DNA of 64,000 nucleotides from Patescibacteria group bacterium UBA3531 (lineage in GTDB: Bacteria; Patescibacteriota; Minisyncoccia; Phycocordibacterales; UBA3531), in the NCBI GenBank assembly GCA_002376885.1, contig DFOW01000001.1:143741-207740 (forward strand), in the 5' to 3' direction. Below the pieces are notes generated by a model. It had not been told where the DNA came from, ran no database searches, and saw only the letters and a program-made list of their open reading frames with translations. Below, piece by piece: positions 1 through 64,000 of this stretch (the stretch's first letter is position 1; each line of letters opens with the position of its first letter). The position numbers were made by a program, and so were the translations under genes.

Positions 1-1
1 A

Positions 2-541
2 AAACTTGTTTTTCAAAAGCACCGAAAAAGAATTTTCCCAGAATTATCTGGGAAAATTCTTGAGGTTGGTGTAGGAACAGGAAATAGTCTCGAATACTAT
101 ACAGACAAAGCAGATGTTACGGGGATCGATTTTTCTCCTAAAATGCTCGCACAGGCGCAAAAAAAACTCAACAAGCTCGGCAAACAAAATATTAAACTTA
201 TGGAAGGAGATATTGAAAATCTCCCCTTTCAAGACAATACATTTGATATTGTGGTAACTGCTTGTGTATTTTGTTCAGTACCCAACCCCATAAGAGGGTT
301 TAAAGAAGTTGCGCGAGTCCTAAAACCAAACGGTAAGGCAGTTTTTTTAGAGCATGTAAAAAGTAATAACTGGCTAATTGCCTTTATGCAAAATTTAATG
401 AATCCATTATCTGTACGAATTTTTGGTTTTAATATGAATAGAGATACAAGAAATAATATTGAAAAGGGCTCTCTTGCCGTTCAAAAAGACAAACACCTCG
501 CACTAGGAGATATTGTGAGATTATTTGTGTGCAGTAAATAA
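2..541 (+). CDS. class I SAM-dependent methyltransferase (UbiE/Methyltransf_11-like); 5' end outside window
   Basis: Frame open from window edge: ...ILEVGVGTGNSLEYY...GIDFSPKMLAQAQ...LKPNGKAVFLEHV; glycine-rich SAM motif I and UbiE-like downstream motifs. Confidence 0.7.
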   Translation, partial: KLVFQKHRKRIFPELSGKILEVGVGTGNSLEYYTDKADVTGIDFSPKMLAQAQKKLNKLGKQNIKLMEGDIENLPFQDNTFDIVVTACVFCSVPNPIRGFKEVARVLKPNGKAVFLEHVKSNNWLIAFMQNLMNPLSVRIFGFNMNRDTRNNIEKGSLAVQKDKHLALGDIVRLFVCSK

Positions 542-1134
542 CTTATACTTTCTACTGTAGAACATTTGAATACCCTCGTAAAAGCGGTAATTGGTATCAA
601 GGAAAACATAAACCTATTATTACGAAAGAACTATTTGATGAAGTTCAAAAGCAACTAAAAGGAAATACTCTTACAAGACAAAAAGAAAAAGAATTTGCCT
701 TCACTAAACTAATGAGGTGTGGACTCTGTGGATCGGGAATTACTGCCGATGAGAAGTTTAAGAAATTAAAGAATGGAGGAATAAATAGGCATGTCTATTA
801 TGGATGTACCAAAGTAAGAGATAGAAATTGTAAGGCTGGATATATTAACGAAACTGACCTTGTTAAACAGTTTGAGGGCTTGATAGATAAACTCGACATA
901 CATGAACTTGGTATTAAGGAGAAGATAAAAGAAGAAGTAGCACGATTTAAGAAGTTTCAGATGGCTTTATTAGGCAGAAAAGACCAAATAAAGGTTGAGG
1001 ATATAGATATACGAAATTATGCAAAGTTCATACTACAAGAAGGCAAGGATACAGAAAAAAGAGAACTCCTTAGTTACCTAAAAGGAACTATCGTGCTGAA
1101 ATATAAAATAATCTCCCTACTTACAAGAAAGTAG
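538..1134 (+). pseudogene. C-terminal fragment of a large serine recombinase (recombinase domain + zinc beta-ribbon), N-terminal catalytic domain absent
   Basis: Frame open from 538 with no start codon: ...WYQGKHKPIITKELFDEVQKQLKGN...LMRCGLCGSGITADEKF...YYGC, typical of large serine recombinase C-terminus; begins 3 bp before the upstream gene's stop codon. Confidence 0.55.
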
Positions 1135-1169
1135 TAAGCTCTTAAATTAATTGGAGAAAGTACATCTAC

Positions 1170-2945
1170 CTAGAGAACCGAACGAACATTTGCAATTATA
1201 GTTGCATCTGCTCCCAAGGCTTGGAGGAGATTCACGATGGCATCAACTTGGGACTGTGATAGTCCACTTGATCCTGATGAAGAAGGTGCTGTCGTTTGAC
1301 TGCTTGTATTCCCTGAAGTACCTGTTGATGTATTTCCTCCATTCCCATAAACCTCGTTTAGCTTTGCAATAGTTTGAGGACCAACAAGACCGTAGCCAGT
1401 TGAATCTGAAGTTCCACCGCAGATAATATTGTATTTACATTGAAAGTTTTGTACCGCTGCCTCAGTCAACTTGCCGTAATAACCACTGGTAATTCCCTCT
1501 GGATAGAGTTCAGCATCTCTTGCGAGAAATTCCTGAAGTCTCCTAACATCGTCATTATTCATTCCACGCCACAAATTGCGTGTAAAGGCTGTTCCTGTTG
1601 CCGGAGTAGTTACTATTGGAGTGGGAGTTACTGGTGTTATCGTTCCATTTGTTGAAGACGTTACCGACAAAGAAATAGCATTACTGGTCACACTTTTTTC
1701 TTCTTCTCCGGCGACGAGTCTCTGACGATCAACTACACGAAGGGAGTATAGGCCCGGACCAAAACCCCACTGTGGAACTGTCCACGTGACAGAATTTGAG
1801 GTACTTCTTGCATCATACAAGTTATCCATTCCTACAACCTCTACGTACATGCCCCCTGGGGTAAAATTAGAGCCATAAATTGTTACTGTGTCACCCGGCC
1901 CCACCTGTGATGGACTAACAGAAGTAATATTTGGAATAACTCGTACGCCACCAACGTCTGAAGCAATCATCATATAAACTCTATTACTTTTTGTCTCGGA
2001 TGCTTTCTCACCTATTTGAATCCAGTACGTACCAGCCGTCAAATTAGTAGGAACAATAAAACTTAGGGAAGTAGAGGTCAAAGAAGACGCACCTATTGTT
2101 TGTTGTGCGGTCAATGATGAACTTCCTACAAGTCCAAGTACTTCTACATATGAACCTTGTCCGAAATTATTACCATATAAAGTCATTACTTCGCCTCCCT
2201 TCGCAGAAATAGGAGAAGTTGAGTTTATGTTTGGGACAGATGGTGTGGTAAGTATTGTGAAATTAATAGGAGTACTATCATAATTACTATTCCCTCTGTG
2301 TGTAACCTTAAGCCAATACGAGCCAGAGCTCAAGCTTGATGGCACTGTAAAAGTAAGAGTGGTGTCAGTAATGTTAGTTGGCAGTGCCACCGGGCCGCTC
2401 CCAGAAGCATCGTAGATACTAATAAAGGAATCATTGTTAAACCGAGCTCCGTTAACAACCACTGTTTGACCCACACGCGCCTGGGCAGGCTCAATGGAAT
2501 GTATAAATGGTCTTGATGTCACTGGCAAAGAACCAGCGGTATTCGCTGATACCACTGTAAAAAAGTCGTCAGATTCATCGGTCACAGAACCATATCCAGT
2601 ATCATATCCACGAACACGTATCTTAAACTGTGTATTGATAGTATTTCCAACGTTGACTGTCCAATCATAGTAACCCGTATTGTCTATACTAGACACGATA
2701 GTATTTAGCGAGCCAGGCCCTCTAGACCAATCAAGATTCACCTTATCAATATTTTCACTTGCATCCCAAGTAATCCTGTACGTATCACCGGCAATAAGAG
2801 TTTCCCCACCGTTAGGAGTTTTTATCTCTATGTTTCTTGCACCGCCCTGCGCAAATGCATCCCCAGCAGAAAAAGCAATTGCCAATAAGCCAAAAAGGAG
2901 AACAATAAACGATAATATTAAAAAATGTGGTCTATTTACGATCAT
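1170..2945 (-). CDS. secreted or cell-surface protein: signal/TM anchor, Kre9/KNH-like Ser-Thr-rich module, repeated IPT/TIG-like domains, C-terminal peptidoglycan-binding (PG_binding_1-like) domain
   Basis: N-term hydrophobic segment; repeats PNI(N/T)S(T/V)SP...G..V.I.G.NF; C-term LWRGMNNDDVRRLQEFLARD...GYYGKLTEAAVQNFQ resembles PG_binding_1. Confidence 0.55.
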   Translation of the reverse strand: MIVNRPHFLILSFIVLLFGLLAIAFSAGDAFAQGGARNIEIKTPNGGETLIAGDTYRITWDASENIDKVNLDWSRGPGSLNTIVSSIDNTGYYDWTVNVGNTINTQFKIRVRGYDTGYGSVTDESDDFFTVVSANTAGSLPVTSRPFIHSIEPAQARVGQTVVVNGARFNNDSFISIYDASGSGPVALPTNITDTTLTFTVPSSLSSGSYWLKVTHRGNSNYDSTPINFTILTTPSVPNINSTSPISAKGGEVMTLYGNNFGQGSYVEVLGLVGSSSLTAQQTIGASSLTSTSLSFIVPTNLTAGTYWIQIGEKASETKSNRVYMMIASDVGGVRVIPNITSVSPSQVGPGDTVTIYGSNFTPGGMYVEVVGMDNLYDARSTSNSVTWTVPQWGFGPGLYSLRVVDRQRLVAGEEEKSVTSNAISLSVTSSTNGTITPVTPTPIVTTPATGTAFTRNLWRGMNNDDVRRLQEFLARDAELYPEGITSGYYGKLTEAAVQNFQCKYNIICGGTSDSTGYGLVGPQTIAKLNEVYGNGGNTSTGTSGNTSSQTTAPSSSGSSGLSQSQVDAIVNLLQALGADATIIANVRSVL

Positions 2946-3160
2946 GTTCTATGGACTAAAAAGCTATTAAACAAAATGTCGTCACTTTGTTTATACCATA
3001 TTTTATTGCTAGTGGTAAATAGTTTAGAGTTTAAAACAAAAAACCACCACTTAGGGCAGTTTTTTGTTTTGGCTACGGCACTCAGCCGGTATGCAATTTT
3101 TCAGAATAGTACTCGGCGTTGTTTCGACCCTCCTAGGGCGCTGAAACACCGCGCTCGAGT

Positions 3161-3235
3161 TGGCTGCCGGACTAGGACTCGAACCTAGATACCCAGGACC
3201 AAAACCTGGTGTCCTACCATTAGACGATCCGGCAA
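3161..3235 (-). tRNA. tRNA-Gln (anticodon TTG)
   Basis: Cloverleaf read by eye on minus strand: acceptor TGCCGGA/TCCGGCA, anticodon stem CCAGG/CCTGG with loop TTTTGGT, T-arm CTAGGTTCGAGTCCTAG, ends GCCA. Confidence 0.8.
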
Positions 3236-3245
3236 AATTTTTGGT

Positions 3246-4283
3246 TTATTTATCTTGCCCTATTACATCAACCAAGGCAAGTTCAAGAGGGAGCGAAGAA
3301 ATGTGTGCATACTTAATTTCTTCATATGCTTCAATCAAACGTCTCAACATACGGGGGAGTTCTTTTGCGTGTGGGTGGCTTCCAAGCGCTTCTATTTCTT
3401 TTGCTTGGTCATCTCCTAGTTCTTCCTCTAAACCTTCTTTAATACTGGACGAAAAAGAAACAAGCATGGCGTTTCTCATATAATTCATAATAAGACGAGC
3501 AAACAATTTCATGTCGGTATTTTTATTATTTGCTTTTTTGAGTGCTTCTATTCCCCTCTCTACCTCTTTATCAAGAATACTTTCTATATAATCAATCACC
3601 AGTTTGTGTGATGGTGCCCCTGTTAAGGACTCTACTTCATCACGAGTTATCGACTTGTTTTTTGTGAGACTCAAAACCTGTTCTAAATATCCTTGTGTAT
3701 CTCTAAATGATCCGTCTCCCAAGAATGCAATGAGTGACACTGCATCATCATCTATAGAAGTCTTTTCTGCTTTGGCGATATTCTCGATAGTTTTTTTGAG
3801 GATTTTTTCAGTCGGTTTTTTAAATATAAAACTTTGACACCGAGAGACGATAGTATCGGGAACTTTATGGAGTTCTGTTGTTGCTAAAATAAACACTACA
3901 TACGACGGTGGTTCTTCGAGTGTTTTTAGAAGTGCATTAAATGCTTCTTTCGTAAGCATGTGCACTTCATCTATTACATATACCTTATAAGGACTCGCAA
4001 AAGGAAGTGTGGCAACACCTTCTTTTAAGGATCTGATTTCATCAATCCCACGATTACTTGCTCCATCGATTTCATAAAGATCTTCAGGAGAAGTTTTTAA
4101 TTCACGCGCAAGAATCCGTGCAATGCTTGTTTTGCCTGTACCCCGCGGACCCGAAAAAAGATACGCATGAGAGATAGATTTATTTTTAAGAGAGTGTTTT
4201 AACGCCTCAACAATATGGTCTTGCCCAAGAACGTCATTTAAAGATTGTGGTCTGTATTTTCGATAGAGTGCAACTTGTTCCAT
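3246..4283 (-). CDS. dnaX: DNA polymerase III subunit gamma/tau (short form)
   Basis: MEQVALYRKYRPQSLNDVLGQDHIV...LFSGPRGTGKTSIARILAREL: Walker A and DnaX N-terminal signature; start moved to internal ATG (M21 of track ORF). Confidence 0.85.
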   Translation of the reverse strand: MEQVALYRKYRPQSLNDVLGQDHIVEALKHSLKNKSISHAYLFSGPRGTGKTSIARILARELKTSPEDLYEIDGASNRGIDEIRSLKEGVATLPFASPYKVYVIDEVHMLTKEAFNALLKTLEEPPSYVVFILATTELHKVPDTIVSRCQSFIFKKPTEKILKKTIENIAKAEKTSIDDDAVSLIAFLGDGSFRDTQGYLEQVLSLTKNKSITRDEVESLTGAPSHKLVIDYIESILDKEVERGIEALKKANNKNTDMKLFARLIMNYMRNAMLVSFSSSIKEGLEEELGDDQAKEIEALGSHPHAKELPRMLRRLIEAYEEIKYAHISSLPLELALVDVIGQDK

Positions 4284-4343
4284 GCGCGGATTATAGCACA
4301 AGAAGAAAGGGCCGTCCGAGGTCAACGTATTGCACGGACTCAA

Positions 4344-4531
4344 GGGCGGGTGAAGTTAGTGTAGCGCACGGCGCTAACGCGAGTGAGTGCAAGATGGGAA
4401 ATTGTTTTCGAATCTAATACATGGCACTCAAGGAAGGACTGGTAATGTCTCGCGAAAGATTTCTGTTCTCTGCGACGCGGGGTTGGCTGCACGTCAAACA
4501 GACAGGTTTCTAACACCAGACTCCGCGAGAG
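4344..4531 (-). ncRNA. long structured 5' leader of dnaX / candidate small RNA (possible SRP RNA locus by synteny), unverified
   Basis: About 85-nt hairpin closed by CUCUCGCG...CGCGAGAG downstream of a TTGCCA-16-TAGTAT promoter; SRP domain IV consensus not convincingly matched. Confidence 0.2.
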
Positions 4532-4559
4532 ATACTAGCATCTTTATAATTTATGGCAA
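4532..4559 (-). promoter_or_regulatory. sigma70-like promoter TTGCCA-16-TAGTAT driving dnaX leader
   Basis: Minus-strand TTGCCA (4554-4559) and TAGTAT (4532-4537). Confidence 0.4.
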
Positions 4560-4561
4560 CC

Positions 4562-4598
4562 AAAAACGCCCCCTTAGTTATGGGAGCGTTTTTACTAT
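4562..4598. terminator. bidirectional intrinsic terminator hairpin
   Basis: AAAACGCCCCC..GGGAGCGTTTTT flanked by A/T runs, directly after stop of minus-strand ORF 4595..4966. Confidence 0.5.
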
Positions 4599-4966
4599 TT
4601 TTTCTTTTTTGTTGTCTTTTTTCTAGTGGTTTTCTTTTTAGGAGAAACACGCTTTGCAATTTTTTTGTAGTGACTCTTTAGCTCGCGAGCAAGCACTGCT
4701 AAATCTTTATTATCAACATGCGCAAGTTTTTTATACTTTGTCTCTACTTTGTCGATAATTTTTTGGTAATCTTTTTCATCAAGGTCCTTAGCCTTCTCTA
4801 CTGCTTCAAGTGCTTCTGCTTTTGCTTTTAGCATCCATGCTTTTGCTTTTTTACGATTACTTTTTGCATTGTCTGCGCCGTACAAATAGTAAGCCCCTAA
4901 CGCTGCCGCTCCTACTGCAAGTAATTTTGCTCCTGTATGATGTGATTTCTTTTTTCTTCGTGGCAT
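4595..4966 (-). CDS. hypothetical lysine-rich protein with one N-terminal hydrophobic helix
   Basis: 123-aa ORF, KKK-rich termini, AVGAAALGAYYLY hydrophobic segment; no family recognised. Confidence 0.45.
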   Translation of the reverse strand: MPRRKKKSHHTGAKLLAVGAAALGAYYLYGADNAKSNRKKAKAWMLKAKAEALEAVEKAKDLDEKDYQKIIDKVETKYKKLAHVDNKDLAVLARELKSHYKKIAKRVSPKKKTTRKKTTKKKK

Positions 4967-5058
4967 CCCAATTAAAATTCTTAACTAATAACTTTTGTGG
5001 TGTGTGTTCGTCCCGTGGAATTTTAACGGGACAAGAATTATTTCCAGCCCAAGGCTGG

Positions 5059-5319
5059 TCAGCCTCGGGCTGATTTATTTCCCACAACGGTTTTTACTGC
5101 TTTCTTTACGGTTCGACCTCCTTTTTTAATATTTCTTCGTACAAAACCAATATCTTGTGCCAGATTATCTACTTCCTCACTTGCGCGTCGCGAGATTCGT
5201 TTTACATCTCGAATAATTCTTATGAGATATACAAGAAGCACCACAATCAAAATGGCAATAACCACTACCACAAAGGTTGTCGTGGCAAAAAAGATATCTG
5301 ACTTTAGTAACTCTGTCAT
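5059..5319 (-). CDS. small membrane protein (N-terminal TM + charged coiled-coil tail; DUF948-like architecture)
   Basis: 86 aa, TM FVVVVIAILIVVLLVYLI followed by basic/acidic helix; family not verified. Confidence 0.4.
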   Translation of the reverse strand: MTELLKSDIFFATTTFVVVVIAILIVVLLVYLIRIIRDVKRISRRASEEVDNLAQDIGFVRRNIKKGGRTVKKAVKTVVGNKSARG

Positions 5320-5324
5320 TGAAA

Positions 5325-6308
5325 TTATTGTATCACAGGTGTTTTTGTTGAGGTAAGAAAGTTCTCAATCTTCTCCTCCACCTCTTTTGCACTGTCTGCC
5401 TCCATAAGTTCCATACGTAACTCTTTGGCCCCATCAAAACCATTTACATAGGCCTTAAAGTGTCGCTTCATAACAGCAAAACTCTTTAGGCCTCCCATAA
5501 GTTCATCATAGAGTTTTGTGTGCTCAACAAGGGCACGGAGTATTTCTTCGTGAGAAAGATCCTCTCGATCAATATCTTTACTAAATAACCATGGGTTTCC
5601 GTAAATAGCACGGCCAAGCATAACCCCATCACATCCTGTCTCTTTAACTTTTTGGTGTGCATCTTTGATTGAAAGAGCGTCGCCGTTACCTAAAATAAGC
5701 GTATCCTTGCACGTCCCGTCACGGATTGCGACAATCTCTTTCATCTTCTCCCAATGTGCAGGAACTTTTGACATTTCTTTACGGGTTCGCAAATGCACGG
5801 TAAGAGCTGGGATATTCATTTCTAACAATTTTGGAATCCATGTTTGTATTTCATCGGTATTGTATCCAATGCGGGTTTTAACTGACACCGGCAAATCTCC
5901 TGCCCCCTCCATAGTTTTCTTAATGATCTCTTGTGCGAGTTCTGGATTTTTTATGAGTCCTGCTCCTGCTAATTGTTTTTCAACACTTCTATCAGGGCAT
6001 CCCATGTTGAGATCAATTCCATCAAAACCAAGCTCCTGTGCAAGTTGTGCTGTTTTTTTAAAATTCTCTGGTTTACCACCAAAAATCTGAAGCACTATTG
6101 GTCGCTCTTCTTCGGCGTAAACGATATCTTTTAAAATTCTTTTTTTGCCAACGCTCTGGAGTCCGTCGCACGAGACAAATTCGGTAAACATAACATCGGG
6201 TTTACCGCGCCGCGCAATAATAGCCCGATATGGCGGGTCAGTAACGTCTGCCATAGGTGCAAGCACCATAAGAGGCTTATTTAATTTCTCCCAAAATCCT
6301 TTCTTCAT
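5325..6308 (-). CDS. dus: tRNA-dihydrouridine synthase
   Basis: MVLAPMADVTDPPYRAIIARRG...FTEFVS.DGL and TIM-barrel Dus motifs; start at internal ATG (MKKGFWEKL) leaving a 4-bp gap to upstream gene. Confidence 0.8.
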   Translation of the reverse strand: MKKGFWEKLNKPLMVLAPMADVTDPPYRAIIARRGKPDVMFTEFVSCDGLQSVGKKRILKDIVYAEEERPIVLQIFGGKPENFKKTAQLAQELGFDGIDLNMGCPDRSVEKQLAGAGLIKNPELAQEIIKKTMEGAGDLPVSVKTRIGYNTDEIQTWIPKLLEMNIPALTVHLRTRKEMSKVPAHWEKMKEIVAIRDGTCKDTLILGNGDALSIKDAHQKVKETGCDGVMLGRAIYGNPWLFSKDIDREDLSHEEILRALVEHTKLYDELMGGLKSFAVMKRHFKAYVNGFDGAKELRMELMEADSAKEVEEKIENFLTSTKTPVIQ

Positions 6309-6312
6309 TTGT

Positions 6313-7389
6313 TTAGAATACAATTTCTTTATCCCAAAGAAGAGCTTCGATCTGAAATGTGCCATTCAAAAAGCTTGTACCTGGGGTATATGAGTGTATA
6401 CCAGAAGGGCCAATTTCAACAAGTAGGGTGCGTCCCATCATGGTTTCTGGGGAAAAATACTGGTCAAAAATAAAATTACCCAGACTGTAAGCAATAAGGC
6501 CATCGTTATATTCTTCTATCTCTTGTGTCACATGTGGATGGTGCCCAATAATAAGATCTGCACCGAGATCAATTGAGTTTCTTGCAAGTGTTTGTTGTCG
6601 TTTATTTGATTCAGGCTCGTACTCTTCGCCAAAATGATACGAGACGACAAGAATATCAACTTCTTTTTTAGCTAGTGGGATATACGTCTCAAGATTGCTT
6701 TGTGTTGCTAAATACACTCCCGCTTCATCTTTTTTTGAAGGAAGCCATGCTGGGCCAACGTCACTAAAAGCCAGGTATCCAATACGTATGCCTTCTTTTT
6801 CAATAATCGTTAGAGCGTCATTTAAATCTTCCTTCCCCCACCCAACAGAAGAAAGGCCCACGTCTTTTATATTGTTTACTGACTCATTAGCGGCGGCTGG
6901 CCCCCAATCCCCAATATGATTATTAGCTAAAGACAAAACATTAAACCCGGCCTCTTTGAGAACAGAAAGAGTCATAGGGTGCATACGGAAAGAATACAGA
7001 TTTCCAATCTCTTCTCCACCATAGGCAACAGGACCCTCTAGATTTCCAAACAAGATATCAGTTTTAGGAAATTTAATTTTTTGGAAAAGATATGAGTAAT
7101 CCCCGCCACGTTTGTCGACTGACGAGCGAACTCCTCTATCAAGCATAATGTCTCCCACAAAACCAAGTGTTATGGTTTCTTTTTTGGGCTCCTCTTTTAT
7201 TTCGGGGCGAACCAAAAGCGCTGTCTGACCCTCTTTATACGAAGGATTGTTTATTTGTGGTAATGCTTCTACTAAAGGAGCGAGTCGTGCCCCTGTCGCA
7301 CCATTTGCCTGGTAACTAACCTCAAGAAAAGAAAAAAGACCAAATAATGATATTGATACAACAATAAGTGCTACTTTCCCGGCATTCAT
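6313..7389 (-). CDS. CapA/PGA_cap family metallophosphatase-like protein, membrane-anchored
   Basis: N-term signal/TM; GFVGDIMLDRGV...LSLANNHIGDWG...GHHPHV motifs typical of CapA. Confidence 0.65.
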   Translation of the reverse strand: MNAGKVALIVVSISLFGLFSFLEVSYQANGATGARLAPLVEALPQINNPSYKEGQTALLVRPEIKEEPKKETITLGFVGDIMLDRGVRSSVDKRGGDYSYLFQKIKFPKTDILFGNLEGPVAYGGEEIGNLYSFRMHPMTLSVLKEAGFNVLSLANNHIGDWGPAAANESVNNIKDVGLSSVGWGKEDLNDALTIIEKEGIRIGYLAFSDVGPAWLPSKKDEAGVYLATQSNLETYIPLAKKEVDILVVSYHFGEEYEPESNKRQQTLARNSIDLGADLIIGHHPHVTQEIEEYNDGLIAYSLGNFIFDQYFSPETMMGRTLLVEIGPSGIHSYTPGTSFLNGTFQIEALLWDKEIVF

Positions 7390-8213
7390 TATTCTTTTTC
7401 TTTATAAAAAATCTTTTTACCAAATCGAGCGTCAATGTAATCAATCCCCTCCATCCATTGTGCTACTGTTCCTGTTCCGTTTTGTTTTACAACGTCTGAA
7501 CGAAAAAGGGTAAATAGATTGTCTGCAACAACATTTAAATCGTCGCCTCCATTAAATAACACTTCTGTTCCAACTTCCGTTATAAGCGCATAATCATTAT
7601 CGCTGCGTATATGTCCTTCTTTAAAAGCAATATCTTTTTTCAGCGAGTCTCTGATGGTAAAGAGAGGCAAGAGAGTTTCTGGCATGGCTACCTTCTCTCC
7701 TAAGGGTTTACTAACGGCACCATCTTTTTTAACAATAAAATATTCGTTTGTGCTCGTACCTACACTTCCAAAAATTGTTCCGTCTTCATCAAGCCGGTTG
7801 CACCCTGTATTGGTACACCATACAAGATTAGAGTTTCTTTCGATAAGAGAAACTTCTAAACTGGTTGGAGTTCTTAAGGGTGCGCTGATAGAAATTGATT
7901 CAATATAAGGCTCTTGCTCGATAAGTAGCGCAAGGAGATTTTGTTTTGGATAAATAAAATAATTCTTTTTGGGGAAAATTCCAATATATGAGGAAGAGAG
8001 TTCTTCTTCTATTGTTTCTTCAATGGATTGTGGGTTAATTTTTTCTGCCCCGCTTACTGAAACAGTTTGGATTGAAAGTGACGGCAAATGGGTAACCCAT
8101 ACGATCCCTCCAAATACAAGAACGACTAAAAGCCCCCCTAAAATCTTGAAAATTTTTTTTCTTTGTGAAGCTTTGGGGTCGTTCCGTCTAAATGACCGAT
8201 GAATCCCTGCCAT
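7389..8213 (-). CDS. FtsQ/DivIB-like cell-division protein (cytoplasmic tail, one TM, POTRA-like domain)
   Basis: Basic N-tail, TM LGGLLVVLVFGGIVWV, then IQTVSVSGAEKINPQSIEE POTRA-like segment. Confidence 0.45.
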   Translation of the reverse strand: MAGIHRSFRRNDPKASQRKKIFKILGGLLVVLVFGGIVWVTHLPSLSIQTVSVSGAEKINPQSIEETIEEELSSSYIGIFPKKNYFIYPKQNLLALLIEQEPYIESISISAPLRTPTSLEVSLIERNSNLVWCTNTGCNRLDEDGTIFGSVGTSTNEYFIVKKDGAVSKPLGEKVAMPETLLPLFTIRDSLKKDIAFKEGHIRSDNDYALITEVGTEVLFNGGDDLNVVADNLFTLFRSDVVKQNGTGTVAQWMEGIDYIDARFGKKIFYKEKE

Positions 8214-8215
8214 GG

Positions 8216-9472
8216 TTATTTAATTACGTCCTTTCCTAAATATTTTTGAAGCACCTCGGGCACACGAATGCTTCCATCTTCTTGTTGATTGTTCTCAAGG
8301 AGCGAAACAAGGATCCGTGGAGTTGGGATTGCTGTACTATTTAATGAGTGAGCGTATTGTTTTCCACCTTCGTCGTTATAACGAATATTAAAGCGTCGGG
8401 ATTGGAAGTCATGAAAATAAGACGCAGAGCTAATCTCTCGATATTTTTCTTCGCTTGGGACCCATAGTTCAATGTCATATTTTTTAACCTGACCAAGTCC
8501 CAAGTCTCCACCACAATTAGTGACCACCCTATAAGGAAGCCCAAGTGAGGTAATAAATTCTTCGGTGTTTGCATTCAGCCATTCGTGCCATTTAACTGAC
8601 TCTTCGTGACTGGCCTCACATAACACTACTTGTTCGAGTTTAAAAAATTCATGAACCCGAACAAGTCCTTTTGTATCTTTCCCGTAACTCCCTGCCTCAC
8701 GACGATAACACGGAGAGAATGCCAAGTACTTAAGAGGCAATTGTTTTTTGTCTAACGTTTCCCCTGCATGATATGCCATCATAGGAACCTCTGCTGTTCC
8801 TGAAAGATAATCATCGTCTTGTGTCACGTATAAATCTTCTGCTTCATTAGGAAGATGTCCCGTGCCATAAAAATATTCTTTTTTGACAATCGAAGGTGCG
8901 ATAAAAGGAGTAAACTCTTTTTTTAAGAAAAACTCTTGTGCATAGTTCCAGATCGCCCATGACAAAAGTGCGCCATCGTTCTTTAGGTAATATCCTCGAA
9001 ACCCATGAGCTTTACTCCCCCGTTCAAAATCAGCAAGAGAAAGCTGTGTTGCAAGTTCAATATGATTCTTAGGAGTGAATGAGAATTTAGGAATCTCTCC
9101 TACTTTTTTTAATTCTTTATTTTCTTCATCGGTTTTACCTTCAGGAACCGAGACATCAGGAATGTTAGGAACCTGAAGCATAAGGTCACGCCATTTTCCC
9201 ATAACATTTTTTAGTTTTTCTTCATCTTTTTGAAAGTCGTCTTTAAACGCCTTCATTTCTTTTATTTTCTTTTCTCGTTCCTCACCAGAGAGTTTTGCAA
9301 TCTCTTCAGTAACCTTATTTTGTTCAGCGCGTTTTTCTTCTACTTTTTTTAAAAGTTCTACTCTTTCGTCGTCCACCTTCAAGAGTTCTTTAACATCAAA
9401 TGACAGGTGCTTTTTTTGAGCCCCTGCCTGGACAAGATCTTTATTTTCTCGGATAAACTTAATATCCAACAT
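8216..9472 (-). CDS. serS: seryl-tRNA synthetase
   Basis: MLDIKFIREN... N-terminal coiled-coil arm plus class II core (FSPCYRREAGS, GLG...R...YNDEGGK). Confidence 0.9.
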   Translation of the reverse strand: MLDIKFIRENKDLVQAGAQKKHLSFDVKELLKVDDERVELLKKVEEKRAEQNKVTEEIAKLSGEEREKKIKEMKAFKDDFQKDEEKLKNVMGKWRDLMLQVPNIPDVSVPEGKTDEENKELKKVGEIPKFSFTPKNHIELATQLSLADFERGSKAHGFRGYYLKNDGALLSWAIWNYAQEFFLKKEFTPFIAPSIVKKEYFYGTGHLPNEAEDLYVTQDDDYLSGTAEVPMMAYHAGETLDKKQLPLKYLAFSPCYRREAGSYGKDTKGLVRVHEFFKLEQVVLCEASHEESVKWHEWLNANTEEFITSLGLPYRVVTNCGGDLGLGQVKKYDIELWVPSEEKYREISSASYFHDFQSRRFNIRYNDEGGKQYAHSLNSTAIPTPRILVSLLENNQQEDGSIRVPEVLQKYLGKDVIK

Positions 9473-9507
9473 TTTTTCATTCTAGCAGAAATGCTAGGAT
9501 AGTCACA

Positions 9508-10368
9508 ATGAACCCATTTGGCGATGTTCCGCTTCGCACACTAAAAGGAGACGACATTCCGGAAACTCTACGGGAGATCCCTGACCCTCCTAAAAAACTG
9601 TATGTACAAGGAGACTTACCAAAAGACTCTATTTATTTAACCGTTGTTGGTGCCCGAAAATATTCTGCATACGGAAAAGGCGCTTGTGAAGACATTATCG
9701 AAGGACTTAAAAATTATCCTTTTACTATCGTCTCAGGGCTTGCACTTGGTATTGATGGAATAGCCCATAAAAAAGCACTCGAAGTTGGTTTGCCGACCAT
9801 TGCTGTTCCAGGATCAGGACTTGATCCCTCAGTGATCGCGCCACGCACCAATTATTTTTTGGCACAAGACATTGTAAAAAGTGGTGGAGCGCTGTTGTCT
9901 GAATTTGAGCCAACCATGCCGGCCGCTCCCCGCACTTTTCCAAAACGAAACCGGATCATGGCTGGACTCTCTCAAGGTATTCTTATAATAGAAGCAACAA
10001 AAAAGTCAGGCACGTTAATTACCGCACGTCTTGGGCTCGACTACAATAAAAATATTTTTGCTGTCCCTGGGGCTATAACATCCCCCACAAGCGAAGGACC
10101 AAATTGGTTAATAAAAGAAGGAGCCACACCAGTTACCGACGCTCGTGATATTTTAGAAGTCTTTGGATTTGACACTCAAGATGAACCCAAAAACAAAGAA
10201 CCACTTCAAGGAAAAGAAAAAGAGCTCTTTGAACACATACAAAAATTCCCTAACAAAACAGATCTTTTAGAAAAAACAGGATGGTCAATAACCGACATTA
10301 ATATTGTAGGAACATCGCTTGAATTAAAAGGCTTAGTAAAAGACAACGGAGAAACATTTTCTTTTTAA
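9508..10368 (+). CDS. dprA: DNA-processing protein DprA (Smf)
   Basis: LTVVGARKYSAYG...IVSGLALGIDGIAHK...FPKRNRIMAGLS.GILIIEA Rossmann-like DprA signature. Confidence 0.85.
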   Translation: MNPFGDVPLRTLKGDDIPETLREIPDPPKKLYVQGDLPKDSIYLTVVGARKYSAYGKGACEDIIEGLKNYPFTIVSGLALGIDGIAHKKALEVGLPTIAVPGSGLDPSVIAPRTNYFLAQDIVKSGGALLSEFEPTMPAAPRTFPKRNRIMAGLSQGILIIEATKKSGTLITARLGLDYNKNIFAVPGAITSPTSEGPNWLIKEGATPVTDARDILEVFGFDTQDEPKNKEPLQGKEKELFEHIQKFPNKTDLLEKTGWSITDINIVGTSLELKGLVKDNGETFSF

Positions 10369-10422
10369 AAAAGAACAAAAATTTGCAAAAAAAATTAGAT
10401 TATAGTACTAGTTATAAGCATT

Positions 10423-12585
10423 ATGAAATTGCTGATTGTTGAGTCACCCGCAAAAGCAAAAACAATTACCAAGTATTTAGATAATAAATACAAAGTTCTT
10501 GCTTCGGTGGGCCATATTAGAGACTTGCCAAAAAGTAATAAAAAAGCCATCGACATCGAGGGCGGTTTTGTGCCGCATTATGAGGTGGCAAAAGGTAAAG
10601 AAGCTGTCGTAAAAGACCTAAAGAGCGCCATCAAAAAAGCAGATGAGGTGGTACTTGCTACCGACCCCGACCGTGAGGGAGAAGCTATTGCATGGCATAT
10701 TGAAGAGCTTTCTGGCAAAAAAGACTTAAAACGAATTGCTTTTAACGAAATCACCAAAGAAGCAGTGCAAGAAGCACTCAAACACCCTCGTTCTATAGAT
10801 ACCAATTTAAGGCGTGCGCAAGAGGCACGGCGCGTACTCGACAGACTTGTAGGATACGATCTTTCTGGTCTTATTTGGAAGAAACTGCGTTACGGTCTTT
10901 CTGCAGGGCGCGTGCAATCACCTGCTCTCCGTATTTTAATGGAGCGCGAAAAAGAGATCAGAGCTTTCAAACCGGAAGCATTTTGGGTGATCACTGCAGA
11001 CACACAAACAAAGAAAAAAGAACCTCTTCCTCTTGCTTGCAGCATTGAGCCAAAAACAGAAGAAGAAACTGACTCTATTATAGAAGCCGGCAAAAAAGGA
11101 CCCTGGGTAGTAGATGCAATTGAAGAGCGTGAAGTATCACAATCACCACGAGCGCCGTTTATTACCTCAACACTCCAACAAGCTGCAAACTCTCGTCTTG
11201 GGTTCTCTCCAAGTAAAACTATGGGCGTTGCACAAAAACTCTACGAGGCAGGCCATATTACCTATATGCGAACCGATAGTCCAACACTTTCAGGGGCCGC
11301 CCTTAAAGATGTCACTAGTGTCATTAAAAAAGGATACGGAGACGACAAGGTAGAAGTTCGCGCATTTAAAACACGCAAAAAGAGTGCACAAGAGGCACAC
11401 GAAGCAATCCGTCCAACGAGCGCAAGCAAAAAAGTTTGTGGAACAACTGCCGAACAAAAAAAATTATATTCTCTTATTTGGTCGCGTACGATTGCATCGC
11501 AAATGGTTGCAGCCCGTGTTATGCGAACAAAAGTTATTGTCCAAGTAGGTAACGGGACGACTCCACCATTTCATGTAAATGGATCACGAATCAAATCTCC
11601 GGGATGGCTCCTTGCTGATCCCTATGCACAAAGAGAAGACGTAATCCTTCCCGAGGTTTCTAAGGGGGGCAAGCTGACTCTTGTTTCAATCGAAAAAGAA
11701 GGTAAAGAAACCCAACCACCAAACCGCTACTCTGAAGCCGGTCTTATTAAAGAGCTTGAGAAGCGAGAAATTGGACGCCCTAGCACGTATGCAAGCATCA
11801 TTAAAGTTCTTGTTGATCGTGAGTATGTAGAAAAGCAAGGACGAACCCTTATTCCTACTGATACCGGCGAAGTCGTTAATGACTTTTTGGAGAATCACTT
11901 TACCGAATACATTAGCGATGACTTTACCAGTGAAATGGAAAAAGAACTTGATGAAATTGCTGAAGGTAAAAGAGAGTACGCTTCTACCCTTTCTGATTTC
12001 TATACCCCTTTTCAAAAGCGAGTTGAATCAAAAGAACATCTTGAGAAGATTTCAAACCTAGGTGAAGCAGACAAAAAACATGTATGCCCTGTATGCGGAG
12101 ACAGCATGGTTATTAAACTTGGAAAAACAGGAAAGTTTTTGAGTTGTAAAAAATTCCCCGACTGTACTGGTGCTCGTAAAATCGATGGAACCGAACTTGC
12201 CCAACCAAAAGAAATCGGCGAAGACTGTCCTGATTGTAAGGATGGAAAACTTGTACAAAAAGAAGGGCGTTTTGGAATGTTTATTGCTTGTAGCAATTAC
12301 CCAAAGTGTAAGCATGTAAAACAAGATCCATCATCACTAAAAGGAACCGGTGTTACCTGTCCTGAATGCAAAAAGGGCGAGATGGTTGAACGTCGCGGGC
12401 GATTTGGAATTTTTTATAGTTGTAGTGGTTATCCAAAGTGTAAATACGCCATTAAAGCAAAACCAACCGGAAACACGTGCCCCATGTGTGGCAAACTTAT
12501 GATGGAAGGGACCAAAACCATTCCAGAACGTTGTAGCGACAAAGCTTGCCCAAACCATAACCCTCATAAATTGGACAAAAAATAG
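10423..12585 (+). CDS. topA: DNA topoisomerase I with C-terminal zinc ribbons
   Basis: MKLLIVESPAKAKTI TOPRIM start, active-site ITYMRTDS, multiple C4 zinc ribbons at C-terminus. Confidence 0.9.
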   Translation: MKLLIVESPAKAKTITKYLDNKYKVLASVGHIRDLPKSNKKAIDIEGGFVPHYEVAKGKEAVVKDLKSAIKKADEVVLATDPDREGEAIAWHIEELSGKKDLKRIAFNEITKEAVQEALKHPRSIDTNLRRAQEARRVLDRLVGYDLSGLIWKKLRYGLSAGRVQSPALRILMEREKEIRAFKPEAFWVITADTQTKKKEPLPLACSIEPKTEEETDSIIEAGKKGPWVVDAIEEREVSQSPRAPFITSTLQQAANSRLGFSPSKTMGVAQKLYEAGHITYMRTDSPTLSGAALKDVTSVIKKGYGDDKVEVRAFKTRKKSAQEAHEAIRPTSASKKVCGTTAEQKKLYSLIWSRTIASQMVAARVMRTKVIVQVGNGTTPPFHVNGSRIKSPGWLLADPYAQREDVILPEVSKGGKLTLVSIEKEGKETQPPNRYSEAGLIKELEKREIGRPSTYASIIKVLVDREYVEKQGRTLIPTDTGEVVNDFLENHFTEYISDDFTSEMEKELDEIAEGKREYASTLSDFYTPFQKRVESKEHLEKISNLGEADKKHVCPVCGDSMVIKLGKTGKFLSCKKFPDCTGARKIDGTELAQPKEIGEDCPDCKDGKLVQKEGRFGMFIACSNYPKCKHVKQDPSSLKGTGVTCPECKKGEMVERRGRFGIFYSCSGYPKCKYAIKAKPTGNTCPMCGKLMMEGTKTIPERCSDKACPNHNPHKLDKK

Positions 12586-12587
12586 TA

Positions 12588-12609
12588 GAGGCCCACTTTC
12601 GTGGGCCTC
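12588..12609. terminator. GC hairpin after topA (gaggcccac-tttc-gtgggcctc)
   Basis: Perfect 9-bp stem immediately after topA stop; no strong T-run. Confidence 0.4.
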
Positions 12610-12636
12610 TGAGTTCGTTGTTCTGGAGTTCTGCCT

Positions 12637-12903
12637 CTAGGCCGACTCCGGAATCCCTCCGACCTCCTTGAGACGCCTGTTGGCGCGCTCGAGGAGCTCG
12701 TCCCGATCGTAGCCGGGCCAGACGATCGTACGCGTCCCGGCCAGAAGCGATCGGATGTAACCACCAACACACCTGATACGCCAGGCACCCTGGTTCGCCC
12801 CCCGATCGGTGTGATCACCGAGCTTGTCGATGAAGGCGAGCTCCTGCTGTTGCGTCCACCCGGTGGTCAAAGGCCCCGAAACGGGAACCGATCGACGTGT
12901 CAT
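12637..12903 (-). CDS. G+C-rich ORFan (cassette A), 88 aa
   Basis: GC3-rich frame; AGGAG 6 nt upstream of ATG; own TTGACA-17-TATTTT promoter; no family recognised. Confidence 0.4.
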   Translation of the reverse strand: MTRRSVPVSGPLTTGWTQQQELAFIDKLGDHTDRGANQGAWRIRCVGGYIRSLLAGTRTIVWPGYDRDELLERANRRLKEVGGIPESA

Positions 12904-12942
12904 GTCCTACTCCTTGTTGAAGGGAAAGAATTACTGCCTATG

Positions 12943-12971
12943 AAAATACAAAATAATTTCTTTTTTGTCAA
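12943..12971 (-). promoter_or_regulatory. promoter aTTGACAaaaaag-17-TATTTT for cassette A
   Basis: -35 TTGACA at 12966-12971 (minus), -10 TATTTT at 12943-12948. Confidence 0.45.
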
Positions 12972-13013
12972 TAATACCCTTCCTTTTTCCTTCCGGCTCC
13001 CTATAATCAAGGT

Positions 13014-14450
13014 ATGGCGGATTTACAAGAATTATTTGAGAAAAAGCCCGATCTTAAAAAGAAAGAGAGGGATTTTATAGAAAAAGCATATCGTTTTGCA
13101 CAAGATGCTCACGGCGACCAAAAAAGATACTCGGGTGAGCTGTATTTTAATCATGTGGTTAGGTCAACTATTAATCTTCTTGATTTTAAAGTTGATAAAG
13201 AAACAATTGCGGCCGGACTTCTTCATGATGTCGTAGAAGATTGCGATGTTGAGCTTTCAGTTATTGAAAAAGAATTTGGCAAAGATGTTGCCTCGCTTGT
13301 ATCGGGAGTAAGTAAGCTAGGTACCGTAAAATACCAGGGACGTGAGCGCTATGTCGAGAATATGCGTCACTTATTTTTATCGATTGCAGATGATGTCCGT
13401 ATCCTTTTAATTAAACTTGCTGATCGACTTGATAATGTTCGGACCCTTGAGTTCGTACCAAAACACAAACAAGGGCGAATTGCTCTTGAAACACTTGAGG
13501 TATATGTCCCCCTCGCCAATCGACTTGGTATGGGTAAATTACGTTCTGAACTTGAAGAACCAGCCTTTAAATTTGCCTTTCCAGAAGACTACGCCCAGGT
13601 AAAAACACTTATCACCGAAAAAGGACGGGAGCGAGAAAAATATATTAAAAAAGTATTCAAATCGCTTTCAAAGCAATTAGTAAAAGCTGGTGTTAAAGAT
13701 GCTCACGTAGGATACCGAATTAAAGATACCTACAGTATTTACAAAAAACTCCTCAAAAAAGACATGGATGTTGCAAAAATTTATGACCTATATGCCCTCC
13801 GTGTCATTGTTCCTAAGGTTGAAGACTGCTACCAAGTGCTTGGAATTATTCATAAATTATGGAAGCCTCTCCCTGGCCGAATCAAAGATTACATTGCCAA
13901 CCCTAAAATTAACGGATATCAAAGCCTCCACACAACCGTGTTTACCGGAGATGGCGGTATTGCTGAAATCCAAGTACGGACTGAACAAATGCATACCGAT
14001 GCCGAGTACGGAGTTGCCGCTCATCTTCTTTACAAGGGGTCCCTTGGTAACAAAAAAGAGGAGCGCCTTAAGTGGCTCTCACACATCAGAGAAATTAATG
14101 AAGAAAATACTGGAAGTGAGGACTTTTTGAAAAACCTAAAACTGGATTTGTTTGAAAAACATGTCTTTTTATTTACTCCCCTTGGAGATGTTATTGAGCT
14201 TCCTGAAGGTTCGACAGCGCTTGATTTTGCCTATGCAATCCACTCAGACATCGGAAATCATGCCTCTGGCGTTAGGGTAAACGGAAAATTTGTGTCGCTT
14301 GATACAGAATTAAATAGCGGCGACATTGTTGAGGTCCAAACAAAACAAAATAACAAACCAACAAGAAAGTGGCTTGATTATGCAAAAACAAGTTTTGCAC
14401 AACGCTACATTAGAAACTTTTTAAAACAAGAGAATAAAAAGGAACCCTAG
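13014..14450 (+). CDS. rel: bifunctional (p)ppGpp synthetase/hydrolase, RelA/SpoT family (short)
   Basis: HD domain HGDQKRYSGELYFNHV..HDVVED, RelA_SpoT synthetase core YSIYKKL...LRVIV, TGS-like C-terminus. Confidence 0.85.
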   Translation: MADLQELFEKKPDLKKKERDFIEKAYRFAQDAHGDQKRYSGELYFNHVVRSTINLLDFKVDKETIAAGLLHDVVEDCDVELSVIEKEFGKDVASLVSGVSKLGTVKYQGRERYVENMRHLFLSIADDVRILLIKLADRLDNVRTLEFVPKHKQGRIALETLEVYVPLANRLGMGKLRSELEEPAFKFAFPEDYAQVKTLITEKGREREKYIKKVFKSLSKQLVKAGVKDAHVGYRIKDTYSIYKKLLKKDMDVAKIYDLYALRVIVPKVEDCYQVLGIIHKLWKPLPGRIKDYIANPKINGYQSLHTTVFTGDGGIAEIQVRTEQMHTDAEYGVAAHLLYKGSLGNKKEERLKWLSHIREINEENTGSEDFLKNLKLDLFEKHVFLFTPLGDVIELPEGSTALDFAYAIHSDIGNHASGVRVNGKFVSLDTELNSGDIVEVQTKQNNKPTRKWLDYAKTSFAQRYIRNFLKQENKKEP

Positions 14451-15379
14451 ACTGAGAAGTTACTGATTGAGTACAGGTCTTCCTCTTCTTTTTCCTTAGG
14501 AGGTTCGGGGCTTTCTCTCTCCTCTTTTATTTGATTTTGCTCTTCTTTTTCTTTCTCAATAACTTGCAAAATATTGTCGAGATCGCTCGGAGAGAAGAAT
14601 TCAATCATAATCTTCCCTCCATTTTCTTTTTTCTCAATCCTTACACGTGTACCCAGGCGTTCAGCAAGCTTGTCCTCAAGCTCACTTGTTTCTCTATCAA
14701 AAATTTTGGTTGGCTTTCGAACCTTGTCTTGAGCAATTTTTCGAGCAATTGCCTCTGCGTCACGCACCGTGAGTCGCCTATCAATAATATCTCTAAAAAG
14801 TGTTTGTTGAGCTTCGTCTCGCCCAGAAAGCATAAGAATAGGACGCGTATGACCCTCATTGATTTTTCCTTCCCGTACTGCTTGAAGCATTTCCCCAGGA
14901 AGCATTAAAAGGCGGATACTGTTTGAAACATATTCCCTACTCTTCCCCATCTTTTTTGCAATTTCGTTGTGAGTCAAACTAAATTCATCAGAAAGTTTGG
15001 CAAAGGCTTCTGCACGATCGATAGGATTAAGATCTTCTCGTTGAAGGTTCTCAATAATAGCAAGCTCTAGTTTTACTTTATCGTTATCTTCTTTTGCACG
15101 AATTACTGCTGGAACCTGCGCCAAACCTGCAAGACGTGATGCACGCAACCTGCGTTCTCCTGCAACCAATTCATACTCGACTGCAATTCCACCGTCATCT
15201 TTTGTGATTTCTTTTCTAGTAACAACAAGTGGTTGGAGAACTCCATATTGTCTGATTGAATCAGAAAGACTTTGGAGAGCCTCCTCGTTAAATTCTTTTC
15301 TGGGCTGATGTGGGTTTGGACTAATCTTGTCCGTATCGATAAAAAAAACTGCTTGGCTGTATGGCAATGACTCTGTCAT
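14447..15379 (-). CDS. parB: ParB/Spo0J-like partition protein
   Basis: ISPNPHQPRKEFNEEALQSLSDSIRQYGVLQPLVV ParB box; HTH LTHNEIAKKMGKSREYVSNSIRLL. Confidence 0.8.
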   Translation of the reverse strand: MTESLPYSQAVFFIDTDKISPNPHQPRKEFNEEALQSLSDSIRQYGVLQPLVVTRKEITKDDGGIAVEYELVAGERRLRASRLAGLAQVPAVIRAKEDNDKVKLELAIIENLQREDLNPIDRAEAFAKLSDEFSLTHNEIAKKMGKSREYVSNSIRLLMLPGEMLQAVREGKINEGHTRPILMLSGRDEAQQTLFRDIIDRRLTVRDAEAIARKIAQDKVRKPTKIFDRETSELEDKLAERLGTRVRIEKKENGGKIMIEFFSPSDLDNILQVIEKEKEEQNQIKEERESPEPPKEKEEEDLYSISNFSV

Positions 15380-15439
15380 GATTACTTATACTAAAGCAAA
15401 TTGATTTGCCGAGCAAATTTGAGTACACTGCTTTGGTAC

Positions 15440-15521
15440 GCTGGAGTGGCGGAATTGGTAGACGCGCACGACTCAAAATCGTGTCTCTTCGGAGGTGGGA
15501 GTTCGATTCTCCCCTCCAGCA
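15440..15521 (+). tRNA. tRNA-Leu (anticodon CAA), class II long variable arm
   Basis: GCTGGAG acceptor, D-loop GGAATTGGTAG, anticodon loop CTCAAAA, variable arm TCTCTTCGGAGGTG, T-arm GGGAGTTCGATTCTCCC. Confidence 0.85.
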
Positions 15522-15530
15522 CAATTTAAT

Positions 15531-15653
15531 CCAGGGAAGGAATTGGTAGGTGAAATGTCTGGGAGACATTTCACGACGACTATCTAAATCTTCTCTTCGG
15601 AGGTGGGAGTTCCCTGCCTTGTCGGCAGACAGGGATTCTCCCCCCGGGCACCA
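15531..15653 (+). pseudogene. degenerate tRNA-Leu-derived copy with hairpin insertions (tRNA-like element)
   Basis: Shares D-loop GGAATTGGTAG, variable arm and T-stem with the adjacent tRNA-Leu. Carries a perfect 11-bp hairpin with GGG loop (GTGAAATGTCT-GGG-AGACATTTCAC) and a 21-nt insertion in the T-loop. Anticodon arm destroyed, acceptor ends do not pair, ends GCACCA. Confidence 0.5.
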
Positions 15654-15679
15654 CAGCTCATTGACCAAAGGAACTTCTT

Positions 15680-16090
15680 TTGGTTAAATCAGTAATGGGT
15701 GGCAATGGGTGCCACAAAGCTCATGTACCACTTGTCTTTGGGGAGACAAACGTGAAACAAGGAAGGACGTCCTGTGAAGATCCGTTCGTCAACTTCAACG
15801 ATCACCTCTACAAGCGCCGGGGCATCGGCTCGCTCGAAGAGGGGAAGCTCGAACGGACGGAGGATCGACCCGCCTGGGTGCCGGAGGAAGCGACCGTCGC
15901 TGTACGGACGCGGCGCCTCCACGAACGGAGGGTTCTCGAGGTAACCACGTTCCGCCCGAACGGGAGCGGGTTCATCGAACAGAAGAACATCTTGGGAGGC
16001 GGCCGCGGTAGCATGCCGTCCCCCCAGATCGTGGAGATGCTCCTGAAGGAGGAGTACCCCTCGATCGACGTCCACCTCATCCAGGGCTAG
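15680..16090 (+). CDS. G+C-rich ORFan (cassette B); alternative GTG start at 15752
   Basis: Strong G/C bias at third codon positions in this frame; AGGAAGG just before internal GTG; overlapping minus-strand ORF 15689..16075 treated as GC shadow. Confidence 0.4.
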   Translation: MVKSVMGGNGCHKAHVPLVFGETNVKQGRTSCEDPFVNFNDHLYKRRGIGSLEEGKLERTEDRPAWVPEEATVAVRTRRLHERRVLEVTTFRPNGSGFIEQKNILGGGRGSMPSPQIVEMLLKEEYPSIDVHLIQG

Positions 16091-16111
16091 CGCTTCAGGC
16101 GCACAGCCTTC

Positions 16112-16156
16112 GCGGGGCGTGCGGCACGAAAGTGTCCACGCCCCGCCTTCTTTTTT
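16112..16156 (+). terminator. strong intrinsic terminator (10-bp GC stem + T-run) ending at the miaA ATG
   Basis: GCGGGGCGTG...CACGCCCCGC followed by cttctttttt then ATG of miaA at 16157. Confidence 0.6.
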
Positions 16157-17044
16157 ATGAACAAATCAAAGCTAATCATCATCGGGGGGCCAACAGCAAG
16201 TGGCAAAAGCGACTTAGCAGTTAGTGTGGCAAAAAAATATGGTGGAGAAGTTATTTCAGCAGATTCAAGGCAAGTATATAAGGGTCTTGATATTGGAACA
16301 GGAAAAATAACAAAAAAAGAAATGGGGGGCATTCCTCACCATCTTCTTGATGTAGCAAGCCCTAAAGAGCAATTTACTGCCCAGGACTTTCAAACAAAAG
16401 GAGGCCAAGCTATTAAAAAAATTTTTAAAAAAAATAAACTCCCCATTATTTGCGGCGGCACTGGATTTTATATAGATGCTCTCATATATAAAACTCAATT
16501 TCCAAGCATCCCCCCTAATAAAACCTTGCGCACAAAACTTGAAAAAAAGACACCTGAGGAGCTTTTTAAAATACTTAAGAACAAAGATCCCGAAAGAGCC
16601 ATGGTAATTGATCAGCACAATAAACGAAGATTAATCCGAGCCTTAGAGATTGTAGAAACTTTAGGAAAAGTTCCACAATTACACAAAACATTGCCCTATA
16701 AAATTTTATATATAGCGCTTGATCCAGTTGATCTTGATATAAAAATTCATGCGCGCCTAAAAGCAAGAATCAAACAAGGACTTATAAAAGAGGGGGAAAC
16801 ACTCCATAAAAAAGGTCTTTCGTATAAACGGATGAGAGAGCTGGGGCTTGAGTATAAATATTTAGCAGATTTGCTTCAAGAAAAAATCACTAAAGAAGAA
16901 TTTACTGAACAACTTGAAAAAGAGATCAGGCGTTATGCAAAACGGCAAATGACCTGGTTTAAAAAACAAAAAAATGTTCTTTGGTTTAAACCAAATGAAA
17001 CTAAAAAAATCTCCACAAAAGTAGAGAAATTTTTAGCTCTTTAG
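16157..17044 (+). CDS. miaA: tRNA dimethylallyltransferase
   Basis: N-terminal P-loop IIGGPTASGKS, ADSRQVYKGLDIGTGK, MiaA fold. Confidence 0.85.
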   Translation: MNKSKLIIIGGPTASGKSDLAVSVAKKYGGEVISADSRQVYKGLDIGTGKITKKEMGGIPHHLLDVASPKEQFTAQDFQTKGGQAIKKIFKKNKLPIICGGTGFYIDALIYKTQFPSIPPNKTLRTKLEKKTPEELFKILKNKDPERAMVIDQHNKRRLIRALEIVETLGKVPQLHKTLPYKILYIALDPVDLDIKIHARLKARIKQGLIKEGETLHKKGLSYKRMRELGLEYKYLADLLQEKITKEEFTEQLEKEIRRYAKRQMTWFKKQKNVLWFKPNETKKISTKVEKFLAL

Positions 17045-17045
17045 G

Positions 17046-17117
17046 CGGGTCCACCAGGACTTGAACCTGGAACGGTGGTTTTGGAGACCACTGTTTTACC
17101 AATTAAACTATAGACCC
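17046..17117 (-). tRNA. tRNA-Trp (anticodon CCA)
   Basis: Acceptor GGGTCTA/TGGACCC, anticodon stem GTGGT/ACCAC loop CTCCAAA, T-arm CCAGGTTCAAGTCCTGG. Confidence 0.8.
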
Positions 17118-17183
17118 CTCTCCTGTATGTACAGTGAGGCCATTATAACAGAGAGAGTAGGAAAAGAAATTATTTCTTTACCT

Positions 17184-17210
17184 CGTTATGAATAGTGTGC
17201 TTCCTGCACC
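17184..17210. repeat. 27-bp direct repeat copy of the rpmG 3' end (cgttatgaatagtgtgcttcctgcacc)
   Basis: Matches 17326-17352 (cgttatgCatagtgtgcttcctgcacc) with one mismatch; separated by a GC-rich 105-bp spacer. Confidence 0.7.
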
Positions 17211-17311
17211 TATTACCACTCGGAAACCCACGGTTTTCCGACGGCTTCGCCTGCCTTTCTCCACGGGAAAACTAGAGTTTTCCCGACCCCTTTCCTGCAA
17301 ATGGTACAGGA

Positions 17312-17470
17312 TTACTTTTTTATTTCGTTATGCATAGTGTGCTTCCTGCACCATTTACAGTGCTTTTTGAGTTCAATTTTACGCTCAACAAGCTTCCGAT
17401 TCTTTCGGCTCCAGTAATTAGTGCGCTTACAATCTTTGCACGCAAGTTTTATAAGTTGATCTTGTGACAT
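17312..17470 (-). CDS. rpmG: 50S ribosomal protein L33
   Basis: 52-aa ORF below track cutoff: MSQDQLIKLACKDCKRTNYWSRKNRKLVERKIELKKHCKWCRKHTMHNEIKK, with CxxC...CxxC zinc ribbon and HxxE ending typical of L33. Confidence 0.75.
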   Translation of the reverse strand: MSQDQLIKLACKDCKRTNYWSRKNRKLVERKIELKKHCKWCRKHTMHNEIKK

Positions 17471-17532
17471 ATATTCAAAATTTGAGCTTCATAAAGATAC
17501 CCCATAGACCCTGAAAAATCAAGAGAAAAGGC

Positions 17533-17928
17533 TCACCATGCGGCGAGCCTTCCTTCCCCCGTGCCCTCGGGCTTGGGAGGAATGGCGCTTCTCTGCGGCC
17601 TTCGGAAGAACTGAGATTCCCCCATGGCACGCAACATCTTGACGAAGTCGTCCTCGACACAGAAACCGAGCCTCATGATGCACTCGGGACCATCGCAAAG
17701 GACAACGACAGCGTGACTTCCTTGGGCGCCGTCCTTGGGCTGGAAGACCGAGACCCTTCCTTGGAAGCGCCAAGCAACCAAGCAATCGATGAATCCGATC
17801 TTCGTCCCACAACGAGGACAGACGCGCTTGGGGCACCACACCCCAAACCCAGCACCGGCACTGATACTGTCAGCAACCGAAGACCCCCAGGAAGTGACCC
17901 AATAATCTTCGGGAACAATCTGCGTCAC
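17533..17928 (-). CDS. G+C-rich ORFan with 4-Cys zinc-ribbon-like motif (cassette C), GTG start
   Basis: CPKRVCPRCG...CDGPEC; GC3-rich; AAAGGGGGGG upstream of GTG; no family recognised. Confidence 0.4.
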   Translation of the reverse strand: MTQIVPEDYWVTSWGSSVADSISAGAGFGVWCPKRVCPRCGTKIGFIDCLVAWRFQGRVSVFQPKDGAQGSHAVVVLCDGPECIMRLGFCVEDDFVKMLRAMGESQFFRRPQRSAIPPKPEGTGEGRLAAW

Positions 17929-17961
17929 AGCCCCCCCTTTCTGAAAAACACTTTACCTTTT

Positions 17962-17990
17962 TTGACATAAAAAAGAAAGCATAGTATGGT
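17962..17990 (+). promoter_or_regulatory. promoter TTGACAtaaaaaag-17-TATGGT for cassette C plus-strand gene
   Basis: TTGACA 17962-17967, TATGGT 17985-17990. Confidence 0.45.
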
Positions 17991-18303
17991 TTACGTCTGT
18001 TCTTATTGGGGAAGGAGCCCTATAGACATGCACCATGTTGAAGTGCTAGACATCGATGGATTCCAGAACTTCCGCCTACATGAGGGAGACGAGATCATCC
18101 TCCCTGGCGTTCATCTCGAAGCCTCTCCCGCCCCGGGAGACAAGGTGAAGCTCGCCTTCCGTGACGTGGACTGCGTGACGAAGACGAGAGAAGCACTCAT
18201 CACCGGATCCATCGACCCCGGCGAGCCGAGCAACCCGAGGGAGCCCGTGGCTCCCAAGGACATCCGAGTTCGGTGGAACGATCCCATCGTGCGCTGGTCC
18301 TAA
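17986..18303 (+). CDS. G+C-rich ORFan (cassette C), 105 aa (alternative start 18028)
   Basis: GC3-rich frame, followed by strong terminator; no family recognised. Confidence 0.4.
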   Translation: MVYVCSYWGRSPIDMHHVEVLDIDGFQNFRLHEGDEIILPGVHLEASPAPGDKVKLAFRDVDCVTKTREALITGSIDPGEPSNPREPVAPKDIRVRWNDPIVRWS

Positions 18304-18316
18304 CGGACCAGACAAA

Positions 18317-18352
18317 GACCCCCGCGCATGCGCGGGGGTCTCGTCATTTTTA
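18317..18352 (+). terminator. intrinsic terminator GACCCCCGCGCATGCGCGGGGGTC + T-run
   Basis: 12-bp perfect GC stem followed by tcgtcatttttat. Confidence 0.7.
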
Positions 18353-18485
18353 TACAGTGTGCGCCGGGCAGGATTCGGTCACGAGTTACAAATTCGCTTT
18401 GCTCATAAGTACTCTCGACCCCAGCTCAAAAATAATCTCCCAGATTATTTTTTCCGCTCTTCGAATCCTAATTCCAGTCCAGAAA

Positions 18486-18516
18486 TAAAAAACCCGGCAC
18501 AAGGCCGGGATTTTTG
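18486..18516 (-). terminator. intrinsic terminator after tRNA-Tyr (CCCGGC-loop-GCCGGG flanked by A5/T5)
   Basis: aaaaacccggcacaaggccgggattttt; minus-strand RNA has U-run after stem. Confidence 0.6.
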
Positions 18517-18526
18517 ATCTCTGTGT

Positions 18527-18609
18527 GCGCCGGGCAGGATTCGAACCTGCGTAGGTCTAAGACCGGCGGATTTACAGTCCGCTGCAATTGACCACTCTGC
18601 CACCGACGC
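18527..18609 (-). tRNA. tRNA-Tyr (anticodon GTA), long variable arm
   Basis: Acceptor GCGTCGG/CCGGCGC, anticodon stem GCGGA/TCCGC loop CTGTAAA, T-arm GCAGGTTCGAATCCTGC. Confidence 0.85.
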
Positions 18610-18653
18610 AAAAGCACGAGTAAGTATACACAAAAACTCGTGTCTTTTACAAC

Positions 18654-21335
18654 TTATTTTGAAGCAGTAACTTTTTCTTTTTTAGTTCGCGTGGACGTTC
18701 GTCGTTTCTTTGGAGCTTCAACTTCCATAGAAAGCTCTTTGCCTTTTACATCAAACGTAACTCTTTCTCCATCTTTTACTTTCCCTGTTAAAACAAGCTC
18801 TGCAATAGGATTCAGAATTTTATTTTGAATAACTCGTTTCAATGGACGTGCTCCGTAATGTGGGTCGTACCCCTGCTTTGCCAAGAGCTTCATAGCAAGA
18901 GGACTCACAGAAAGTGTTAAGTTCTTATCTCTCAATCGTTCGCGGACTAAATCGAGTTGGATAGTAACAATGTTGTTAATAACATCTTCAGAAAGCGTTT
19001 CAAAAATGATTATCTCATCAAGACGGTTCAAGAATTCTGGCCTAAAGTGATGCTTGAGACTTTCAAGAATCTTTCCTTTTGCTTTTTTGTATCCTTCTTT
19101 TTCTTTATCGTTTCCAAACCCGATTGCTTCCATTCGGTTTACAAATTCTGATCCAATGTTTGAAGTCAAAATAATTACGGTATTTTTGAAGTTAACGACT
19201 CGCCCCTTTGAGTCAGTAAGTCGTCCACTATCAAGAACCTGAAGGAGTGTGTTAAACACTTCAGGATGCGCTTTTTCTACCTCATCAAAGAGGAGCACCG
19301 AGTACGGACGATGCCTTACAATTTCAGTAAGGTTTCCTCCTTCTTCAAACCCAACATACCCAGGAGGAGGACCAATGAGTTTTGAGACCGCATGTTTTTC
19401 CATGTACTCACTCATATCAATTCGGATAAGTGCTTTGTCATCATTAAACATAAACTGCGCAAGTGTCTTTGCAAGCTCTGTTTTACCAACGCCTGTTGGT
19501 CCCAAAAACATAAATGATCCAATTGGCCGTTCTGGGTCCGCAAGTCCCGCTCGTGATCTTTTAATAGCGTCGCTAATTTTTTTAATAGCATCGTCTTGAC
19601 CAAGCACTCGCTTGTTAAGATCGCGTTCCATTCGTTGCAATTTCTCTCGCTCTTCTTCAAGCATTTTATGTACAGGAATTCCTGTCCACCTAGCCACAAC
19701 GTTTGCTACATCTTCTTCGGTGATTTCTTCTTTCAGCATTCGCCGTGTACTTTGAAGTTTCTTTAAACGATTTTCTTTTCCGGAAAGCGCTTTCTCAAGT
19801 TCTGGGATTTTTCCGTATCTAATTTCTGCTGCTCGTGTTAGATTTGGCTCAAGTTCTGCTTGTTCTGCTTCTACCTTCAAACCTTCTAGTTCTTCTTTAA
19901 TATTTCGGATATCACGAATACTTTCTTTTTCATTTTTCCAACGCAGTTCAAGCTCGTGTGTCTTTTCTTTCAAATTGGCAATCTCTTTATCAATTTTTTT
20001 TGTACGAGCCTTTGCGTCTTTGTCGGTATTAATTTCTTGCTTGAGTGCTTCTTTTTCAACTTCAAGACTCATGATTTGCCTGTGGGTTTCATCCAAAAGA
20101 TCTGGCTTGTTTTCAAGTTGCATACGAAGAGCACTTGCCGCCTCATCAACAAGATCAATTGCCTTGTCCGGTAAAAATCTATCCGTAATGTAGCGAGCAG
20201 AAAGATTTACTGCAGAAACTATTCCGCCATCAGTAATCCGCACACCATGATGTACTTCATATTTCTCTTTTAGGCCTCGCAAAATAGTAATAGCGTCTTC
20301 TGGAGTTGGTTCTTCTACATACACCGGTTGAAAGCGGCGGGTTAATGCCTGATCCTTTTCAATATATTTTTGGTATTCCTTGGTAGTGGTTGCACCAACA
20401 ACACGGAGCTCCCCTCGAGCAAGAGCTGGTTTTAAAATATTTGCTGCATCTACTGCACCTTCTGCAGCGCCCGCTCCAACAAGGGTATGAATCTCATCCA
20501 CAAAAAGAATTACTTCGCCGTCCGCGCGCTCGACTTCTTTCATAATATTCTTCAGGCGTTCCTCAAATTCACCTCGATACTTTGTTCCTGCAATAAGGAA
20601 CCCCATATCAAGTGCATAAATATCTTTACCCTTAAGAGATTCTGGGACATCCCCCTTTGAAACTCGAATAGCGAGTCCTTCTGCAATTGCTGTTTTACCA
20701 ACTCCTGCCTCTCCAATAAGTACTGGATTGTTTTTTGTACGACGAGAAAGAATTTGCATTACTCGTTTAATTTCATCATCGCGCCCAATAACCGGGTCAA
20801 GCTTATCTTGCTTGGCAAGTTGTGTAAGGTTCTTTGTATACTTTTCTAAATTTCTAAATTTCTTTGGAGAGTCGCCCTCTACTACCTGATTGTTTCTTTG
20901 TTCTTCAATAACTCGAAGAACATCGCTTTTATTGATTCGGAATCGCGCAAGGATTTCTTTTGCCTGACTTTGGACTTCAAGAAGCGCCGCAAACAGATGT
21001 TCTGTCGAAATAAAGTCATCTTTCAAGAAGGATGCAACTTTCCCAGCAGCATCAAAAACCTGAACCAAGTCTTGGCTTAGGTAAATTTGATATTGAGGAG
21101 AAACAACAGTATCACCTTGTGCACCTTCGATATTATCAAGAAGATAATCTGTAAGGAGCATGCTATCAATTTCAAGCTTGTCTAAAATCGTCAAAACCAC
21201 TGACTCCTCTTGAAGAAGGAGAGCTGTTAACAAGTGGGTTGGTGTTACCTGATTTTGACCGCGATCAATGGCAAGCTCATGGCTTTTCCTGAGTGCTTCT
21301 TTTGCTTTTGATGTAAAGTTTTGAAATGGTGTCAT
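18654..21335 (-). CDS. clpB: ATP-dependent chaperone ClpB
   Basis: Clp N domain, two AAA+ modules ([16 protein letters not shown]) separated by long coiled-coil M-domain. Confidence 0.9.
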
Positions 21336-21400
21336 GACGTTATATGAGATTACGGGCCCCTCCTCGTTAACGAGTAGGGTGATAGTACACTAGGGTACTC

Positions 21401-22219
21401 TTAGGCGTCAATTTGTGAAGAACTGTCCGCATTTGCTTCCTCTGGGGCGGTGGTTGCGGTAATAAACCGTGCAATGGTTTCTGCTGTTACAAGCTCTCCC
21501 CCTGCCTGTAAAATTCCAATGACATTCTCTTCTACATTTATAACAGGAGCTCCTACGAGATTGTCACTTTCATCAAGGTAGAGCCTGTAATAAGGGTCTC
21601 TTTCTTCATCTTTTACAAGACCTGAAACAAAACTTACTGCTACCGTCCCTGAATTAAGAACAATTGCTGTTTGCCCTACCTGAACATCACTTTTTGCAAG
21701 CGCAAGACTTGGCAAGGTAAGTTTTGGAGTATTGCCGTCTTCATCCTTTTCGAGAGCAAACAATGAGAGCCCGAGTCCTTCGCTTGTTCCTAAATGCTCT
21801 AAGAAGTATTCTCCTCCATCAGAAATAACAAAAAGGTCTTCTTCTGGCGCCCCCATAAAGGATACAAAGAGTCCTTGGTCGTTTATGAAGAATCCTGTAC
21901 TTCTTTCTTTTGGTATGATCTCCCCTTCAACAATTTCTGAAACACTATATGTTCTTACGAGTGCAGGAGACGCTTTCTCTACCGCCGCAACAATCAAGTC
22001 TCCCCCTTTGTCTACTACTACTCGCTCCCTAACAATCGTCTCTTGAGTCGTTGGAATAACCGTCTCAACAGTCCTCTCTACCACCCTATTAATGGTGTTT
22101 GTGACTGAGGGCGGAGCCTGGTCAATCAAGGTCACCGTAAAGATTCCCGTGGCAATTGAGGTCACAAAACTGACCAGAAGAGTAAGCAAAACAAGTTGAT
22201 GATTGTTCAAATTGTTCAT
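21401..22219 (-). CDS. membrane-anchored hypothetical protein with degenerate trypsin/HtrA-like C-terminal region
   Basis: N-terminal TM; GAPVINVEENVIGIL resembles HtrA GxPLxNxxGxVIGI but GNSGG catalytic motif not seen. Confidence 0.35.
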   Translation of the reverse strand: MNNLNNHQLVLLTLLVSFVTSIATGIFTVTLIDQAPPSVTNTINRVVERTVETVIPTTQETIVRERVVVDKGGDLIVAAVEKASPALVRTYSVSEIVEGEIIPKERSTGFFINDQGLFVSFMGAPEEDLFVISDGGEYFLEHLGTSEGLGLSLFALEKDEDGNTPKLTLPSLALAKSDVQVGQTAIVLNSGTVAVSFVSGLVKDEERDPYYRLYLDESDNLVGAPVINVEENVIGILQAGGELVTAETIARFITATTAPEEANADSSSQIDA

Positions 22220-22244
22220 TAGCGCTATCGTAGCATAAATAAGG

Positions 22245-23414
22245 CTATTTTTCTAGTGTGGAAAGCACTTTTACTACGTAATCGATATCGGCTTTTTTGG
22301 TCTCTCTCCCGAGACTAAAACGGACGGAACTCATCGCCTCTTTTGGATTCCTTCCAAGAGACGCAATAACGTGAGATGGATCACCACCGCCGTTACTACA
22401 AGCACTTGAGGTGGTTGTATAGACACCATGTCCTTCAAGGAATATCACAATGCGCTCGCCATCGTGGCCATAAAATAAAACATTTACAATCCCTGGAACA
22501 GAATTCTCTGGGTCTCCGTTAATTTCAATATCAAATATTTGTTTTTGTAACGAATCAATAAAATAGTGTTTTAATTTTTCCAGGTGCTCATTGTCTTTTG
22601 TACGCTGTGTATGAGAGATGGTGAGTGCCTCTGCCATTCCAACAATGCCGGGGACGTTTTCTGTCCCTGGCCGCAAAACATTTTCTTGTCCTCCACCCCA
22701 CATAAGAGGCAGGAGTGGAACATCCTCTTTTTTGTACAAAACTCCCACACTTTTAGGACCATATATTTTTGCTCCATCGAGTGTCATTAAATCAATACCA
22801 AGTGCTGCAACGACTGTTGAAAGGTATCGCGGTGCTTGAGAGGCGTCGGTGTGAAAGTACGGATACACTGATGCATTTTTTGTTCTGTGTTCTTTAATGA
22901 TATTTCCAATTTCTCTAACTGGTTGGGTGGTTCCTATCTCATTATTTACCATCATTACTGACACAAGTACCGTATTTTTGGTAAGTGCTTTTTTAAGGGC
23001 ATCAATATTCACTACCCCAGCTTCGGTAACAGGAATACTTGTAACCAAACACCCTTCTCGTTCAAGTTCTTTAGGAAGCTCCCGAACCGACGAATGCTCG
23101 AATTCCGTTGTAATAACATGAGGGTTTTTAACCTTTCCCTCTTTTTTAATGGCACGAACCACTCCCAAAAGAGCCATATTGTTTGCCTCGGTTCCGCCAC
23201 TTGTAAAAATGATTCCTTTTGACCTGATACCAAGCACGCCCGCAATTTCTTTCCTGGCCTCCTCAACAGACTCTTTTGCCTCTTTACCCATTGCGTGTAT
23301 TGAGTGCGGATTTCCAAAAGTATCACTAAAAAAAGGCCGCATTCTCTTCATAACGCGGGGGTCTACAGGGGTTGCTGCAGCGTAATCTAGGTAGACGTTC
23401 CTTCTTTTTTTCAT
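22245..23414 (-). CDS. cysteine desulfurase (NifS/IscS family, class V aminotransferase)
   Basis: YLDYAAATP...IIFTSGGTEANN...SACSNG motifs. Confidence 0.85.
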   Translation of the reverse strand: MKKRRNVYLDYAAATPVDPRVMKRMRPFFSDTFGNPHSIHAMGKEAKESVEEARKEIAGVLGIRSKGIIFTSGGTEANNMALLGVVRAIKKEGKVKNPHVITTEFEHSSVRELPKELEREGCLVTSIPVTEAGVVNIDALKKALTKNTVLVSVMMVNNEIGTTQPVREIGNIIKEHRTKNASVYPYFHTDASQAPRYLSTVVAALGIDLMTLDGAKIYGPKSVGVLYKKEDVPLLPLMWGGGQENVLRPGTENVPGIVGMAEALTISHTQRTKDNEHLEKLKHYFIDSLQKQIFDIEINGDPENSVPGIVNVLFYGHDGERIVIFLEGHGVYTTTSSACSNGGGDPSHVIASLGRNPKEAMSSVRFSLGRETKKADIDYVVKVLSTLEK

Positions 23415-23480
23415 ACCGAGCTATTCTATACAAACACTCTCATTTTGCAAAAGGATTACTTTTGCCTATAATTTAAAACC

Positions 23481-23936
23481 ATGACGATTGATCTACTCGC
23501 TCTCTCATACAGTATAACCTTCTTGGTGATTGTTTTGCTCATTTGGGTAGCAGTTCTTGAGATGCGTCTTAAAAAATTCTTGCGTGGAAATGATGGAAAA
23601 AGTTTAGAAGGACTCATTACACGAGTAAAAAACCGAGAAGAGGAACTCACCCACGGACTCACAGAACTCACCAAAGCCCTTAAACGGCTCGAGAAGACCA
23701 ATCAGAAGGACTTAAATAAAGTGGGAGTCGTTAAATTTAATGCATTTACTGAAACCGGAGGAGAACAAAGCTTTGCTGTTGCCATCCTAGACAGAGAGGG
23801 TACCGGTGTGTTACTTTCAAACCTCTACACACGAGAGCGCACCAGCGTCTATGCAAAAGAGATTACCCGCTGGAGCACTACGGTTAAGCTTCTCCCTGAG
23901 GAGCGACAAGCAATTGAGCTTGCAAAACAACAATAA
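23481..23936 (+). CDS. hypothetical membrane-anchored protein
   Basis: 151 aa, N-terminal TM LVIVLLIWVAVL then coiled-coil; family not recognised. Confidence 0.4.
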   Translation: MTIDLLALSYSITFLVIVLLIWVAVLEMRLKKFLRGNDGKSLEGLITRVKNREEELTHGLTELTKALKRLEKTNQKDLNKVGVVKFNAFTETGGEQSFAVAILDREGTGVLLSNLYTRERTSVYAKEITRWSTTVKLLPEERQAIELAKQQ

Positions 23937-23970
23937 TGAACCTGAATTTATTTAATTACAAACAATTACC

Positions 23971-25479
23971 ATGGCAGAAAAACGCGAACAAAAAGAAAGA
24001 CCGCCTATTGTTGCCATCATGGGACACATTGACCATGGTAAATCTACCCTGCTTGATTACATCAGAGAATCAAACGTAGTAGAGGGAGAGGCTGGAGGAA
24101 TCACTCAGCACGTAAACGCCTACGAAATCACTCATAAAAATAAAGAAGGAGAGCGTCGAATTACCTTTATCGACACTCCCGGACACGAGGCATTTACTGG
24201 TTCTCGAAAAACAGGAGCCCGCATTGCTGACATTGCTCTTTTAATTGTTTCTGCAGAAGAGGGAGTAAAGGAGCAAACAAAGGAATCTCTTAAAATGATT
24301 ACCGAGGCAAAAGCTCCCTACATTGTAGTCATTAATAAAATTGATAAACCAAACGCAAATCCCGACAAAGCAAAGCAAGACTTAGCAGAAATCGATGTAT
24401 TTGTTGAGGGCTATGGAGGACATATTCCTTGTGCGCTTGTGTCGTCAAAAACAGGAGAAGGAATTGATGACCTTCTTGATGTCATTCTTTTGTCTGCAGA
24501 CTTGGAGGAGCTGAAAGGAACACCTGATGTGCCCGCAACGGGATTTGTTCTTGAGTCACACGTTGATAAAAAAGTGGGTGTGACTGGAACACTCATTATT
24601 AAAGATGGAACCCTTAAAACAGGAATGTTTTTATGTATCGATGGGATTGTTTCAAAAATAAAACGACTCGAAGACTTTACCGGAAAACAAATTAAAGAAG
24701 CATCATTTTCAAGTCCTATTCGAATTGCCGGCCTTTCAGAGGTTCCTCCTGCTGACACTCCATTTGAATCATTTGAAAATAAAAAAGACGCAGAAGAACA
24801 TGCAAAAGTCTTTGCACAAGAAAAACACAGAGCCCCCGACAAAGAAGTAAACGGCGACGAAGACGCTCGCCTTATGATCCCTCTTGTTATAAAAGCAGAT
24901 GTATTGGGAACACTTGAAGCCATTGAGAAAGAAGTGAATAAATTAGACATTCCAGAAGACCGAGCGTATATAAAAATTCTTGCAAAAGGAATCGGAGATG
25001 TGAGCGAAAACGATCTTAAAGTAGCAGCGAGTGCACAAGATCCCATTGTGATTGGGTTTAACGTTAAGGTAGACAAAGCGGCTAAAGATTTTGCAGATAA
25101 TGCAGGGATCACTCCCCAACTCTTCTCTATTATTTATAAGATTAATGAATATCTTCAGCCCGAAATCACTAATCGCATCCCTAAAATAAAAGTTGAGGAA
25201 GTTGCTGGTTCTGCAAAAATCATCAAGCTCTTTAGCCAGGTAAAAAATAAACAGCTCGTGGGGATGAAAGTAAACGACGGTACTATCGCGCTCGCTAAAC
25301 CAATTCGAGTGATACGAAACGACGCTGAAGTTGGACGAGCACGCGCTCACGAAATGCAAATTCAAAACATAAAAATCACCGAGGGAAATAAAGGAGATCA
25401 AATTGGTGCCCAAGTAGAATCAAAACTGACGCTTGCTCTTGGAGATGTTTTGGAATTCGTAGATGAAGTTGAAAAATAA
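23971..25479 (+). CDS. infB: translation initiation factor IF-2 (short N-terminus)
   Basis: G-domain IVAIMGHIDHGKSTLLD...DTPGHEAF...NKID, IF-2 C-terminal beta-barrels. Confidence 0.9.
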   Translation: MAEKREQKERPPIVAIMGHIDHGKSTLLDYIRESNVVEGEAGGITQHVNAYEITHKNKEGERRITFIDTPGHEAFTGSRKTGARIADIALLIVSAEEGVKEQTKESLKMITEAKAPYIVVINKIDKPNANPDKAKQDLAEIDVFVEGYGGHIPCALVSSKTGEGIDDLLDVILLSADLEELKGTPDVPATGFVLESHVDKKVGVTGTLIIKDGTLKTGMFLCIDGIVSKIKRLEDFTGKQIKEASFSSPIRIAGLSEVPPADTPFESFENKKDAEEHAKVFAQEKHRAPDKEVNGDEDARLMIPLVIKADVLGTLEAIEKEVNKLDIPEDRAYIKILAKGIGDVSENDLKVAASAQDPIVIGFNVKVDKAAKDFADNAGITPQLFSIIYKINEYLQPEITNRIPKIKVEEVAGSAKIIKLFSQVKNKQLVGMKVNDGTIALAKPIRVIRNDAEVGRARAHEMQIQNIKITEGNKGDQIGAQVESKLTLALGDVLEFVDEVEK

Positions 25480-25480
25480 T

Positions 25481-25816
25481 ATGGAATTTACTCGCAAAGA
25501 CAGAGTGCTTTCTACGCTAAAAAAAGTAGTGGCCGACTTTTTAAAAGAAGAAGCTGGTCCATCGCTTTTAATTACGGTTACTAATATTTCTATCTCGAAA
25601 GACTACAAATACTGTACGGTGTATGTCTCAGTCTTTCCAGAAAAAGAAGAAAGGGGTGTTTTAGAAAACCTTGAAAAAAGGAAGAAAGACCTGCGGAATT
25701 TTGTTAAAATACATACGCGTCTTAAGCGTCTTCCCTTCTTTGACGTTAAGGTAGACAAAGGAGAGAAGAGTCGTCAAAAAATTGACGCAATCGCACAAAA
25801 CGATAAGCTAGAATAA
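25481..25816 (+). CDS. rbfA: ribosome-binding factor A
   Basis: Immediately after infB (classic infB-rbfA order); MEFTRKDRVLSTLKK...KH fold-like; start at internal ATG. Confidence 0.75.
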   Translation: MEFTRKDRVLSTLKKVVADFLKEEAGPSLLITVTNISISKDYKYCTVYVSVFPEKEERGVLENLEKRKKDLRNFVKIHTRLKRLPFFDVKVDKGEKSRQKIDAIAQNDKLE

Positions 25817-25883
25817 CTCTTGGACCAGCAAACTAATAATTTCACAATACTACAAGGGAACTCAAACCCTTGTAATTATTTTT

Positions 25884-26630
25884 ATGCAGTATATAATATT
25901 ATCACCTTGTATGGGTATAAAATATTTAATAGACGAGCAATACTTTGAGAGCTGGTCCCCTGAAATGGCATACATTCTTGGATTTTTATATGCAGACGGA
26001 AGTTTGGAAAACGCTCCTAAACTGCGAGGAAAATATGTCAGAGCAACAAGCACCGATCTTGAAGTAATAAAACATATAAAAAAATCTTTACGTTCTGAAC
26101 ACAGAATAATCATAATACCCTCTTTTAGAAAGAGAAAAGAGAGATACTTGTTCAGAGCTGGAAGCCATGTTCTTTTTGATTCATTGACACAACATGGCCT
26201 TTTTCCAAATAAGTCTTTATCAATGAAGTTCCCCAAAAACATCCCTTCAAACTACCTAAGTCATTTTATAAGGGGATATTTTGATGGTGATGGATGTGTT
26301 CACTTGTCACAGGCCCGCAACCGAGAAGGTGCTCTACTGGTTAAAAGATTGGGCGTTGTCTTTACAAGCGGAAGTGAGTTATTTTTAAAAGAATTAGAAC
26401 GAGAAATCAGAAATGTCTTAAATATCAAAAAAAGAAATATCTATAAGAGTCGTCGTTCATTCCAGTTACGATATAGCACGACTGACAGTATAGAACTATT
26501 TACATTGATATATGCAAATACAAAAAATTTATTTTATTTAGGTAGAAAAAAAGAGATTTTCCTTCGATATTTTAAGTTGCGACCTCAGAGAATTAATACT
26601 AATATTGGTAAAATGTTAAAAAATATGTAA
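25884..26630 (+). CDS. free-standing LAGLIDADG homing endonuclease (two LAGLIDADG motifs)
   Basis: LGFLYADGS and IRGYFDGDGCV motifs about 100 aa apart; basic C-terminus. Confidence 0.75.
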   Translation: MQYIILSPCMGIKYLIDEQYFESWSPEMAYILGFLYADGSLENAPKLRGKYVRATSTDLEVIKHIKKSLRSEHRIIIIPSFRKRKERYLFRAGSHVLFDSLTQHGLFPNKSLSMKFPKNIPSNYLSHFIRGYFDGDGCVHLSQARNREGALLVKRLGVVFTSGSELFLKELEREIRNVLNIKKRNIYKSRRSFQLRYSTTDSIELFTLIYANTKNLFYLGRKKEIFLRYFKLRPQRINTNIGKMLKNM

Positions 26631-26635
26631 CCATG

Positions 26636-26709
26636 GCCCAGTGGCGAAGTTGGTTAACGCGACGGTCTGCAAAACCGTTATGCACCGGTTCGAATCCGGT
26701 CTGGGCCTT
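26636..26709 (+). tRNA. tRNA-Cys (anticodon GCA)
   Basis: Acceptor GGCCCAG/CTGGGCC, anticodon loop CTGCAAA, T-arm ACCGGTTCGAATCCGGT. Confidence 0.8.
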
Positions 26710-26726
26710 ACGCAGCTATAGTCATG

Positions 26727-26808
26727 GGCTAGTGGCGGAACCGGTATACGCGCAACACTTAAAATGTTGTCCCGATTCGGGATGTGGGTTCGAGTCCCAC
26801 CTAGCCCA
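26727..26808 (+). tRNA. tRNA-Leu (anticodon TAA)
   Basis: Acceptor GGGCTAG/CTAGCCC, anticodon stem CAACA/TGTTG loop CTTAAAA, long variable arm, T-arm GTGGGTTCGAGTCCCAC. Confidence 0.85.
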
Positions 26809-26835
26809 CAAGAAGAAATTTCAAATAATATTAAA

Positions 26836-26848
26836 TAACCGCCCATAG
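26836..26848. repeat. 13-bp duplicate of the tRNA-Lys 5' end (taaccgcccatag)
   Basis: Exact copy of 26916-26928, about 80 bp upstream of the tRNA. Confidence 0.6.
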
Positions 26849-26918
26849 TTGATAGAGATTGAAAGCGTGGGACGCTTTAAATGCGATAAACGGTAAGGTA
26901 ATATAGGAAAAAATTTAA

Positions 26919-26991
26919 CCGCCCATAGCTCAGCTGGTAGAGCAGACGGCTCTTAACCGTAAGGTCCTAGGTTCGAATCCTAGTGGGCGGA
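26919..26991 (+). tRNA. tRNA-Lys (anticodon CTT)
   Basis: Acceptor CCGCCCA/TGGGCGG, D-arm GCTCAGCTGGTAGAGC, anticodon loop CTCTTAA, T-arm CTAGGTTCGAATCCTAG. Confidence 0.75.
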
Positions 26992-27010
26992 CAAGCAATA
27001 AAATTGCTTT

Positions 27011-27093
27011 GGGCGAGTGGCGGAATTGGTAGACGCGCTGGTCTTAGGAACCAGTCTGCTTTGCAGGTGGAGGTTCGAGTCCTCTCTCGCCCA
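27011..27093 (+). tRNA. tRNA-Leu (anticodon TAG)
   Basis: Acceptor GGGCGAG/CTCGCCC, anticodon stem CTGGT/ACCAG loop CTTAGGA, long variable arm. Confidence 0.85.
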
Positions 27094-27101
27094 CAAGAAA
27101 A

Positions 27102-27136
27102 ACACCACACGGCTTACGGCTTTGCGGTGTTTTTGT
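27102..27136 (+). terminator. imperfect hairpin + TTTTTG after tRNA cluster
   Basis: caccacacggcttacggctttgcggtgtttttg. Confidence 0.45.
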
Positions 27137-27149
27137 TATCATTTTTTGT

Positions 27150-28133
27150 ATGGTTATAGAAGCACTCTTTTGGAGCGTTGTTTTTATTGTGGCACTTTAC
27201 GTCCTCGTAAAAGGATCTGATTATTTTATTCACCAAGCAGAGATTATTGGTGTCTCGTTTAAGCTTTCGCCTTTTGTTATTGGAATTTTGATTATTGGAA
27301 TCGGAACTTCTCTGCCAGAACTCACTACTGCAATCGTTGCTGTCATAAAAGGCACTACCGAGATTGTGACCGCAAATGCCGTCGGTTCAAATATTGCCAA
27401 TACTTTATTTATTTTAGGACTCGCAGCTATCATTACGCGCAACTTAACGGTTCAAAAAAACTTAATTTATTTAGATCTCCCACTTCTTACTGCCGTAACT
27501 CTTTTATTCCTTGGTGTTGCTGTTGATGGAAATATTATTCTTGATAACTCTATTCCCAGTATCGTCACACGGCCTGAAGCAATCTTTTTGATACTTACCT
27601 ATTTTGTCTATCTGGGTTATTCGCTTTTTTATAAAGACGATTATACAAAAAAAATTGATGATCTTTTAAATGGCCGAGAAGATCATTCCGACTGGAGGAA
27701 TTGGCTTCTTATGTTGTTTGGGCTTGCAGGTGTCATTATTGGCGCAAAGTATGTTGTTGATGCAACACTCGAGCTCTCTGTTATTTTTGGAATTGGAGTA
27801 AGTGTCATCTCTTTGTTTGCTATTGCGCTTGGAACGTCCTTGCCCGAGCTTTTTGTTTCTGTTCGCGCTATTCGAATTGGAAAACCAGAGATTGCTATCG
27901 GGAATATTTTTGGTTCCAATATGTTTAACTTGCTCCTCTTAATTGGAATCCCTGGACTCTTTACAAACCTTGTAATTGACCCTGTGACGCTCACCATTGG
28001 ATTGCCATTTTTGGCAGTAGCAACAGTCCTCTTTGTGGTCTCTGGAATCAGCAATAAGGTCCACTTTTGGGATGGGGCCATGTTTGTGCTCATGTATGCC
28101 CTTTTTGTGGCTAAACTGCTGGGTTTTTTCTAG
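27150..28133 (+). CDS. Ca2+/Na+ antiporter (CaCA family, YrbG-like)
   Basis: Two Na_Ca_ex repeats: GTSLPELTTAIVAV and GTSLPELFVSVRAIRIG...GNIFGSN. Confidence 0.8.
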   Translation: MVIEALFWSVVFIVALYVLVKGSDYFIHQAEIIGVSFKLSPFVIGILIIGIGTSLPELTTAIVAVIKGTTEIVTANAVGSNIANTLFILGLAAIITRNLTVQKNLIYLDLPLLTAVTLLFLGVAVDGNIILDNSIPSIVTRPEAIFLILTYFVYLGYSLFYKDDYTKKIDDLLNGREDHSDWRNWLLMLFGLAGVIIGAKYVVDATLELSVIFGIGVSVISLFAIALGTSLPELFVSVRAIRIGKPEIAIGNIFGSNMFNLLLLIGIPGLFTNLVIDPVTLTIGLPFLAVATVLFVVSGISNKVHFWDGAMFVLMYALFVAKLLGFF

Positions 28134-28163
28134 ATCCCCCTCCCTTGCGCGTCCCATTTTTAT

Positions 28164-28192
28164 ACTTGACAAAAGCACGATTTTATGCTAAT
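28164..28192 (+). promoter_or_regulatory. promoter cTTGACAaaag-17-TAATTT for cassette D
   Basis: TTGACA 28164-28169; AT-rich -10; AAAGAGG RBS before ATG at 28297. Confidence 0.4.
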
Positions 28193-28296
28193 TTTGATGC
28201 AGGTTAGATAGCACCGCGGTGGTGCACCAGACTGTACGTCGCAGTGCGACAGTTCATCGTCAACTCACTTTCTAGCGAAGAAAAGAGGTAATATTC

Positions 28297-29475
28297 ATGT
28301 CAATCATAACCCTGACGTTGATCGTCTTCGTCACGCTCCTTGTTCTGAGTGTGCCGTTGTTCGTCCTCGTTGCGTGGCTCCTGGCCTACCTGGATATCTT
28401 TTTTGGATTCCTCCAGGAGAATACGGGCTTCGCCAAGATCGTTGGAGACAACCAACTTCAAAGCATGCAAATCGCTTCGAAGAGTCAGCACCTCAAAAGG
28501 AAGGTGGTCCAACACCCTGAGGCGGGCGCAATCGAGACGTGGGTTCTGGAACAAGGAGCAGATCCCAACCCTGCCTTCGGCCTTATTGGTTGGATGGAGC
28601 GCAAGCTTGGTGTCTACTGGATTGGTGTTTGGCCGTTCCAAAGGCGCTACCGGTACGAGATGTTCCGAACCGTCTTCGATCGGAGTGCTGACGCAGACGA
28701 GAACACGATCCTCCGGAAGAATGACCAGAGCAAGTTCTTCTACGTTCAGCCGGTGGAGTACGCCTTCTCTCTCCTCGGAGCAGAGACAGGCAGTGCCTTC
28801 GCTGGCGACACAGAAGATACGGACACTTCGTCTCGGGGTGGCAACATCCCGGTGAACGTGAAGTTCTCCGTGTTCCTCTTGATCACAAGACCCGAGATTG
28901 CCCTCTTCAAGAACCCTGTATGGTTCGAGCGAGCAAGCTCGATCCTTCTGTCCGCAGCGAAGAACTACGTCGGCACTCGTGCGTATGAGGCGCTCCGTGG
29001 CGAAAGCCGATCGGACACCGCAGACGTCGAGACCGATGATGCCTTCGCGGGCTACATGCGGGATCTGAACGAAGCGATTCCGGGAACCGGTCACGGCTTC
29101 GAATCCGAGATCGGTGCCAAGATCGTCGGAGCGGCCATCAGAGCCGTCGACATCACGGCGGAGGGCGAAGAGGCCCGAAGCGCAACGCTGCTCCTCTACG
29201 GAGAAGAGCAGCGCGCCAAGGGAATCCGAGCCGTCGCTGATGCGCGTCGCTACGAGCTCGAACAGGAGCTCGATGCAGTCGATGGATCCCCCAACGGGGG
29301 GCACGTCCGTCGGATGCGCGCGATCGAGCGTGCAGGTGAGCGTGGTAACACAATCATCTTCACGAGCGGCGGCGACGAAAAGGAGGATCGTGTCGCAGCG
29401 AACCTTCTGGCTGGCCGCAAGGGTGAAGACCCCTCAAGCGAAGGCACCGATGACTCCACCGAGAAGGAGGAGTAG
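28297..29475 (+). CDS. G+C-rich SPFH/band-7-like membrane protein (cassette D)
   Basis: N-terminal TM, beta-rich core with ...ASSILLSAAKNYVGTRAYEAL..., EIGAKIVGAAIRAVDI, then A/E/R-rich coiled-coil AEGEEARSA...RAKGIRAVADARRYE as in HflK/C-flotillin. Confidence 0.5.
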   Translation: MSIITLTLIVFVTLLVLSVPLFVLVAWLLAYLDIFFGFLQENTGFAKIVGDNQLQSMQIASKSQHLKRKVVQHPEAGAIETWVLEQGADPNPAFGLIGWMERKLGVYWIGVWPFQRRYRYEMFRTVFDRSADADENTILRKNDQSKFFYVQPVEYAFSLLGAETGSAFAGDTEDTDTSSRGGNIPVNVKFSVFLLITRPEIALFKNPVWFERASSILLSAAKNYVGTRAYEALRGESRSDTADVETDDAFAGYMRDLNEAIPGTGHGFESEIGAKIVGAAIRAVDITAEGEEARSATLLLYGEEQRAKGIRAVADARRYELEQELDAVDGSPNGGHVRRMRAIERAGERGNTIIFTSGGDEKEDRVAANLLAGRKGEDPSSEGTDDSTEKEE

Positions 29476-30252
29476 ATGAAGATGCCTGACTCGATAAGGG
29501 GGCTTGGGTGGAAGCGGTTCTCCGCAACTGCCCTTACCTCGTTCATCCTCGTCATTGTCTCGTTCATGATCGTGAACGCAGGCGAGGGCGAGGCAGAGAA
29601 GGTCTTCAAGACTCTCTCTGTGATTGCGACCGGGATTGGAGCACTCCTCGTTCTCCTGCTTCTTCTCGTGATCGTGTCGTCTCTTGCTCGTAGGCGTCGG
29701 TCTCTCAAAAAAGAGACTCCCGTCGTCGACAAGCCGACCAAACCAGGAAGATGGCAGAAGTTCAGGGCCACTCCCTTCTTCTGGACACTCTTCAAGGTCT
29801 CCGCCTTCGTAGTGGCAGTAGTCATTGCAATAAGCGGATTCCCTCTGTTGCGTGACGCCATGAACATCCCCGACGTGGGGCCCAGGAATGGAGATCTCAA
29901 GTTCTCCAAGTGGACGCTCTCCAGTACACCACTGTCGTACAACCTGAATCGAACGACACGTGGTACGGTCAAGATCTGGAAGAAAGAGCGTCGCTTTGAG
30001 CTTCCGTTCTTCTTGAACATGAAGCTCATGGGCGAGGATGGAGTTCTCGTGGGGCAAATCACCTCGAGTGACTTTGCCATGGGCGAGACCTTCCCCGTCA
30101 CCTGGGAGATGACCTGGCGAGACCATATGACCGGAGACGGAGCCCTCGAGTGTCACTACAACAAACACCACAGCGTGATTGCTTGTAACGGCACCATCTG
30201 CGGCGAAGATTCCGAAGGTCGGAGGTGTCGTCGAGTGAACTTTAGCGGCTAG
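29476..30252 (+). CDS. G+C-rich membrane protein (3 TM + Cys-containing soluble C-domain), start abuts upstream stop; possible NfeD-like partner
   Basis: TAG-ATG junction at 29473-29478; three hydrophobic helices; no family recognised. Confidence 0.4.
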   Translation: MKMPDSIRGLGWKRFSATALTSFILVIVSFMIVNAGEGEAEKVFKTLSVIATGIGALLVLLLLLVIVSSLARRRRSLKKETPVVDKPTKPGRWQKFRATPFFWTLFKVSAFVVAVVIAISGFPLLRDAMNIPDVGPRNGDLKFSKWTLSSTPLSYNLNRTTRGTVKIWKKERRFELPFFLNMKLMGEDGVLVGQITSSDFAMGETFPVTWEMTWRDHMTGDGALECHYNKHHSVIACNGTICGEDSEGRRCRRVNFSG

Positions 30253-30267
30253 AAAGGAGAAGACATC

Positions 30268-30339
30268 CTCACATCTAAATATATAGATGTGAGAAAATGG
30301 GCCCTGTCCGCCATATGCGGATAGGGCCTGTTTCTTTGT
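30268..30339. terminator. tandem hairpins between convergent cassette D and pilin array
   Basis: CTCACATCTA-aatatat-AGATGTGAG and GGGCCCTGTCCGC-cata-TGCGGATAGGGCC + tgtttcttt. Confidence 0.55.
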
Positions 30340-30360
30340 CTGCCACCTTCGTAAAATTCT

Positions 30361-30825
30361 CTATGGCAATATATTACAAAAAGGAGAATCTGCTGGAATA
30401 CAAAGTTCACGACCCTGATTACCAGAATTTCCTGTTGGCTGATTTGGAACCAAATTTCCAGGGTCGCTAATAGGTTGTGGTGGCTCGGTAAAAAATGGGC
30501 TTTCTCCCGGAACACCACCAAAAAAGATTGTTAAAATAATGGTCACAATCCCCCACAACGAAACAAGAACAAAAATTCCTACAACACCAATCACCAAAAT
30601 CCTTCGGGCTCCTTCTTTTTTTGTTGGGTCCTCACTCGAAGACAAATATTTAATAACACCCCAAATAAATACAACTACTGCCACCCCAACCAAAAGTGGA
30701 ACAACGTCACGAAGTGGAATAATTAAATTGTATACATAGACATCAAACGAGGTTTGCGCCGAGACAATAAATGGCACAAACAATAAAGAAAGGGTTGTAC
30801 TGATTCCAAAAAATTTCTTTAACAT
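30361..30825 (-). CDS. pilin-like paralog P1 (Sec signal + 2 TM, VirB2/TrbC-like T4SS-pilin architecture) with Pro-rich C-tail
   Basis: MLKKFFGISTTLSLLFVPFIVSAQ signal; LVGVAVVVFIWGVIKYLSSSEDPTKK...ILVIGVVGIFVLVSLWGI; start at internal ATG. Confidence 0.5.
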   Translation of the reverse strand: MLKKFFGISTTLSLLFVPFIVSAQTSFDVYVYNLIIPLRDVVPLLVGVAVVVFIWGVIKYLSSSEDPTKKEGARRILVIGVVGIFVLVSLWGIVTIILTIFFGGVPGESPFFTEPPQPISDPGNLVPNQPTGNSGNQGRELCIPADSPFCNILP

Positions 30826-31139
30826 GCTCCTATAAATACACAAAGTGTGTTTAATATTGCCCACACCCCTGCCATAATTACAAATCCAATAATCCCATAA
30901 ATTGCATTACGTTTTCCTCTCGCTACCTTGTCTTCGCTGTCTGCTCCGTAAATCCATTCAATAACTCCCCACGCAAATACAATCATGGCAACAACAAACA
31001 TAAGGCCAATCAAAGGACGCAAAATAAACAGTTGGATATTAAAAAGAATTTCTTCAAGTCTGCTTGTTTGGGCAAGCGCCACAAGTGGAATAAATAAAAA
31101 AGAAGTGACAATACCCAAAGCCTGTATGTGTCGTTTCAT
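30819..31139 (-). CDS. pilin-like paralog P2
   Basis: MKRHIQALGIVTSFLFIPLVALAQ signal; MFVVAMIVFAWGVIEWIYGADSEDK...IYGIIGFVIMAGVWAIL; start at internal ATG 31139. Confidence 0.5.
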   Translation of the reverse strand: MKRHIQALGIVTSFLFIPLVALAQTSRLEEILFNIQLFILRPLIGLMFVVAMIVFAWGVIEWIYGADSEDKVARGKRNAIYGIIGFVIMAGVWAILNTLCVFIGAC

Positions 31140-31219
31140 AATTACAGTATACCCACAAAACCTAAAAGGAGCACCATAGGTGCTCCTTTTAGTGTATATA
31201 AGTTTACCGAAGTAATTTC

Positions 31220-31582
31220 TTACGGAATTGGTGGAGTTTGTGCTGATCCTGTTCCTGCTCCAGTCAAGTTTTGCAAGATCGCAACAAGTCCCCAGATAGA
31301 CACGATTACAAAGATCGCAATAATGCCGTAAATCATAAGGTTTCGTCCTGCTGCTCGTTTTTCTTCGCTTTCTCCGGCAGTAACGTATCGGATAACTCCC
31401 CAAATGAATACCACAACAGCAACCGCTACAAGAAATGGAATCAAGTTTCCAATAATTCCTCGAGCTTGAGACAAAAGACTGCTGATGTATCCTGTGTTAG
31501 GAGATTGAGCAAGCGCCATCAAAGGAAGGAGTACTGCACTCGCTCCTGTTGCTGCACCTGCTAATTTTGCCGTATATTTCAT
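31220..31582 (-). CDS. pilin-like paralog P3
   Basis: Signal ...LLPLMALAQ; LVAVAVVVFIWGVIRYVTAGESEEK...IYGIIAIFVIVSIWGLV. Confidence 0.5.
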   Translation of the reverse strand: MKYTAKLAGAATGASAVLLPLMALAQSPNTGYISSLLSQARGIIGNLIPFLVAVAVVVFIWGVIRYVTAGESEEKRAAGRNLMIYGIIAIFVIVSIWGLVAILQNLTGAGTGSAQTPPIP

Positions 31583-31647
31583 ACTAGTATGATAAATCGT
31601 ACTTATAATTTTACTAATCGACCTTTGTTAAATGCTTAACAACTATT

Positions 31648-31935
31648 TTATAACGTCTCAATCGTCTCAGCAATAACGGTCACTATCACCCACGCTCCAA
31701 GCAAGACCGATGCACCGATAATGGTGTATAGAAACGTTTTTTTGGCACTTTTAATCTTGTCTTCACTCCCTCGTGCTGTTACAAATAAAAATCCAGAGTA
31801 AATGATAAAAAAAACTGCAATCACTACTCCGTACTGAATTAAAACATCCACCAGACGCTGCAACAGTCCTAAAAGATTGTCTGCAGCTATTGGATTTTGT
31901 AGCTGTGCGTGAGCTGTTTTTACAAGCTTAATCAT
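31648..31935 (-). CDS. pilin-like paralog P4, apparently lacking a signal peptide (possibly decaying copy)
   Basis: IAVFFIIYSGFLFVTARGSEDK...LYTIIGASVLLGAWVIV; in-frame TAA 4 codons upstream of ATG prevents N-extension. Confidence 0.4.
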   Translation of the reverse strand: MIKLVKTAHAQLQNPIAADNLLGLLQRLVDVLIQYGVVIAVFFIIYSGFLFVTARGSEDKIKSAKKTFLYTIIGASVLLGAWVIVTVIAETIETL

Positions 31936-32010
31936 AGTGCCTCTTGTTTAGTATAACGAATACGTTTACTTATGGTCTCCTCTTGAATAATTCTTGTGGA
32001 AATCCATTAT

Positions 32011-32415
32011 TTATACTCCCGGACAATTAGGAAATTGGTTCCAGTTCGTAAACGAACCATTCGCAAGCACTGAAATAATGGTATTGATAATAAGCCAAGC
32101 AGCAAAGGCAATAATAATACCGTACACACCATTTTTAATAGTACTTTGCGCTTTTCCGGTACTCCCCACATTCCCTGCAGCAAGCATGTATTGAATCCCA
32201 CCCCAGGCAATAACAAGTGCCGCAACCGGAATAATGATAATCAAAAGAAAATCAATAATAGTATCAGCAAGAATATATAAATGACACACGCGACAAGGTT
32301 CAAGATCACCTTGCCCACACACAATCAGACTCGGGAGTTGTGCATTAGCAACAAGCGGAAGCGCCGCGATCACAACAAGAAATAAGAATGATGAAATGTG
32401 TGCAATTTTTTTCAT
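32011..32415 (-). CDS. pilin-like paralog P5 (Cys-containing N- and C-extensions)
   Basis: Signal MKKIAHISSFLFLVVIAALPLVANAQ; VAALVIAWGGIQYMLAAGN...VYGIIIAFAAWLII. Confidence 0.5.
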   Translation of the reverse strand: MKKIAHISSFLFLVVIAALPLVANAQLPSLIVCGQGDLEPCRVCHLYILADTIIDFLLIIIIPVAALVIAWGGIQYMLAAGNVGSTGKAQSTIKNGVYGIIIAFAAWLIINTIISVLANGSFTNWNQFPNCPGV

Positions 32416-32416
32416 A

Positions 32417-33736
32417 CTATTGAGCTTGGTTTACAAGAGAACGAAGGGCATTTTTTGCAGTCACAATTGCTTGTCCCGCGTCAGTTACATTAATAGAAAC
32501 ATCTCGGACCATTTTTCTAAACACGTTTTCTGTGGCACCAGGATTAGGGTCAAGCCACGTGCGCGTTATGATCGCCCCATCGTAAAATACCGACATAACC
32601 GGATCTGTTGAACCACCCGACAAAAGATCTCTTCGCGCGCTTGGCAAAAAGAAGATATCTTCTAAAAGTCTTTGGTTTTCTTGTGAGGCAAATGAAAGGA
32701 AGAAAGCTGCAGGGAACGCCTGGTTAAAGTTTGGAGAGTTCTTAACAATTCCAACGGCATAAATAGTTCCATAGTTTGCGTCGGTTCCAACTTCCAATTG
32801 TGGTACTGGTGCAACGTCATAATTTAAAAGAGGATTCCTTGATTTTATATTTTCGTATTCACTTGCAGGTGCCAAATAAAGAGCCAAATCACCAAGAGAA
32901 AATGCATTAGCAGATGGTTGAAGCGAAGTGTTCCACGAGTAATGCCTTTTTACTGGGTCAGAAAACCCAGAGTAAAACGAGAGTGCAGACTCTGCAGGTG
33001 GTTGCCCACTTGCTTGCCCAGGAATATTGTTACCCAAAACCACTTGTGGTGTTCCATTTGCATCACGCGCTACTACATCATCCCCTGCTTGAAGTAATAA
33101 AAGAGAGAGGATATTTTTAAAATAATTTATGTTGTCTGCCTCACCAAGAGCAATAGCACTTTCAAGAATCTTTCCTCGAGAATCTCGCTTGGTAACTTGA
33201 TTAGAAAAATCAATAACGTTTGTCCATGTATCAGGGACTTGTGTGATTCGTTCATTGTTAAAGGTATCACGGTTCCAATACATAACCATCGGATCAACAA
33301 GGAGCGGGAGTGCAGAAATCGCTGTCCCTTCAACAAAAATCTCTGCGCCTTCTATATAGGTGTTTCTAAAGTCTCGGGTATCAAACCCTTCGCTTTCTTC
33401 TATGGGAAAAAGGCTGTCTTTAAGCGTTACTAGTTGTTCGTGTGGGAAAATAACAAGATCGGGCTGACTGTTGCTTGCAATTGCGCGGAGCAAATCAATT
33501 TCCAAATCACTTTCTTGTTTTTGTGTGTACCTGAGCGTTACCTTGTCTCCTACTTCAAATGCATCTAACTGAGAAGTAATTTTATTTGATGGAAGCGTAC
33601 CCCACACTTGAAGCGTTACCGGATTTGCTCGAGAACTCCCACCACCAGGAGAGGGAATATACCCCGCAAACATAAGCGTTCCAATAACGCCCAGCGCGAT
33701 AAAAATTCCGATAAGTGTGATTTGAAACGCTTTCAT
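32417..33736 (-). CDS. secreted extracellular solute-binding-protein-like (ABC SBP family 1-like) protein, no permease genes nearby
   Basis: Signal/TM then VTLQVWGTLP..., PDLVIFPHEQLV, LPLLVDPMVMYWNRDTF, PDTWTNVIDF motifs reminiscent of MalE-type SBPs. Confidence 0.45.
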   Translation of the reverse strand: MKAFQITLIGIFIALGVIGTLMFAGYIPSPGGGSSRANPVTLQVWGTLPSNKITSQLDAFEVGDKVTLRYTQKQESDLEIDLLRAIASNSQPDLVIFPHEQLVTLKDSLFPIEESEGFDTRDFRNTYIEGAEIFVEGTAISALPLLVDPMVMYWNRDTFNNERITQVPDTWTNVIDFSNQVTKRDSRGKILESAIALGEADNINYFKNILSLLLLQAGDDVVARDANGTPQVVLGNNIPGQASGQPPAESALSFYSGFSDPVKRHYSWNTSLQPSANAFSLGDLALYLAPASEYENIKSRNPLLNYDVAPVPQLEVGTDANYGTIYAVGIVKNSPNFNQAFPAAFFLSFASQENQRLLEDIFFLPSARRDLLSGGSTDPVMSVFYDGAIITRTWLDPNPGATENVFRKMVRDVSINVTDAGQAIVTAKNALRSLVNQAQ

Positions 33737-33741
33737 TATTC

Positions 33742-34272
33742 TTATTCCTTTTCAAATATTATCGCATAATGGTGTTCGCCTGTCTCAAAACTCTCAAGCT
33801 CTCGAAACCCATGACGAGAAAATAAATCGTGTGTCATGTCTTTTGTCATAACCATTTCGGGTGTCGGCCCCAAATGTCCATGCGAATCTGTCCAATCAAC
33901 TACAAGTACGCGACCACCATGCTTTAAGACTCTATTTGCCTCTCCTACTAAAACATCTTTATGTTCTACTTGGAAAACAAGATTTGAAATAATCACTGCA
34001 TCGCATAAACCATCTTTTAAACCAGCGCCCCCTTCTTCTTCAATATCGCCCCAGAGCGTTTCTATATTGTGTGCACCGGCCTCTTGTGCCCTATTTTTAA
34101 GAGTCGGAAAAAGATCTTTTTGAATATCGATTGCATATACCTTTCCACTCGTACCAACACGAGGACTTGCGGCCAAGGCATATTCACCTGTCCCGGTACC
34201 AAAATCAGCGAGGATCATTCCCTCGCGCAGGCCAAGCCGTGCCACAACATCTCGTGGATTTAAAAAAGCCAT
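33742..34272 (-). CDS. class I SAM-dependent methyltransferase
   Basis: ILADFGTGTGEYAL motif I, ...VLKHGGRVLVVDW. Confidence 0.75.
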   Translation of the reverse strand: MAFLNPRDVVARLGLREGMILADFGTGTGEYALAASPRVGTSGKVYAIDIQKDLFPTLKNRAQEAGAHNIETLWGDIEEEGGAGLKDGLCDAVIISNLVFQVEHKDVLVGEANRVLKHGGRVLVVDWTDSHGHLGPTPEMVMTKDMTHDLFSRHGFRELESFETGEHHYAIIFEKE

Positions 34273-34332
34273 ATATACATTATTGTATCGGTTTTAAAAT
34301 CACCGAGCAAAAGAGTTATCCAAATTAAATGT

Positions 34333-36801
34333 TTAGAGACACGTGAGTGATGCAAGTGAGTCTGATGCTTTAAGCTTCATCAATCTCACTCCTTGAGTTT
34401 GCCGTCCGAGCGTTGGAACATCTTCAAGTCCCATTCGAATAATTTGACCATGTTTTGAGATCGCCAAAATTTCTTTATCATCTTCGGTTACAATCTTTGC
34501 TCCAATTATGTCTCCTGTTTTTGACGTCACCTTTGCAGTTTTCACACCTCCCCCACCTCGTTTTTGTACTTTGTATTCTTTAAGAGATGTTTTTTTACCA
34601 AATCCCTTCTCTCCCACCACAAGAAGTGTGTTAGTATTGTCTCCTTTTTTGGTAGCTGATGCGGAAACTACTTTGTCTCCACTCTTAAGCGTGATTCCAC
34701 GAACACCGGCTGCTGCTCGTCCCATTTCTCGAACGTCGCTTTCGGTAAATCTAATTGATTGTCCTTTTTTAGTAATGAGTGATACTGTATCTCCCTTTTC
34801 TACAAAACCAGAGAAGAGTAGGCTGTCTCCCTTTCCAAGTTTAATGGCAATGATTCCGCTTCGTCTTACATCGTGGAAGCTTTCTGCTTTTACCTTTTTA
34901 ACCATTCCACCCTCGGTAACCATGACAAGCGAAAGCTCTTTGCCTTTTACTTCCTTTGGCATGGCAAGAACAGAGGTAATCACTTCTCCTTCTTCAATCT
35001 GTAAGTAATTCATTACTGACTTACCTTTTGTTGCACGCTTTCCTTCTGGAAGGTCATACATTTTAATTTGATACGCCTTTCCTTTGTCAGTAAAGAAGAG
35101 AAGATCGCTGTGAGTGCTTGCCGTTAAGAACGTCGTTACAAAATCTTCATCTTTAGTATTTAAATCAATAACACCCGAGCCACCTCGTTTTTGTTTTCGA
35201 TATTCCCCTGGGTCGGTTCGTTTAATGTAGCCACCATGAGTAAGTGCTACTACTTGTTCAACTTCTGGCACCAAGTCCTCGACACTAATATTTTTTACAC
35301 CACCTGCAACAACTTTGGTCCGCCTATCATCTCCATACTTTTCTTTAATCTCTTTAAATTCATCGATAACAATTTTAAGAACCTTCTTTTTGTCGGCAAG
35401 AATTGCTTTGAGCTCTTTAATAAGAACCTTTAAGTCTTTAAGTTCGTCTTCAATCTTTTTGCGCTCAAGCCCTGCAAGTTTTTGCAAACGCATATCAAGG
35501 ATTGCTGTTGCTTGAACATCCGTCAACTTAAACTTCTTCATTAAGTTTGCGTGTGCCGTTGGAGTATCTTTTGAAGACTTGATAGTTTTAATGACGGCAT
35601 CGATGTTATCGAGCGCTTTTTTGAGCCCTTCTAAAATATGCGCACGTTCTTCTGCCTTACGTAAGTCATATGCTGTTCGCCTGGTAACAATTTCGTTCCT
35701 ATGAATAATAAATGCATCCAAAATATCTTTAAGACTCAAAAGTTCTGGAACACCTTCGCGGAGCGCAAGCATATTGTAGTGATAGGTTGTTTCAAGATCG
35801 GTGTGTTTGTAGAGAGCATTTACTACCTTTTGTGGGTGCCCACCACCCTTCAGGTCAATAACAATCCGCGTGTCATCGGTTGATTCGTCACGAATATCTT
35901 TTACTCCTTCAATTTTTTTATCGCGCACAAGATCTGCGATTTTAATAATGAGCTCTGCTCGGTTTACTTGATACGGAATAGAACTTACGACAATTTGAAA
36001 CTGCCCACTTTTTGTTTCGGTAATATCGGTCTCGCCACGCACCACAACTCCACCCTTACCATTTGCATAAGCGTGATGAATATCTTTTTTATTAAATACA
36101 ATTCCCCCTGTTGGGAAGTCAGGACCCTTAATGAATTGCATAAGGTCTTCGGTTGTTGCCTTTTCATTCTCTGCAACATGCATGAGTGCATCCATAACCT
36201 CTCCTAAGTTGTGTGGTGGCATTTTTGTCGCCATACCAACCGCAATACCAAGGGTTCCGTTTAAAAGAAGATTTGGTGTTCGTGCCGGAAGCACTACGGG
36301 TTCTTTTGCTGTGTTATCAAAGTTTGGTCGAAACTCTACCGTTTCTTTTTCAATATCGCGAAGCATTTCAGCTGCAATTTTAGACATTTTTGCCTCGGTG
36401 TATCGGTATGCAGCAGGAGGGTCGCCATCGATAGAACCAAAGTTACCTTGTGGCATAACCATGGGGTACCGAGTTGAGAAGTCTTGCGCTAGTTTTACCA
36501 TGGCATCGTACACTGACGAATCACCATGTGGGTGGTATTTTGCAAGTACCGTCCCTACCACGTTTGCTGACTTTCTAAATTTACTTGAGGATGTGAGTCC
36601 CATTTCATGCATCGTAAACAAAATACGTCGGTGTACTGGTTTTAAACCATCACGAACATCGGGAAGCGCACGAGACACAATCACACTCATGGCATAGTCC
36701 AAATATGACTCCTTCATTTCTGGAACAATATCCATAGGAATCACGTTTGATGACGCTTTTGTATTTTCTTCTTTAGGTTGTTCGTCTTTCTTTTTTGGCA
36801 T
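34333..36801 (-). CDS. gyrA: DNA gyrase subunit A
   Basis: [40 protein letters not shown], active-site Tyr region, GyrA-box QKRGGGG in C-terminal beta-pinwheel. Confidence 0.9.
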
Positions 36802-36802
36802 A

Positions 36803-37039
36803 TTAGTTAACTCCTACGAGCGATAGCAGGCTATTTTTGATTTCACTAAATCCTACACGTACTGTTTCAAAAAATGAAGGATTTGCGGGCGATGCAGTGT
36901 TTTCTGCAACTGCGCCCTCTTCTATTGGTGGGATATCAAACGTAACTGCCCATGCAACAACGATAAGAAGCGTTAGACCAATACTCATTATTAAAACTTT
37001 CCTTCGCTTTTCTTCTATTGTTCCTGATGCTTCGTTCAT
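36803..37039 (-). CDS. small hypothetical membrane protein
   Basis: 78 aa, one TM; stop-start adjacency with gyrA. Confidence 0.35.
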
Positions 37040-37040
37040 A

Positions 37041-37682
37041 TTATTGTGGGAGCAATACCATCACTTCTCCTTCCTTTCCGTCAACGTCCTTCTTTTTAAG
37101 AACAGCTTTTACTTCTCCTTTCACACTCTCTTCTCCCAATTCTTTTAGAAATGTTTTGAGTTCTTTATCTTTGTCTCCTTCGTGGTTGACAGGAATCACA
37201 ATACTTGGCTCAAGTGCTGTTGCCAGTTTATGGGCATCTTTTGCAGACACAGCGTCTTTACCACTGATAGGAACAAATAAAATATCTACTTCTCCAAGAG
37301 CCTCTTTTACTTTTGGATCAAGCTCTCCTTTTTGGATAGCCCCTAAGTGACATACATGCATTCCTTCTATTAATACATTGTAGGCGGTATTAATGTGGTC
37401 TTTATCTTTAATTGATTCTCCTTCTGGTTCGGTCAACACTCCTTTTATATAGACACCAGCGATATCATATTCGCCAGGGCCAAGTGCCACAAATGGCACC
37501 TTGTTGCCATAGGTCATATTATCGGTTGCGCCATAATCAGCGGTTTGGTTCCCCGCAAGGACAATATCCGCGCCAAACTTAGGGCCCTTCTTCGTGCCGT
37601 CTTTTTCGTAGGGATTTACGGCGACCACGAGGTCGCCAACTTGGATCTTTATAAGTGATTTTCCGAGGTATGTAATTACCAT
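37041..37682 (-). CDS. metal-dependent hydrolase, beta-lactamase fold (UPF0173-like)
   Basis: MVITYLG.S...GDLVVAVNPY...VLAGNQTADYG...HVCHLG MBL-fold signature positions. Confidence 0.55.
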   Translation of the reverse strand: MVITYLGKSLIKIQVGDLVVAVNPYEKDGTKKGPKFGADIVLAGNQTADYGATDNMTYGNKVPFVALGPGEYDIAGVYIKGVLTEPEGESIKDKDHINTAYNVLIEGMHVCHLGAIQKGELDPKVKEALGEVDILFVPISGKDAVSAKDAHKLATALEPSIVIPVNHEGDKDKELKTFLKELGEESVKGEVKAVLKKKDVDGKEGEVMVLLPQ

Positions 37683-37801
37683 TTCGCGTCTTTATTAACC
37701 CTTCTGAACCCCCCTAGTATAGCAGAAATCCGCCTAAAAACAAAGCTTTTTCTGGTTTTTAGCCTAAAAATAATTTCAAGCTATTGAATCATTAAACGTA
37801 C

Positions 37802-37830
37802 TTGACAAATATATATAAATATGATATTAT
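37802..37830 (+). promoter_or_regulatory. promoter cTTGACAaat-17-TATTAT for cassette E
   Basis: TTGACA 37802-37807, TATTAT 37825-37830. Confidence 0.5.
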
Positions 37831-37889
37831 AAGAATAGAAACATAGGGAAAGGCATTGTGCCCCTACTGCTCACCACAAGGAGAATACC

Positions 37890-38249
37890 GTGTATACCGC
37901 AGCATCTCTTTTTCTGATCATCTTCTGCGTGGCATGCTCCCCTGTGGAGGAGGCAAGCCCCAGAGAGAAAGTGAATGAAATCCGGCAGGGTTTCGTGAAT
38001 GACATCGGAGATGAGGGCCTAGAGAAGGCTCTTGAGAACCTCTCGCAGGAATGCGAGAAGCTCGAAGGCTACGGCTTCAGTGTCAAGACCCTCAACAGGA
38101 CTCGAGGCGTCTACAAGATCAAGATCACTGGGCCCAACGTGGCAACCCAGGTGATCTTTCAGACCTCTGAGTCAGTCGACGAGCAATCCTCTGCAGAGCG
38201 CCTGGACGCTCCTACACTCAAGGGGTTTGAGGCTCCCATTCTCCAGTAG
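37890..38249 (+). CDS. G+C-rich putative lipoprotein ORFan (cassette E)
   Basis: Signal LFLIIFCVACSP with lipobox-like Cys; GC3-rich; GAGAATACC-GTG/ATG context; terminator follows. Confidence 0.4.
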   Translation: MYTAASLFLIIFCVACSPVEEASPREKVNEIRQGFVNDIGDEGLEKALENLSQECEKLEGYGFSVKTLNRTRGVYKIKITGPNVATQVIFQTSESVDEQSSAERLDAPTLKGFEAPILQ

Positions 38250-38288
38250 TACCAAGGCTTCGCCTGACAGCCTAAAAGGACTCGGGCA

Positions 38289-38322
38289 ACACACCATCTT
38301 GGAAGCAAGGTGGTGTTTTTGT
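38289..38322 (+). terminator. intrinsic terminator ACACCATCTTGG-aagc-AAGGTGGTGT + TTTTTG
   Basis: 11-bp stem (1 mismatch) plus T-run. Confidence 0.6.
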
Positions 38323-38505
38323 ATTTGTACAATTAATTGTACAAATAATTCTGTATTGTTACGCAGCATGTTACGTAACACCTTACGTAAATAAAAACTT
38401 CCCAAGAAACCACATTTGGAAATGGTACCCTCCTGTCGGGCACGTTTGGAACTTTGGATTGGAGTAGAATAAGGTGAGATTTGATGGAGTTCGGATTTGT
38501 ATAGC

Positions 38506-38778
38506 CTAGAGTGTATTAAAAAGATATACGATTATAGCAAAGCCAACCACAACGATTAGGGCGTAAAATGATTTTTTATTTAAGAACGTGTCGCCATCAT
38601 CTATAAATTTGCCGACAAAGTAAAAGAGGAGAAGGGTTATTATAGGGAAAATTTGTTGTTCAGCTTGTAGAATAAAAATATTATCTGTTGGTGGATAATC
38701 AGTAAGGATGCGTGTGTACAGCAAATAAAGCACATACAGAATTCCCCAAATAATTATTCCTAGATATTGCTTTTTCAT
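38506..38778 (-). CDS. small hypothetical membrane protein (2-3 TM)
   Basis: 90 aa, hydrophobic; no family recognised. Confidence 0.35.
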   Translation of the reverse strand: MKKQYLGIIIWGILYVLYLLYTRILTDYPPTDNIFILQAEQQIFPIITLLLFYFVGKFIDDGDTFLNKKSFYALIVVVGFAIIVYLFNTL

Positions 38779-38849
38779 AATAAAAGTATATCAAAAGTTC
38801 TATATCCTTTTGTTGGGATATCGAAATTTAATGTGAATAAATAAGGCTC

Positions 38850-39075
38850 AAAAATTTGCCCCCAGAAACACGGTTTGAAATTCTACCATGGGAATATTTC
38901 TTATCCTAGCACGACTTTTGAAAGGACTCTCGGAAATAAAGTTCCCCAGGGAAGTATGTTTGAGAGCGTCCGCAGGCGATACTGCTTGGTTTTGCCGTAG
39001 GCAAAAGTATCGCCGAGGATAGAGCGAGTCTCCGCTGGAGAGACGAGCGTCTGCCCAAATGTGGTTTCTTAAAGC
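38850..39075. ncRNA. candidate structured RNA upstream of rpsA promoter (identity and strand unresolved)
   Basis: Moderate-GC segment with nested long-range pairings (GGGAATATTTC/GAAATAAAGTTCCC; GGCGATACT/AGTATCGCC with inner TTTTGCC-GTAG-GGCAAAA); RNase P and tmRNA motifs not found. Confidence 0.2.
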
Positions 39076-39080
39076 TCCAC

Positions 39081-39109
39081 TTGCCAAAAAACGAGTTAAA
39101 CACTATACT
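39081..39109 (+). promoter_or_regulatory. promoter TTGCCA-17-TATACT for rpsA (about 125-nt leader with perfect 10-bp hairpin ACACAAGAAC/GTTCTTGTGT)
   Basis: TTGCCA 39081-39086, TATACT 39104-39109. Confidence 0.55.
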
Positions 39110-39234
39110 ACACCAGTCCCGTTTTTTCATTTCTAAGCGATGAAAGAACGTCTTTTTTTATTAGCGACGTAGTGTGAGAGACACAAGAACAAGTTCTTGT
39201 GTACGAACCGAGGAGCTAATATACCAAAACGTAT

Positions 39235-40362
39235 ATGTTAATGACCGAAGAAAAACCAGAAACAATCAAAGATACTGAAAAAGTTGATTCCCTTCCCGGA
39301 GAAAAGGGTGTTATGGACACTGTAGTTGCAAAAACTCCCTTCCCTCCAAGCACTGGAGACATTGTTGAGGGTGTCGTAATTGCAAAAGAAGGAACAGCGG
39401 CCTACATTGATCTTGGTATTTTTGGTGTTGGAATCATTTACGGACGAGAATACTTGAATGCCCGAGACATTATTAAAAAGACTCAAATTGGAGACTCGAT
39501 TGCCGCAAAAGTAGTTGATGCAGAAAATGAAGGTGGTTACGTAGAGCTTTCACTCCGCGAGGCAAAGCAAGCAGCATTCTGGAACGAAGCAGAGGCAGCT
39601 ATCAAAACCAAAACTCCTTACGAACTTGTTGTCCGCGACGCAAACAAAGGAGGACTCATGCTTGAATGGAAGGGTCTTACTGGTTTCTTGCCAGCAAGTC
39701 AGCTTAAGCCAGAACACTACCCACGAGTAGAAGACGGAGACAAAGATAAAATTGCTCTTGAACTTAAAAAACTTATTGGAGAAAAACTTGAAGTGTCGGT
39801 TATTGCTGCAGACGCAGAAGAAAACAAACTTATCTTTTCAGAAAAGCCAGCATCGAGTCCTGAACGAGAAAAGATCGTTTCAAAATACGAAGTTGGTGAT
39901 GTAGTAGAAGGAGAAGTTACAGGCGGCGTAGACTTTGGAATCTTTGTAAAAATTGAAGAGGGGCTCGAAGGACTTATTCATATTTCAGAAATTGACTGGG
40001 CACTTGTAGAGAATCCAAAAGAACTTTACCCACAAGGAACAAAAGTACAAGCAAAGATTATTGAAATTAAAGACGACAAAATTTCTCTTTCAATCAAGGC
40101 ACTTAAAGAAAACCCCTGGAAGAAAGTTGAAGAGAAATATAAAAAGGGCGACACCGTACAAGGAGTGGTTATCAAATTTAACCGATACGGAGCACTCATT
40201 AGTATCGAAGAAGGTGTTGCAGGACTCATTCATGTAAGCGAGTTCGAAAATTCAAGCGACAAGCTCCAAGAAGCGCTTGAATTAGGAAAAACCTACGATT
40301 TTGAAATCACCCTCTTTGAACCAAACGAACAAAAAATGACTTTGGTTCTTGCGAAGAAATAA
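39235..40362 (+). CDS. rpsA: 30S ribosomal protein S1 (four S1 domains)
   Basis: Repeated S1 OB-fold modules (GDIVEGVV...; GEKLEVSVI...; GDVVEGEV...; GDTVQGVV...). Confidence 0.85.
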   Translation: MLMTEEKPETIKDTEKVDSLPGEKGVMDTVVAKTPFPPSTGDIVEGVVIAKEGTAAYIDLGIFGVGIIYGREYLNARDIIKKTQIGDSIAAKVVDAENEGGYVELSLREAKQAAFWNEAEAAIKTKTPYELVVRDANKGGLMLEWKGLTGFLPASQLKPEHYPRVEDGDKDKIALELKKLIGEKLEVSVIAADAEENKLIFSEKPASSPEREKIVSKYEVGDVVEGEVTGGVDFGIFVKIEEGLEGLIHISEIDWALVENPKELYPQGTKVQAKIIEIKDDKISLSIKALKENPWKKVEEKYKKGDTVQGVVIKFNRYGALISIEEGVAGLIHVSEFENSSDKLQEALELGKTYDFEITLFEPNEQKMTLVLAKK

Positions 40363-40370
40363 AAACAAAG

Positions 40371-40400
40371 AAAAACCCCGGTACACACCGGGATTTTTCT
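40371..40400. terminator. bidirectional intrinsic terminator AAAAACCCCGG-tacaca-CCGGGATTTTT
   Basis: Between convergent rpsA and 40414..40965. Confidence 0.65.
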
Positions 40401-40413
40401 TTAACATCCAAAA

Positions 40414-40965
40414 TTAAACCTTTACTGTTAATTTGGACCACTTTGCTTTCCATTTCTTAGTCCTCACTCTTTCTTTCACTATTTCTACCGCATTAGGATT
40501 AGGAAACTTAGGGCTTATCCTTACAACTAAATCCACTAAATCTTCTATTCCGTGAGGTGCTATTAATTTTAAGTCTCCATTTTCTAACCTCACTCCTATG
40601 CCTGTCGCAGTTTCTGGCCACTGAGAAATTGCATCTTCCACTGATGAATAAGGGGGTATTTTGTTCCATACATGCGCATACACCTCATTTACGACTTCCC
40701 ATTGGATATTTGTTTCCCTTATCAACTTTTGTGACAATTCCTCATCAGCTTTTTCATCATTTCCGTCAGGATCGTAATAGACTAAATCAATGTCAGGAGT
40801 GTTGACTTCTTTTTTATTATATCCATGTAAATAATCCCAAACCTTGTTTCTTACAAAACCTGCTCCAATGACCCAGTTGGGTAAATTCAATTTTTCAGCA
40901 ATATGTAAAACATCCATCATCCATTTGTCTTCACGAATTAGATTAAGGATATCTTTTTCTGTCAT
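40414..40965 (-). CDS. nucleotidyltransferase-family protein (NTP_transf_6-like)
   Basis: VIGAGFVRNKVWDYLHG...DIDLVYYD motif. Confidence 0.5.
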   Translation of the reverse strand: MTEKDILNLIREDKWMMDVLHIAEKLNLPNWVIGAGFVRNKVWDYLHGYNKKEVNTPDIDLVYYDPDGNDEKADEELSQKLIRETNIQWEVVNEVYAHVWNKIPPYSSVEDAISQWPETATGIGVRLENGDLKLIAPHGIEDLVDLVVRISPKFPNPNAVEIVKERVRTKKWKAKWSKLTVKV

Positions 40966-41547
40966 CTACTTCTTCGGAGGCTTAGTCTTTCCCGTCACAA
41001 TATCTTCAATTCGTTCAAAAACTTCTGGGAAAATTTCTTTTTCTAAAAGTTCTTTATCTTTTTTTGAGAATGTTTTTAGAACGTGATCTTTTACTTTGCC
41101 GTGGTCATTAATCTTCCGAATCTTTCCACTTGCTGTTTTTGGGGAGATTCCCACACGCACTCGCCAAAAGTTTTTTGTTTTTAAATTTTTTATAAGTGAT
41201 TCAACTCCTTTGTGTCCTCCAGAACCCCGTCCGTACGAAACTTTAAAACTCCCCATCGGTAAATCTAGGTCATCGTGAACCACAATCGCACGTTTAGGGA
41301 CACCCGCTTTAATTGCAGGACCACCAGAGCGCCCAGAAGTATTCATAAACTCTTCAAGTTTAATAAGGTTTACAGAAACATCTGCAATCTCCCCTTTTGC
41401 TGTTTCTGTTTTTTTATTTTTGTACGCTTTCCAATCAGAAAATTCGTATTCACGAGCAATTACATCAACAATCATACGCCCCACACTGTGACGCGTTTCT
41501 TCGTACTCTTCCCCTGGATTTCCGAGCGCTAAAATATAAAATGGCAT
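40966..41547 (-). CDS. pth: peptidyl-tRNA hydrolase
   Basis: MPFYILALGNPGEEYEETRHSVG...HNG..S Pth signature. Confidence 0.85.
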   Translation of the reverse strand: MPFYILALGNPGEEYEETRHSVGRMIVDVIAREYEFSDWKAYKNKKTETAKGEIADVSVNLIKLEEFMNTSGRSGGPAIKAGVPKRAIVVHDDLDLPMGSFKVSYGRGSGGHKGVESLIKNLKTKNFWRVRVGISPKTASGKIRKINDHGKVKDHVLKTFSKKDKELLEKEIFPEVFERIEDIVTGKTKPPKK

Positions 41548-41637
41548 GTTGTACTAACTCTAATCGTAAAGTTGCATAGGGTCAATTTTTATACTACTAT
41601 ACCCCCAACGTGCCCCGTTAGAAGTCCTACAAAACCT

Positions 41638-42294
41638 ATGCATGATTCATTCAAAAAAAAGAAATCATTACACTACATGAACGAACAAAAAACAGACGAC
41701 GTAAGACTTTCTAATGGGGTGAATGACGTTCCGGTGGAAATCGATCCACAAAAAAGCGTAGAAAAACAAGATGATGCCGGAGGATTTTTAAAAGTCTTTC
41801 TTATCACGGTCTCCATTGCGCTTGTTATACGAATTTTTATTGCTCAACCGTTTGTAGTAAACGGCGAGTCCATGGTTCCCACCTTTGAGAACGGTGATTA
41901 TTTAATTGTTGACGAACTCTCATACCATTTACGAGAGCCCGTGCGTGGTGAAGTAGTCGTGTTCCGATTCCCTCAAAACCCTTCAAAGTTTTTTATTAAA
42001 CGAATTGTAGGATTGCCTGGAGAAACACTCGAAATTAAAAATAACTCTGTGTTTATAACCCGCAATGACGTACGCGTAGAACTTAACGAAAACTTTTTAG
42101 AACCTTACTCAACACGCGACAGAATTATTACGTTAGATGAAGGAGAATATTTTGTGATGGGCGACAACCGAGAGCAAAGTAGCGATTCCAGAACCTGGGG
42201 CCCTGTGACCAAAGACCTTTTAATTGGCCGAGCATTTTTTAGATTTTTACCAATAACCCAAATAGATGTCCTCCCCGGAGAATTTCTTTATTAG
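41638..42294 (+). CDS. lepB: signal peptidase I
   Basis: TM then GESMVPTF..GD (Ser box), KRIVGLPGE (Lys box), GDNREQSSDSRTWG; start set to internal ATG to leave room for divergent promoters. Confidence 0.8.
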   Translation: MHDSFKKKKSLHYMNEQKTDDVRLSNGVNDVPVEIDPQKSVEKQDDAGGFLKVFLITVSIALVIRIFIAQPFVVNGESMVPTFENGDYLIVDELSYHLREPVRGEVVVFRFPQNPSKFFIKRIVGLPGETLEIKNNSVFITRNDVRVELNENFLEPYSTRDRIITLDEGEYFVMGDNREQSSDSRTWGPVTKDLLIGRAFFRFLPITQIDVLPGEFLY

Positions 42295-42315
42295 TCACAG
42301 GATTAATACACAACC

Positions 42316-43644
42316 ATGCCAGCAAAAAAACCAGACAATAGTATAAAGACACCAAAAGGAATGCGAGACTTGCTAGGAGAAGAATATTTTACCTATCAAG
42401 GATTTTTTGAAAAAGCAGCAGAGATTGCTCTTTATTACGGATTCAAACCAATTGAGACTCCTATTATGGAGCGCGAAGAACTGTTCCACAGTGTTGGCGA
42501 GCACACAGACGTGGTTACCAAAGAAATGTATGCACTCAAAGCAAAAGGTTCAAACAAGTTTGCTTTGCGTCCAGAAGGAACCGCCCCTGTAATGCGTGCC
42601 TATATAGAACACGGCATGCAAACCTGGCCACAACCAGTCATGCTGTATTACGGTGGACGATTTTTCCGTCACGACAATCCTCAACGAGGACGCTTTAGAG
42701 AATTCCGACAATTTGGACTCGAAGTTATTGGTACCGACAAAAGCATTGCCGATGCCATGACCATTAAAGTAATGGCAACAGTACTAGAAGAAGTCGGGAT
42801 TGAAAACATTGTAGTAGACATTAACAGCTTAGGAGACAAAGAATGTCGAACCGCCTACAAGCGAGCCCTTGTTAATTACTTTAAAAAGCACTCTGGCAAA
42901 TTAAATGCACACGAAAAAGATTTACTAAAGAACAATCCACTTCGTCTTTTGGATTCAAAAAATCCAGAACTTGAGAAACTTAAGGAAGACGCACCAACAT
43001 CAATGGAATTTTTGACAGGTGAATCTAAAAAGCACTTTAAAGAAGTCCTTGAATATTTGGATGCACTCGATATTACGTATCAAATTAACAATACCTTGGT
43101 ACGAGGTCTTGATTATTACTCTCGAACCGTCTTTGAATTTATTGAACAACCAAAAGAGGCTCCAGAAGGAGAAGGTGGCGATAAAAAAGAAGAAGCAAGC
43201 GCTCCCCTCTCTCTCGGAGGCGGTGGACGATACAATTACCTTGGTAAGGCACTCGGAGCAAAACAAGATGTTCCGGGAGTGGGTGCCGCACTTGGCGTTG
43301 ATAGAATCCTTATGGATGAAAGCGTTAAAAACCTTACCCCACGAATTGTTAAAAAACCAAAAGTATACTTTATTCAACTTGGTTTTGAAGCAAAGCTAAA
43401 AAGCTTGGGTGTTATTGAGATCTTGCGTAAAGCACGACTCCCTATACGGCAATCGCTTTCAAAAGACGGACTCTCTGCACAGCTAGGCACCGCAGAGAAG
43501 TTGAGGATCCCATGGGTGGTGATCATGGGCCAAAAAGAGGTGCTTGAGAACTGCGTTATTGTACGCAACATGGAGGACCGATCTCAAACCAATGTCCCTA
43601 TTGAAGAACTCGCTGACTATATTAAAAAAGTCATTGCCAAATAA
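42316..43644 (+). CDS. hisS: histidyl-tRNA synthetase
   Basis: Class II motifs (FRHDNPQRGRFREF.Q, GGGRY), anticodon-binding C-domain. Confidence 0.9.
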   Translation: MPAKKPDNSIKTPKGMRDLLGEEYFTYQGFFEKAAEIALYYGFKPIETPIMEREELFHSVGEHTDVVTKEMYALKAKGSNKFALRPEGTAPVMRAYIEHGMQTWPQPVMLYYGGRFFRHDNPQRGRFREFRQFGLEVIGTDKSIADAMTIKVMATVLEEVGIENIVVDINSLGDKECRTAYKRALVNYFKKHSGKLNAHEKDLLKNNPLRLLDSKNPELEKLKEDAPTSMEFLTGESKKHFKEVLEYLDALDITYQINNTLVRGLDYYSRTVFEFIEQPKEAPEGEGGDKKEEASAPLSLGGGGRYNYLGKALGAKQDVPGVGAALGVDRILMDESVKNLTPRIVKKPKVYFIQLGFEAKLKSLGVIEILRKARLPIRQSLSKDGLSAQLGTAEKLRIPWVVIMGQKEVLENCVIVRNMEDRSQTNVPIEELADYIKKVIAK

Positions 43645-43665
43645 GGCTCCCTGTGGTATTCTCCT

Positions 43666-43917
43666 ATGGCTATGATTCAAATAGAAGTTACGAAAAATAA
43701 AACTGAATCGACTTCAAGCCTCGTAAGACGCTTTACGAAGAAGAGTAAAAACTCAGGCCTGGTTAAAAAGGCCAAGTCTCTTCGATTTAACGAACGAGCA
43801 AAATCAACCTTTGTAAAAAAGAAGGAGGCACTCAAAAAGCTAAAGAAGCAAAAAGAGATGGAACGTCTCTACAAGCTCGGAAAAGTGAGCAATGTTTACG
43901 GTAGAAAAACTCGTTAA
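43666..43917 (+). CDS. rpsU: 30S ribosomal protein S21
   Basis: IEVTKNKTESTSSLVRRFTKKSKNSGLV...basic tail, pattern of S21. Confidence 0.65.
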   Translation: MAMIQIEVTKNKTESTSSLVRRFTKKSKNSGLVKKAKSLRFNERAKSTFVKKKEALKKLKKQKEMERLYKLGKVSNVYGRKTR

Positions 43918-44272
43918 GAGTACTCGTCCTCGCGTACCGTTTGAGAAGATTAAGAATAGCGTTTTAGGAAGACGCTATTCTTTGAGTTTGGTTTTATGCG
44001 GCAATACCCTTACTCATAAATTCAATAAACAATACCGAAAAAAAGACAAGCCAACCAATGTCCTCTCGTTTCCTCTTGAGGAAAACGAAGGAGAAATTTT
44101 TCTCAACCTTCCCTTAATTAAAAAAGAAGCACAAGAACTTGATCAAACCGTAAGTGCTCGCACTGGATATTTGTTTATCCACGGATTACTTCATTTGAAA
44201 GGATACCAGCACGGTAGTACAATGGAGAAAGAAGAAGAAGCGCTTCTTCGTCGTTTTGGACTACGTCTTTAA
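43892..44272 (+). CDS. ybeY: rRNA maturation RNase YbeY
   Basis: H..HGLLHLKGYQH zinc-binding motif at C-terminus. Confidence 0.8.
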   Translation: MFTVEKLVKSTRPRVPFEKIKNSVLGRRYSLSLVLCGNTLTHKFNKQYRKKDKPTNVLSFPLEENEGEIFLNLPLIKKEAQELDQTVSARTGYLFIHGLLHLKGYQHGSTMEKEEEALLRRFGLRL

Positions 44273-44400
44273 TAACTTTACTCCTCGTTATATTTAGAGA
44301 CCTGTCCCGTGAGAAATTTACGAAACAGGCTTGAATGTTCTGTCCTTGAGACACCAAAACGAGTCCTAAAAACCTCTTTACTAAAATAATTTCTATTGGG

Positions 44401-45603
44401 ATGGCACGTAATATCGTTACCGGTATTGATTTGGGCGACTATGCAATTAAGATTGTGGTTGCCGAGCACGACAAAAGAGAGCCCTTGCCTCGTATTTTGG
44501 CGGTCGTAAAACGAGAGTCGGAAGGGTTTAGACGTGGCATTGTAACCGATAAAGAAGAAGCTACTCGGAGCGTTAGGCGCGCACTTATGGCTGCAGAAAA
44601 GGCTGTGGGGCAACGTATTAAAAAAGTATATCTCTCTGTTGGAGGAGCAGGGCTTTCGTCTCATATAACTGACGGGTCCGTTATGATTGCTGGTGGAGAC
44701 CAAGAAGTCTCTGATTTAGATATTAGACAAGCACTCGAGAACGCAGAGCAAAGAATCCCAAGCCGCTCAAACCTAACGATTCATTCAGTTTACCCTCTTG
44801 TTCATAAGTTAGATGGTGCGCGTATTCAAGGAACCCCCAAAGGAATGAAAGGTACCAAGCTTGAAGTGCAAGCGCTTTTTATAACAAGCATTTCCCAAAG
44901 CTTTGAAGAAATGATTTCTGCTGTTGAGAACGCTGGAGTTACAGTGCTTCAGGTTCATCCAGCACCTTTGGCAGCAAGTTTGGTTACCCTTTCAAAAACA
45001 CAACGAGTTGCAGGATGTGTTTTGGCAGATATTGGGGGCGAAACCACTACTATTGGGGTCTTTGAAGAAGGAAAGCCCTACTTAATAGAAAACATTGAAC
45101 TTGGGAGTCAAGATGTTACCAACGACCTAGCGCTTGGTCTTAAAATTGACCTTGAAGACGCCGAAAAGGTAAAGCGCGGTGCAGATTCGCACATGTTTGC
45201 GCAAAAAAAATTGATGGACATTATCGGTGCACGAATGTCTGACATCTTTGAATTGATTGAAAATGAACTTAAGACGATTGGACGGAATGAATTGTTACCT
45301 GCAGGAATTGTAATTGTCGGTGGCGGAGCGTACGTGCCACAAGTAGAAACACTCGCGACAGGGTCCCTCAACTTACCAGCACGAATCGCCTCCCCCCTGT
45401 ACCCTCACCATATAAAAATAGATGAACTCTCTGATAAAGAAGCTGCGTCTATTATTATAAAAGATCCATCATATGCTGTTGCCTATGGCTTAACCATTTT
45501 TGGAATGGACCCCGGAAAAGATGATAGAGCATGGGGCGGAGATTCGCTCGGTCGCGACACCTTCGGGAAAGCCGGCCAATGGTTCAAAAACTTCCTCCCG
45601 TAA
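44401..45603 (+). CDS. ftsA: cell division protein FtsA
   Basis: Actin-fold motifs IVTGIDLGDYAIKIVV..., DIGGETTTIGVF, VGGGA. Confidence 0.85.
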   Translation: MARNIVTGIDLGDYAIKIVVAEHDKREPLPRILAVVKRESEGFRRGIVTDKEEATRSVRRALMAAEKAVGQRIKKVYLSVGGAGLSSHITDGSVMIAGGDQEVSDLDIRQALENAEQRIPSRSNLTIHSVYPLVHKLDGARIQGTPKGMKGTKLEVQALFITSISQSFEEMISAVENAGVTVLQVHPAPLAASLVTLSKTQRVAGCVLADIGGETTTIGVFEEGKPYLIENIELGSQDVTNDLALGLKIDLEDAEKVKRGADSHMFAQKKLMDIIGARMSDIFELIENELKTIGRNELLPAGIVIVGGGAYVPQVETLATGSLNLPARIASPLYPHHIKIDELSDKEAASIIIKDPSYAVAYGLTIFGMDPGKDDRAWGGDSLGRDTFGKAGQWFKNFLP

Positions 45604-45645
45604 ATGTCTTATGTATCTTTTCTCTAAGTTGGTTATACTTCTGAT

Positions 45646-45852
45646 ATGAAAATTTTTGACATTAAGCCAAGTAACTTGTTAGTGCTTTGGATTGCTTTGT
45701 TCATTATTAACATAGTTTTAGTTTTTCAATCAGGAATACTTTCGGCAAAAATAGAATGGTATGTCTATTTGATAGCACCCCTCTATGTACTACTAATCTT
45801 ATACAGCGTGATATATATCATTTATCATATTTTACGAAACAGAAAGAAATAA
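45646..45852 (+). CDS. small membrane protein between ftsA and ftsZ
   Basis: 68 aa, two hydrophobic helices. Confidence 0.3.
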   Translation: MKIFDIKPSNLLVLWIALFIINIVLVFQSGILSAKIEWYVYLIAPLYVLLILYSVIYIIYHILRNRKK

Positions 45853-46002
45853 CATCATTCAACACCTTTCAACGGAAGACCCTCCTTAAAAAGACAAAAA
45901 TCCCTAAAAAGTCATTTACTTGCCAGATATATTCTATCTGGTAATCTATAGGTCACATTGTCCTGTCTGCCGACAGGCAGGAAGGTAAATACGAGCAATG
46001 AT

Positions 46003-47262
46003 ATGCCAAAAATAGACCCAGAAATCGAGACATTTGCTAGAATCCGCGTCGTTGGTGTGGGTGGATCTGGTAACAATGCGGTGGCCCACATGGTCAACCA
46101 GAAGGTTAAGGGGGTTGAATTTATTGCTGTAAATACCGACGCTCAAGCGCTCCACCATGGAAGCGCCTCAAAAAAGATCCATATTGGAAAGACCCTTACT
46201 CGAGGACTCGGCACGGGAATGAATCCAGAGATTGGAAAGCGTGCTGCTGAAGAAACTATTGAAGAAATCCAACAAGCCGTAAAAGGTGCAGACATGATTT
46301 TTGTTACCTGCGGACTGGGAGGAGGAACCGGAACAGGGGCTGCTCCTGTTGTTGCGCGCGTTGCAAAAGAACAAGGAATTTTGACGGTTGGAGTCGTTAC
46401 CAAGCCGTTCTTCTTTGAAGGAAACCAACGAATGCGACTTGCAGAAGAAGGACTTGAAGAATTAAAAAAAGACGTTGACGCACTTATCGTGATTCCAAAC
46501 GACAGACTCTTGGGAGTTGTCGACAAGGACACTTCGTTTGCAAATGCCTTTGCAATGTGTGACGAAATATTAAAACAAGCGGTTCAAGGAATCTCTGACC
46601 TTATTACCACTCCTGGAATTATTAACCTGGACTTCGCAGACATCCGAAGCGTTATGGAAAACGCAGGAAGCGCACTTATGGGAATCGGTTTGGCAACAGG
46701 AGAAAAGCGAGCAGAAGAAGCTGCAACTCTTGCCATTAACTCTCCCCTCCTTGATATCTCAATCGAAGGCGCACAAGGAGTACTCTTTGCAATTGCTGGA
46801 GGAGACGACCTTACCATGCTTGAAATCCAAGACGCAGCTAAAGTTATTACCGAATCTATCGACAAAGATGCAAAAGTTATCTTTGGTGCCATTAATGACG
46901 AAAAACTTAAAAAGAACCAGGTTAAAGTTACGGTTATTGCAACCGGCTTCCCTGACGGAGCTTTTAAAAAATCACTCTTTGGAGATGATTCCGGAAAACC
47001 TCCACAAACAAGCTCATTTAGCTTCTTAGGCAAAGGAGACGAGGAGAAAAAGCCAGAACCTAAAAAAGAAGAAGAGAAGCCCAAGAAAGTAGAGAAAAAG
47101 GAAATTAAAAAAGAGACACCAAAGGGAGCAATCTACAATGAGCTTAGCGAGTCAAACGTTAAAAAAGTAGACCTCACGAAAACGGGAGATGATAAGAAGG
47201 ACGACAAAAAAGAGGAAGACGACTGGTCTTCAATCCCCGCCTTCTTAAGAAGGAAGAAGTAA
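46003..47262 (+). CDS. ftsZ: cell division protein FtsZ
   Basis: [10 protein letters not shown], tubulin signature [13 protein letters not shown], Lys/Glu-rich C-tail; start at internal ATG. Confidence 0.9.
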
Positions 47263-47269
47263 GCATAAG

Positions 47270-47312
47270 AAAACCACCCAAGAGGACTGGAACCTTTTTT
47301 GGGTGGCCTTAA
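47270..47312. terminator. bidirectional terminator CCACCCAA...TTGGGTGG with T-runs on both strands
   Basis: After ftsZ stop and after minus-strand cassette F gene. Confidence 0.6.
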
Positions 47313-47902
47313 GTGTGTCGAGTGATGTAGATCACGCGACGACACCCAATTACGAACTCTTTTTGGAGGAGGTCTAGGAGTTCTGGATAGTTTCTCCTTT
47401 CTCTAAGCCATGCGTACGAGAAGGCGTCACACACTCTTTCACATTCCCTGTATTCCTCACCGAACATTCCCGACAGAACATCCTGCAGATCTTCGCTCAC
47501 GCCCCTTACGAGTGAAAAGACGTGGGCTAGTTCGTGGCCGACACCAACAATCCATTCCTCGAGCGTCTCGTGCGCAGCGAGCACAATGTGAAGAGGAGGA
47601 GTGCCCAGAGCAATACTTGCCCCAGGTCTCCACGAAACTTCCCAGGGTGTTTCTCCTGGAATGTCATCAAATCGTGTCACCGTAATTGACTCTATATGAA
47701 ATGCCTCGAGTTGTTCTGTCACAGTTCCCGGAGGAATCATGGCAAGCATCTCTTCAACGAATCGATTATGATTCCCCACAATTCCTCCTTTCGAAGAACA
47801 ATTTATCCTAGTATACACTATGCGGAACATCATACGAAAAAGTTGGAACCGCCTTGAGGAGTATGTATTTGAGTCTTTTGAACTTCTCCAAAACAAAAAC
47901 AA
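47309..47902 (-). CDS. G+C-rich HExxH-motif protein, putative ImmA/IrrE-like zinc metallopeptidase (cassette F); alternative start 47749
   Basis: IVGVGHELAHVFSLV motif; GC3-rich; N-terminal 51 residues may be non-coding. Confidence 0.4.
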   Translation of the reverse strand: MFLFWRSSKDSNTYSSRRFQLFRMMFRIVYTRINCSSKGGIVGNHNRFVEEMLAMIPPGTVTEQLEAFHIESITVTRFDDIPGETPWEVSWRPGASIALGTPPLHIVLAAHETLEEWIVGVGHELAHVFSLVRGVSEDLQDVLSGMFGEEYRECERVCDAFSYAWLRERRNYPELLDLLQKEFVIGCRRVIYITRHT

Positions 47903-48037
47903 CCCTGATTTCTCAAGGAAATTGAGTGGGTAGTGGTCACATGGTGTTAGTAGAACATATACACAAAAGAGAACACCCCGCCGAGAGCCTGCGAGGGTTC
48001 TCGGCGGGGTGATGAAGTATCGCTTTTGGGTCAGTAG

Positions 48038-48373
48038 CTAGCTAGACCAGGTCTCCATCCCGACCAGCACAGAAATGATGGTCAGGACAATGAAGATGGG
48101 AATTCCGACTGCTCGCCCAAACCTTGCGTAAAGGTAGAGCGTGATGGAGTTGCGAATGACACCCTCGGGGTCGTGCTTGCGAAAGCAGAAGTTGGCGAAC
48201 ACCGACAGGGGGCACCACAGAAAGATGACTTGACCAATTACGGTCAACAGGATTGCCAACCTTGTGATGTGATTCGGCAACCACAGCTCTCCGAAGATGA
48301 GAACTGCAACAATGAAGACTGCGTGGAATGCCTCAGTTGCGATACCGAGGCAGAGCCATCCTTTTTTGGACAT
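48038..48373 (-). CDS. G+C-rich small membrane protein (cassette F)
   Basis: Track ORF 48038..48541 trimmed because its 5' end runs through tRNA-Ser; start at MSKKGW; 3 TM. Confidence 0.4.
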   Translation of the reverse strand: MSKKGWLCLGIATEAFHAVFIVAVLIFGELWLPNHITRLAILLTVIGQVIFLWCPLSVFANFCFRKHDPEGVIRNSITLYLYARFGRAVGIPIFIVLTIISVLVGMETWSS

Positions 48374-48468
48374 TACTTTACCTCGGTTGGGGGAACTACA
48401 AGACGAAGGATTTCGTCCTGTCTTAACCACAAATAGCCTACCACAAGATAGGCTATTTGTCAATACTA

Positions 48469-48555
48469 TGGAGAGGGTGGGATTTGAACCCACGTGAGGA
48501 TTGCTCCTCCGATCGATTTCGAGTCGACGCCGTTTAACCACTCCGGCACCTCTCC
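48469..48555 (-). tRNA. tRNA-Ser (anticodon CGA), long variable arm
   Basis: Acceptor GGAGAGG/CCTCTCC, D-loop GTGGTTAAAC, anticodon loop CTCGAAA, variable hairpin, T-arm GTGGGTTCAAATCCCAC. Confidence 0.8.
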
Positions 48556-48647
48556 AGTAGCTTTGTAATGCTAGCAGAATTTACTTTGGCAAACAAAGGT
48601 GGTATAGTATTTCCGAAATCAGCGAATGCTGATTTTTTTAAACCAAT

Positions 48648-48722
48648 GGCCCTATCGTCTAGCCTGGTCCAGGACGCTAGGTTTTCATCCTAGAAACCCG
48701 GGTTCAAATCCCGGTAGGGTCA
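48648..48722 (+). tRNA. tRNA-Glu (anticodon TTC)
   Basis: Acceptor GGCCCTA/TAGGGTC, anticodon stem CTAGG/CCTAG loop TTTTCAT, T-arm CCGGGTTCAAATCCCGG. Confidence 0.85.
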
Positions 48723-48731
48723 CCCAGAGAC

Positions 48732-48786
48732 GGGGCGATTAGCTCAGCTGGCTAGCAGATAAAACGATACCCCGTATCATTTTATC
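48732..48786 (+). pseudogene. tRNA 5'-half-like fragment (GGGGCGATTAGCTCAGCTGGCTAGCAG) followed by 12-bp-stem hairpin
   Basis: Resembles acceptor + D-arm of the downstream tRNA-Val but has no 3' half; then GATAAAACGATA-ccccg-TATCATTTTATC. Confidence 0.4.
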
Positions 48787-48827
48787 GTTGACATCTTTTA
48801 TTGCTGTGCGCTACCGTTACATTACAA

Positions 48828-48901
48828 GCGCGCGTAGCTCAGCTGGTTAGAGCGTTGCATTGACATTGCAGAGGTCCCTGGTTCGAATCCAGGCGTGCGC
48901 A
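48828..48901 (+). tRNA. tRNA-Val (anticodon GAC)
   Basis: Acceptor GCGCGCG/CGTGCGC, D-arm GCTCAGCTGGTTAGAGC, anticodon loop TTGACAT, T-arm CCTGGTTCGAATCCAGG. Confidence 0.85.
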
Positions 48902-48926
48902 CACAATAAACCGGTCACAAGACACA

Positions 48927-50090
48927 ATGAAGATTTTAGCCATCGAAACAAGCTGTGATGAAACAGCAGTAAGTATTATAGAGGCCCATGAGAATCAGAG
49001 AGAGAAAAACTCCCCTACTTTTAGTGTGCTTGCCGACAGTATATATTCCCAAATTGATATTCATAAAGAATTTGGTGGGGTTGTTCCCAATTTGGCAAAA
49101 CGAGCACATGCACAAAACCTCCTCCCTCTTTTGGTCAGGTCTCTTAAGAATGCAGGCCTCTTAGAAAAAGGGTCAAACAATATTAAAAACTCTGACAAAA
49201 TTTTAAAACTCCTAGAGCGAGAAGAAAGTTTAGGACAAGAGCTTATTGATTTTGTAAAAGGTCATGCAATTCCCGACATTGACATGATTGCAGTAACGTA
49301 TGGCCCCGGACTTGAACCAGCATTGTGGGTTGGTATTAATTTTGTAAAAGCATTAGGAGAGCTATGGAATAAACCCATCGTCCCCGTAAACCATATGGAA
49401 GGTCACATTTTGTCTGTTTTGTTGCAAGAGCAAGATGAAGCCTACACCACACGCCACATAAACTATCCAACACTTTCTCTTTTGATTAGTGGTGGCCATA
49501 CCGAGCTTGTACTTTCAGAAAAACCACTCGAATATAACATTATAGGTTCGACACGAGATGACGCCGTGGGCGAGGCGTTCGATAAGGTTGCTCGTATTCT
49601 AGATCTTCCGTATCCAGGAGGACCAGAGATTTCAAAACTTGCAGAAACTGCCACTGGTAAAAATACCTTTGGTCTTCCTCACCCCATGATTGATTCAGGG
49701 GATTTTGATTTTTCTTTTTCTGGATTAAAAACAGCAGTACTCTACAAAACAAAAGAGTTGGGTGAATTATCGCAAGAACAAAAAGCTGATTTAGCACATG
49801 AGTTTGAAGAAGTAGTTACGCATGTCCTTACTAAAAAAACTTTGGGAGCAATTAAGGAGCACAACGTAGAATCACTCATTATTGGTGGCGGAGTTTCGGC
49901 AAACAAAAGAATCCGGCAAGCATTTACCGAACTCGCGGAAAAAGAAGGATTTACTCTTTACCTTCCCACTCCAAAACTCTCAACCGACAATGCCATTATG
50001 ATTGCCATTGCAGGCTATATGAGACACACACAAAACCCAGAATCTACCCCTCAAGATTTTGTTGCAACCGGCAATTTAGCTTTAAAATAG
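48927..50090 (+). CDS. tsaD: tRNA N6-adenosine threonylcarbamoyltransferase
   Basis: MKILAIETSCDETAVSII..., Kae1/TsaD fold motifs; contains an insertion. Confidence 0.85.
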   Translation: MKILAIETSCDETAVSIIEAHENQREKNSPTFSVLADSIYSQIDIHKEFGGVVPNLAKRAHAQNLLPLLVRSLKNAGLLEKGSNNIKNSDKILKLLEREESLGQELIDFVKGHAIPDIDMIAVTYGPGLEPALWVGINFVKALGELWNKPIVPVNHMEGHILSVLLQEQDEAYTTRHINYPTLSLLISGGHTELVLSEKPLEYNIIGSTRDDAVGEAFDKVARILDLPYPGGPEISKLAETATGKNTFGLPHPMIDSGDFDFSFSGLKTAVLYKTKELGELSQEQKADLAHEFEEVVTHVLTKKTLGAIKEHNVESLIIGGGVSANKRIRQAFTELAEKEGFTLYLPTPKLSTDNAIMIAIAGYMRHTQNPESTPQDFVATGNLALK

Positions 50091-50116
50091 GGGCTTTTTT
50101 TGCTAGTATAGCTCTA

Positions 50117-52273
50117 ATGAGTGACAAGCTAGAAAAGCCATATAATCCACAAGAAACCGAGGATCGAATCTATGCCGCCTGGGAAGAGGGTGGCCATTTT
50201 AAACCCGAAAACGGTCCCAATACGACCGGCGAAACCTTCTCTATGGTTCTCCCCCCTCCTAACGTAACAGGAGTGCTTCATACCGGGCACGCTGCCATGC
50301 TTGCGATTCAAGACATTTTGACTCGTTATCATAGAATGAAGGGCGATAAAACCCTGTGGCTTCCCGGAACCGACCATGCAGCCATTGCAACCCAAGCACG
50401 TGTTGAAAAAGATTTATATAAAGTGGAGAAAAAAACTCGACACGATTTAGGACGAGAGGAATTTTTGCGTCGTGTAGAAGCCTTTGCACAAGAATCTCAT
50501 GACACCATAACCGGACAAATTAGGAAAATGGGTTCGAGTGTTGATTGGTCTCGCGAAGCATATACCCTGGACGAAAAAAGAGAGCAAGCGGTACGAGAAG
50601 CCTTCAAGCGAATGTACGACGCTGAACTTATTTACAAAGGTTCACGTATTGTTAACTGGGACCCGCGACTCCAAACAACCGTTTCAGATGATGAGGTTGA
50701 ACGAAAAGAAGAGAAAGGAACGTTTTATTATTTAAAATATGGACCCTTTACGATTGGTACCGCACGACCAGAAACAAAATTTGGTGATAAGTATGTGGTA
50801 ATGCACCCACAAGACGATCGCTACAAAGAATATAAACACAAACAAGAAATAGAACTTGAATGGATCAATGGTCCCATTACCGCAACCATTATTAAAGACG
50901 AAGCTGTTGATATGGATTTTGGAACCGGTGTTATGACCATCACTCCATGGCACGACGCAACCGACTTTGAGATTGCAGAACGACACGGACTCGATAAAGA
51001 ACAAGTTATTGATTTTAACGGAAAACTTTTATCTATCGCAGGAGAAGAGTTTGAAGGCCTCCATATTAAAAAGGCTCGCCCTTTGATTGTTGAAAAGCTG
51101 AAAGAAAAGGGACTCGTTGAAAAAGTTGACGAAAACTATACTCACAACATTGCTGTAAACTCTCGAGGTGGTGAGCTGATTGAGCCACAAATAAAAGAGC
51201 AGTGGTTTGTAAATGTAAACAAGCCGTTTGTCCCTCCCAACAGTGATACCGAAGTTACCCTAAAGCAATGGATGCGAAATGTAGTAGAAAATGGCCTTAT
51301 TCAAATTATTCCGGACCGCTACGAGAAAGTATATTTTCACTGGATTGATAACCTTCGCGATTGGTGTATTTCTCGCCAAATTTGGTACGGACACCAAATT
51401 CCTGTTTGGTACAAAGATGGCGAGATTTATTGTGGCGTAGAGGCCCCAGAAGGAGGTGGTTGGGAGCAAGATCCAGACACCCTAGACACTTGGTTTTCAA
51501 GCGGTCTTTGGACTTTCTCAACGCTTGGATGGCCAGAGGAAACAGAAGACCTAAACCTCTATCATCCAACCAATGTACTTGAGACAGGATACGACATTCT
51601 TTTCTTTTGGATTGCTCGTATGATTTTAATGACAGGATTTTTGCTTGGGGACATCCCTTTCAGAACCGTCTACCTTCACGGAATGGTGCGGGACGAAAAA
51701 GGACGAAAAATGAGTAAATCACTTGGTAATGCAACTGATCCACTTGACCTTATAGAAAAGTACGGAGCCGATGCGCTACGTTTTGAACTTATTGTTGGCT
51801 CTCCTCCTGGTAACGATCTTAACCTGACGGAATCACGCATTAAAGGGTACAAACATTTTGCAAACAAGGTCTGGAATGCAAGCAGGTTCGTACACATGAA
51901 TACAAAATACACTGATCTTAAAACAGAACCAAAGCTTCTCCCGCAAGACAAAACCTACTTAAAAGAATTAGATGAACTCACAAAAGATGTTACAAGTGAA
52001 ATTGAAAAGTTTAATTTATATTTAGCAAGCGAAAAACTCTATCATTATTTTTGGCATACCTTTGCGGATAACATAATAGAAGAAACAAAAGAAAGACTCT
52101 ATAATGGAACTGATGAAGAAAAGTTAAGTGCACAATGGACACTTAACAAAATCCTAACAACAAATCTTATACTTCTTCATCCATTTATGCCGTTTGTTAC
52201 CGAGGAGGTGTGGGGATTGCTCCCCAACACAGATGGAATGCTTATCCATACTCCTTGGCCAGACGCTCGCTAA
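50117..52273 (+). CDS. valS: valyl-tRNA synthetase (lacks C-terminal coiled-coil)
   Basis: PPPNVTGVLHTGHA (HIGH), TDHAAIATQ, KMSKSLGN. Confidence 0.85.
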   Translation: MSDKLEKPYNPQETEDRIYAAWEEGGHFKPENGPNTTGETFSMVLPPPNVTGVLHTGHAAMLAIQDILTRYHRMKGDKTLWLPGTDHAAIATQARVEKDLYKVEKKTRHDLGREEFLRRVEAFAQESHDTITGQIRKMGSSVDWSREAYTLDEKREQAVREAFKRMYDAELIYKGSRIVNWDPRLQTTVSDDEVERKEEKGTFYYLKYGPFTIGTARPETKFGDKYVVMHPQDDRYKEYKHKQEIELEWINGPITATIIKDEAVDMDFGTGVMTITPWHDATDFEIAERHGLDKEQVIDFNGKLLSIAGEEFEGLHIKKARPLIVEKLKEKGLVEKVDENYTHNIAVNSRGGELIEPQIKEQWFVNVNKPFVPPNSDTEVTLKQWMRNVVENGLIQIIPDRYEKVYFHWIDNLRDWCISRQIWYGHQIPVWYKDGEIYCGVEAPEGGGWEQDPDTLDTWFSSGLWTFSTLGWPEETEDLNLYHPTNVLETGYDILFFWIARMILMTGFLLGDIPFRTVYLHGMVRDEKGRKMSKSLGNATDPLDLIEKYGADALRFELIVGSPPGNDLNLTESRIKGYKHFANKVWNASRFVHMNTKYTDLKTEPKLLPQDKTYLKELDELTKDVTSEIEKFNLYLASEKLYHYFWHTFADNIIEETKERLYNGTDEEKLSAQWTLNKILTTNLILLHPFMPFVTEEVWGLLPNTDGMLIHTPWPDAR

Positions 52274-52275
52274 GC

Positions 52276-53022
52276 ATGGACATAAACCAATTCTTAACAC
52301 TCTTTTTTGCCCTCTTGGGAGGAGGTATCCCCCCTCTTATATGGTTATGGTTTTGGATAAAAGAAGATAAAAATCACCCCGAACCAAAACCACTCATTAT
52401 TGCAACATTTGTAGGAGGAATGATTGCTGTGCCCATTGCTTTTGTTCTTGAAAAAAAGGCAGCGTCTCTTGGACTTGATGGATTTTTATTAGGGACACCA
52501 GGGAAGCTATTTGCAGCTCTTGTTGTCCTTGTTTTGATTGAAGAGATAGTAAAGTACCTTGCCGCACAAGGCATCGCCTTCCCTAACAAACACTTTGATG
52601 AACCCGTAGATGCAATAATTTACATGATTAGTGCTGCGCTCGGTTTTGCAGCCCTTGAAAACACTCTCTTTTTGATTGACGGATTGTCTAGTGCCGGGCT
52701 CATCTCTCAAGGGTTCTTTGCAACGGTGGGGTTAAATGAAGTTTTGATTAATAATAATCTGCGGTTTATAGGGGCTAATGTTCTGCATGTTGTGGCCTCT
52801 GGCCTTATAGGTGTCTTTATTGGATTTTCGTTCTACAAACATTGGTTTGCAAAAATTCTCTACTTTTTAGTGGGCCTTGGGTTGGCAACATTCTTGCACG
52901 CCATCTTCAATTTTTCTATAATTACTTATAGTGATAAGCCGCTTGTGGTGTTCTCGCACCTCTGGCTCATGGCTATACTACTTATCTTTTTATTCGAGCG
53001 TGTTAAACGAGTACGACCATAA
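52276..53022 (+). CDS. prsW: PrsW-family intramembrane metalloprotease
   Basis: Multi-TM with EEIVKYL (EExxK), GFAALEN, HVVASG motifs; start at ATG after valS stop. Confidence 0.65.
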   Translation: MDINQFLTLFFALLGGGIPPLIWLWFWIKEDKNHPEPKPLIIATFVGGMIAVPIAFVLEKKAASLGLDGFLLGTPGKLFAALVVLVLIEEIVKYLAAQGIAFPNKHFDEPVDAIIYMISAALGFAALENTLFLIDGLSSAGLISQGFFATVGLNEVLINNNLRFIGANVLHVVASGLIGVFIGFSFYKHWFAKILYFLVGLGLATFLHAIFNFSIITYSDKPLVVFSHLWLMAILLIFLFERVKRVRP

Positions 53023-53024
53023 CT

Positions 53025-53501
53025 ATGTTACGAAAACAATCATTTTTGGATAAATTAACCGGCGGAATTCCTCTTGATGAAGAAGAACCTCTTATGCGAG
53101 ACGACCATAAAGAGCCCATTATTTCAGAAGAAGAAACAAATGACGATGAGTGGATTGAAGAGGATGCAGAAGAAGGACAATTGACCGTTGATGTTTTTCA
53201 AAATCCAAATGAGATTGTTATTAAAACAATGGTAGCTGGTGTTAAGCCAGAAGACATTGATGTTTCTATAAATCGAGAGATGGTTACCATTAAGGGGCGG
53301 AGGCACCAAGAAGACGTCATTGAAGACAAGGACTTTTATTTTAAAGAATTATATTGGGGAGGATTTTCTCGAACTATTTTACTTCCAGAAGAAGTTGACC
53401 CCGACGGCGCCCAAGCAACAGAAACAAATGGCCTTTTAACAATCAGACTTCCAAAACACGACAAAGCCCATACAAAAAATATTAAGGTGAAGAGTCGGTA
53501 G
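53025..53501 (+). CDS. Hsp20/alpha-crystallin small heat-shock protein
   Basis: ACD core ...VDVFQNPNEIVIKTMVAGVKPEDIDVSI...G.F.R...LP. Confidence 0.8.
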   Translation: MLRKQSFLDKLTGGIPLDEEEPLMRDDHKEPIISEEETNDDEWIEEDAEEGQLTVDVFQNPNEIVIKTMVAGVKPEDIDVSINREMVTIKGRRHQEDVIEDKDFYFKELYWGGFSRTILLPEEVDPDGAQATETNGLLTIRLPKHDKAHTKNIKVKSR

Positions 53502-53510
53502 GCTTTTTAT

Positions 53511-53622
53511 TTAGGGTCGGGCTCGAACCGACGGTCTCCCTCGCTTCGTTCGGATGAAAAGTAATCCCATTACTTTTCATCCCTTCGCCATCCGGCGAAG
53601 GATCATTTAAACTAACCCTGCC
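53511..53622 (-). pseudogene. degenerate tRNA-Phe-derived copy with hairpin insertions (tRNA-like element)
   Basis: T-arm GTCGGTTCGAGCCCGAC identical to adjacent tRNA-Phe; anticodon arm replaced by TTCGCC-GGAT-GGCGAA tetraloop hairpin; inserted perfect 14-bp hairpin GGATGAAAAGTAAT-GGG-ATTACTTTTCATCC; acceptor does not pair. Confidence 0.45.
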
Positions 53623-53658
53623 AAAAATAAAATCCCACACGCGGTGGAATTTTATTTT

Positions 53659-53735
53659 TGGTGCCCAGGGTCGGGCTCGAACCGACGACCCTTCGCTCTT
53701 CAGGCGAATGCTCTAGCCAACTGAGCTACCTGGGC
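53659..53735 (-). tRNA. tRNA-Phe (anticodon GAA), CCA encoded
   Basis: Acceptor GCCCAGG/CCTGGGC, anticodon stem TTCGC/GCGAA loop CTGAAGA, ends CACCA. Confidence 0.85.
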
Positions 53736-53751
53736 ATATACGCAGAGGTAA

Positions 53752-54012
53752 TTATTGTCCAACGTTTTGAATTGCCTCTCGCGCCGCTTGATACGTATCC
53801 AGCAACTGGTTCACATATGGTTCAAGGAAGAAGAGAAGTCCTGAAACCGCCCCAATAATGAGTATCCAATAGAGAGCCGTAAATACGCGTCTCCATTTTA
53901 TGTATGAATACACCTTCTTCAAAAGCTCATTGTTTTTCTGAATGAGCTCATTATTCTCTTTAACGAGTTTTTCTAATTGATCTCCTTCCATAACCAGTCG
54001 CCATTCTAGCAA
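53752..54012 (-). CDS. small membrane protein (coiled-coil N-term + TM)
   Basis: 86 aa between tRNA-Phe and tRNA-Arg. Confidence 0.3.
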   Translation of the reverse strand: MLEWRLVMEGDQLEKLVKENNELIQKNNELLKKVYSYIKWRRVFTALYWILIIGAVSGLLFFLEPYVNQLLDTYQAAREAIQNVGQ

Positions 54013-54040
54013 GGATACCCCTAAAAATCAACGTATTTTG

Positions 54041-54112
54041 TGCCCCTGGTAGGAGTCGAACCCACATCTACCCCTTAGGACGGGGTTGTTCTATCCATTG
54101 AACTACAAGGGC
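54041..54112 (-). tRNA. tRNA-Arg (anticodon CCT)
   Basis: Acceptor GCCCTTG/CAGGGGC, D-arm GTTCAATGGATAGAAC, anticodon stem ACCCC/GGGGT loop GTCCTAA, T-arm GTGGGTTCGACTCCTAC. Confidence 0.7.
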
Positions 54113-54124
54113 AATTAATATCAA

Positions 54125-54640
54125 CTAAACAATAGTACTAATAAACTGCCCAATTGAGAAGGCTATTGCCGCTGCCACTCCCCCAATCACCACCATCTTG
54201 ATTCCACCCACAAAAAAGGGCTTGTCGGTAACCATATTACGAAGTGATCCCACAACAAAAAGAGCAAGGAGAGTTGCAATGATTGTATACACAAACACCT
54301 CTCCACTTCCTCCTAAAACAATATAGGGAATAAGCGGGACAGATCCCGCAACAATAAACGAACTAAACGTTGCAAATGCACTCGATGCAGGGCTTGTATT
54401 AACAAAAAAAGGATCTTCTGTATCCCCTGCATCTTGCAGCAAATGATCTTTTGACTCAGTCGCCAAATAGTTTGATGACGCCATAGAAAATGCATCAGCA
54501 AAAAGTGATGCCAACCCAATAATGATAACCGTTTGGGGGGCCAGGCTTGCTCCAACCACACCAGCAACAATCGCAAAGGTAGTAATAATGCCGTCATTGG
54601 CACCATACACCATATCAGGAACAAAGTATTTTAATTTCAT
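54125..54640 (-). CDS. VIT1/CCC1-family iron/manganese transporter
   Basis: YGANDGIITTFAIVAGV motif plus multiple TM. Confidence 0.65.
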   Translation of the reverse strand: MKLKYFVPDMVYGANDGIITTFAIVAGVVGASLAPQTVIIIGLASLFADAFSMASSNYLATESKDHLLQDAGDTEDPFFVNTSPASSAFATFSSFIVAGSVPLIPYIVLGGSGEVFVYTIIATLLALFVVGSLRNMVTDKPFFVGGIKMVVIGGVAAAIAFSIGQFISTIV

Positions 54641-54647
54641 ACAGAGC

Positions 54648-54941
54648 TTATTGTATCACACCAAGTACTGCCTCGAAGTCGTCTCCTTTTTGCATTTTAT
54701 TTCGTTTTGTATGACCACAAATAAGGCATTTATGTGTCACGCTGTATTCCCCATGTTCCTGATCCAAAAAGATTGGTTCCATAAGCCCTTCACAATCTGA
54801 TGCCCTGTCTCCCGGATGGTTATCGACATGCTTACTGTATAAACATTTTGGACAATGATTGGTATAGCCATCTCCTTTTACCTGACGCCCACAATGTTCA
54901 CACTCAAAATCTTCTGTTACTTTTTTAAAATTTTCTGCCAT
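54648..54941 (-). CDS. RNHCP-domain zinc-ribbon protein
   Basis: CEHCG...TNHCPKCL...CLICGH. Confidence 0.55.
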   Translation of the reverse strand: MAENFKKVTEDFECEHCGRQVKGDGYTNHCPKCLYSKHVDNHPGDRASDCEGLMEPIFLDQEHGEYSVTHKCLICGHTKRNKMQKGDDFEAVLGVIQ

Positions 54942-55316
54942 TTAGAATCCAAAAAATGCTTTTATACTTCCCCAAAAACCTTTTGTGTCTCCCTCTCCTG
55001 TATCTGAATCTTTAGCGTCAACAATAACAACTGTCTTTTCTCCTGGTTTTGCAATATGAAATTTTGTTCGAAGTTCCTCTTCAACACCACGCGCATTTCC
55101 CAAACGATCAAGCTCTTCTTGTAATTCTTTTTCCCGCTCAAGCAGAGCTGTTAGCTCAAGGTTTGCCTCGGTATATACTTCATCAACTAAACGATTTTTT
55201 TTATATTGACCCCATACTCCCTCTCCAGCCCAAAAAATGAGTGCCAAAAGTACCACCACCCAAAAAAGTTGTTTTAAATTCTTCCTTCGTCTTACTCCCT
55301 GAAAACCATGGAACAT
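54942..55316 (-). CDS. FtsB/DivIC-like septum-formation initiator (TM + coiled coil)
   Basis: TM LFWVVVLLALIFWAG followed by heptad-rich ELTALLEREKELQEELDRL. Confidence 0.45.
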   Translation of the reverse strand: MFHGFQGVRRRKNLKQLFWVVVLLALIFWAGEGVWGQYKKNRLVDEVYTEANLELTALLEREKELQEELDRLGNARGVEEELRTKFHIAKPGEKTVVIVDAKDSDTGEGDTKGFWGSIKAFFGF

Positions 55317-55486
55317 AACGACAAGACACCCTTTTTAGCTTATAATGGCAACACTATTAGTATAACCGGATACCCTATGCTCTTCCAAAAAAAGCATAAA
55401 AAGAAGATTCGTATTATATGGAGCATCCTTGCTGTGCTTATCACCCTTAGCATGCTCCTCTTCTATAGCCCCCTCCATTTGGCCTT

Positions 55487-57274
55487 TTAGCCACGCATTA
55501 CCTTCAAAAATACATCTTGTGGAATAGAAACTTTTCCTCCTTCTTTCATCTTTTTCTTTCCCTTTTTTTGCTTTTCTCTGAGTTTCATCTTCCGAGTAAT
55601 GTCCCCACCGTAAAGCTTTGCTGTAACATCTTTACGGAGCGCCTTTAGGGTTTTTGAGGCAATAATGCGCCCTTTTGCTTGTGCTTGAATTTTAATAACA
55701 AATTGCTGGCGCGGAAGAACATCATGGAGTTTTTCTACCACATCTCGCGCTTCTTCTTCTGCTCGACGTTCAGCAATAATCCGAGAAAATGCAGGAACTA
55801 TTTCCTCTGCAATCAAAACATCAAGTCGTGTTACCTGCGCTTCTCGCATATCACCCATCTCATATGAAAGAGAGGCATACCCACTGGTTGCGCTTTTTAT
55901 TTCATCAAAAAAGTTTCGCATAAGCTCGCGCAAAGGCATTTCAAGATCAAGTGCCATGCGATTGTCTCCGAATGAATTAGTGTTACCAACAATGGCTTCG
56001 TGTTCATAAAGGAGCGTCATAACATTTCCCAAATAATCACCAGGGACAATAAGAGTAACCTTAATCCATGGTTCTAAAACTTTTTCGTAACTTCCATGAT
56101 CAGGAAACTTTACGGGAGAATAAATAATTTCTTCCTTCCCACCCTTAGAAAATACTTTATAGGTAATAGTAGGGCTTGTAATAATAAGATTCAAATTAAA
56201 CTCTCGTTTTAATCGTTCGGTAATAATTTCAAGATGAAGCATTCCCAAAAAACCACAGCGGAATCCTCGCCCAAGCGACACTGACGCCTCCTCTTCAAAC
56301 GAAAGAGATGAATCGGTTAAAAGAAGTTTGCCAAGCGCTTGACGCAATACATCAAAATCATCTTGGCTTTCAGGGTAGAGCGATGCCCACACTACTGGCT
56401 TTGGTTTTTCAAATCCTGTCACGGGAGCGCTTTGTGATTTAAAAAGTGTTACGGTGTCACCCACTTGTGTTACTCCCGGGCGTTTAATACCTGTTACAAT
56501 GTATCCAATTTCACCCTCTTTCAAAGAATCTTTTTTTGTTCGAAGAGGAGAAAACACTCCAACCTCTTGAGCAATAAACCGTTCTTTTGCCCCAACAAAC
56601 AATAGTTCGTCTCCTTTTTTAACCTCTCCTCCATAGACACGAGTGTAGACAATAACTCCTTGATGGTTTGAATATTCAAAATCAAAAATAAGTGACTGAA
56701 GAGAGTTTGCCTTAGTTTTTTTAGGAGAAGGAACCTTATCGACAATACGATCAAGAAGCGCCTCTACTCCTTCTCCTGTTTTTGCAGAAACACATAAAAT
56801 TTCATCGGGAGAACAACCCACCACATTTACTACTTGCTGTTTTACCTCTTCTGTTTGAGCTCCAGCAAGATCAATCTTATTGAGGACTGGAATAATGGGA
56901 AGATTAAGCTCTTTTGCCATATCAAGAACCGTAAGCGTCTGTGCCTGAACCCCTTGTGTGGCATCAACAAGTAAAATGGTTCCTTCGATAGATTTAAGGG
57001 CTCGAGATACTTCGTATGAAAAGTCTATGTGCCCGGGTGTATCGATAAGATTCAAAACATAGTCTGTTCCTTCTTTTTGATACCCCATTCGAACAGGCTG
57101 CATTTTAATGGTAATCCCACGTTCTCGTTCGAGCTCCATTTGATCGAGAAGCTGATCCTTCATTTCACGTTCTGAGATTGTTTTAGTCACCTCTAACATG
57201 CGGTCGGCAAGAGTCGACTTTCCATGATCAATATGCGCAATGATTGAAAAATTTCGTATGGTATTGGTATCCAT
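55487..57274 (-). CDS. lepA: elongation factor 4
   Basis: IRNFSIIAHIDHGKSTLADR G-domain, LepA C-terminal domain. Confidence 0.9.
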   Translation of the reverse strand: MDTNTIRNFSIIAHIDHGKSTLADRMLEVTKTISEREMKDQLLDQMELERERGITIKMQPVRMGYQKEGTDYVLNLIDTPGHIDFSYEVSRALKSIEGTILLVDATQGVQAQTLTVLDMAKELNLPIIPVLNKIDLAGAQTEEVKQQVVNVVGCSPDEILCVSAKTGEGVEALLDRIVDKVPSPKKTKANSLQSLIFDFEYSNHQGVIVYTRVYGGEVKKGDELLFVGAKERFIAQEVGVFSPLRTKKDSLKEGEIGYIVTGIKRPGVTQVGDTVTLFKSQSAPVTGFEKPKPVVWASLYPESQDDFDVLRQALGKLLLTDSSLSFEEEASVSLGRGFRCGFLGMLHLEIITERLKREFNLNLIITSPTITYKVFSKGGKEEIIYSPVKFPDHGSYEKVLEPWIKVTLIVPGDYLGNVMTLLYEHEAIVGNTNSFGDNRMALDLEMPLRELMRNFFDEIKSATSGYASLSYEMGDMREAQVTRLDVLIAEEIVPAFSRIIAERRAEEEARDVVEKLHDVLPRQQFVIKIQAQAKGRIIASKTLKALRKDVTAKLYGGDITRKMKLREKQKKGKKKMKEGGKVSIPQDVFLKVMRG

Positions 57275-57300
57275 AGCACTACTATACTAAAGTATTTCTC

Positions 57301-57347
57301 TTAAAAAGAAAGCCGCCTCGAGTCCACAATGGGTACCCGGGCGGCGG
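57301..57347 (-). terminator. GC hairpin + U-run ending the cassette G transcript just upstream of lepA start
   Basis: Minus RNA ...CUCCGCCGCCCGGGUACCCAUUGUGGACUCGAGGCGGCUUUCUUUUU. Confidence 0.45.
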
Positions 57348-57453
57348 AGTGGACGGCACCTGGGTGCGTCCATGGTTTTCTAGTGCGCAAGGCGCACCTT
57401 GGTGGAAGGTCCCAGCTCAAGGGGTGAGCCTCGAGTCTGGGCGGAAGGCGGAT

Positions 57454-57648
57454 CTAGCCGAAGAGGGGCGCACCGAGCGAGACGACCCCGCCGGGCAGGA
57501 TCACGTGACCCCGACCATCCGAACCGAGCGGCGGACCGCTGAGCTCGGAGAACGGGATCTCGCTCTCGCGACGGAGCCGGCGAACCGAGCCACGCGTCCG
57601 GGTGCTCTCCTTGGTGCGTACCGTGCCTTCGCCTTCCTGTTTCTTCAT
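57454..57648 (-). CDS. very G+C-rich small basic ORF (cassette G), 64 aa; coding status uncertain
   Basis: AGGAAGGGAAGGAAT-cccg-ATG context; track ORF begins at TTG inside the -35 box so trimmed to internal ATG. Confidence 0.3.
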   Translation of the reverse strand: MKKQEGEGTVRTKESTRTRGSVRRLRRESEIPFSELSGPPLGSDGRGHVILPGGVVSLGAPLFG

Positions 57649-57715
57649 CGGGATTCCTTCCCTTCCTGAAGTTCTCTTTCGAGCGCGGCCCCCAGCCACG
57701 CTACGTCCACTATCC

Positions 57716-57744
57716 AAACTACTATAATAAAAGTCTTTTGTCAA
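57716..57744 (-). promoter_or_regulatory. promoter cTTGACAaaag-17-TAGTTT for cassette G
   Basis: -35 TTGACA at 57739-57744 (minus); near-identical to cassette D promoter over 20 nt. Confidence 0.4.
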
Positions 57745-57750
57745 GCCCCC

Positions 57751-59430
57751 CTAAAGTTCTTCCTGGTCTGGCAATACAGGCCTTGTTTTACTCACCCGAG
57801 CAACAAGCGCCCGCCTAATATCCTTAATTTCTTGATTACCCAGCGTCTCAAGAAACAAAATACCAACAACAATACCGGCAATGCCAGACAAGAACCCCTG
57901 CAAAAAGATTCCCCAAAAGGTATTGATATCAAATACATCATCAAACACTTGAAGAAGATAATACGCCACAATTCCCATCAAAAGCGCTGCAGCAAGCGAT
58001 TGGAATACACTTTTTCGTATAGAAACATAATATTCTCTAAATTCTTTTTTAAATAAAAGCCAAATAAGAGAAAGATTAAGAAGCGCCCCAACCGAGAACG
58101 CGAGAGGCAACATAAGGACACTGGTACCAGGAATACCCTCAACACGGAAAAGGTTTTCAAAAAAGTCTCTGAATCCTGGGACGCTTGAGAAAATAGAAAG
58201 AAATACAAACCCCAAGACAACACTCACAAGACCCGAAACAAGGTTTACATAAAGCGGCTTTTTTGTATTTCCTGCTGCGTAGTAACCACGCACAAACAAA
58301 TTAATAAGCCCTTGCGCAACCACAGAGAATGAAAAGAGAGCAAGCGCTGCTGCGGTGAGTCTGGTGTCGGTCCACGTAAATTCCCCTGCCCCTAAAATGG
58401 TTCTAACGATTTGCGCACGAAGCACAACAAACAAAGACAGCACGGGCAACGACCAGAAAATAATGTGTTTCCCTGCCGCAACAATGTACTGAACAAAGTG
58501 CGACTTATCGCCATTTGAAAAGAGTCGCGAAAGCGTTGGGAATGCCGCAACCGAATAACTCATACCAATAATGGCAAGAGGGACCGACTGAAGATTATAC
58601 GAGAGATTAAAGATTGCAATTGACCCCTCCTCAATACGCGAAGCAAGCGCCACAAAGACAATAATAAGAATGTGATTCACACTCAAAGTAAGGGTTCGTG
58701 GCAAAGAAAGTGTTACTACTTTTTTAATAGAAGAAAAATCTGGAACAAATGTTATGCGAGGGAAGATTCCTGAACGTACAACTGTTGGGATTTGAATAAT
58801 AAAATGAAAGAGTGCACCAAGAATAACTCCGTACACCAGCCCCTTGATTCCAAATGGTTCGTATAAAAAAAGAAGCCCAAAAATGATTGCAAGGTTGTAA
58901 ACAATCGGGGTAAGAGCGTAGACAAAAAAGCGTCTCATGGTTTGAACCACGCTTCCAAATAAGTTAGAGAGCCCAAGTAAAAATGGGGAGAGCAACAACA
59001 ACCGAGACAACTCTATAAACGTTTCTTTATTTTCATCACTAAACCCTGGGACCACAATATCTGCAAGGGTTGGCATTAATACATACGCAACCAAAGAAAC
59101 AATAATCATTAAAAGAAGGAAGAAGGTAAGGATACTTGAAAGGAAGTTGTTGAGTTCTTGCCTTCTTTCTTCCCCCAACTTTTCAGTAATAAAAGGAATA
59201 AGGACCGTTGCTGCAACAAGCGAAGCAACCAAGACATAGATGATGTCGGGTACCCTAAATGAGGCGTAATAGACATCGAGTGTTGTCCCTGCCCCAAAAG
59301 TGCTCGCAAAAAGACGGTCACGAACAAGGGCAAGAATTTGAGACCCAAAAGCAGAGATTCCCAAGAGAAACGCGGCCTCGTGAAGGCCGCCAAAATCCTT
59401 ATTAAAAAGCCGTACAATACCGTTTACCAT
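57751..59430 (-). CDS. murJ: lipid II flippase MurJ (MviN)
   Basis: 14-TM MOP family, N-terminal ...LGISAFGSQILALVRDRL.A..FGAG...D. Confidence 0.85.
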   Translation of the reverse strand: MVNGIVRLFNKDFGGLHEAAFLLGISAFGSQILALVRDRLFASTFGAGTTLDVYYASFRVPDIIYVLVASLVAATVLIPFITEKLGEERRQELNNFLSSILTFFLLLMIIVSLVAYVLMPTLADIVVPGFSDENKETFIELSRLLLLSPFLLGLSNLFGSVVQTMRRFFVYALTPIVYNLAIIFGLLFLYEPFGIKGLVYGVILGALFHFIIQIPTVVRSGIFPRITFVPDFSSIKKVVTLSLPRTLTLSVNHILIIVFVALASRIEEGSIAIFNLSYNLQSVPLAIIGMSYSVAAFPTLSRLFSNGDKSHFVQYIVAAGKHIIFWSLPVLSLFVVLRAQIVRTILGAGEFTWTDTRLTAAALALFSFSVVAQGLINLFVRGYYAAGNTKKPLYVNLVSGLVSVVLGFVFLSIFSSVPGFRDFFENLFRVEGIPGTSVLMLPLAFSVGALLNLSLIWLLFKKEFREYYVSIRKSVFQSLAAALLMGIVAYYLLQVFDDVFDINTFWGIFLQGFLSGIAGIVVGILFLETLGNQEIKDIRRALVARVSKTRPVLPDQEEL

Positions 59431-59481
59431 GCTGATTTTTAGTAATTATAGGTAACAGGTATAATAAAGCAATAATAACCT

Positions 59482-59673
59482 ATGGAGAAAAAAGGAGTCA
59501 CGGTAAAAATAGCAGCAGAGGTTCTGGGAGTGTCAGTAAACACCCTGCGGAAGTGGGACAAAGAAGGAGTGCTTAAAGCCCAAAGGAAAGACAATGGCTA
59601 TCGCTATTACCATATTCGAGAGCTTGAGAAGTTTGCTAAAACCCACAAACTAAGACGAAAAAAGAGATTATAA
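59482..59673 (+). CDS. small MerR/excisionase-type HTH DNA-binding protein (HTH_17-like)
   Basis: VTVKIAAEVLGVSVNTLRKWDKEGVL...YRYY. Confidence 0.55.
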   Translation: MEKKGVTVKIAAEVLGVSVNTLRKWDKEGVLKAQRKDNGYRYYHIRELEKFAKTHKLRRKKRL

Positions 59674-59680
59674 CAATCAA

Positions 59681-59716
59681 AAATCCCGGGATTAACCGGG
59701 ATTTTTGATATAGATT
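59681..59716. terminator. bidirectional terminator AAAAATCCCGG-gattaa-CCGGGATTTTT shared by HTH gene and rnpB
   Basis: Perfect palindrome with A/T runs both sides. Confidence 0.7.
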
Positions 59717-60050
59717 GCCTTGTGCTTATAAGCCGGATTCTGTACTACGCAAAGCGTAGCGATAGCCATTTATCTGTCGTGTTTGTTACCAAACAGATCA
59801 AGCGGCACTCTCACACATGGTGAGCACGACCTTGCACCCAGGTAAGGATTTAGCCGTTTCACCTCTTATATTTCTATAAGAGCTTACCCCGAGGGGTATT
59901 GAGCCTATTTCTAAACTCAACGTCTCTGCTCGCACCTCTCGTATTGCTACGGACGGGCGTTACCCGCTACCCTGCTCCTTGTTTACACAAGGGAGTGTCC
60001 GGACTTTCCTCTCCTAAAAATAGGAGCGACTACCCAACACAAGGCGAGAT
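59712..60050 (-). ncRNA. rnpB: RNase P RNA (bacterial type A-like)
   Basis: Minus strand: P4 strands GAGAGGAAAGTCCGGACACTCCC and GTACAGAATCCGGCTTA; GGGTAACGCC P8/P9-like motif; P1 pairing between ATCTCGCCTTGTGTT (5') and AGCACAAGGCAATCT (3'). Confidence 0.8.
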
Positions 60051-60051
60051 T

Positions 60052-60080
60052 AGTATACGAAAGGCCGTATTATTTTGCAA
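60052..60080 (-). promoter_or_regulatory. promoter TTGCAA-17-TATACT for rnpB, -35 overlapping RNR stop
   Basis: Minus-strand TTGCAA 60075-60080, TATACT 60052-60057. Confidence 0.55.
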
Positions 60081-62442
60081 CCTTCTTTTTACTCTTTGAG
60101 GCTTTCTTGATTGTTTCAATTTTTGGAGTCGGAGCTGGAATATCTACTTCACAACTTCCTGCTGAACAGGCGAGCTCTTTTGCTCCTTGTGTTTGATCTT
60201 CCCCTTCGTACAGAACAAGCTTTGAGAAATCAATGTCAGGAAATGCTGCTGCTCGTTTTTCGTACTCACCCTTGGTAATAGATTCGTAAGGAGCTAGTTT
60301 GTAAACATGGTCGCTCCGTGGAAGGAATGAAAGTCCACCAACAATATCCCAGTTTTTGTACACCCACTGCCCTACCTCAAGCCACTCATCTTCTCCGATA
60401 GAAATTGTTGCAGAAGGATTATGCTCGGTATAACTTTCTTTCAACATTTTCCAATACTCAAGCATTTCAAACGCACCAACATCATCTTTAAATCGAGTAG
60501 ATGTTTCTGGAGCCTTCATAGGGAATTCCAAAACAAAAGTAGTTGCTGTTTCTTTGTCGTATCCTACCTCAGGATGATACGGCACGCCAATATCTTTCAA
60601 CATAGTAAAGATTGGGTTGTGTGACTCAATTCGTACTCGTCTAATATAATACTTTGAATGTCGAGGATGAAGACCACTTGCTGAGTCAAAAAGTTGTGAT
60701 CCGTTTCCTGATGGCTTCACACAGGTAATTGCAGTCGAAGGATTAATACCAAATCGTTGTGCATACTTTCGGTTAGTCTCAATTGCAACCTCTTTCATCT
60801 TTCGCAAAGTATTTGGATTTTGTACTGCCGGGCAATCCCATTGTCCGGTAATAGAAACTCCAAGTAATCGTTCTGCTTCACAATTTTCCTTCCATTCTTT
60901 TTTAATATACGGGAATTTGGTAAGAGTTGATTGATAGGTTCCCAAAATAGTTGCAACTCGTACTTTTTCGAGGAGATCTTCTTCAGTGTCTTCTGACCGG
61001 GCAACCACCTCTGAAAGGTTACAGAATTGCCGTGAGCGCAAAATAATCTCGCCACAAGGATTGAGTCCAGAATTACCCATAAATGGTGCAAACACCTTCC
61101 ACCTACGCACAGGAAGCTGTTTTTTAAGGGCTCCACGGTTAAAGATTCCTCGTTCTCCTGACCCTGCCTTTACGAGGTTTTGCCATTCATCAAGGAACTC
61201 TCGTACCGTTGGCTTCTCGTTGTAAACCGCACTATTGTTGGCCATGCTTCGTTGCGGATTATTAAGCCAAAACTGCCCATTTTTTGCCTCTCGCATTACA
61301 ATGTCATCCAAATCAGAGACAGAAATAAGGGCACTACGCCTTACCCCACCCGCAACAACAACGGATCCAATCTTACAAATAATGTCGTGCACATCGATGG
61401 TTGAAAGTCTCCTGTTTTGACGCGCAAACATCTTCTCTCGCGTAAAGTTTAAAAGAGATCGCAATGGTTCAGGACCACTTGCTCGTCCTCCCATGGTATT
61501 AAGCCTGGCACCTTCTGGTCTAATTTTTGAATAATCAAAATCAATGTCTTGTCCGTGCTCCCATGCGGTCATTCCAGCAACAAGTGCATCACACCATCCT
61601 TCTTTACTGTCATCAATAACAAATGTTTTTAATTTTTCTCCTGTTTGTCGTTGAATTAAAGGAAGTCGTTCAACATTTTGATGTTCTACCGAATACCCAA
61701 CACCAGAACCTGACATTGAAAGATACATAATATCTGCAAAATCTTTCCATTCGGTTGGTGCAACGAATGCACAGTTGTATGCGGTAATATTATTTTTTCG
61801 TGCAGCTTTTCCTGCTCCCCACAAAAGCCTCATTGAACCCATTGCACTCATTGAAAGCATGTACTCTCTAATTTCTGTATACTCTTCGTCTGTTAACTTG
61901 TCTCCAATGTTTTCTTTCATGAAGTCAACGTATCGATCGATTGCTTCAATCCATGATTCACGTCGTCCTTCTTCGTCTATCCAACGAGAATAAAACGTGT
62001 AGAACGCATACTCTGCCATTGCGCTTCTAAAATATTTTTTACTTTCAGTAACAAGATTGCGAACATTCTCTGGAACTGGTCGTCGTAATTTTCGAAGTTC
62101 TGATCGTTTATCTCGATACAAAATATATGCCTTTGCTGCTTGTGCGTACCGATGCAAAATAAGTTGCCGCTCTACCAAGTCTTGTACTTCTTCAACTGTT
62201 GGGATGTAAAAGTCGTTTGTTTTCTTGATTGAAGAGAGATCTTTCATAACAGCATCGGCAACAGCCTTTGGAGACTTTTCTCCATTCTCTCCCGATGCCT
62301 TCATAGCTTTTCCAACCGCAACTTCAATGCGTTTTGGATCAAATTCGACAATAGAACCGTCACGTTTTCTGATTTTGGTAACAAGTGCTGATGTTTTTTC
62401 CGTCTTCTTCTTCGCGACAGACGTTCGTTTTGTCTTTGGCAT
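60070..62442 (-). CDS. ribonucleotide reductase with N-terminal ATP-cone (probably class II, cobalamin-dependent NrdJ-like)
   Basis: ATP-cone VTKIRKRDGSIVEFDPKRIEVAV; 10-stranded barrel motifs; C-terminal Cys pair CSAGSC; no glycyl-radical motif. Confidence 0.8.
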   Translation of the reverse strand: MPKTKRTSVAKKKTEKTSALVTKIRKRDGSIVEFDPKRIEVAVGKAMKASGENGEKSPKAVADAVMKDLSSIKKTNDFYIPTVEEVQDLVERQLILHRYAQAAKAYILYRDKRSELRKLRRPVPENVRNLVTESKKYFRSAMAEYAFYTFYSRWIDEEGRRESWIEAIDRYVDFMKENIGDKLTDEEYTEIREYMLSMSAMGSMRLLWGAGKAARKNNITAYNCAFVAPTEWKDFADIMYLSMSGSGVGYSVEHQNVERLPLIQRQTGEKLKTFVIDDSKEGWCDALVAGMTAWEHGQDIDFDYSKIRPEGARLNTMGGRASGPEPLRSLLNFTREKMFARQNRRLSTIDVHDIICKIGSVVVAGGVRRSALISVSDLDDIVMREAKNGQFWLNNPQRSMANNSAVYNEKPTVREFLDEWQNLVKAGSGERGIFNRGALKKQLPVRRWKVFAPFMGNSGLNPCGEIILRSRQFCNLSEVVARSEDTEEDLLEKVRVATILGTYQSTLTKFPYIKKEWKENCEAERLLGVSITGQWDCPAVQNPNTLRKMKEVAIETNRKYAQRFGINPSTAITCVKPSGNGSQLFDSASGLHPRHSKYYIRRVRIESHNPIFTMLKDIGVPYHPEVGYDKETATTFVLEFPMKAPETSTRFKDDVGAFEMLEYWKMLKESYTEHNPSATISIGEDEWLEVGQWVYKNWDIVGGLSFLPRSDHVYKLAPYESITKGEYEKRAAAFPDIDFSKLVLYEGEDQTQGAKELACSAGSCEVDIPAPTPKIETIKKASKSKKKVAK

Positions 62443-62597
62443 AGGGCTTTTAAAATTAATAGGATTTCTTATAAGGTCACCCTATTGTACTAATCAGCCC
62501 CCTTAAAAAAAAGTGGATAAGTGGCCATTTTCACAAGAAGAAAATAAAAAGTCAGGGGTGTAAATATCAATTTTGGACGACACAAAAAATAGCCCGA

Positions 62598-62645
62598 GAT
62601 TACGGAAGGCACTCGGGACGATTTTTTTGGAAATTTTTATTTTTT
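62598..62645. terminator. terminator CCCGAG...CTCGGG with flanking A/T runs (after NUDIX gene)
   Basis: aaaaatagcccgagattacggaaggcactcgggacgattttttt. Confidence 0.5.
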
Positions 62646-62666
62646 GAGAAAAGAGAGACCTATTTA

Positions 62667-63161
62667 TTACGAAGACCTATTCCATTCGCTCTTGGTTCCC
62701 TTTCTTTGACTCTCTGCCATGACAAGCTCGTCATAGATGCCATCGATAAGGTCATAGTCTTTTGCTTCTTCAAGCGATACCCATTCAAACTTGTCGGTCT
62801 CGTCTTCTTTTAAAGTAATTTCGCCAGCCTCATAGTCTGCAAGGCATGAGATAACAAGAGACGGTGCTCCATCTGCATGCACTGTGGCCAAACTCGTTAC
62901 ATACTCAATGTTTTTAATATCAATTCCTACTTCTTCTTTAACTTCGCGCCTCAAAACCTTTTCAAGTACGTTATACCAATAATCCGTAGTATCTTTTGGT
63001 AAATCAATATAATCAGAAACCTCTAACTTCCCGCCCGGAACTGTCCACATTCCCGGGAATCGTCTTTTTTCTTTTGAGCGGCGTGTAATTAAATACTTAT
63101 CGTCTTTTACCACGATTGCTGTAATCGCCACCTCATGTAAGTAATCATTTTTATCTGCCAT
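62667..63161 (-). CDS. NUDIX hydrolase
   Basis: Nudix box GGKLEVSDY...E.LRREVKEEVGI. Confidence 0.8.
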   Translation of the reverse strand: MADKNDYLHEVAITAIVVKDDKYLITRRSKEKRRFPGMWTVPGGKLEVSDYIDLPKDTTDYWYNVLEKVLRREVKEEVGIDIKNIEYVTSLATVHADGAPSLVISCLADYEAGEITLKEDETDKFEWVSLEEAKDYDLIDGIYDELVMAESQRKGTKSEWNRSS

Positions 63162-63170
63162 AGCTTTATT

Positions 63171-64000
63171 TTACCAAATTTCTGCTCTTTGTTTTTTATT
63201 TCGATACAACTTGTTCTTTGGTGTAACGCCAAAGACTTCATAAAAAGATTCCATATTTGAAAACGGGATATTAATACGAAACTCAGGAGGAGAGTGGGGG
63301 TCTGTAATTAATCTTTGACGAATACTTTCTTTTTGGACATGCCCTCTTTCTATGACAGCAAGCCCAATAAAAAATAATTGTTCGTCGTCAAATCCTGAAA
63401 TAGTGTAATCTTTTATTTTGTTTCTTTTTTTAAAACGCTTATATGCATCATAAGCAATTACTGCCCCGCCTAAATCTGCAATATTCTCTCCCAATGTCAT
63501 TTTTCCATTTACATGCAAACCATCAAACAACTTCGCATTATTAAATTGACTGACAAGTGTACTTGTCCGTTTTTCAAATTTTTTTCTATCTTCTCTTGTC
63601 CACCAGTTTTTTAAGTTTCCATACGCATCAAACTTACTTCCTGAATCATCAAAACCATGAGTTAACTCATGACCAATCACTGAGCCGATAGCTCCGTAGT
63701 TAATTGCATCTGGAGCATTAACATCAAAAAAGGGAGGTTGCAAAATTCCAGCGGGGAATGTTATGTCGTTAAGGCCCGGGTCGTAACAAGCATTAACCGT
63801 TGCAGGAGAAAAGTGCCATTTCGTTCGATCTACTTTTTTGCCTGCTTTTTGTAGATTCCGCCTGTAATGAAACTCGCTCAAAGCGATAAGATTGTGGACA
63901 AAGGAATCTGAAGAAAGCCGGAGGCCCTTATACCCCTCCCATTTTTCTGGATATCCTATTTTTCTCCTTATAGTTCCAAGCTTTTTTAGAGCTTTCTTCT
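63171..64000 (-). CDS. M13-family zinc metallopeptidase (PepO/neprilysin-like), N-terminal part outside window
   Basis: VIGHELTHGFDD (HExxH), ENIADLGG, W.SPATVNACY; frame stays open upstream of the track start (TTG) to the window edge. Confidence 0.8.
   Translation of the reverse strand, partial: KKALKKLGTIRRKIGYPEKWEGYKGLRLSSDSFVHNLIALSEFHYRRNLQKAGKKVDRTKWHFSPATVNACYDPGLNDITFPAGILQPPFFDVNAPDAINYGAIGSVIGHELTHGFDDSGSKFDAYGNLKNWWTREDRKKFEKRTSTLVSQFNNAKLFDGLHVNGKMTLGENIADLGGAVIAYDAYKRFKKRNKIKDYTISGFDDEQLFFIGLAVIERGHVQKESIRQRLITDPHSPPEFRINIPFSNMESFYEVFGVTPKNKLYRNKKQRAEIW

Follow-up and report, generated by a model that had tools for sequence, protein, structure and literature searches.

A G+C-rich minus-strand unit between murJ and lepA is probably a lineage-restricted small-protein gene with conserved flanking hairpins

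The most G+C-rich block of the 64-kb stretch of DNA analysed here (the window), at 57,281-57,750, where the G+C content reaches 0.73, is best explained as a minus-strand gene for a small protein, autonomous and monocistronic, with conserved flanking hairpins, a reading to which we give a probability of roughly 70%. The block has the anatomy of a complete transcription unit, a coding signal bounded by one open reading frame (ORF), a layout that is conserved in relatives and a 5' hairpin with covarying pairs. Judged from its sequence, the gene is most likely new, lineage-restricted and fast-evolving, and would be an ordinary kind of feature. In the mechanism we propose, a sigma-70-type promoter directly after the murJ stop codon would give a transcript of ~405 nt, whose 5' end would form a conserved stem-loop with a G-rich UGGGG loop. 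A strong Shine-Dalgarno (SD) tract would follow, ahead of a 64-codon ORF whose product would be basic, arginine-rich and probably disordered. The 150-nt 3' untranslated region (UTR) would fold into four hairpins, the first of them conserved and the last an efficient-looking intrinsic terminator, and lepA would have a transcript of its own, leaderless and directed by a -10 box located 6 nt 5' of its ATG.

Anatomy of the unit in the murJ-lepA spacer

The block occupies the 476-bp spacer between the stop codon of murJ (57,751) and the ATG of lepA (57,274), both genes being on the minus strand. The sequence-only reading had described this segment as the most G+C-rich one, and indeed 57,281-57,731 holds the highest 150-nt G+C value of the whole 64-kb window (0.727, against a window mean of 0.42). 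The unit has a G+C content of 0.68 and its ORF a G+C content at third codon positions (GC3) of 0.80, compared with 0.40 and 0.30 in lepA. The source genome, from a marine mesopelagic sample, has 42% G+C, and the unit sequence is identical in a JGI metagenome contig and in the NCBI MAG GCA_002708165.1, which were deposited separately and may overlap in their read sets. The window's remaining G+C peaks likewise resemble protein genes by eye, including a lipoprotein-like and a membrane protein, and comparison of the G+C-rich islands of the window with each other revealed no similarity.

The putative promoter, read from the sequence, consists of a -35 box TTGACA (57,739-57,744, minus strand) that begins 6 nt past the murJ stop codon and matches the sigma-70 consensus in 6/6 positions, and of a -10 box TAGTTT (57,716-57,721, minus strand), 17 nt downstream, which matches TATAAT in 3/6 positions. 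The consensus scanner did not flag this site because the match of the -10 box is under its threshold. The same arrangement (-35 box, 17-18 nt, TAnnnT) is kept at the equivalent place in 5/5 related lineages, where TTGACA or TTGCTT is found at the same position (L018, L019, L006, L020 and L008) and is followed, after a spacer of 17-18 nt, by the -10 boxes TAACAT, TAACAT, TATTGT, TATATT and TAGAGT. From these elements we infer a transcript start at ~57,708-57,710.

A hairpin with a G-rich loop is present close to this predicted 5' end in the minimum-free-energy fold (57,680-57,705, minus strand), with the core AGCGUGGC-UGGGG-GCCGCGCU (57,682-57,702, minus strand). All eight pairs of the core are standard in the window, L018 and L019, and four of the eight carry compensatory changes on both sides, while slid controls are 29-50% paired; in L006 the stem has seven positions, one of them a U-U mismatch, and its loop reads AUGGGG. 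The covariation rests on three or four sequences. Further downstream, the ribosome-binding motif AGGAAGGGAAGGAA sits 6 nt 5' of the ATG at 57,648, at the SD-like purine tract GGAAGGGAAGGAA (57,655-57,667, minus strand; 6 nt before the ATG), and the ORF of 64 codons extends from this ATG to the TAG at 57,454 (57,454-57,648, minus strand, stop included): MKKQEGEGTVRTKESTRTRGSVRRLRRESEIPFSELSGPPLGSDGRGHVILPGGVVSLGAPLFG.

The fold of the 3' UTR contains hairpin 1 (57,411-57,441), with the lower stem CCCAG/CUGGG, a bulged A and an upper stem, hairpin 2 (57,382-57,398; GGUGCGC-CUU-GCGCACU) and hairpin 3 (57,350-57,372), all on the minus strand. These are followed by the intrinsic terminator (57,303-57,345, minus strand), a 13-bp hairpin at 57,312-57,345 with six G-C pairs at the base of its stem and the run UUUCUUUUU at 57,303-57,311, which leaves 28 nt before the lepA ATG. 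A simple scanner missed this terminator, which we attribute to the bulge in the stem. With a promoter-like site, an SD-led ORF and a terminator in place, the self-contained minus-strand unit proposed from the sequence alone holds. The layout of hairpin 1 (sCCAG-A-CY...GG-CUGGs) was also found in L018, L019 and L006 in a hand alignment, with exchanges of C-G to U-A and of C-G to G-C among the relatives. By eye, the units of the relatives close with a G+C-rich hairpin and then a T run, a clear one in L018, L019, L006 and L020 and a short one in L008. A kissing interaction of the UGGGG loop with the C-rich loop of 3' hairpin 1 was considered and dropped, the C-rich loop not being conserved by eye. 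The terminal hairpins may guard the mRNA from 5'- or 3'-end-dependent decay, or act as a protein-binding site.

Coding signal and occurrence in related lineages

To score the ORF we used a codon model trained on the other G+C-rich ORFs of the window, whose own leave-one-out scores are 0.12-0.22. The 64-codon ORF scores 0.191 per codon, which is the best value of the six frames (z 4.8 relative to shuffles), and its three-base periodicity is limited to the interval between ATG and TAG, with GC1/2/3 of 0.69-0.70/0.55-0.56/0.80. Extended in frame, the sequence scores -0.23 on the 5' side and -0.25 on the 3' side; read-through of the TAG was rejected, as the 50 open codons downstream of it in this frame show no coding signal (-0.25 per codon). 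Under the native codon model the ORF itself scores negative. With its start codon and an SD at 6 nt, an open frame and a composition bias bounded by that frame, the ORF has the properties of an SD-led bacterial gene. The predicted product has a pI of 10.8, a net charge of +4 and a GRAVY of -0.59, with no hydrophobic span by eye, and AlphaFold, given the single sequence, models it mostly as coil, at a confidence too low for a fold search (pLDDT 64.5, pTM 0.20). It is basic, arginine-rich and probably disordered, which agrees with the "very basic" protein suggested earlier as to its basicity, "very" being a generous term for these values. Such an arginine-rich product may bind nucleic acid or the ribosome.

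A unit of the same layout, in the same murJ-lepA slot, is present in five other lineages (L018, L019, L006/L007, L008/L016 and L020-L022), whose LepA proteins are 64-81% identical. All six unit-bearing lineages have an SD-led ATG ORF of 54-69 codons, with a purine-rich SD-like motif directly 5' of the ATG, and in each of them the frame of this ORF is the best-scoring of the six under the codon model. By chance, such an ORF is expected with a probability of 0.06-0.21 per unit, which corresponds to a product of 2e-6 over the six if they are taken as independent. In the closest relative, L018, the ORF also has 64 codons and its product is 33% identical (BLASTP E 4e-4); the in-frame pair of window and L018 ranks first among the 36 frame pairs, with a z of 5.7 for protein similarity, and the ORF proteins of L019 and L006 reach a z of 10. 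The similarity across lineages always peaks in the ORF frame, and a central arginine-rich motif is common to most of the six products. GC3 is 0.53-0.80 in the unit ORFs and 0.24-0.43 in lepA over the six lineages, and the high G+C content of the unit is a maintained property rather than the trace of a recent transfer.

Even for L018 and L019, which LepA (86%) places as sister lineages, the two ORFs resist alignment. Frameshift or overprinting was rejected as the cause of the ORF divergence because we found no off-frame similarity. The ORFs of the available relatives are either identical or saturated (amino-acid identity of 33% or less), no sequence intermediate between these two groups was found, and all available copies of the window's ORF are identical, with no population variants; dN/dS is not computable because the ORFs are too diverged. 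In our first reading the units were unrelated insertions at a murJ-lepA hotspot, and we dropped it once all elements of the window's unit, from promoter and 5' hairpin through the 64-codon ORF to 3' hairpin and terminator, turned up in the closest relative, L018. In more distant relatives without the unit, murJ and lepA are 8-130 bp apart or are split by another gene. As far as these sequences allow us to judge, the unit is restricted to six lineages of one marine Paceibacteria/Campbellbacteria-like subclade.

Searches with the 64-aa product agree with a narrow distribution. No homologues outside the six syntenic units were found in a word-indexed search of 5.8 billion proteins, nor any in a full HMMER scan of 1.84 billion representatives, and Pfam, NCBIfam, PHROGs, PADLOC and PDB returned only noise (single members, E of 0.01 or higher). 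The likely true product is also absent from the 15-billion-protein collection. The unit does not resemble a type I toxin-antitoxin system, since its product is hydrophilic (GRAVY as above) and no plus-strand promoter-like site was found.

Alternative explanations for the block

An unlikely alternative is that the block specifies a structured non-coding RNA of ~400 nt, in which function resides in the conserved 5' and 3' hairpins, the variable middle serves to space them and the high G+C content has produced the ORF as a by-product. A G+C-rich island in a lower-G+C genome is consistent with it, and so is the folding of the unit, which is stronger relative to shuffles on the minus strand (z -3.2) than on the plus strand (z -2.0) and strongest in the 3' UTR (z -4.85). 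Across the lineages the untranslated hairpins, with their compensatory changes, are more conserved than the ORF, as an RNA-level function would also predict, and a 64-codon ORF arises in 21% of shuffles of the unit, such an ORF by itself being no rarity at 65% G+C (P = 0.21). On the other hand, the ORF segment itself folds no better than shuffles (z -1.4), the periodicity and codon-model score are confined to it, and SD-led ORFs of similar length are found in 6/6 lineages, including those whose units have 47-48% G+C and would yield such an ORF by chance with a probability of 0.06-0.07. The peak of cross-lineage similarity in the ORF frame also argues against a non-coding RNA.

The Rfam searches point in the same direction. 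Rfam 15 gave no match in the block at the gathering score, and nothing above noise at E <= 10, where the region 57,200-57,850 returned two noise matches (CRISPR-DR44, 17 bits, and RsmY, 10 bits); the five related loci had no match in their units. The families considered include tmRNA, RNase P, 6S, SRP, OLE, GOLLD, HEARO, ROOL and riboswitches. The fold and Rfam comparison that had been suggested as a check for a structural RNA yielded no family match, and a 3' UTR that folds better than shuffles beside an ORF that does not. The reported lack of tmRNA and RNase P signatures in the block is borne out, as the window contains no tmRNA according to ARAGORN and its RNase P RNA maps to another site (59,713-60,045, minus strand). 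Between the protein and the structured RNA that the sequence-only reading had offered as an either/or, the bounded coding signal, the ORF kept in six lineages and the in-frame similarity favour the protein, and the RNA idea was partly right, in the narrower sense of the UTR hairpins.

We regard it as improbable that the unit is a foreign or mobile cassette from a high-G+C donor, inserted in the murJ-lepA spacer. The contrast in G+C and GC3 with lepA would fit such a donor, as would an SD-led, leadered unit among leaderless native genes, the negative score under the native codon model, the adjacency of murJ and lepA in distant relatives and the conflict between ORF and LepA relationships. In addition, a 14-nt direct repeat brackets the unit, with one copy, TTTAGTATAGTAGT, at 57,278-57,291 (minus strand) and the other, TTTATTATAGTAGT, at 57,718-57,731; no other place in the window matches the degenerate 14-mer exactly. 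Against a donor origin, the same layout and slot are shared by six lineages, with a G+C content that is still high throughout, and since their LepA proteins are as diverged as 64-81% identity, any acquisition must be ancient. The unit also lacks several marks of a mobile element or integron cassette: it has no terminal inverted repeats, no second copy in the window and no transposase or integrase nearby, and neither unit nor product has a match among viral contigs, phages and plasmids (blastn for phages and plasmids). The other G+C-rich cassettes have no flanking repeats, and target-site duplication as a general cassette feature was rejected, the repeat being found on the murJ-lepA unit only.

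Another proposal, which we judge quite improbable, is that the unit is a regulatory module of lepA, whose transcript or peptide modulates the terminator, by attenuation or by antitermination similar to that of lambda N/boxB, so that lepA would need read-through. The terminator does directly precede lepA, the unit is always upstream of this gene, the product is small, basic, arginine-rich and probably disordered, and the conserved hairpins of its own transcript are possible binding sites. It had been argued earlier that the space after the terminator is too short for a separate lepA promoter, which was taken to imply read-through or attenuation. This is not supported: a -10 box TATAGT (57,281-57,286, minus strand) is located 6 nt before the lepA ATG, in a leaderless layout, and 23 of the window's 48 native genes carry a -10 box at 4-12 nt 5' of their start (random expectation 8.6 ± 2.7), while an SD-like motif is found in 6/48 (random 5.8). 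This layout corresponds to the 'group C' description of GeneMarkS-2 (PMC6028130). By eye, a -10-like hexamer also lies 6-7 nt 5' of the lepA ATG in L019, L020 and L008, which makes four of six lineages with the box at the typical leaderless position. A point for regulation is the poor -35 region of this lepA promoter; even so, lepA appears, from these sequence features, to have its own leaderless promoter.

Read-through would moreover leave lepA with an SD-less leader. No antiterminator alternative was found, and the terminator survives in a fold with the 5' arm of hairpin 1 masked. The stop codon of the ORF is 108 nt from the terminator stem, with three independent hairpins between them, and at this distance ribosome-coupled attenuation is unlikely; nor is this a leader-peptide attenuator of the trp/his type, as the ORF has 64 codons and ends this far from the terminator. 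In L018 and L006 the terminator and lepA are further apart by 105-150 nt, which also speaks against the regulatory module.

The 106-codon ORF on the plus strand (57,349-57,669), the longest in the block and the one called as a hypothetical protein (CL654_01510) in the NCBI and JGI records, is very improbable as the true gene, because it lies in the codon-aligned antisense frame, which scores 0.136 against 0.191 and comes second in every true gene tested, has GC1 above GC3, unlike the other cassette genes, lacks by eye a promoter, a properly spaced SD and a terminator, starts inside the minus-strand terminator and, even at E <= 10, matches only itself among 5.8 billion proteins, though relatives carry the unit. 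We judge it to be a spurious antisense shadow of the 64-codon ORF; in L018 the gene caller chose a different antisense ORF, of 60 aa. The deposited 'hypothetical protein' is on the wrong strand, and the public annotation is corrected here.

Relation to known systems and wider pattern

The preferred reading, a small-protein gene with flanking hairpins, places the unit close to lineage-restricted bacterial microprotein genes. It shares with them a short ORF with an SD, a terminator and a predicted promoter of its own, a narrow clade, fast evolution and a product predicted to be disordered, and, as such genes are often missed or miscalled, its public call was on the wrong strand. Unlike typical microprotein genes, the unit is far above its host genome in G+C content across six diverged lineages, is SD-led in an otherwise leaderless genome, and has UTR hairpins that are more conserved than its coding sequence. 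Together the units outline a protein family that is small, confined to one clade and accompanied by conserved hairpins in its mRNAs, in organisms that cannot be grown in culture so far.

Stem-loops or SD-like elements at the 5' end stabilise several bacterial mRNAs, such as the E. coli ompA leader hairpin, the Bacillus ermC and aprE leaders, and the STAB-SD of cry3A. The hairpin of the unit resembles these in lying ~10-25 nt from the predicted 5' end, in its SD-like G-rich loop and in its compensatory changes, and the transcript also closes with a 3' terminator hairpin; in this comparison both the stabilising role and the transcript start of the unit are predictions. Dual-function RNAs are a further parallel: Staphylococcus RNAIII encodes hld and Bacillus SR1 encodes SR1P. 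Like them, the unit would give a transcript of ~400-500 nt with a small ORF in its 5' half and a long 3' part with several hairpins, including C-rich loops, whereas it has no homology to them and its C-rich loops are not conserved in relatives.

In the lambda N/boxB system, an arginine-rich peptide and an RNA hairpin bring about antitermination. The analogy with the unit is functional and lies in a small, basic, arginine-rich product, hairpins in the same transcript and a terminator before the next gene; unlike lambda N, the product has no sequence similarity to draw on, lepA appears to have its own promoter, and the regulation of the terminator is putative. G+C-rich islands have reportedly been used by Klein, Misulovin and Eddy (2002) in a screen, as marks of structural RNA genes in A+T-rich genomes. 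The block resembles such islands in being a sharp intergenic G+C peak in a lower-G+C genome, and the RNA idea of the earlier reading followed the same logic. In contrast to these, the genome has 42% G+C and is not that of a thermophile, and the peak coincides with a codon-periodic ORF.

In the unit-bearing clade lepA is uncoupled from murJ and appears to have gained its own leaderless promoter. A wider and more interesting lead is the presence of several G+C-rich, SD-led small genes in this low-G+C, leaderless genome. We put forward, as a speculation that is probably wrong, that the unit and at least five other G+C-rich, leadered, SD-led cassettes of the window form a distinct expression class in a reduced, largely leaderless Paceibacteria genome, whose high G+C content at synonymous sites and in the UTRs would be kept by RNA selection or by recombination-driven GC-biased conversion, and that the peptide may bind the conserved hairpins of the mRNA that encodes it, to regulate itself or to set the level of read-through into lepA. 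If such a class exists, the disagreement of ORF and LepA relationships between sister lineages would be in line with recombination. The pattern of SD-led cassettes bears on the origin, expression and compositional distinctness of small genes in reduced symbiont genomes.

Anatomy and coding evidence of the murJ-lepA unit

The G+C-rich segment between murJ (57,751-59,430, minus strand) and lepA (55,487-57,274, minus) is a real feature. Most likely it is a gene, overlooked until now, for a small protein; it is confined to one subclade, and its mRNA carries conserved hairpins. It belongs to an ordinary type of feature and represents a new protein family. The 150-nt G+C maximum of the whole window, 0.727 against a mean of 0.42, lies inside the block, as the sequence-only reading had proposed in calling it the most G+C-rich segment, and on the minus strand it has a promoter-like site and a terminator, as that reading had assigned. 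The −35 box TTGACA (57,739-57,744) is followed after 17 nt by the −10 box TAGTTT (57,716-57,721), which matches three of six consensus positions, a leader of about 60 nt and the purine tract GGAAGGGAAGGAA, which stands 6 nt before the ATG at 57,648 as the SD of an ORF of 64 codons ending at TAG 57,454 (all minus strand). The 3′ region comprises 150 nt after the TAG and contains four separate hairpins in the fold, the last being a 13-bp terminator hairpin (57,312-57,345, minus) with the tract UUUCUUUUU right after it (57,303-57,311, minus), 28 nt from the lepA ATG. Neither element was picked up by a consensus scanner: the −10 box has only three of six matches, and we attribute the missed terminator to a bulge in its stem.

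The first, second and third codon positions of the ORF have G+C contents of about 0.69, 0.55 and 0.80, and in a sliding-window view three-base periodicity switches on at the ATG and off at the TAG. With a codon model trained on the other G+C-rich ORFs of the window (leave-one-out scores 0.12-0.22 per codon), the 64-codon frame scores 0.191 per codon, the top of six frames and 4.8 SD over nucleotide shuffles; in the same frame, the sequence 5′ of the ATG scores −0.23 and that 3′ of the TAG −0.25. The same frame is open for 50 more codons past the TAG (57,301-57,453, minus), ending just beyond the terminator, and this extension shows no codon periodicity and a negative score, so read-through of the stop codon is unlikely. 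The codon-aligned antisense frame comes second (0.136), as it does in every training gene, and is exactly the 106-codon plus-strand ORF (57,349-57,669) listed as a hypothetical protein, CL654_01510, in NCBI and JGI. This ORF starts within the minus-strand terminator. We judged it to be a shadow ORF rather than a real gene, since it is the second-ranked antisense frame, by eye lacks a promoter, a properly spaced SD and a terminator, and its product, compared with 5.8 billion proteins, matched only itself.

The predicted product has 64 residues, a pI of 10.8, a net charge of +4 and a GRAVY of −0.59, which agrees with a basic 64-residue protein behind an RBS, one of the two options first suggested, 'very basic' being somewhat generous. 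No family match to it was found in any collection searched. AlphaFold, run on the single sequence, returned mostly coil with one short beta hairpin (pLDDT 64.5, pTM 0.20). Solely from its basic, arginine-rich and disordered character, we tentatively suggest a small nucleic-acid- or ribosome-associated protein.

The unit in related lineages

The murJ-lepA slot holds a unit of 400-580 bp in six lineages, including that of the window; LepA of the other five is 81% (L018), 79% (L019), 79% (L006/L007), 66% (L020-L022) and 64% (L008/L016) identical to that of the window. In relatives farther away, with identities of about 50% in MurJ and about 61-67% in LepA, the murJ-lepA gap is 8-130 bp, or another gene lies between. 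The units of the relatives were at first read as unrelated insertions, because the small ORFs failed to align, and this reading was dropped after L018 showed a matching layout. The predicted L018 promoter has the same −35/17 nt/−10 arrangement, and its SD-led ORF has exactly 64 codons and is 33% identical to that of the window (BLASTP E 4e-4); L018 also shares the 5′ hairpin and the first 3′ hairpin, and its terminator resembles that of the window and is followed by the same CTTTAGTATAG-type box.

An SD-led ATG ORF of 54-69 codons occurs in all six units, the chance of such a sense-strand ORF being 0.06-0.21 per unit (product 2e-6, taking the units as independent), and the codon model ranks the ORF frame top of six in every lineage. 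Protein similarity is clear for window-L018 (z 5.7) and L019-L006 (z 10) and weak (z 3-4) for window-L019, window-L006, L006-L020 and L008-L020. The ORF frame was the best-scoring frame of the target unit in every one of these pairs. A central motif, (I/V)RR-x-RRE..PE, is common to most of the six products.

GC3 of the ORF exceeds that of lepA in six of six lineages (0.53-0.80 vs 0.24-0.43). The lineages have existed long enough for LepA identity to drop to 64-81%, so the high G+C of the unit has been maintained and does not point to recent transfer. The unit had no match in phage, plasmid or viral collections, and gene calls in the 7.8 kb around lepA include neither a transposase nor an integrase. 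By LepA, L018 and L019 are sister lineages (86%), and they are 78% identical in DNA over the promoter and 5′ hairpin, yet their ORFs cannot be aligned (z −0.3); the ORFs instead group L019 with L006 and L018 with the window, in conflict with the LepA relationships (loci L018:2,660-3,222, L019:98-677 and L006:1,694-2,236). This conflict suggests that the ORF segment was exchanged between lineages across conserved flanks, or that old alleles persist.

Several other features of these spacers were noted. L018 has an extra 105 nt between the conserved CTTTAGTATAG box and the lepA ATG (3,118-3,222), and L006 has about 150 nt after the terminator (2,090-2,236), including a 13-nt inverted repeat, CCCGTTAGAAGTT. 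Among other relatives, the slot is a 928-bp gap with an apparent reverse-strand ORF, by eye, in L015 (4,675-5,602), and holds a 586-aa ABC transporter in L023 (697-2,457). In the window, a 14-nt direct repeat (TTTAGTATAGTAGT/TTTATTATAGTAGT, 13/14 identical) lies either side of the unit at 57,278-57,291 and 57,718-57,731, one copy overlapping the promoter of the unit, the other forming the −10 region of lepA. Possible origins are a remnant of the initial insertion event, duplication of a promoter, or conversion of one promoter by the other; by eye, L018 and L019 show less resemblance between their two promoter regions.

RNA structure and the relation to lepA

The alternative that the block is a structured RNA was also considered. 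Rfam gave no match in the block at gathering score and only two noise matches at E ≤ 10, the units of the relatives gave none, and ARAGORN found no tmRNA, confirming the reported absence of tmRNA and RNase P signatures; the unit is not a known RNA. The bacterial class A RNase P RNA found by Rfam at 59,713-60,045 (minus, 122 bits) is unrelated to the block. Its neighbours are a ribonucleotide reductase gene on one side and, on the other, a small gene for a MerR-type HTH protein upstream of murJ; L018 and L020 show the same order. The block as a whole is somewhat more stable in folding than its shuffles (z −3.2 minus strand, −2.0 plus strand), and the fold check proposed for the minus strand places this signal in the 3′ UTR (z −4.85, unmatched by any of 200 shuffles); the ORF (z −1.4) and the leader as a whole (z −1.5) do not show it. 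Between protein and RNA, periodicity and the codon model favour protein, and conserved hairpins lie in the untranslated parts. A perfect 8-nt complement between the start of the 3′ UTR (57,443-57,450, CGCCUUCC) and ORF codons 4-6 (57,630-57,637, GGAAGGCG) pairs in the fold of the full-length unit to close a long-range helix, and is not clearly conserved in L018.

The 5′ hairpin has eight pairs in the window, L018 and L019, with 24 of 24 cells standard pairs, four pairs changed on both sides and two on one side, and slid controls pair at 29-50% only. Its loop retains UGGGG; in L006 the hairpin has seven positions, one U-U mismatch and an AUGGGG loop, and L020 and L008 also have a 5′-proximal hairpin with a G-rich loop. 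The first 3′ hairpin, aligned by hand in the window, L018, L019 and L006, has a lower stem of five pairs (sCCAG/CUGGs), then a bulged A, then an upper stem beginning C-G; C-G is exchanged for U-A and for G-C. With pair counts from three or four sequences, the covariation of both hairpins is suggestive rather than decisive. By analogy with 5′ stem-loops known to stabilise mRNAs, the terminal hairpins may act as stabilisers, or they may be a binding site.

The sequence-only reading also held that the terminator leaves no room for a separate lepA promoter. This argument fails, as a −10-like hexamer in the leaderless position, TATAGT, lies 6 nt upstream of the lepA ATG. Among 48 native genes of the window, 23 carry a −10-like hexamer whose end lies 4-12 nt ahead of the start codon (8.6 ± 2.7 expected at random), and six an SD-like motif (5.8 expected). 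The native genes are mostly leaderless, with the leadered, SD-led G+C-rich cassettes as the exception; this arrangement has been described for bacteria in which leaderless transcription is frequent and the Pribnow box sits about 10 nt ahead of the start (PMC6028130). Leaderless examples in the window lie at 8,216-9,472, 22,245-23,414 and 54,125-54,640 (minus) and at 13,014, 23,481 and 50,117 (plus). By eye, a −10-like hexamer also precedes the lepA ATG by 6-7 nt in L019, L020 and L008. lepA appears to have its own predicted promoter, TATAGT in the leaderless position, and some read-through of the terminator into lepA may occur. The proposed attenuation control is not supported: no antiterminator alternative to the terminator fold was found, and the 108 nt between the ORF stop and the terminator stem argue against ribosome-coupled attenuation. 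A role of the unit as a regulator of lepA is considered unlikely.

Source of the locus and other G+C-rich islands

The window is a portion of a marine metagenome-assembled genome. LepA and the surrounding 7.8 kb are 100% identical to contig PAMJ01000009.1 of NCBI GCA_002708165.1 and to a JGI contig from sample 3300020447; members of the cluster are labelled as mesopelagic, Tara station 78, and the closest relatives with names are MAGs of Candidatus Campbellbacteria and Paceibacterota.

Elevated G+C (0.55-0.58) also extends over a longer stretch at 28,297-30,252 (plus), which holds two adjacent ORFs, of 392 aa (no Pfam match) and 258 aa (only a weak MFS_1 match, under the curated cut-off). At least five more G+C-rich islands (0.52-0.64 vs 0.42 for the window) occupy gaps between housekeeping genes: 12,586-12,990 (minus; ORF 12,637-12,903), 15,680-16,156 (plus), 17,960-18,350 (plus; ORF 18,028-18,303), 37,800-38,325 (plus; ORF 37,890-38,249), 48,038-48,373 (minus) and, less clearly, 17,533-17,928 (minus). 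They share no DNA similarity with one another or with the unit before lepA, their products had no match in Pfam or PHROGs, and each 90%-identity cluster looked up contained this genome alone. Judged by eye, a TTGACA-type promoter, a leader, a strong SD and a small ORF can be recognised in four or five of them, and a clear terminator and a normal coding GC1/2/3 pattern in four; one product looks lipoprotein-like and one membrane-protein-like.
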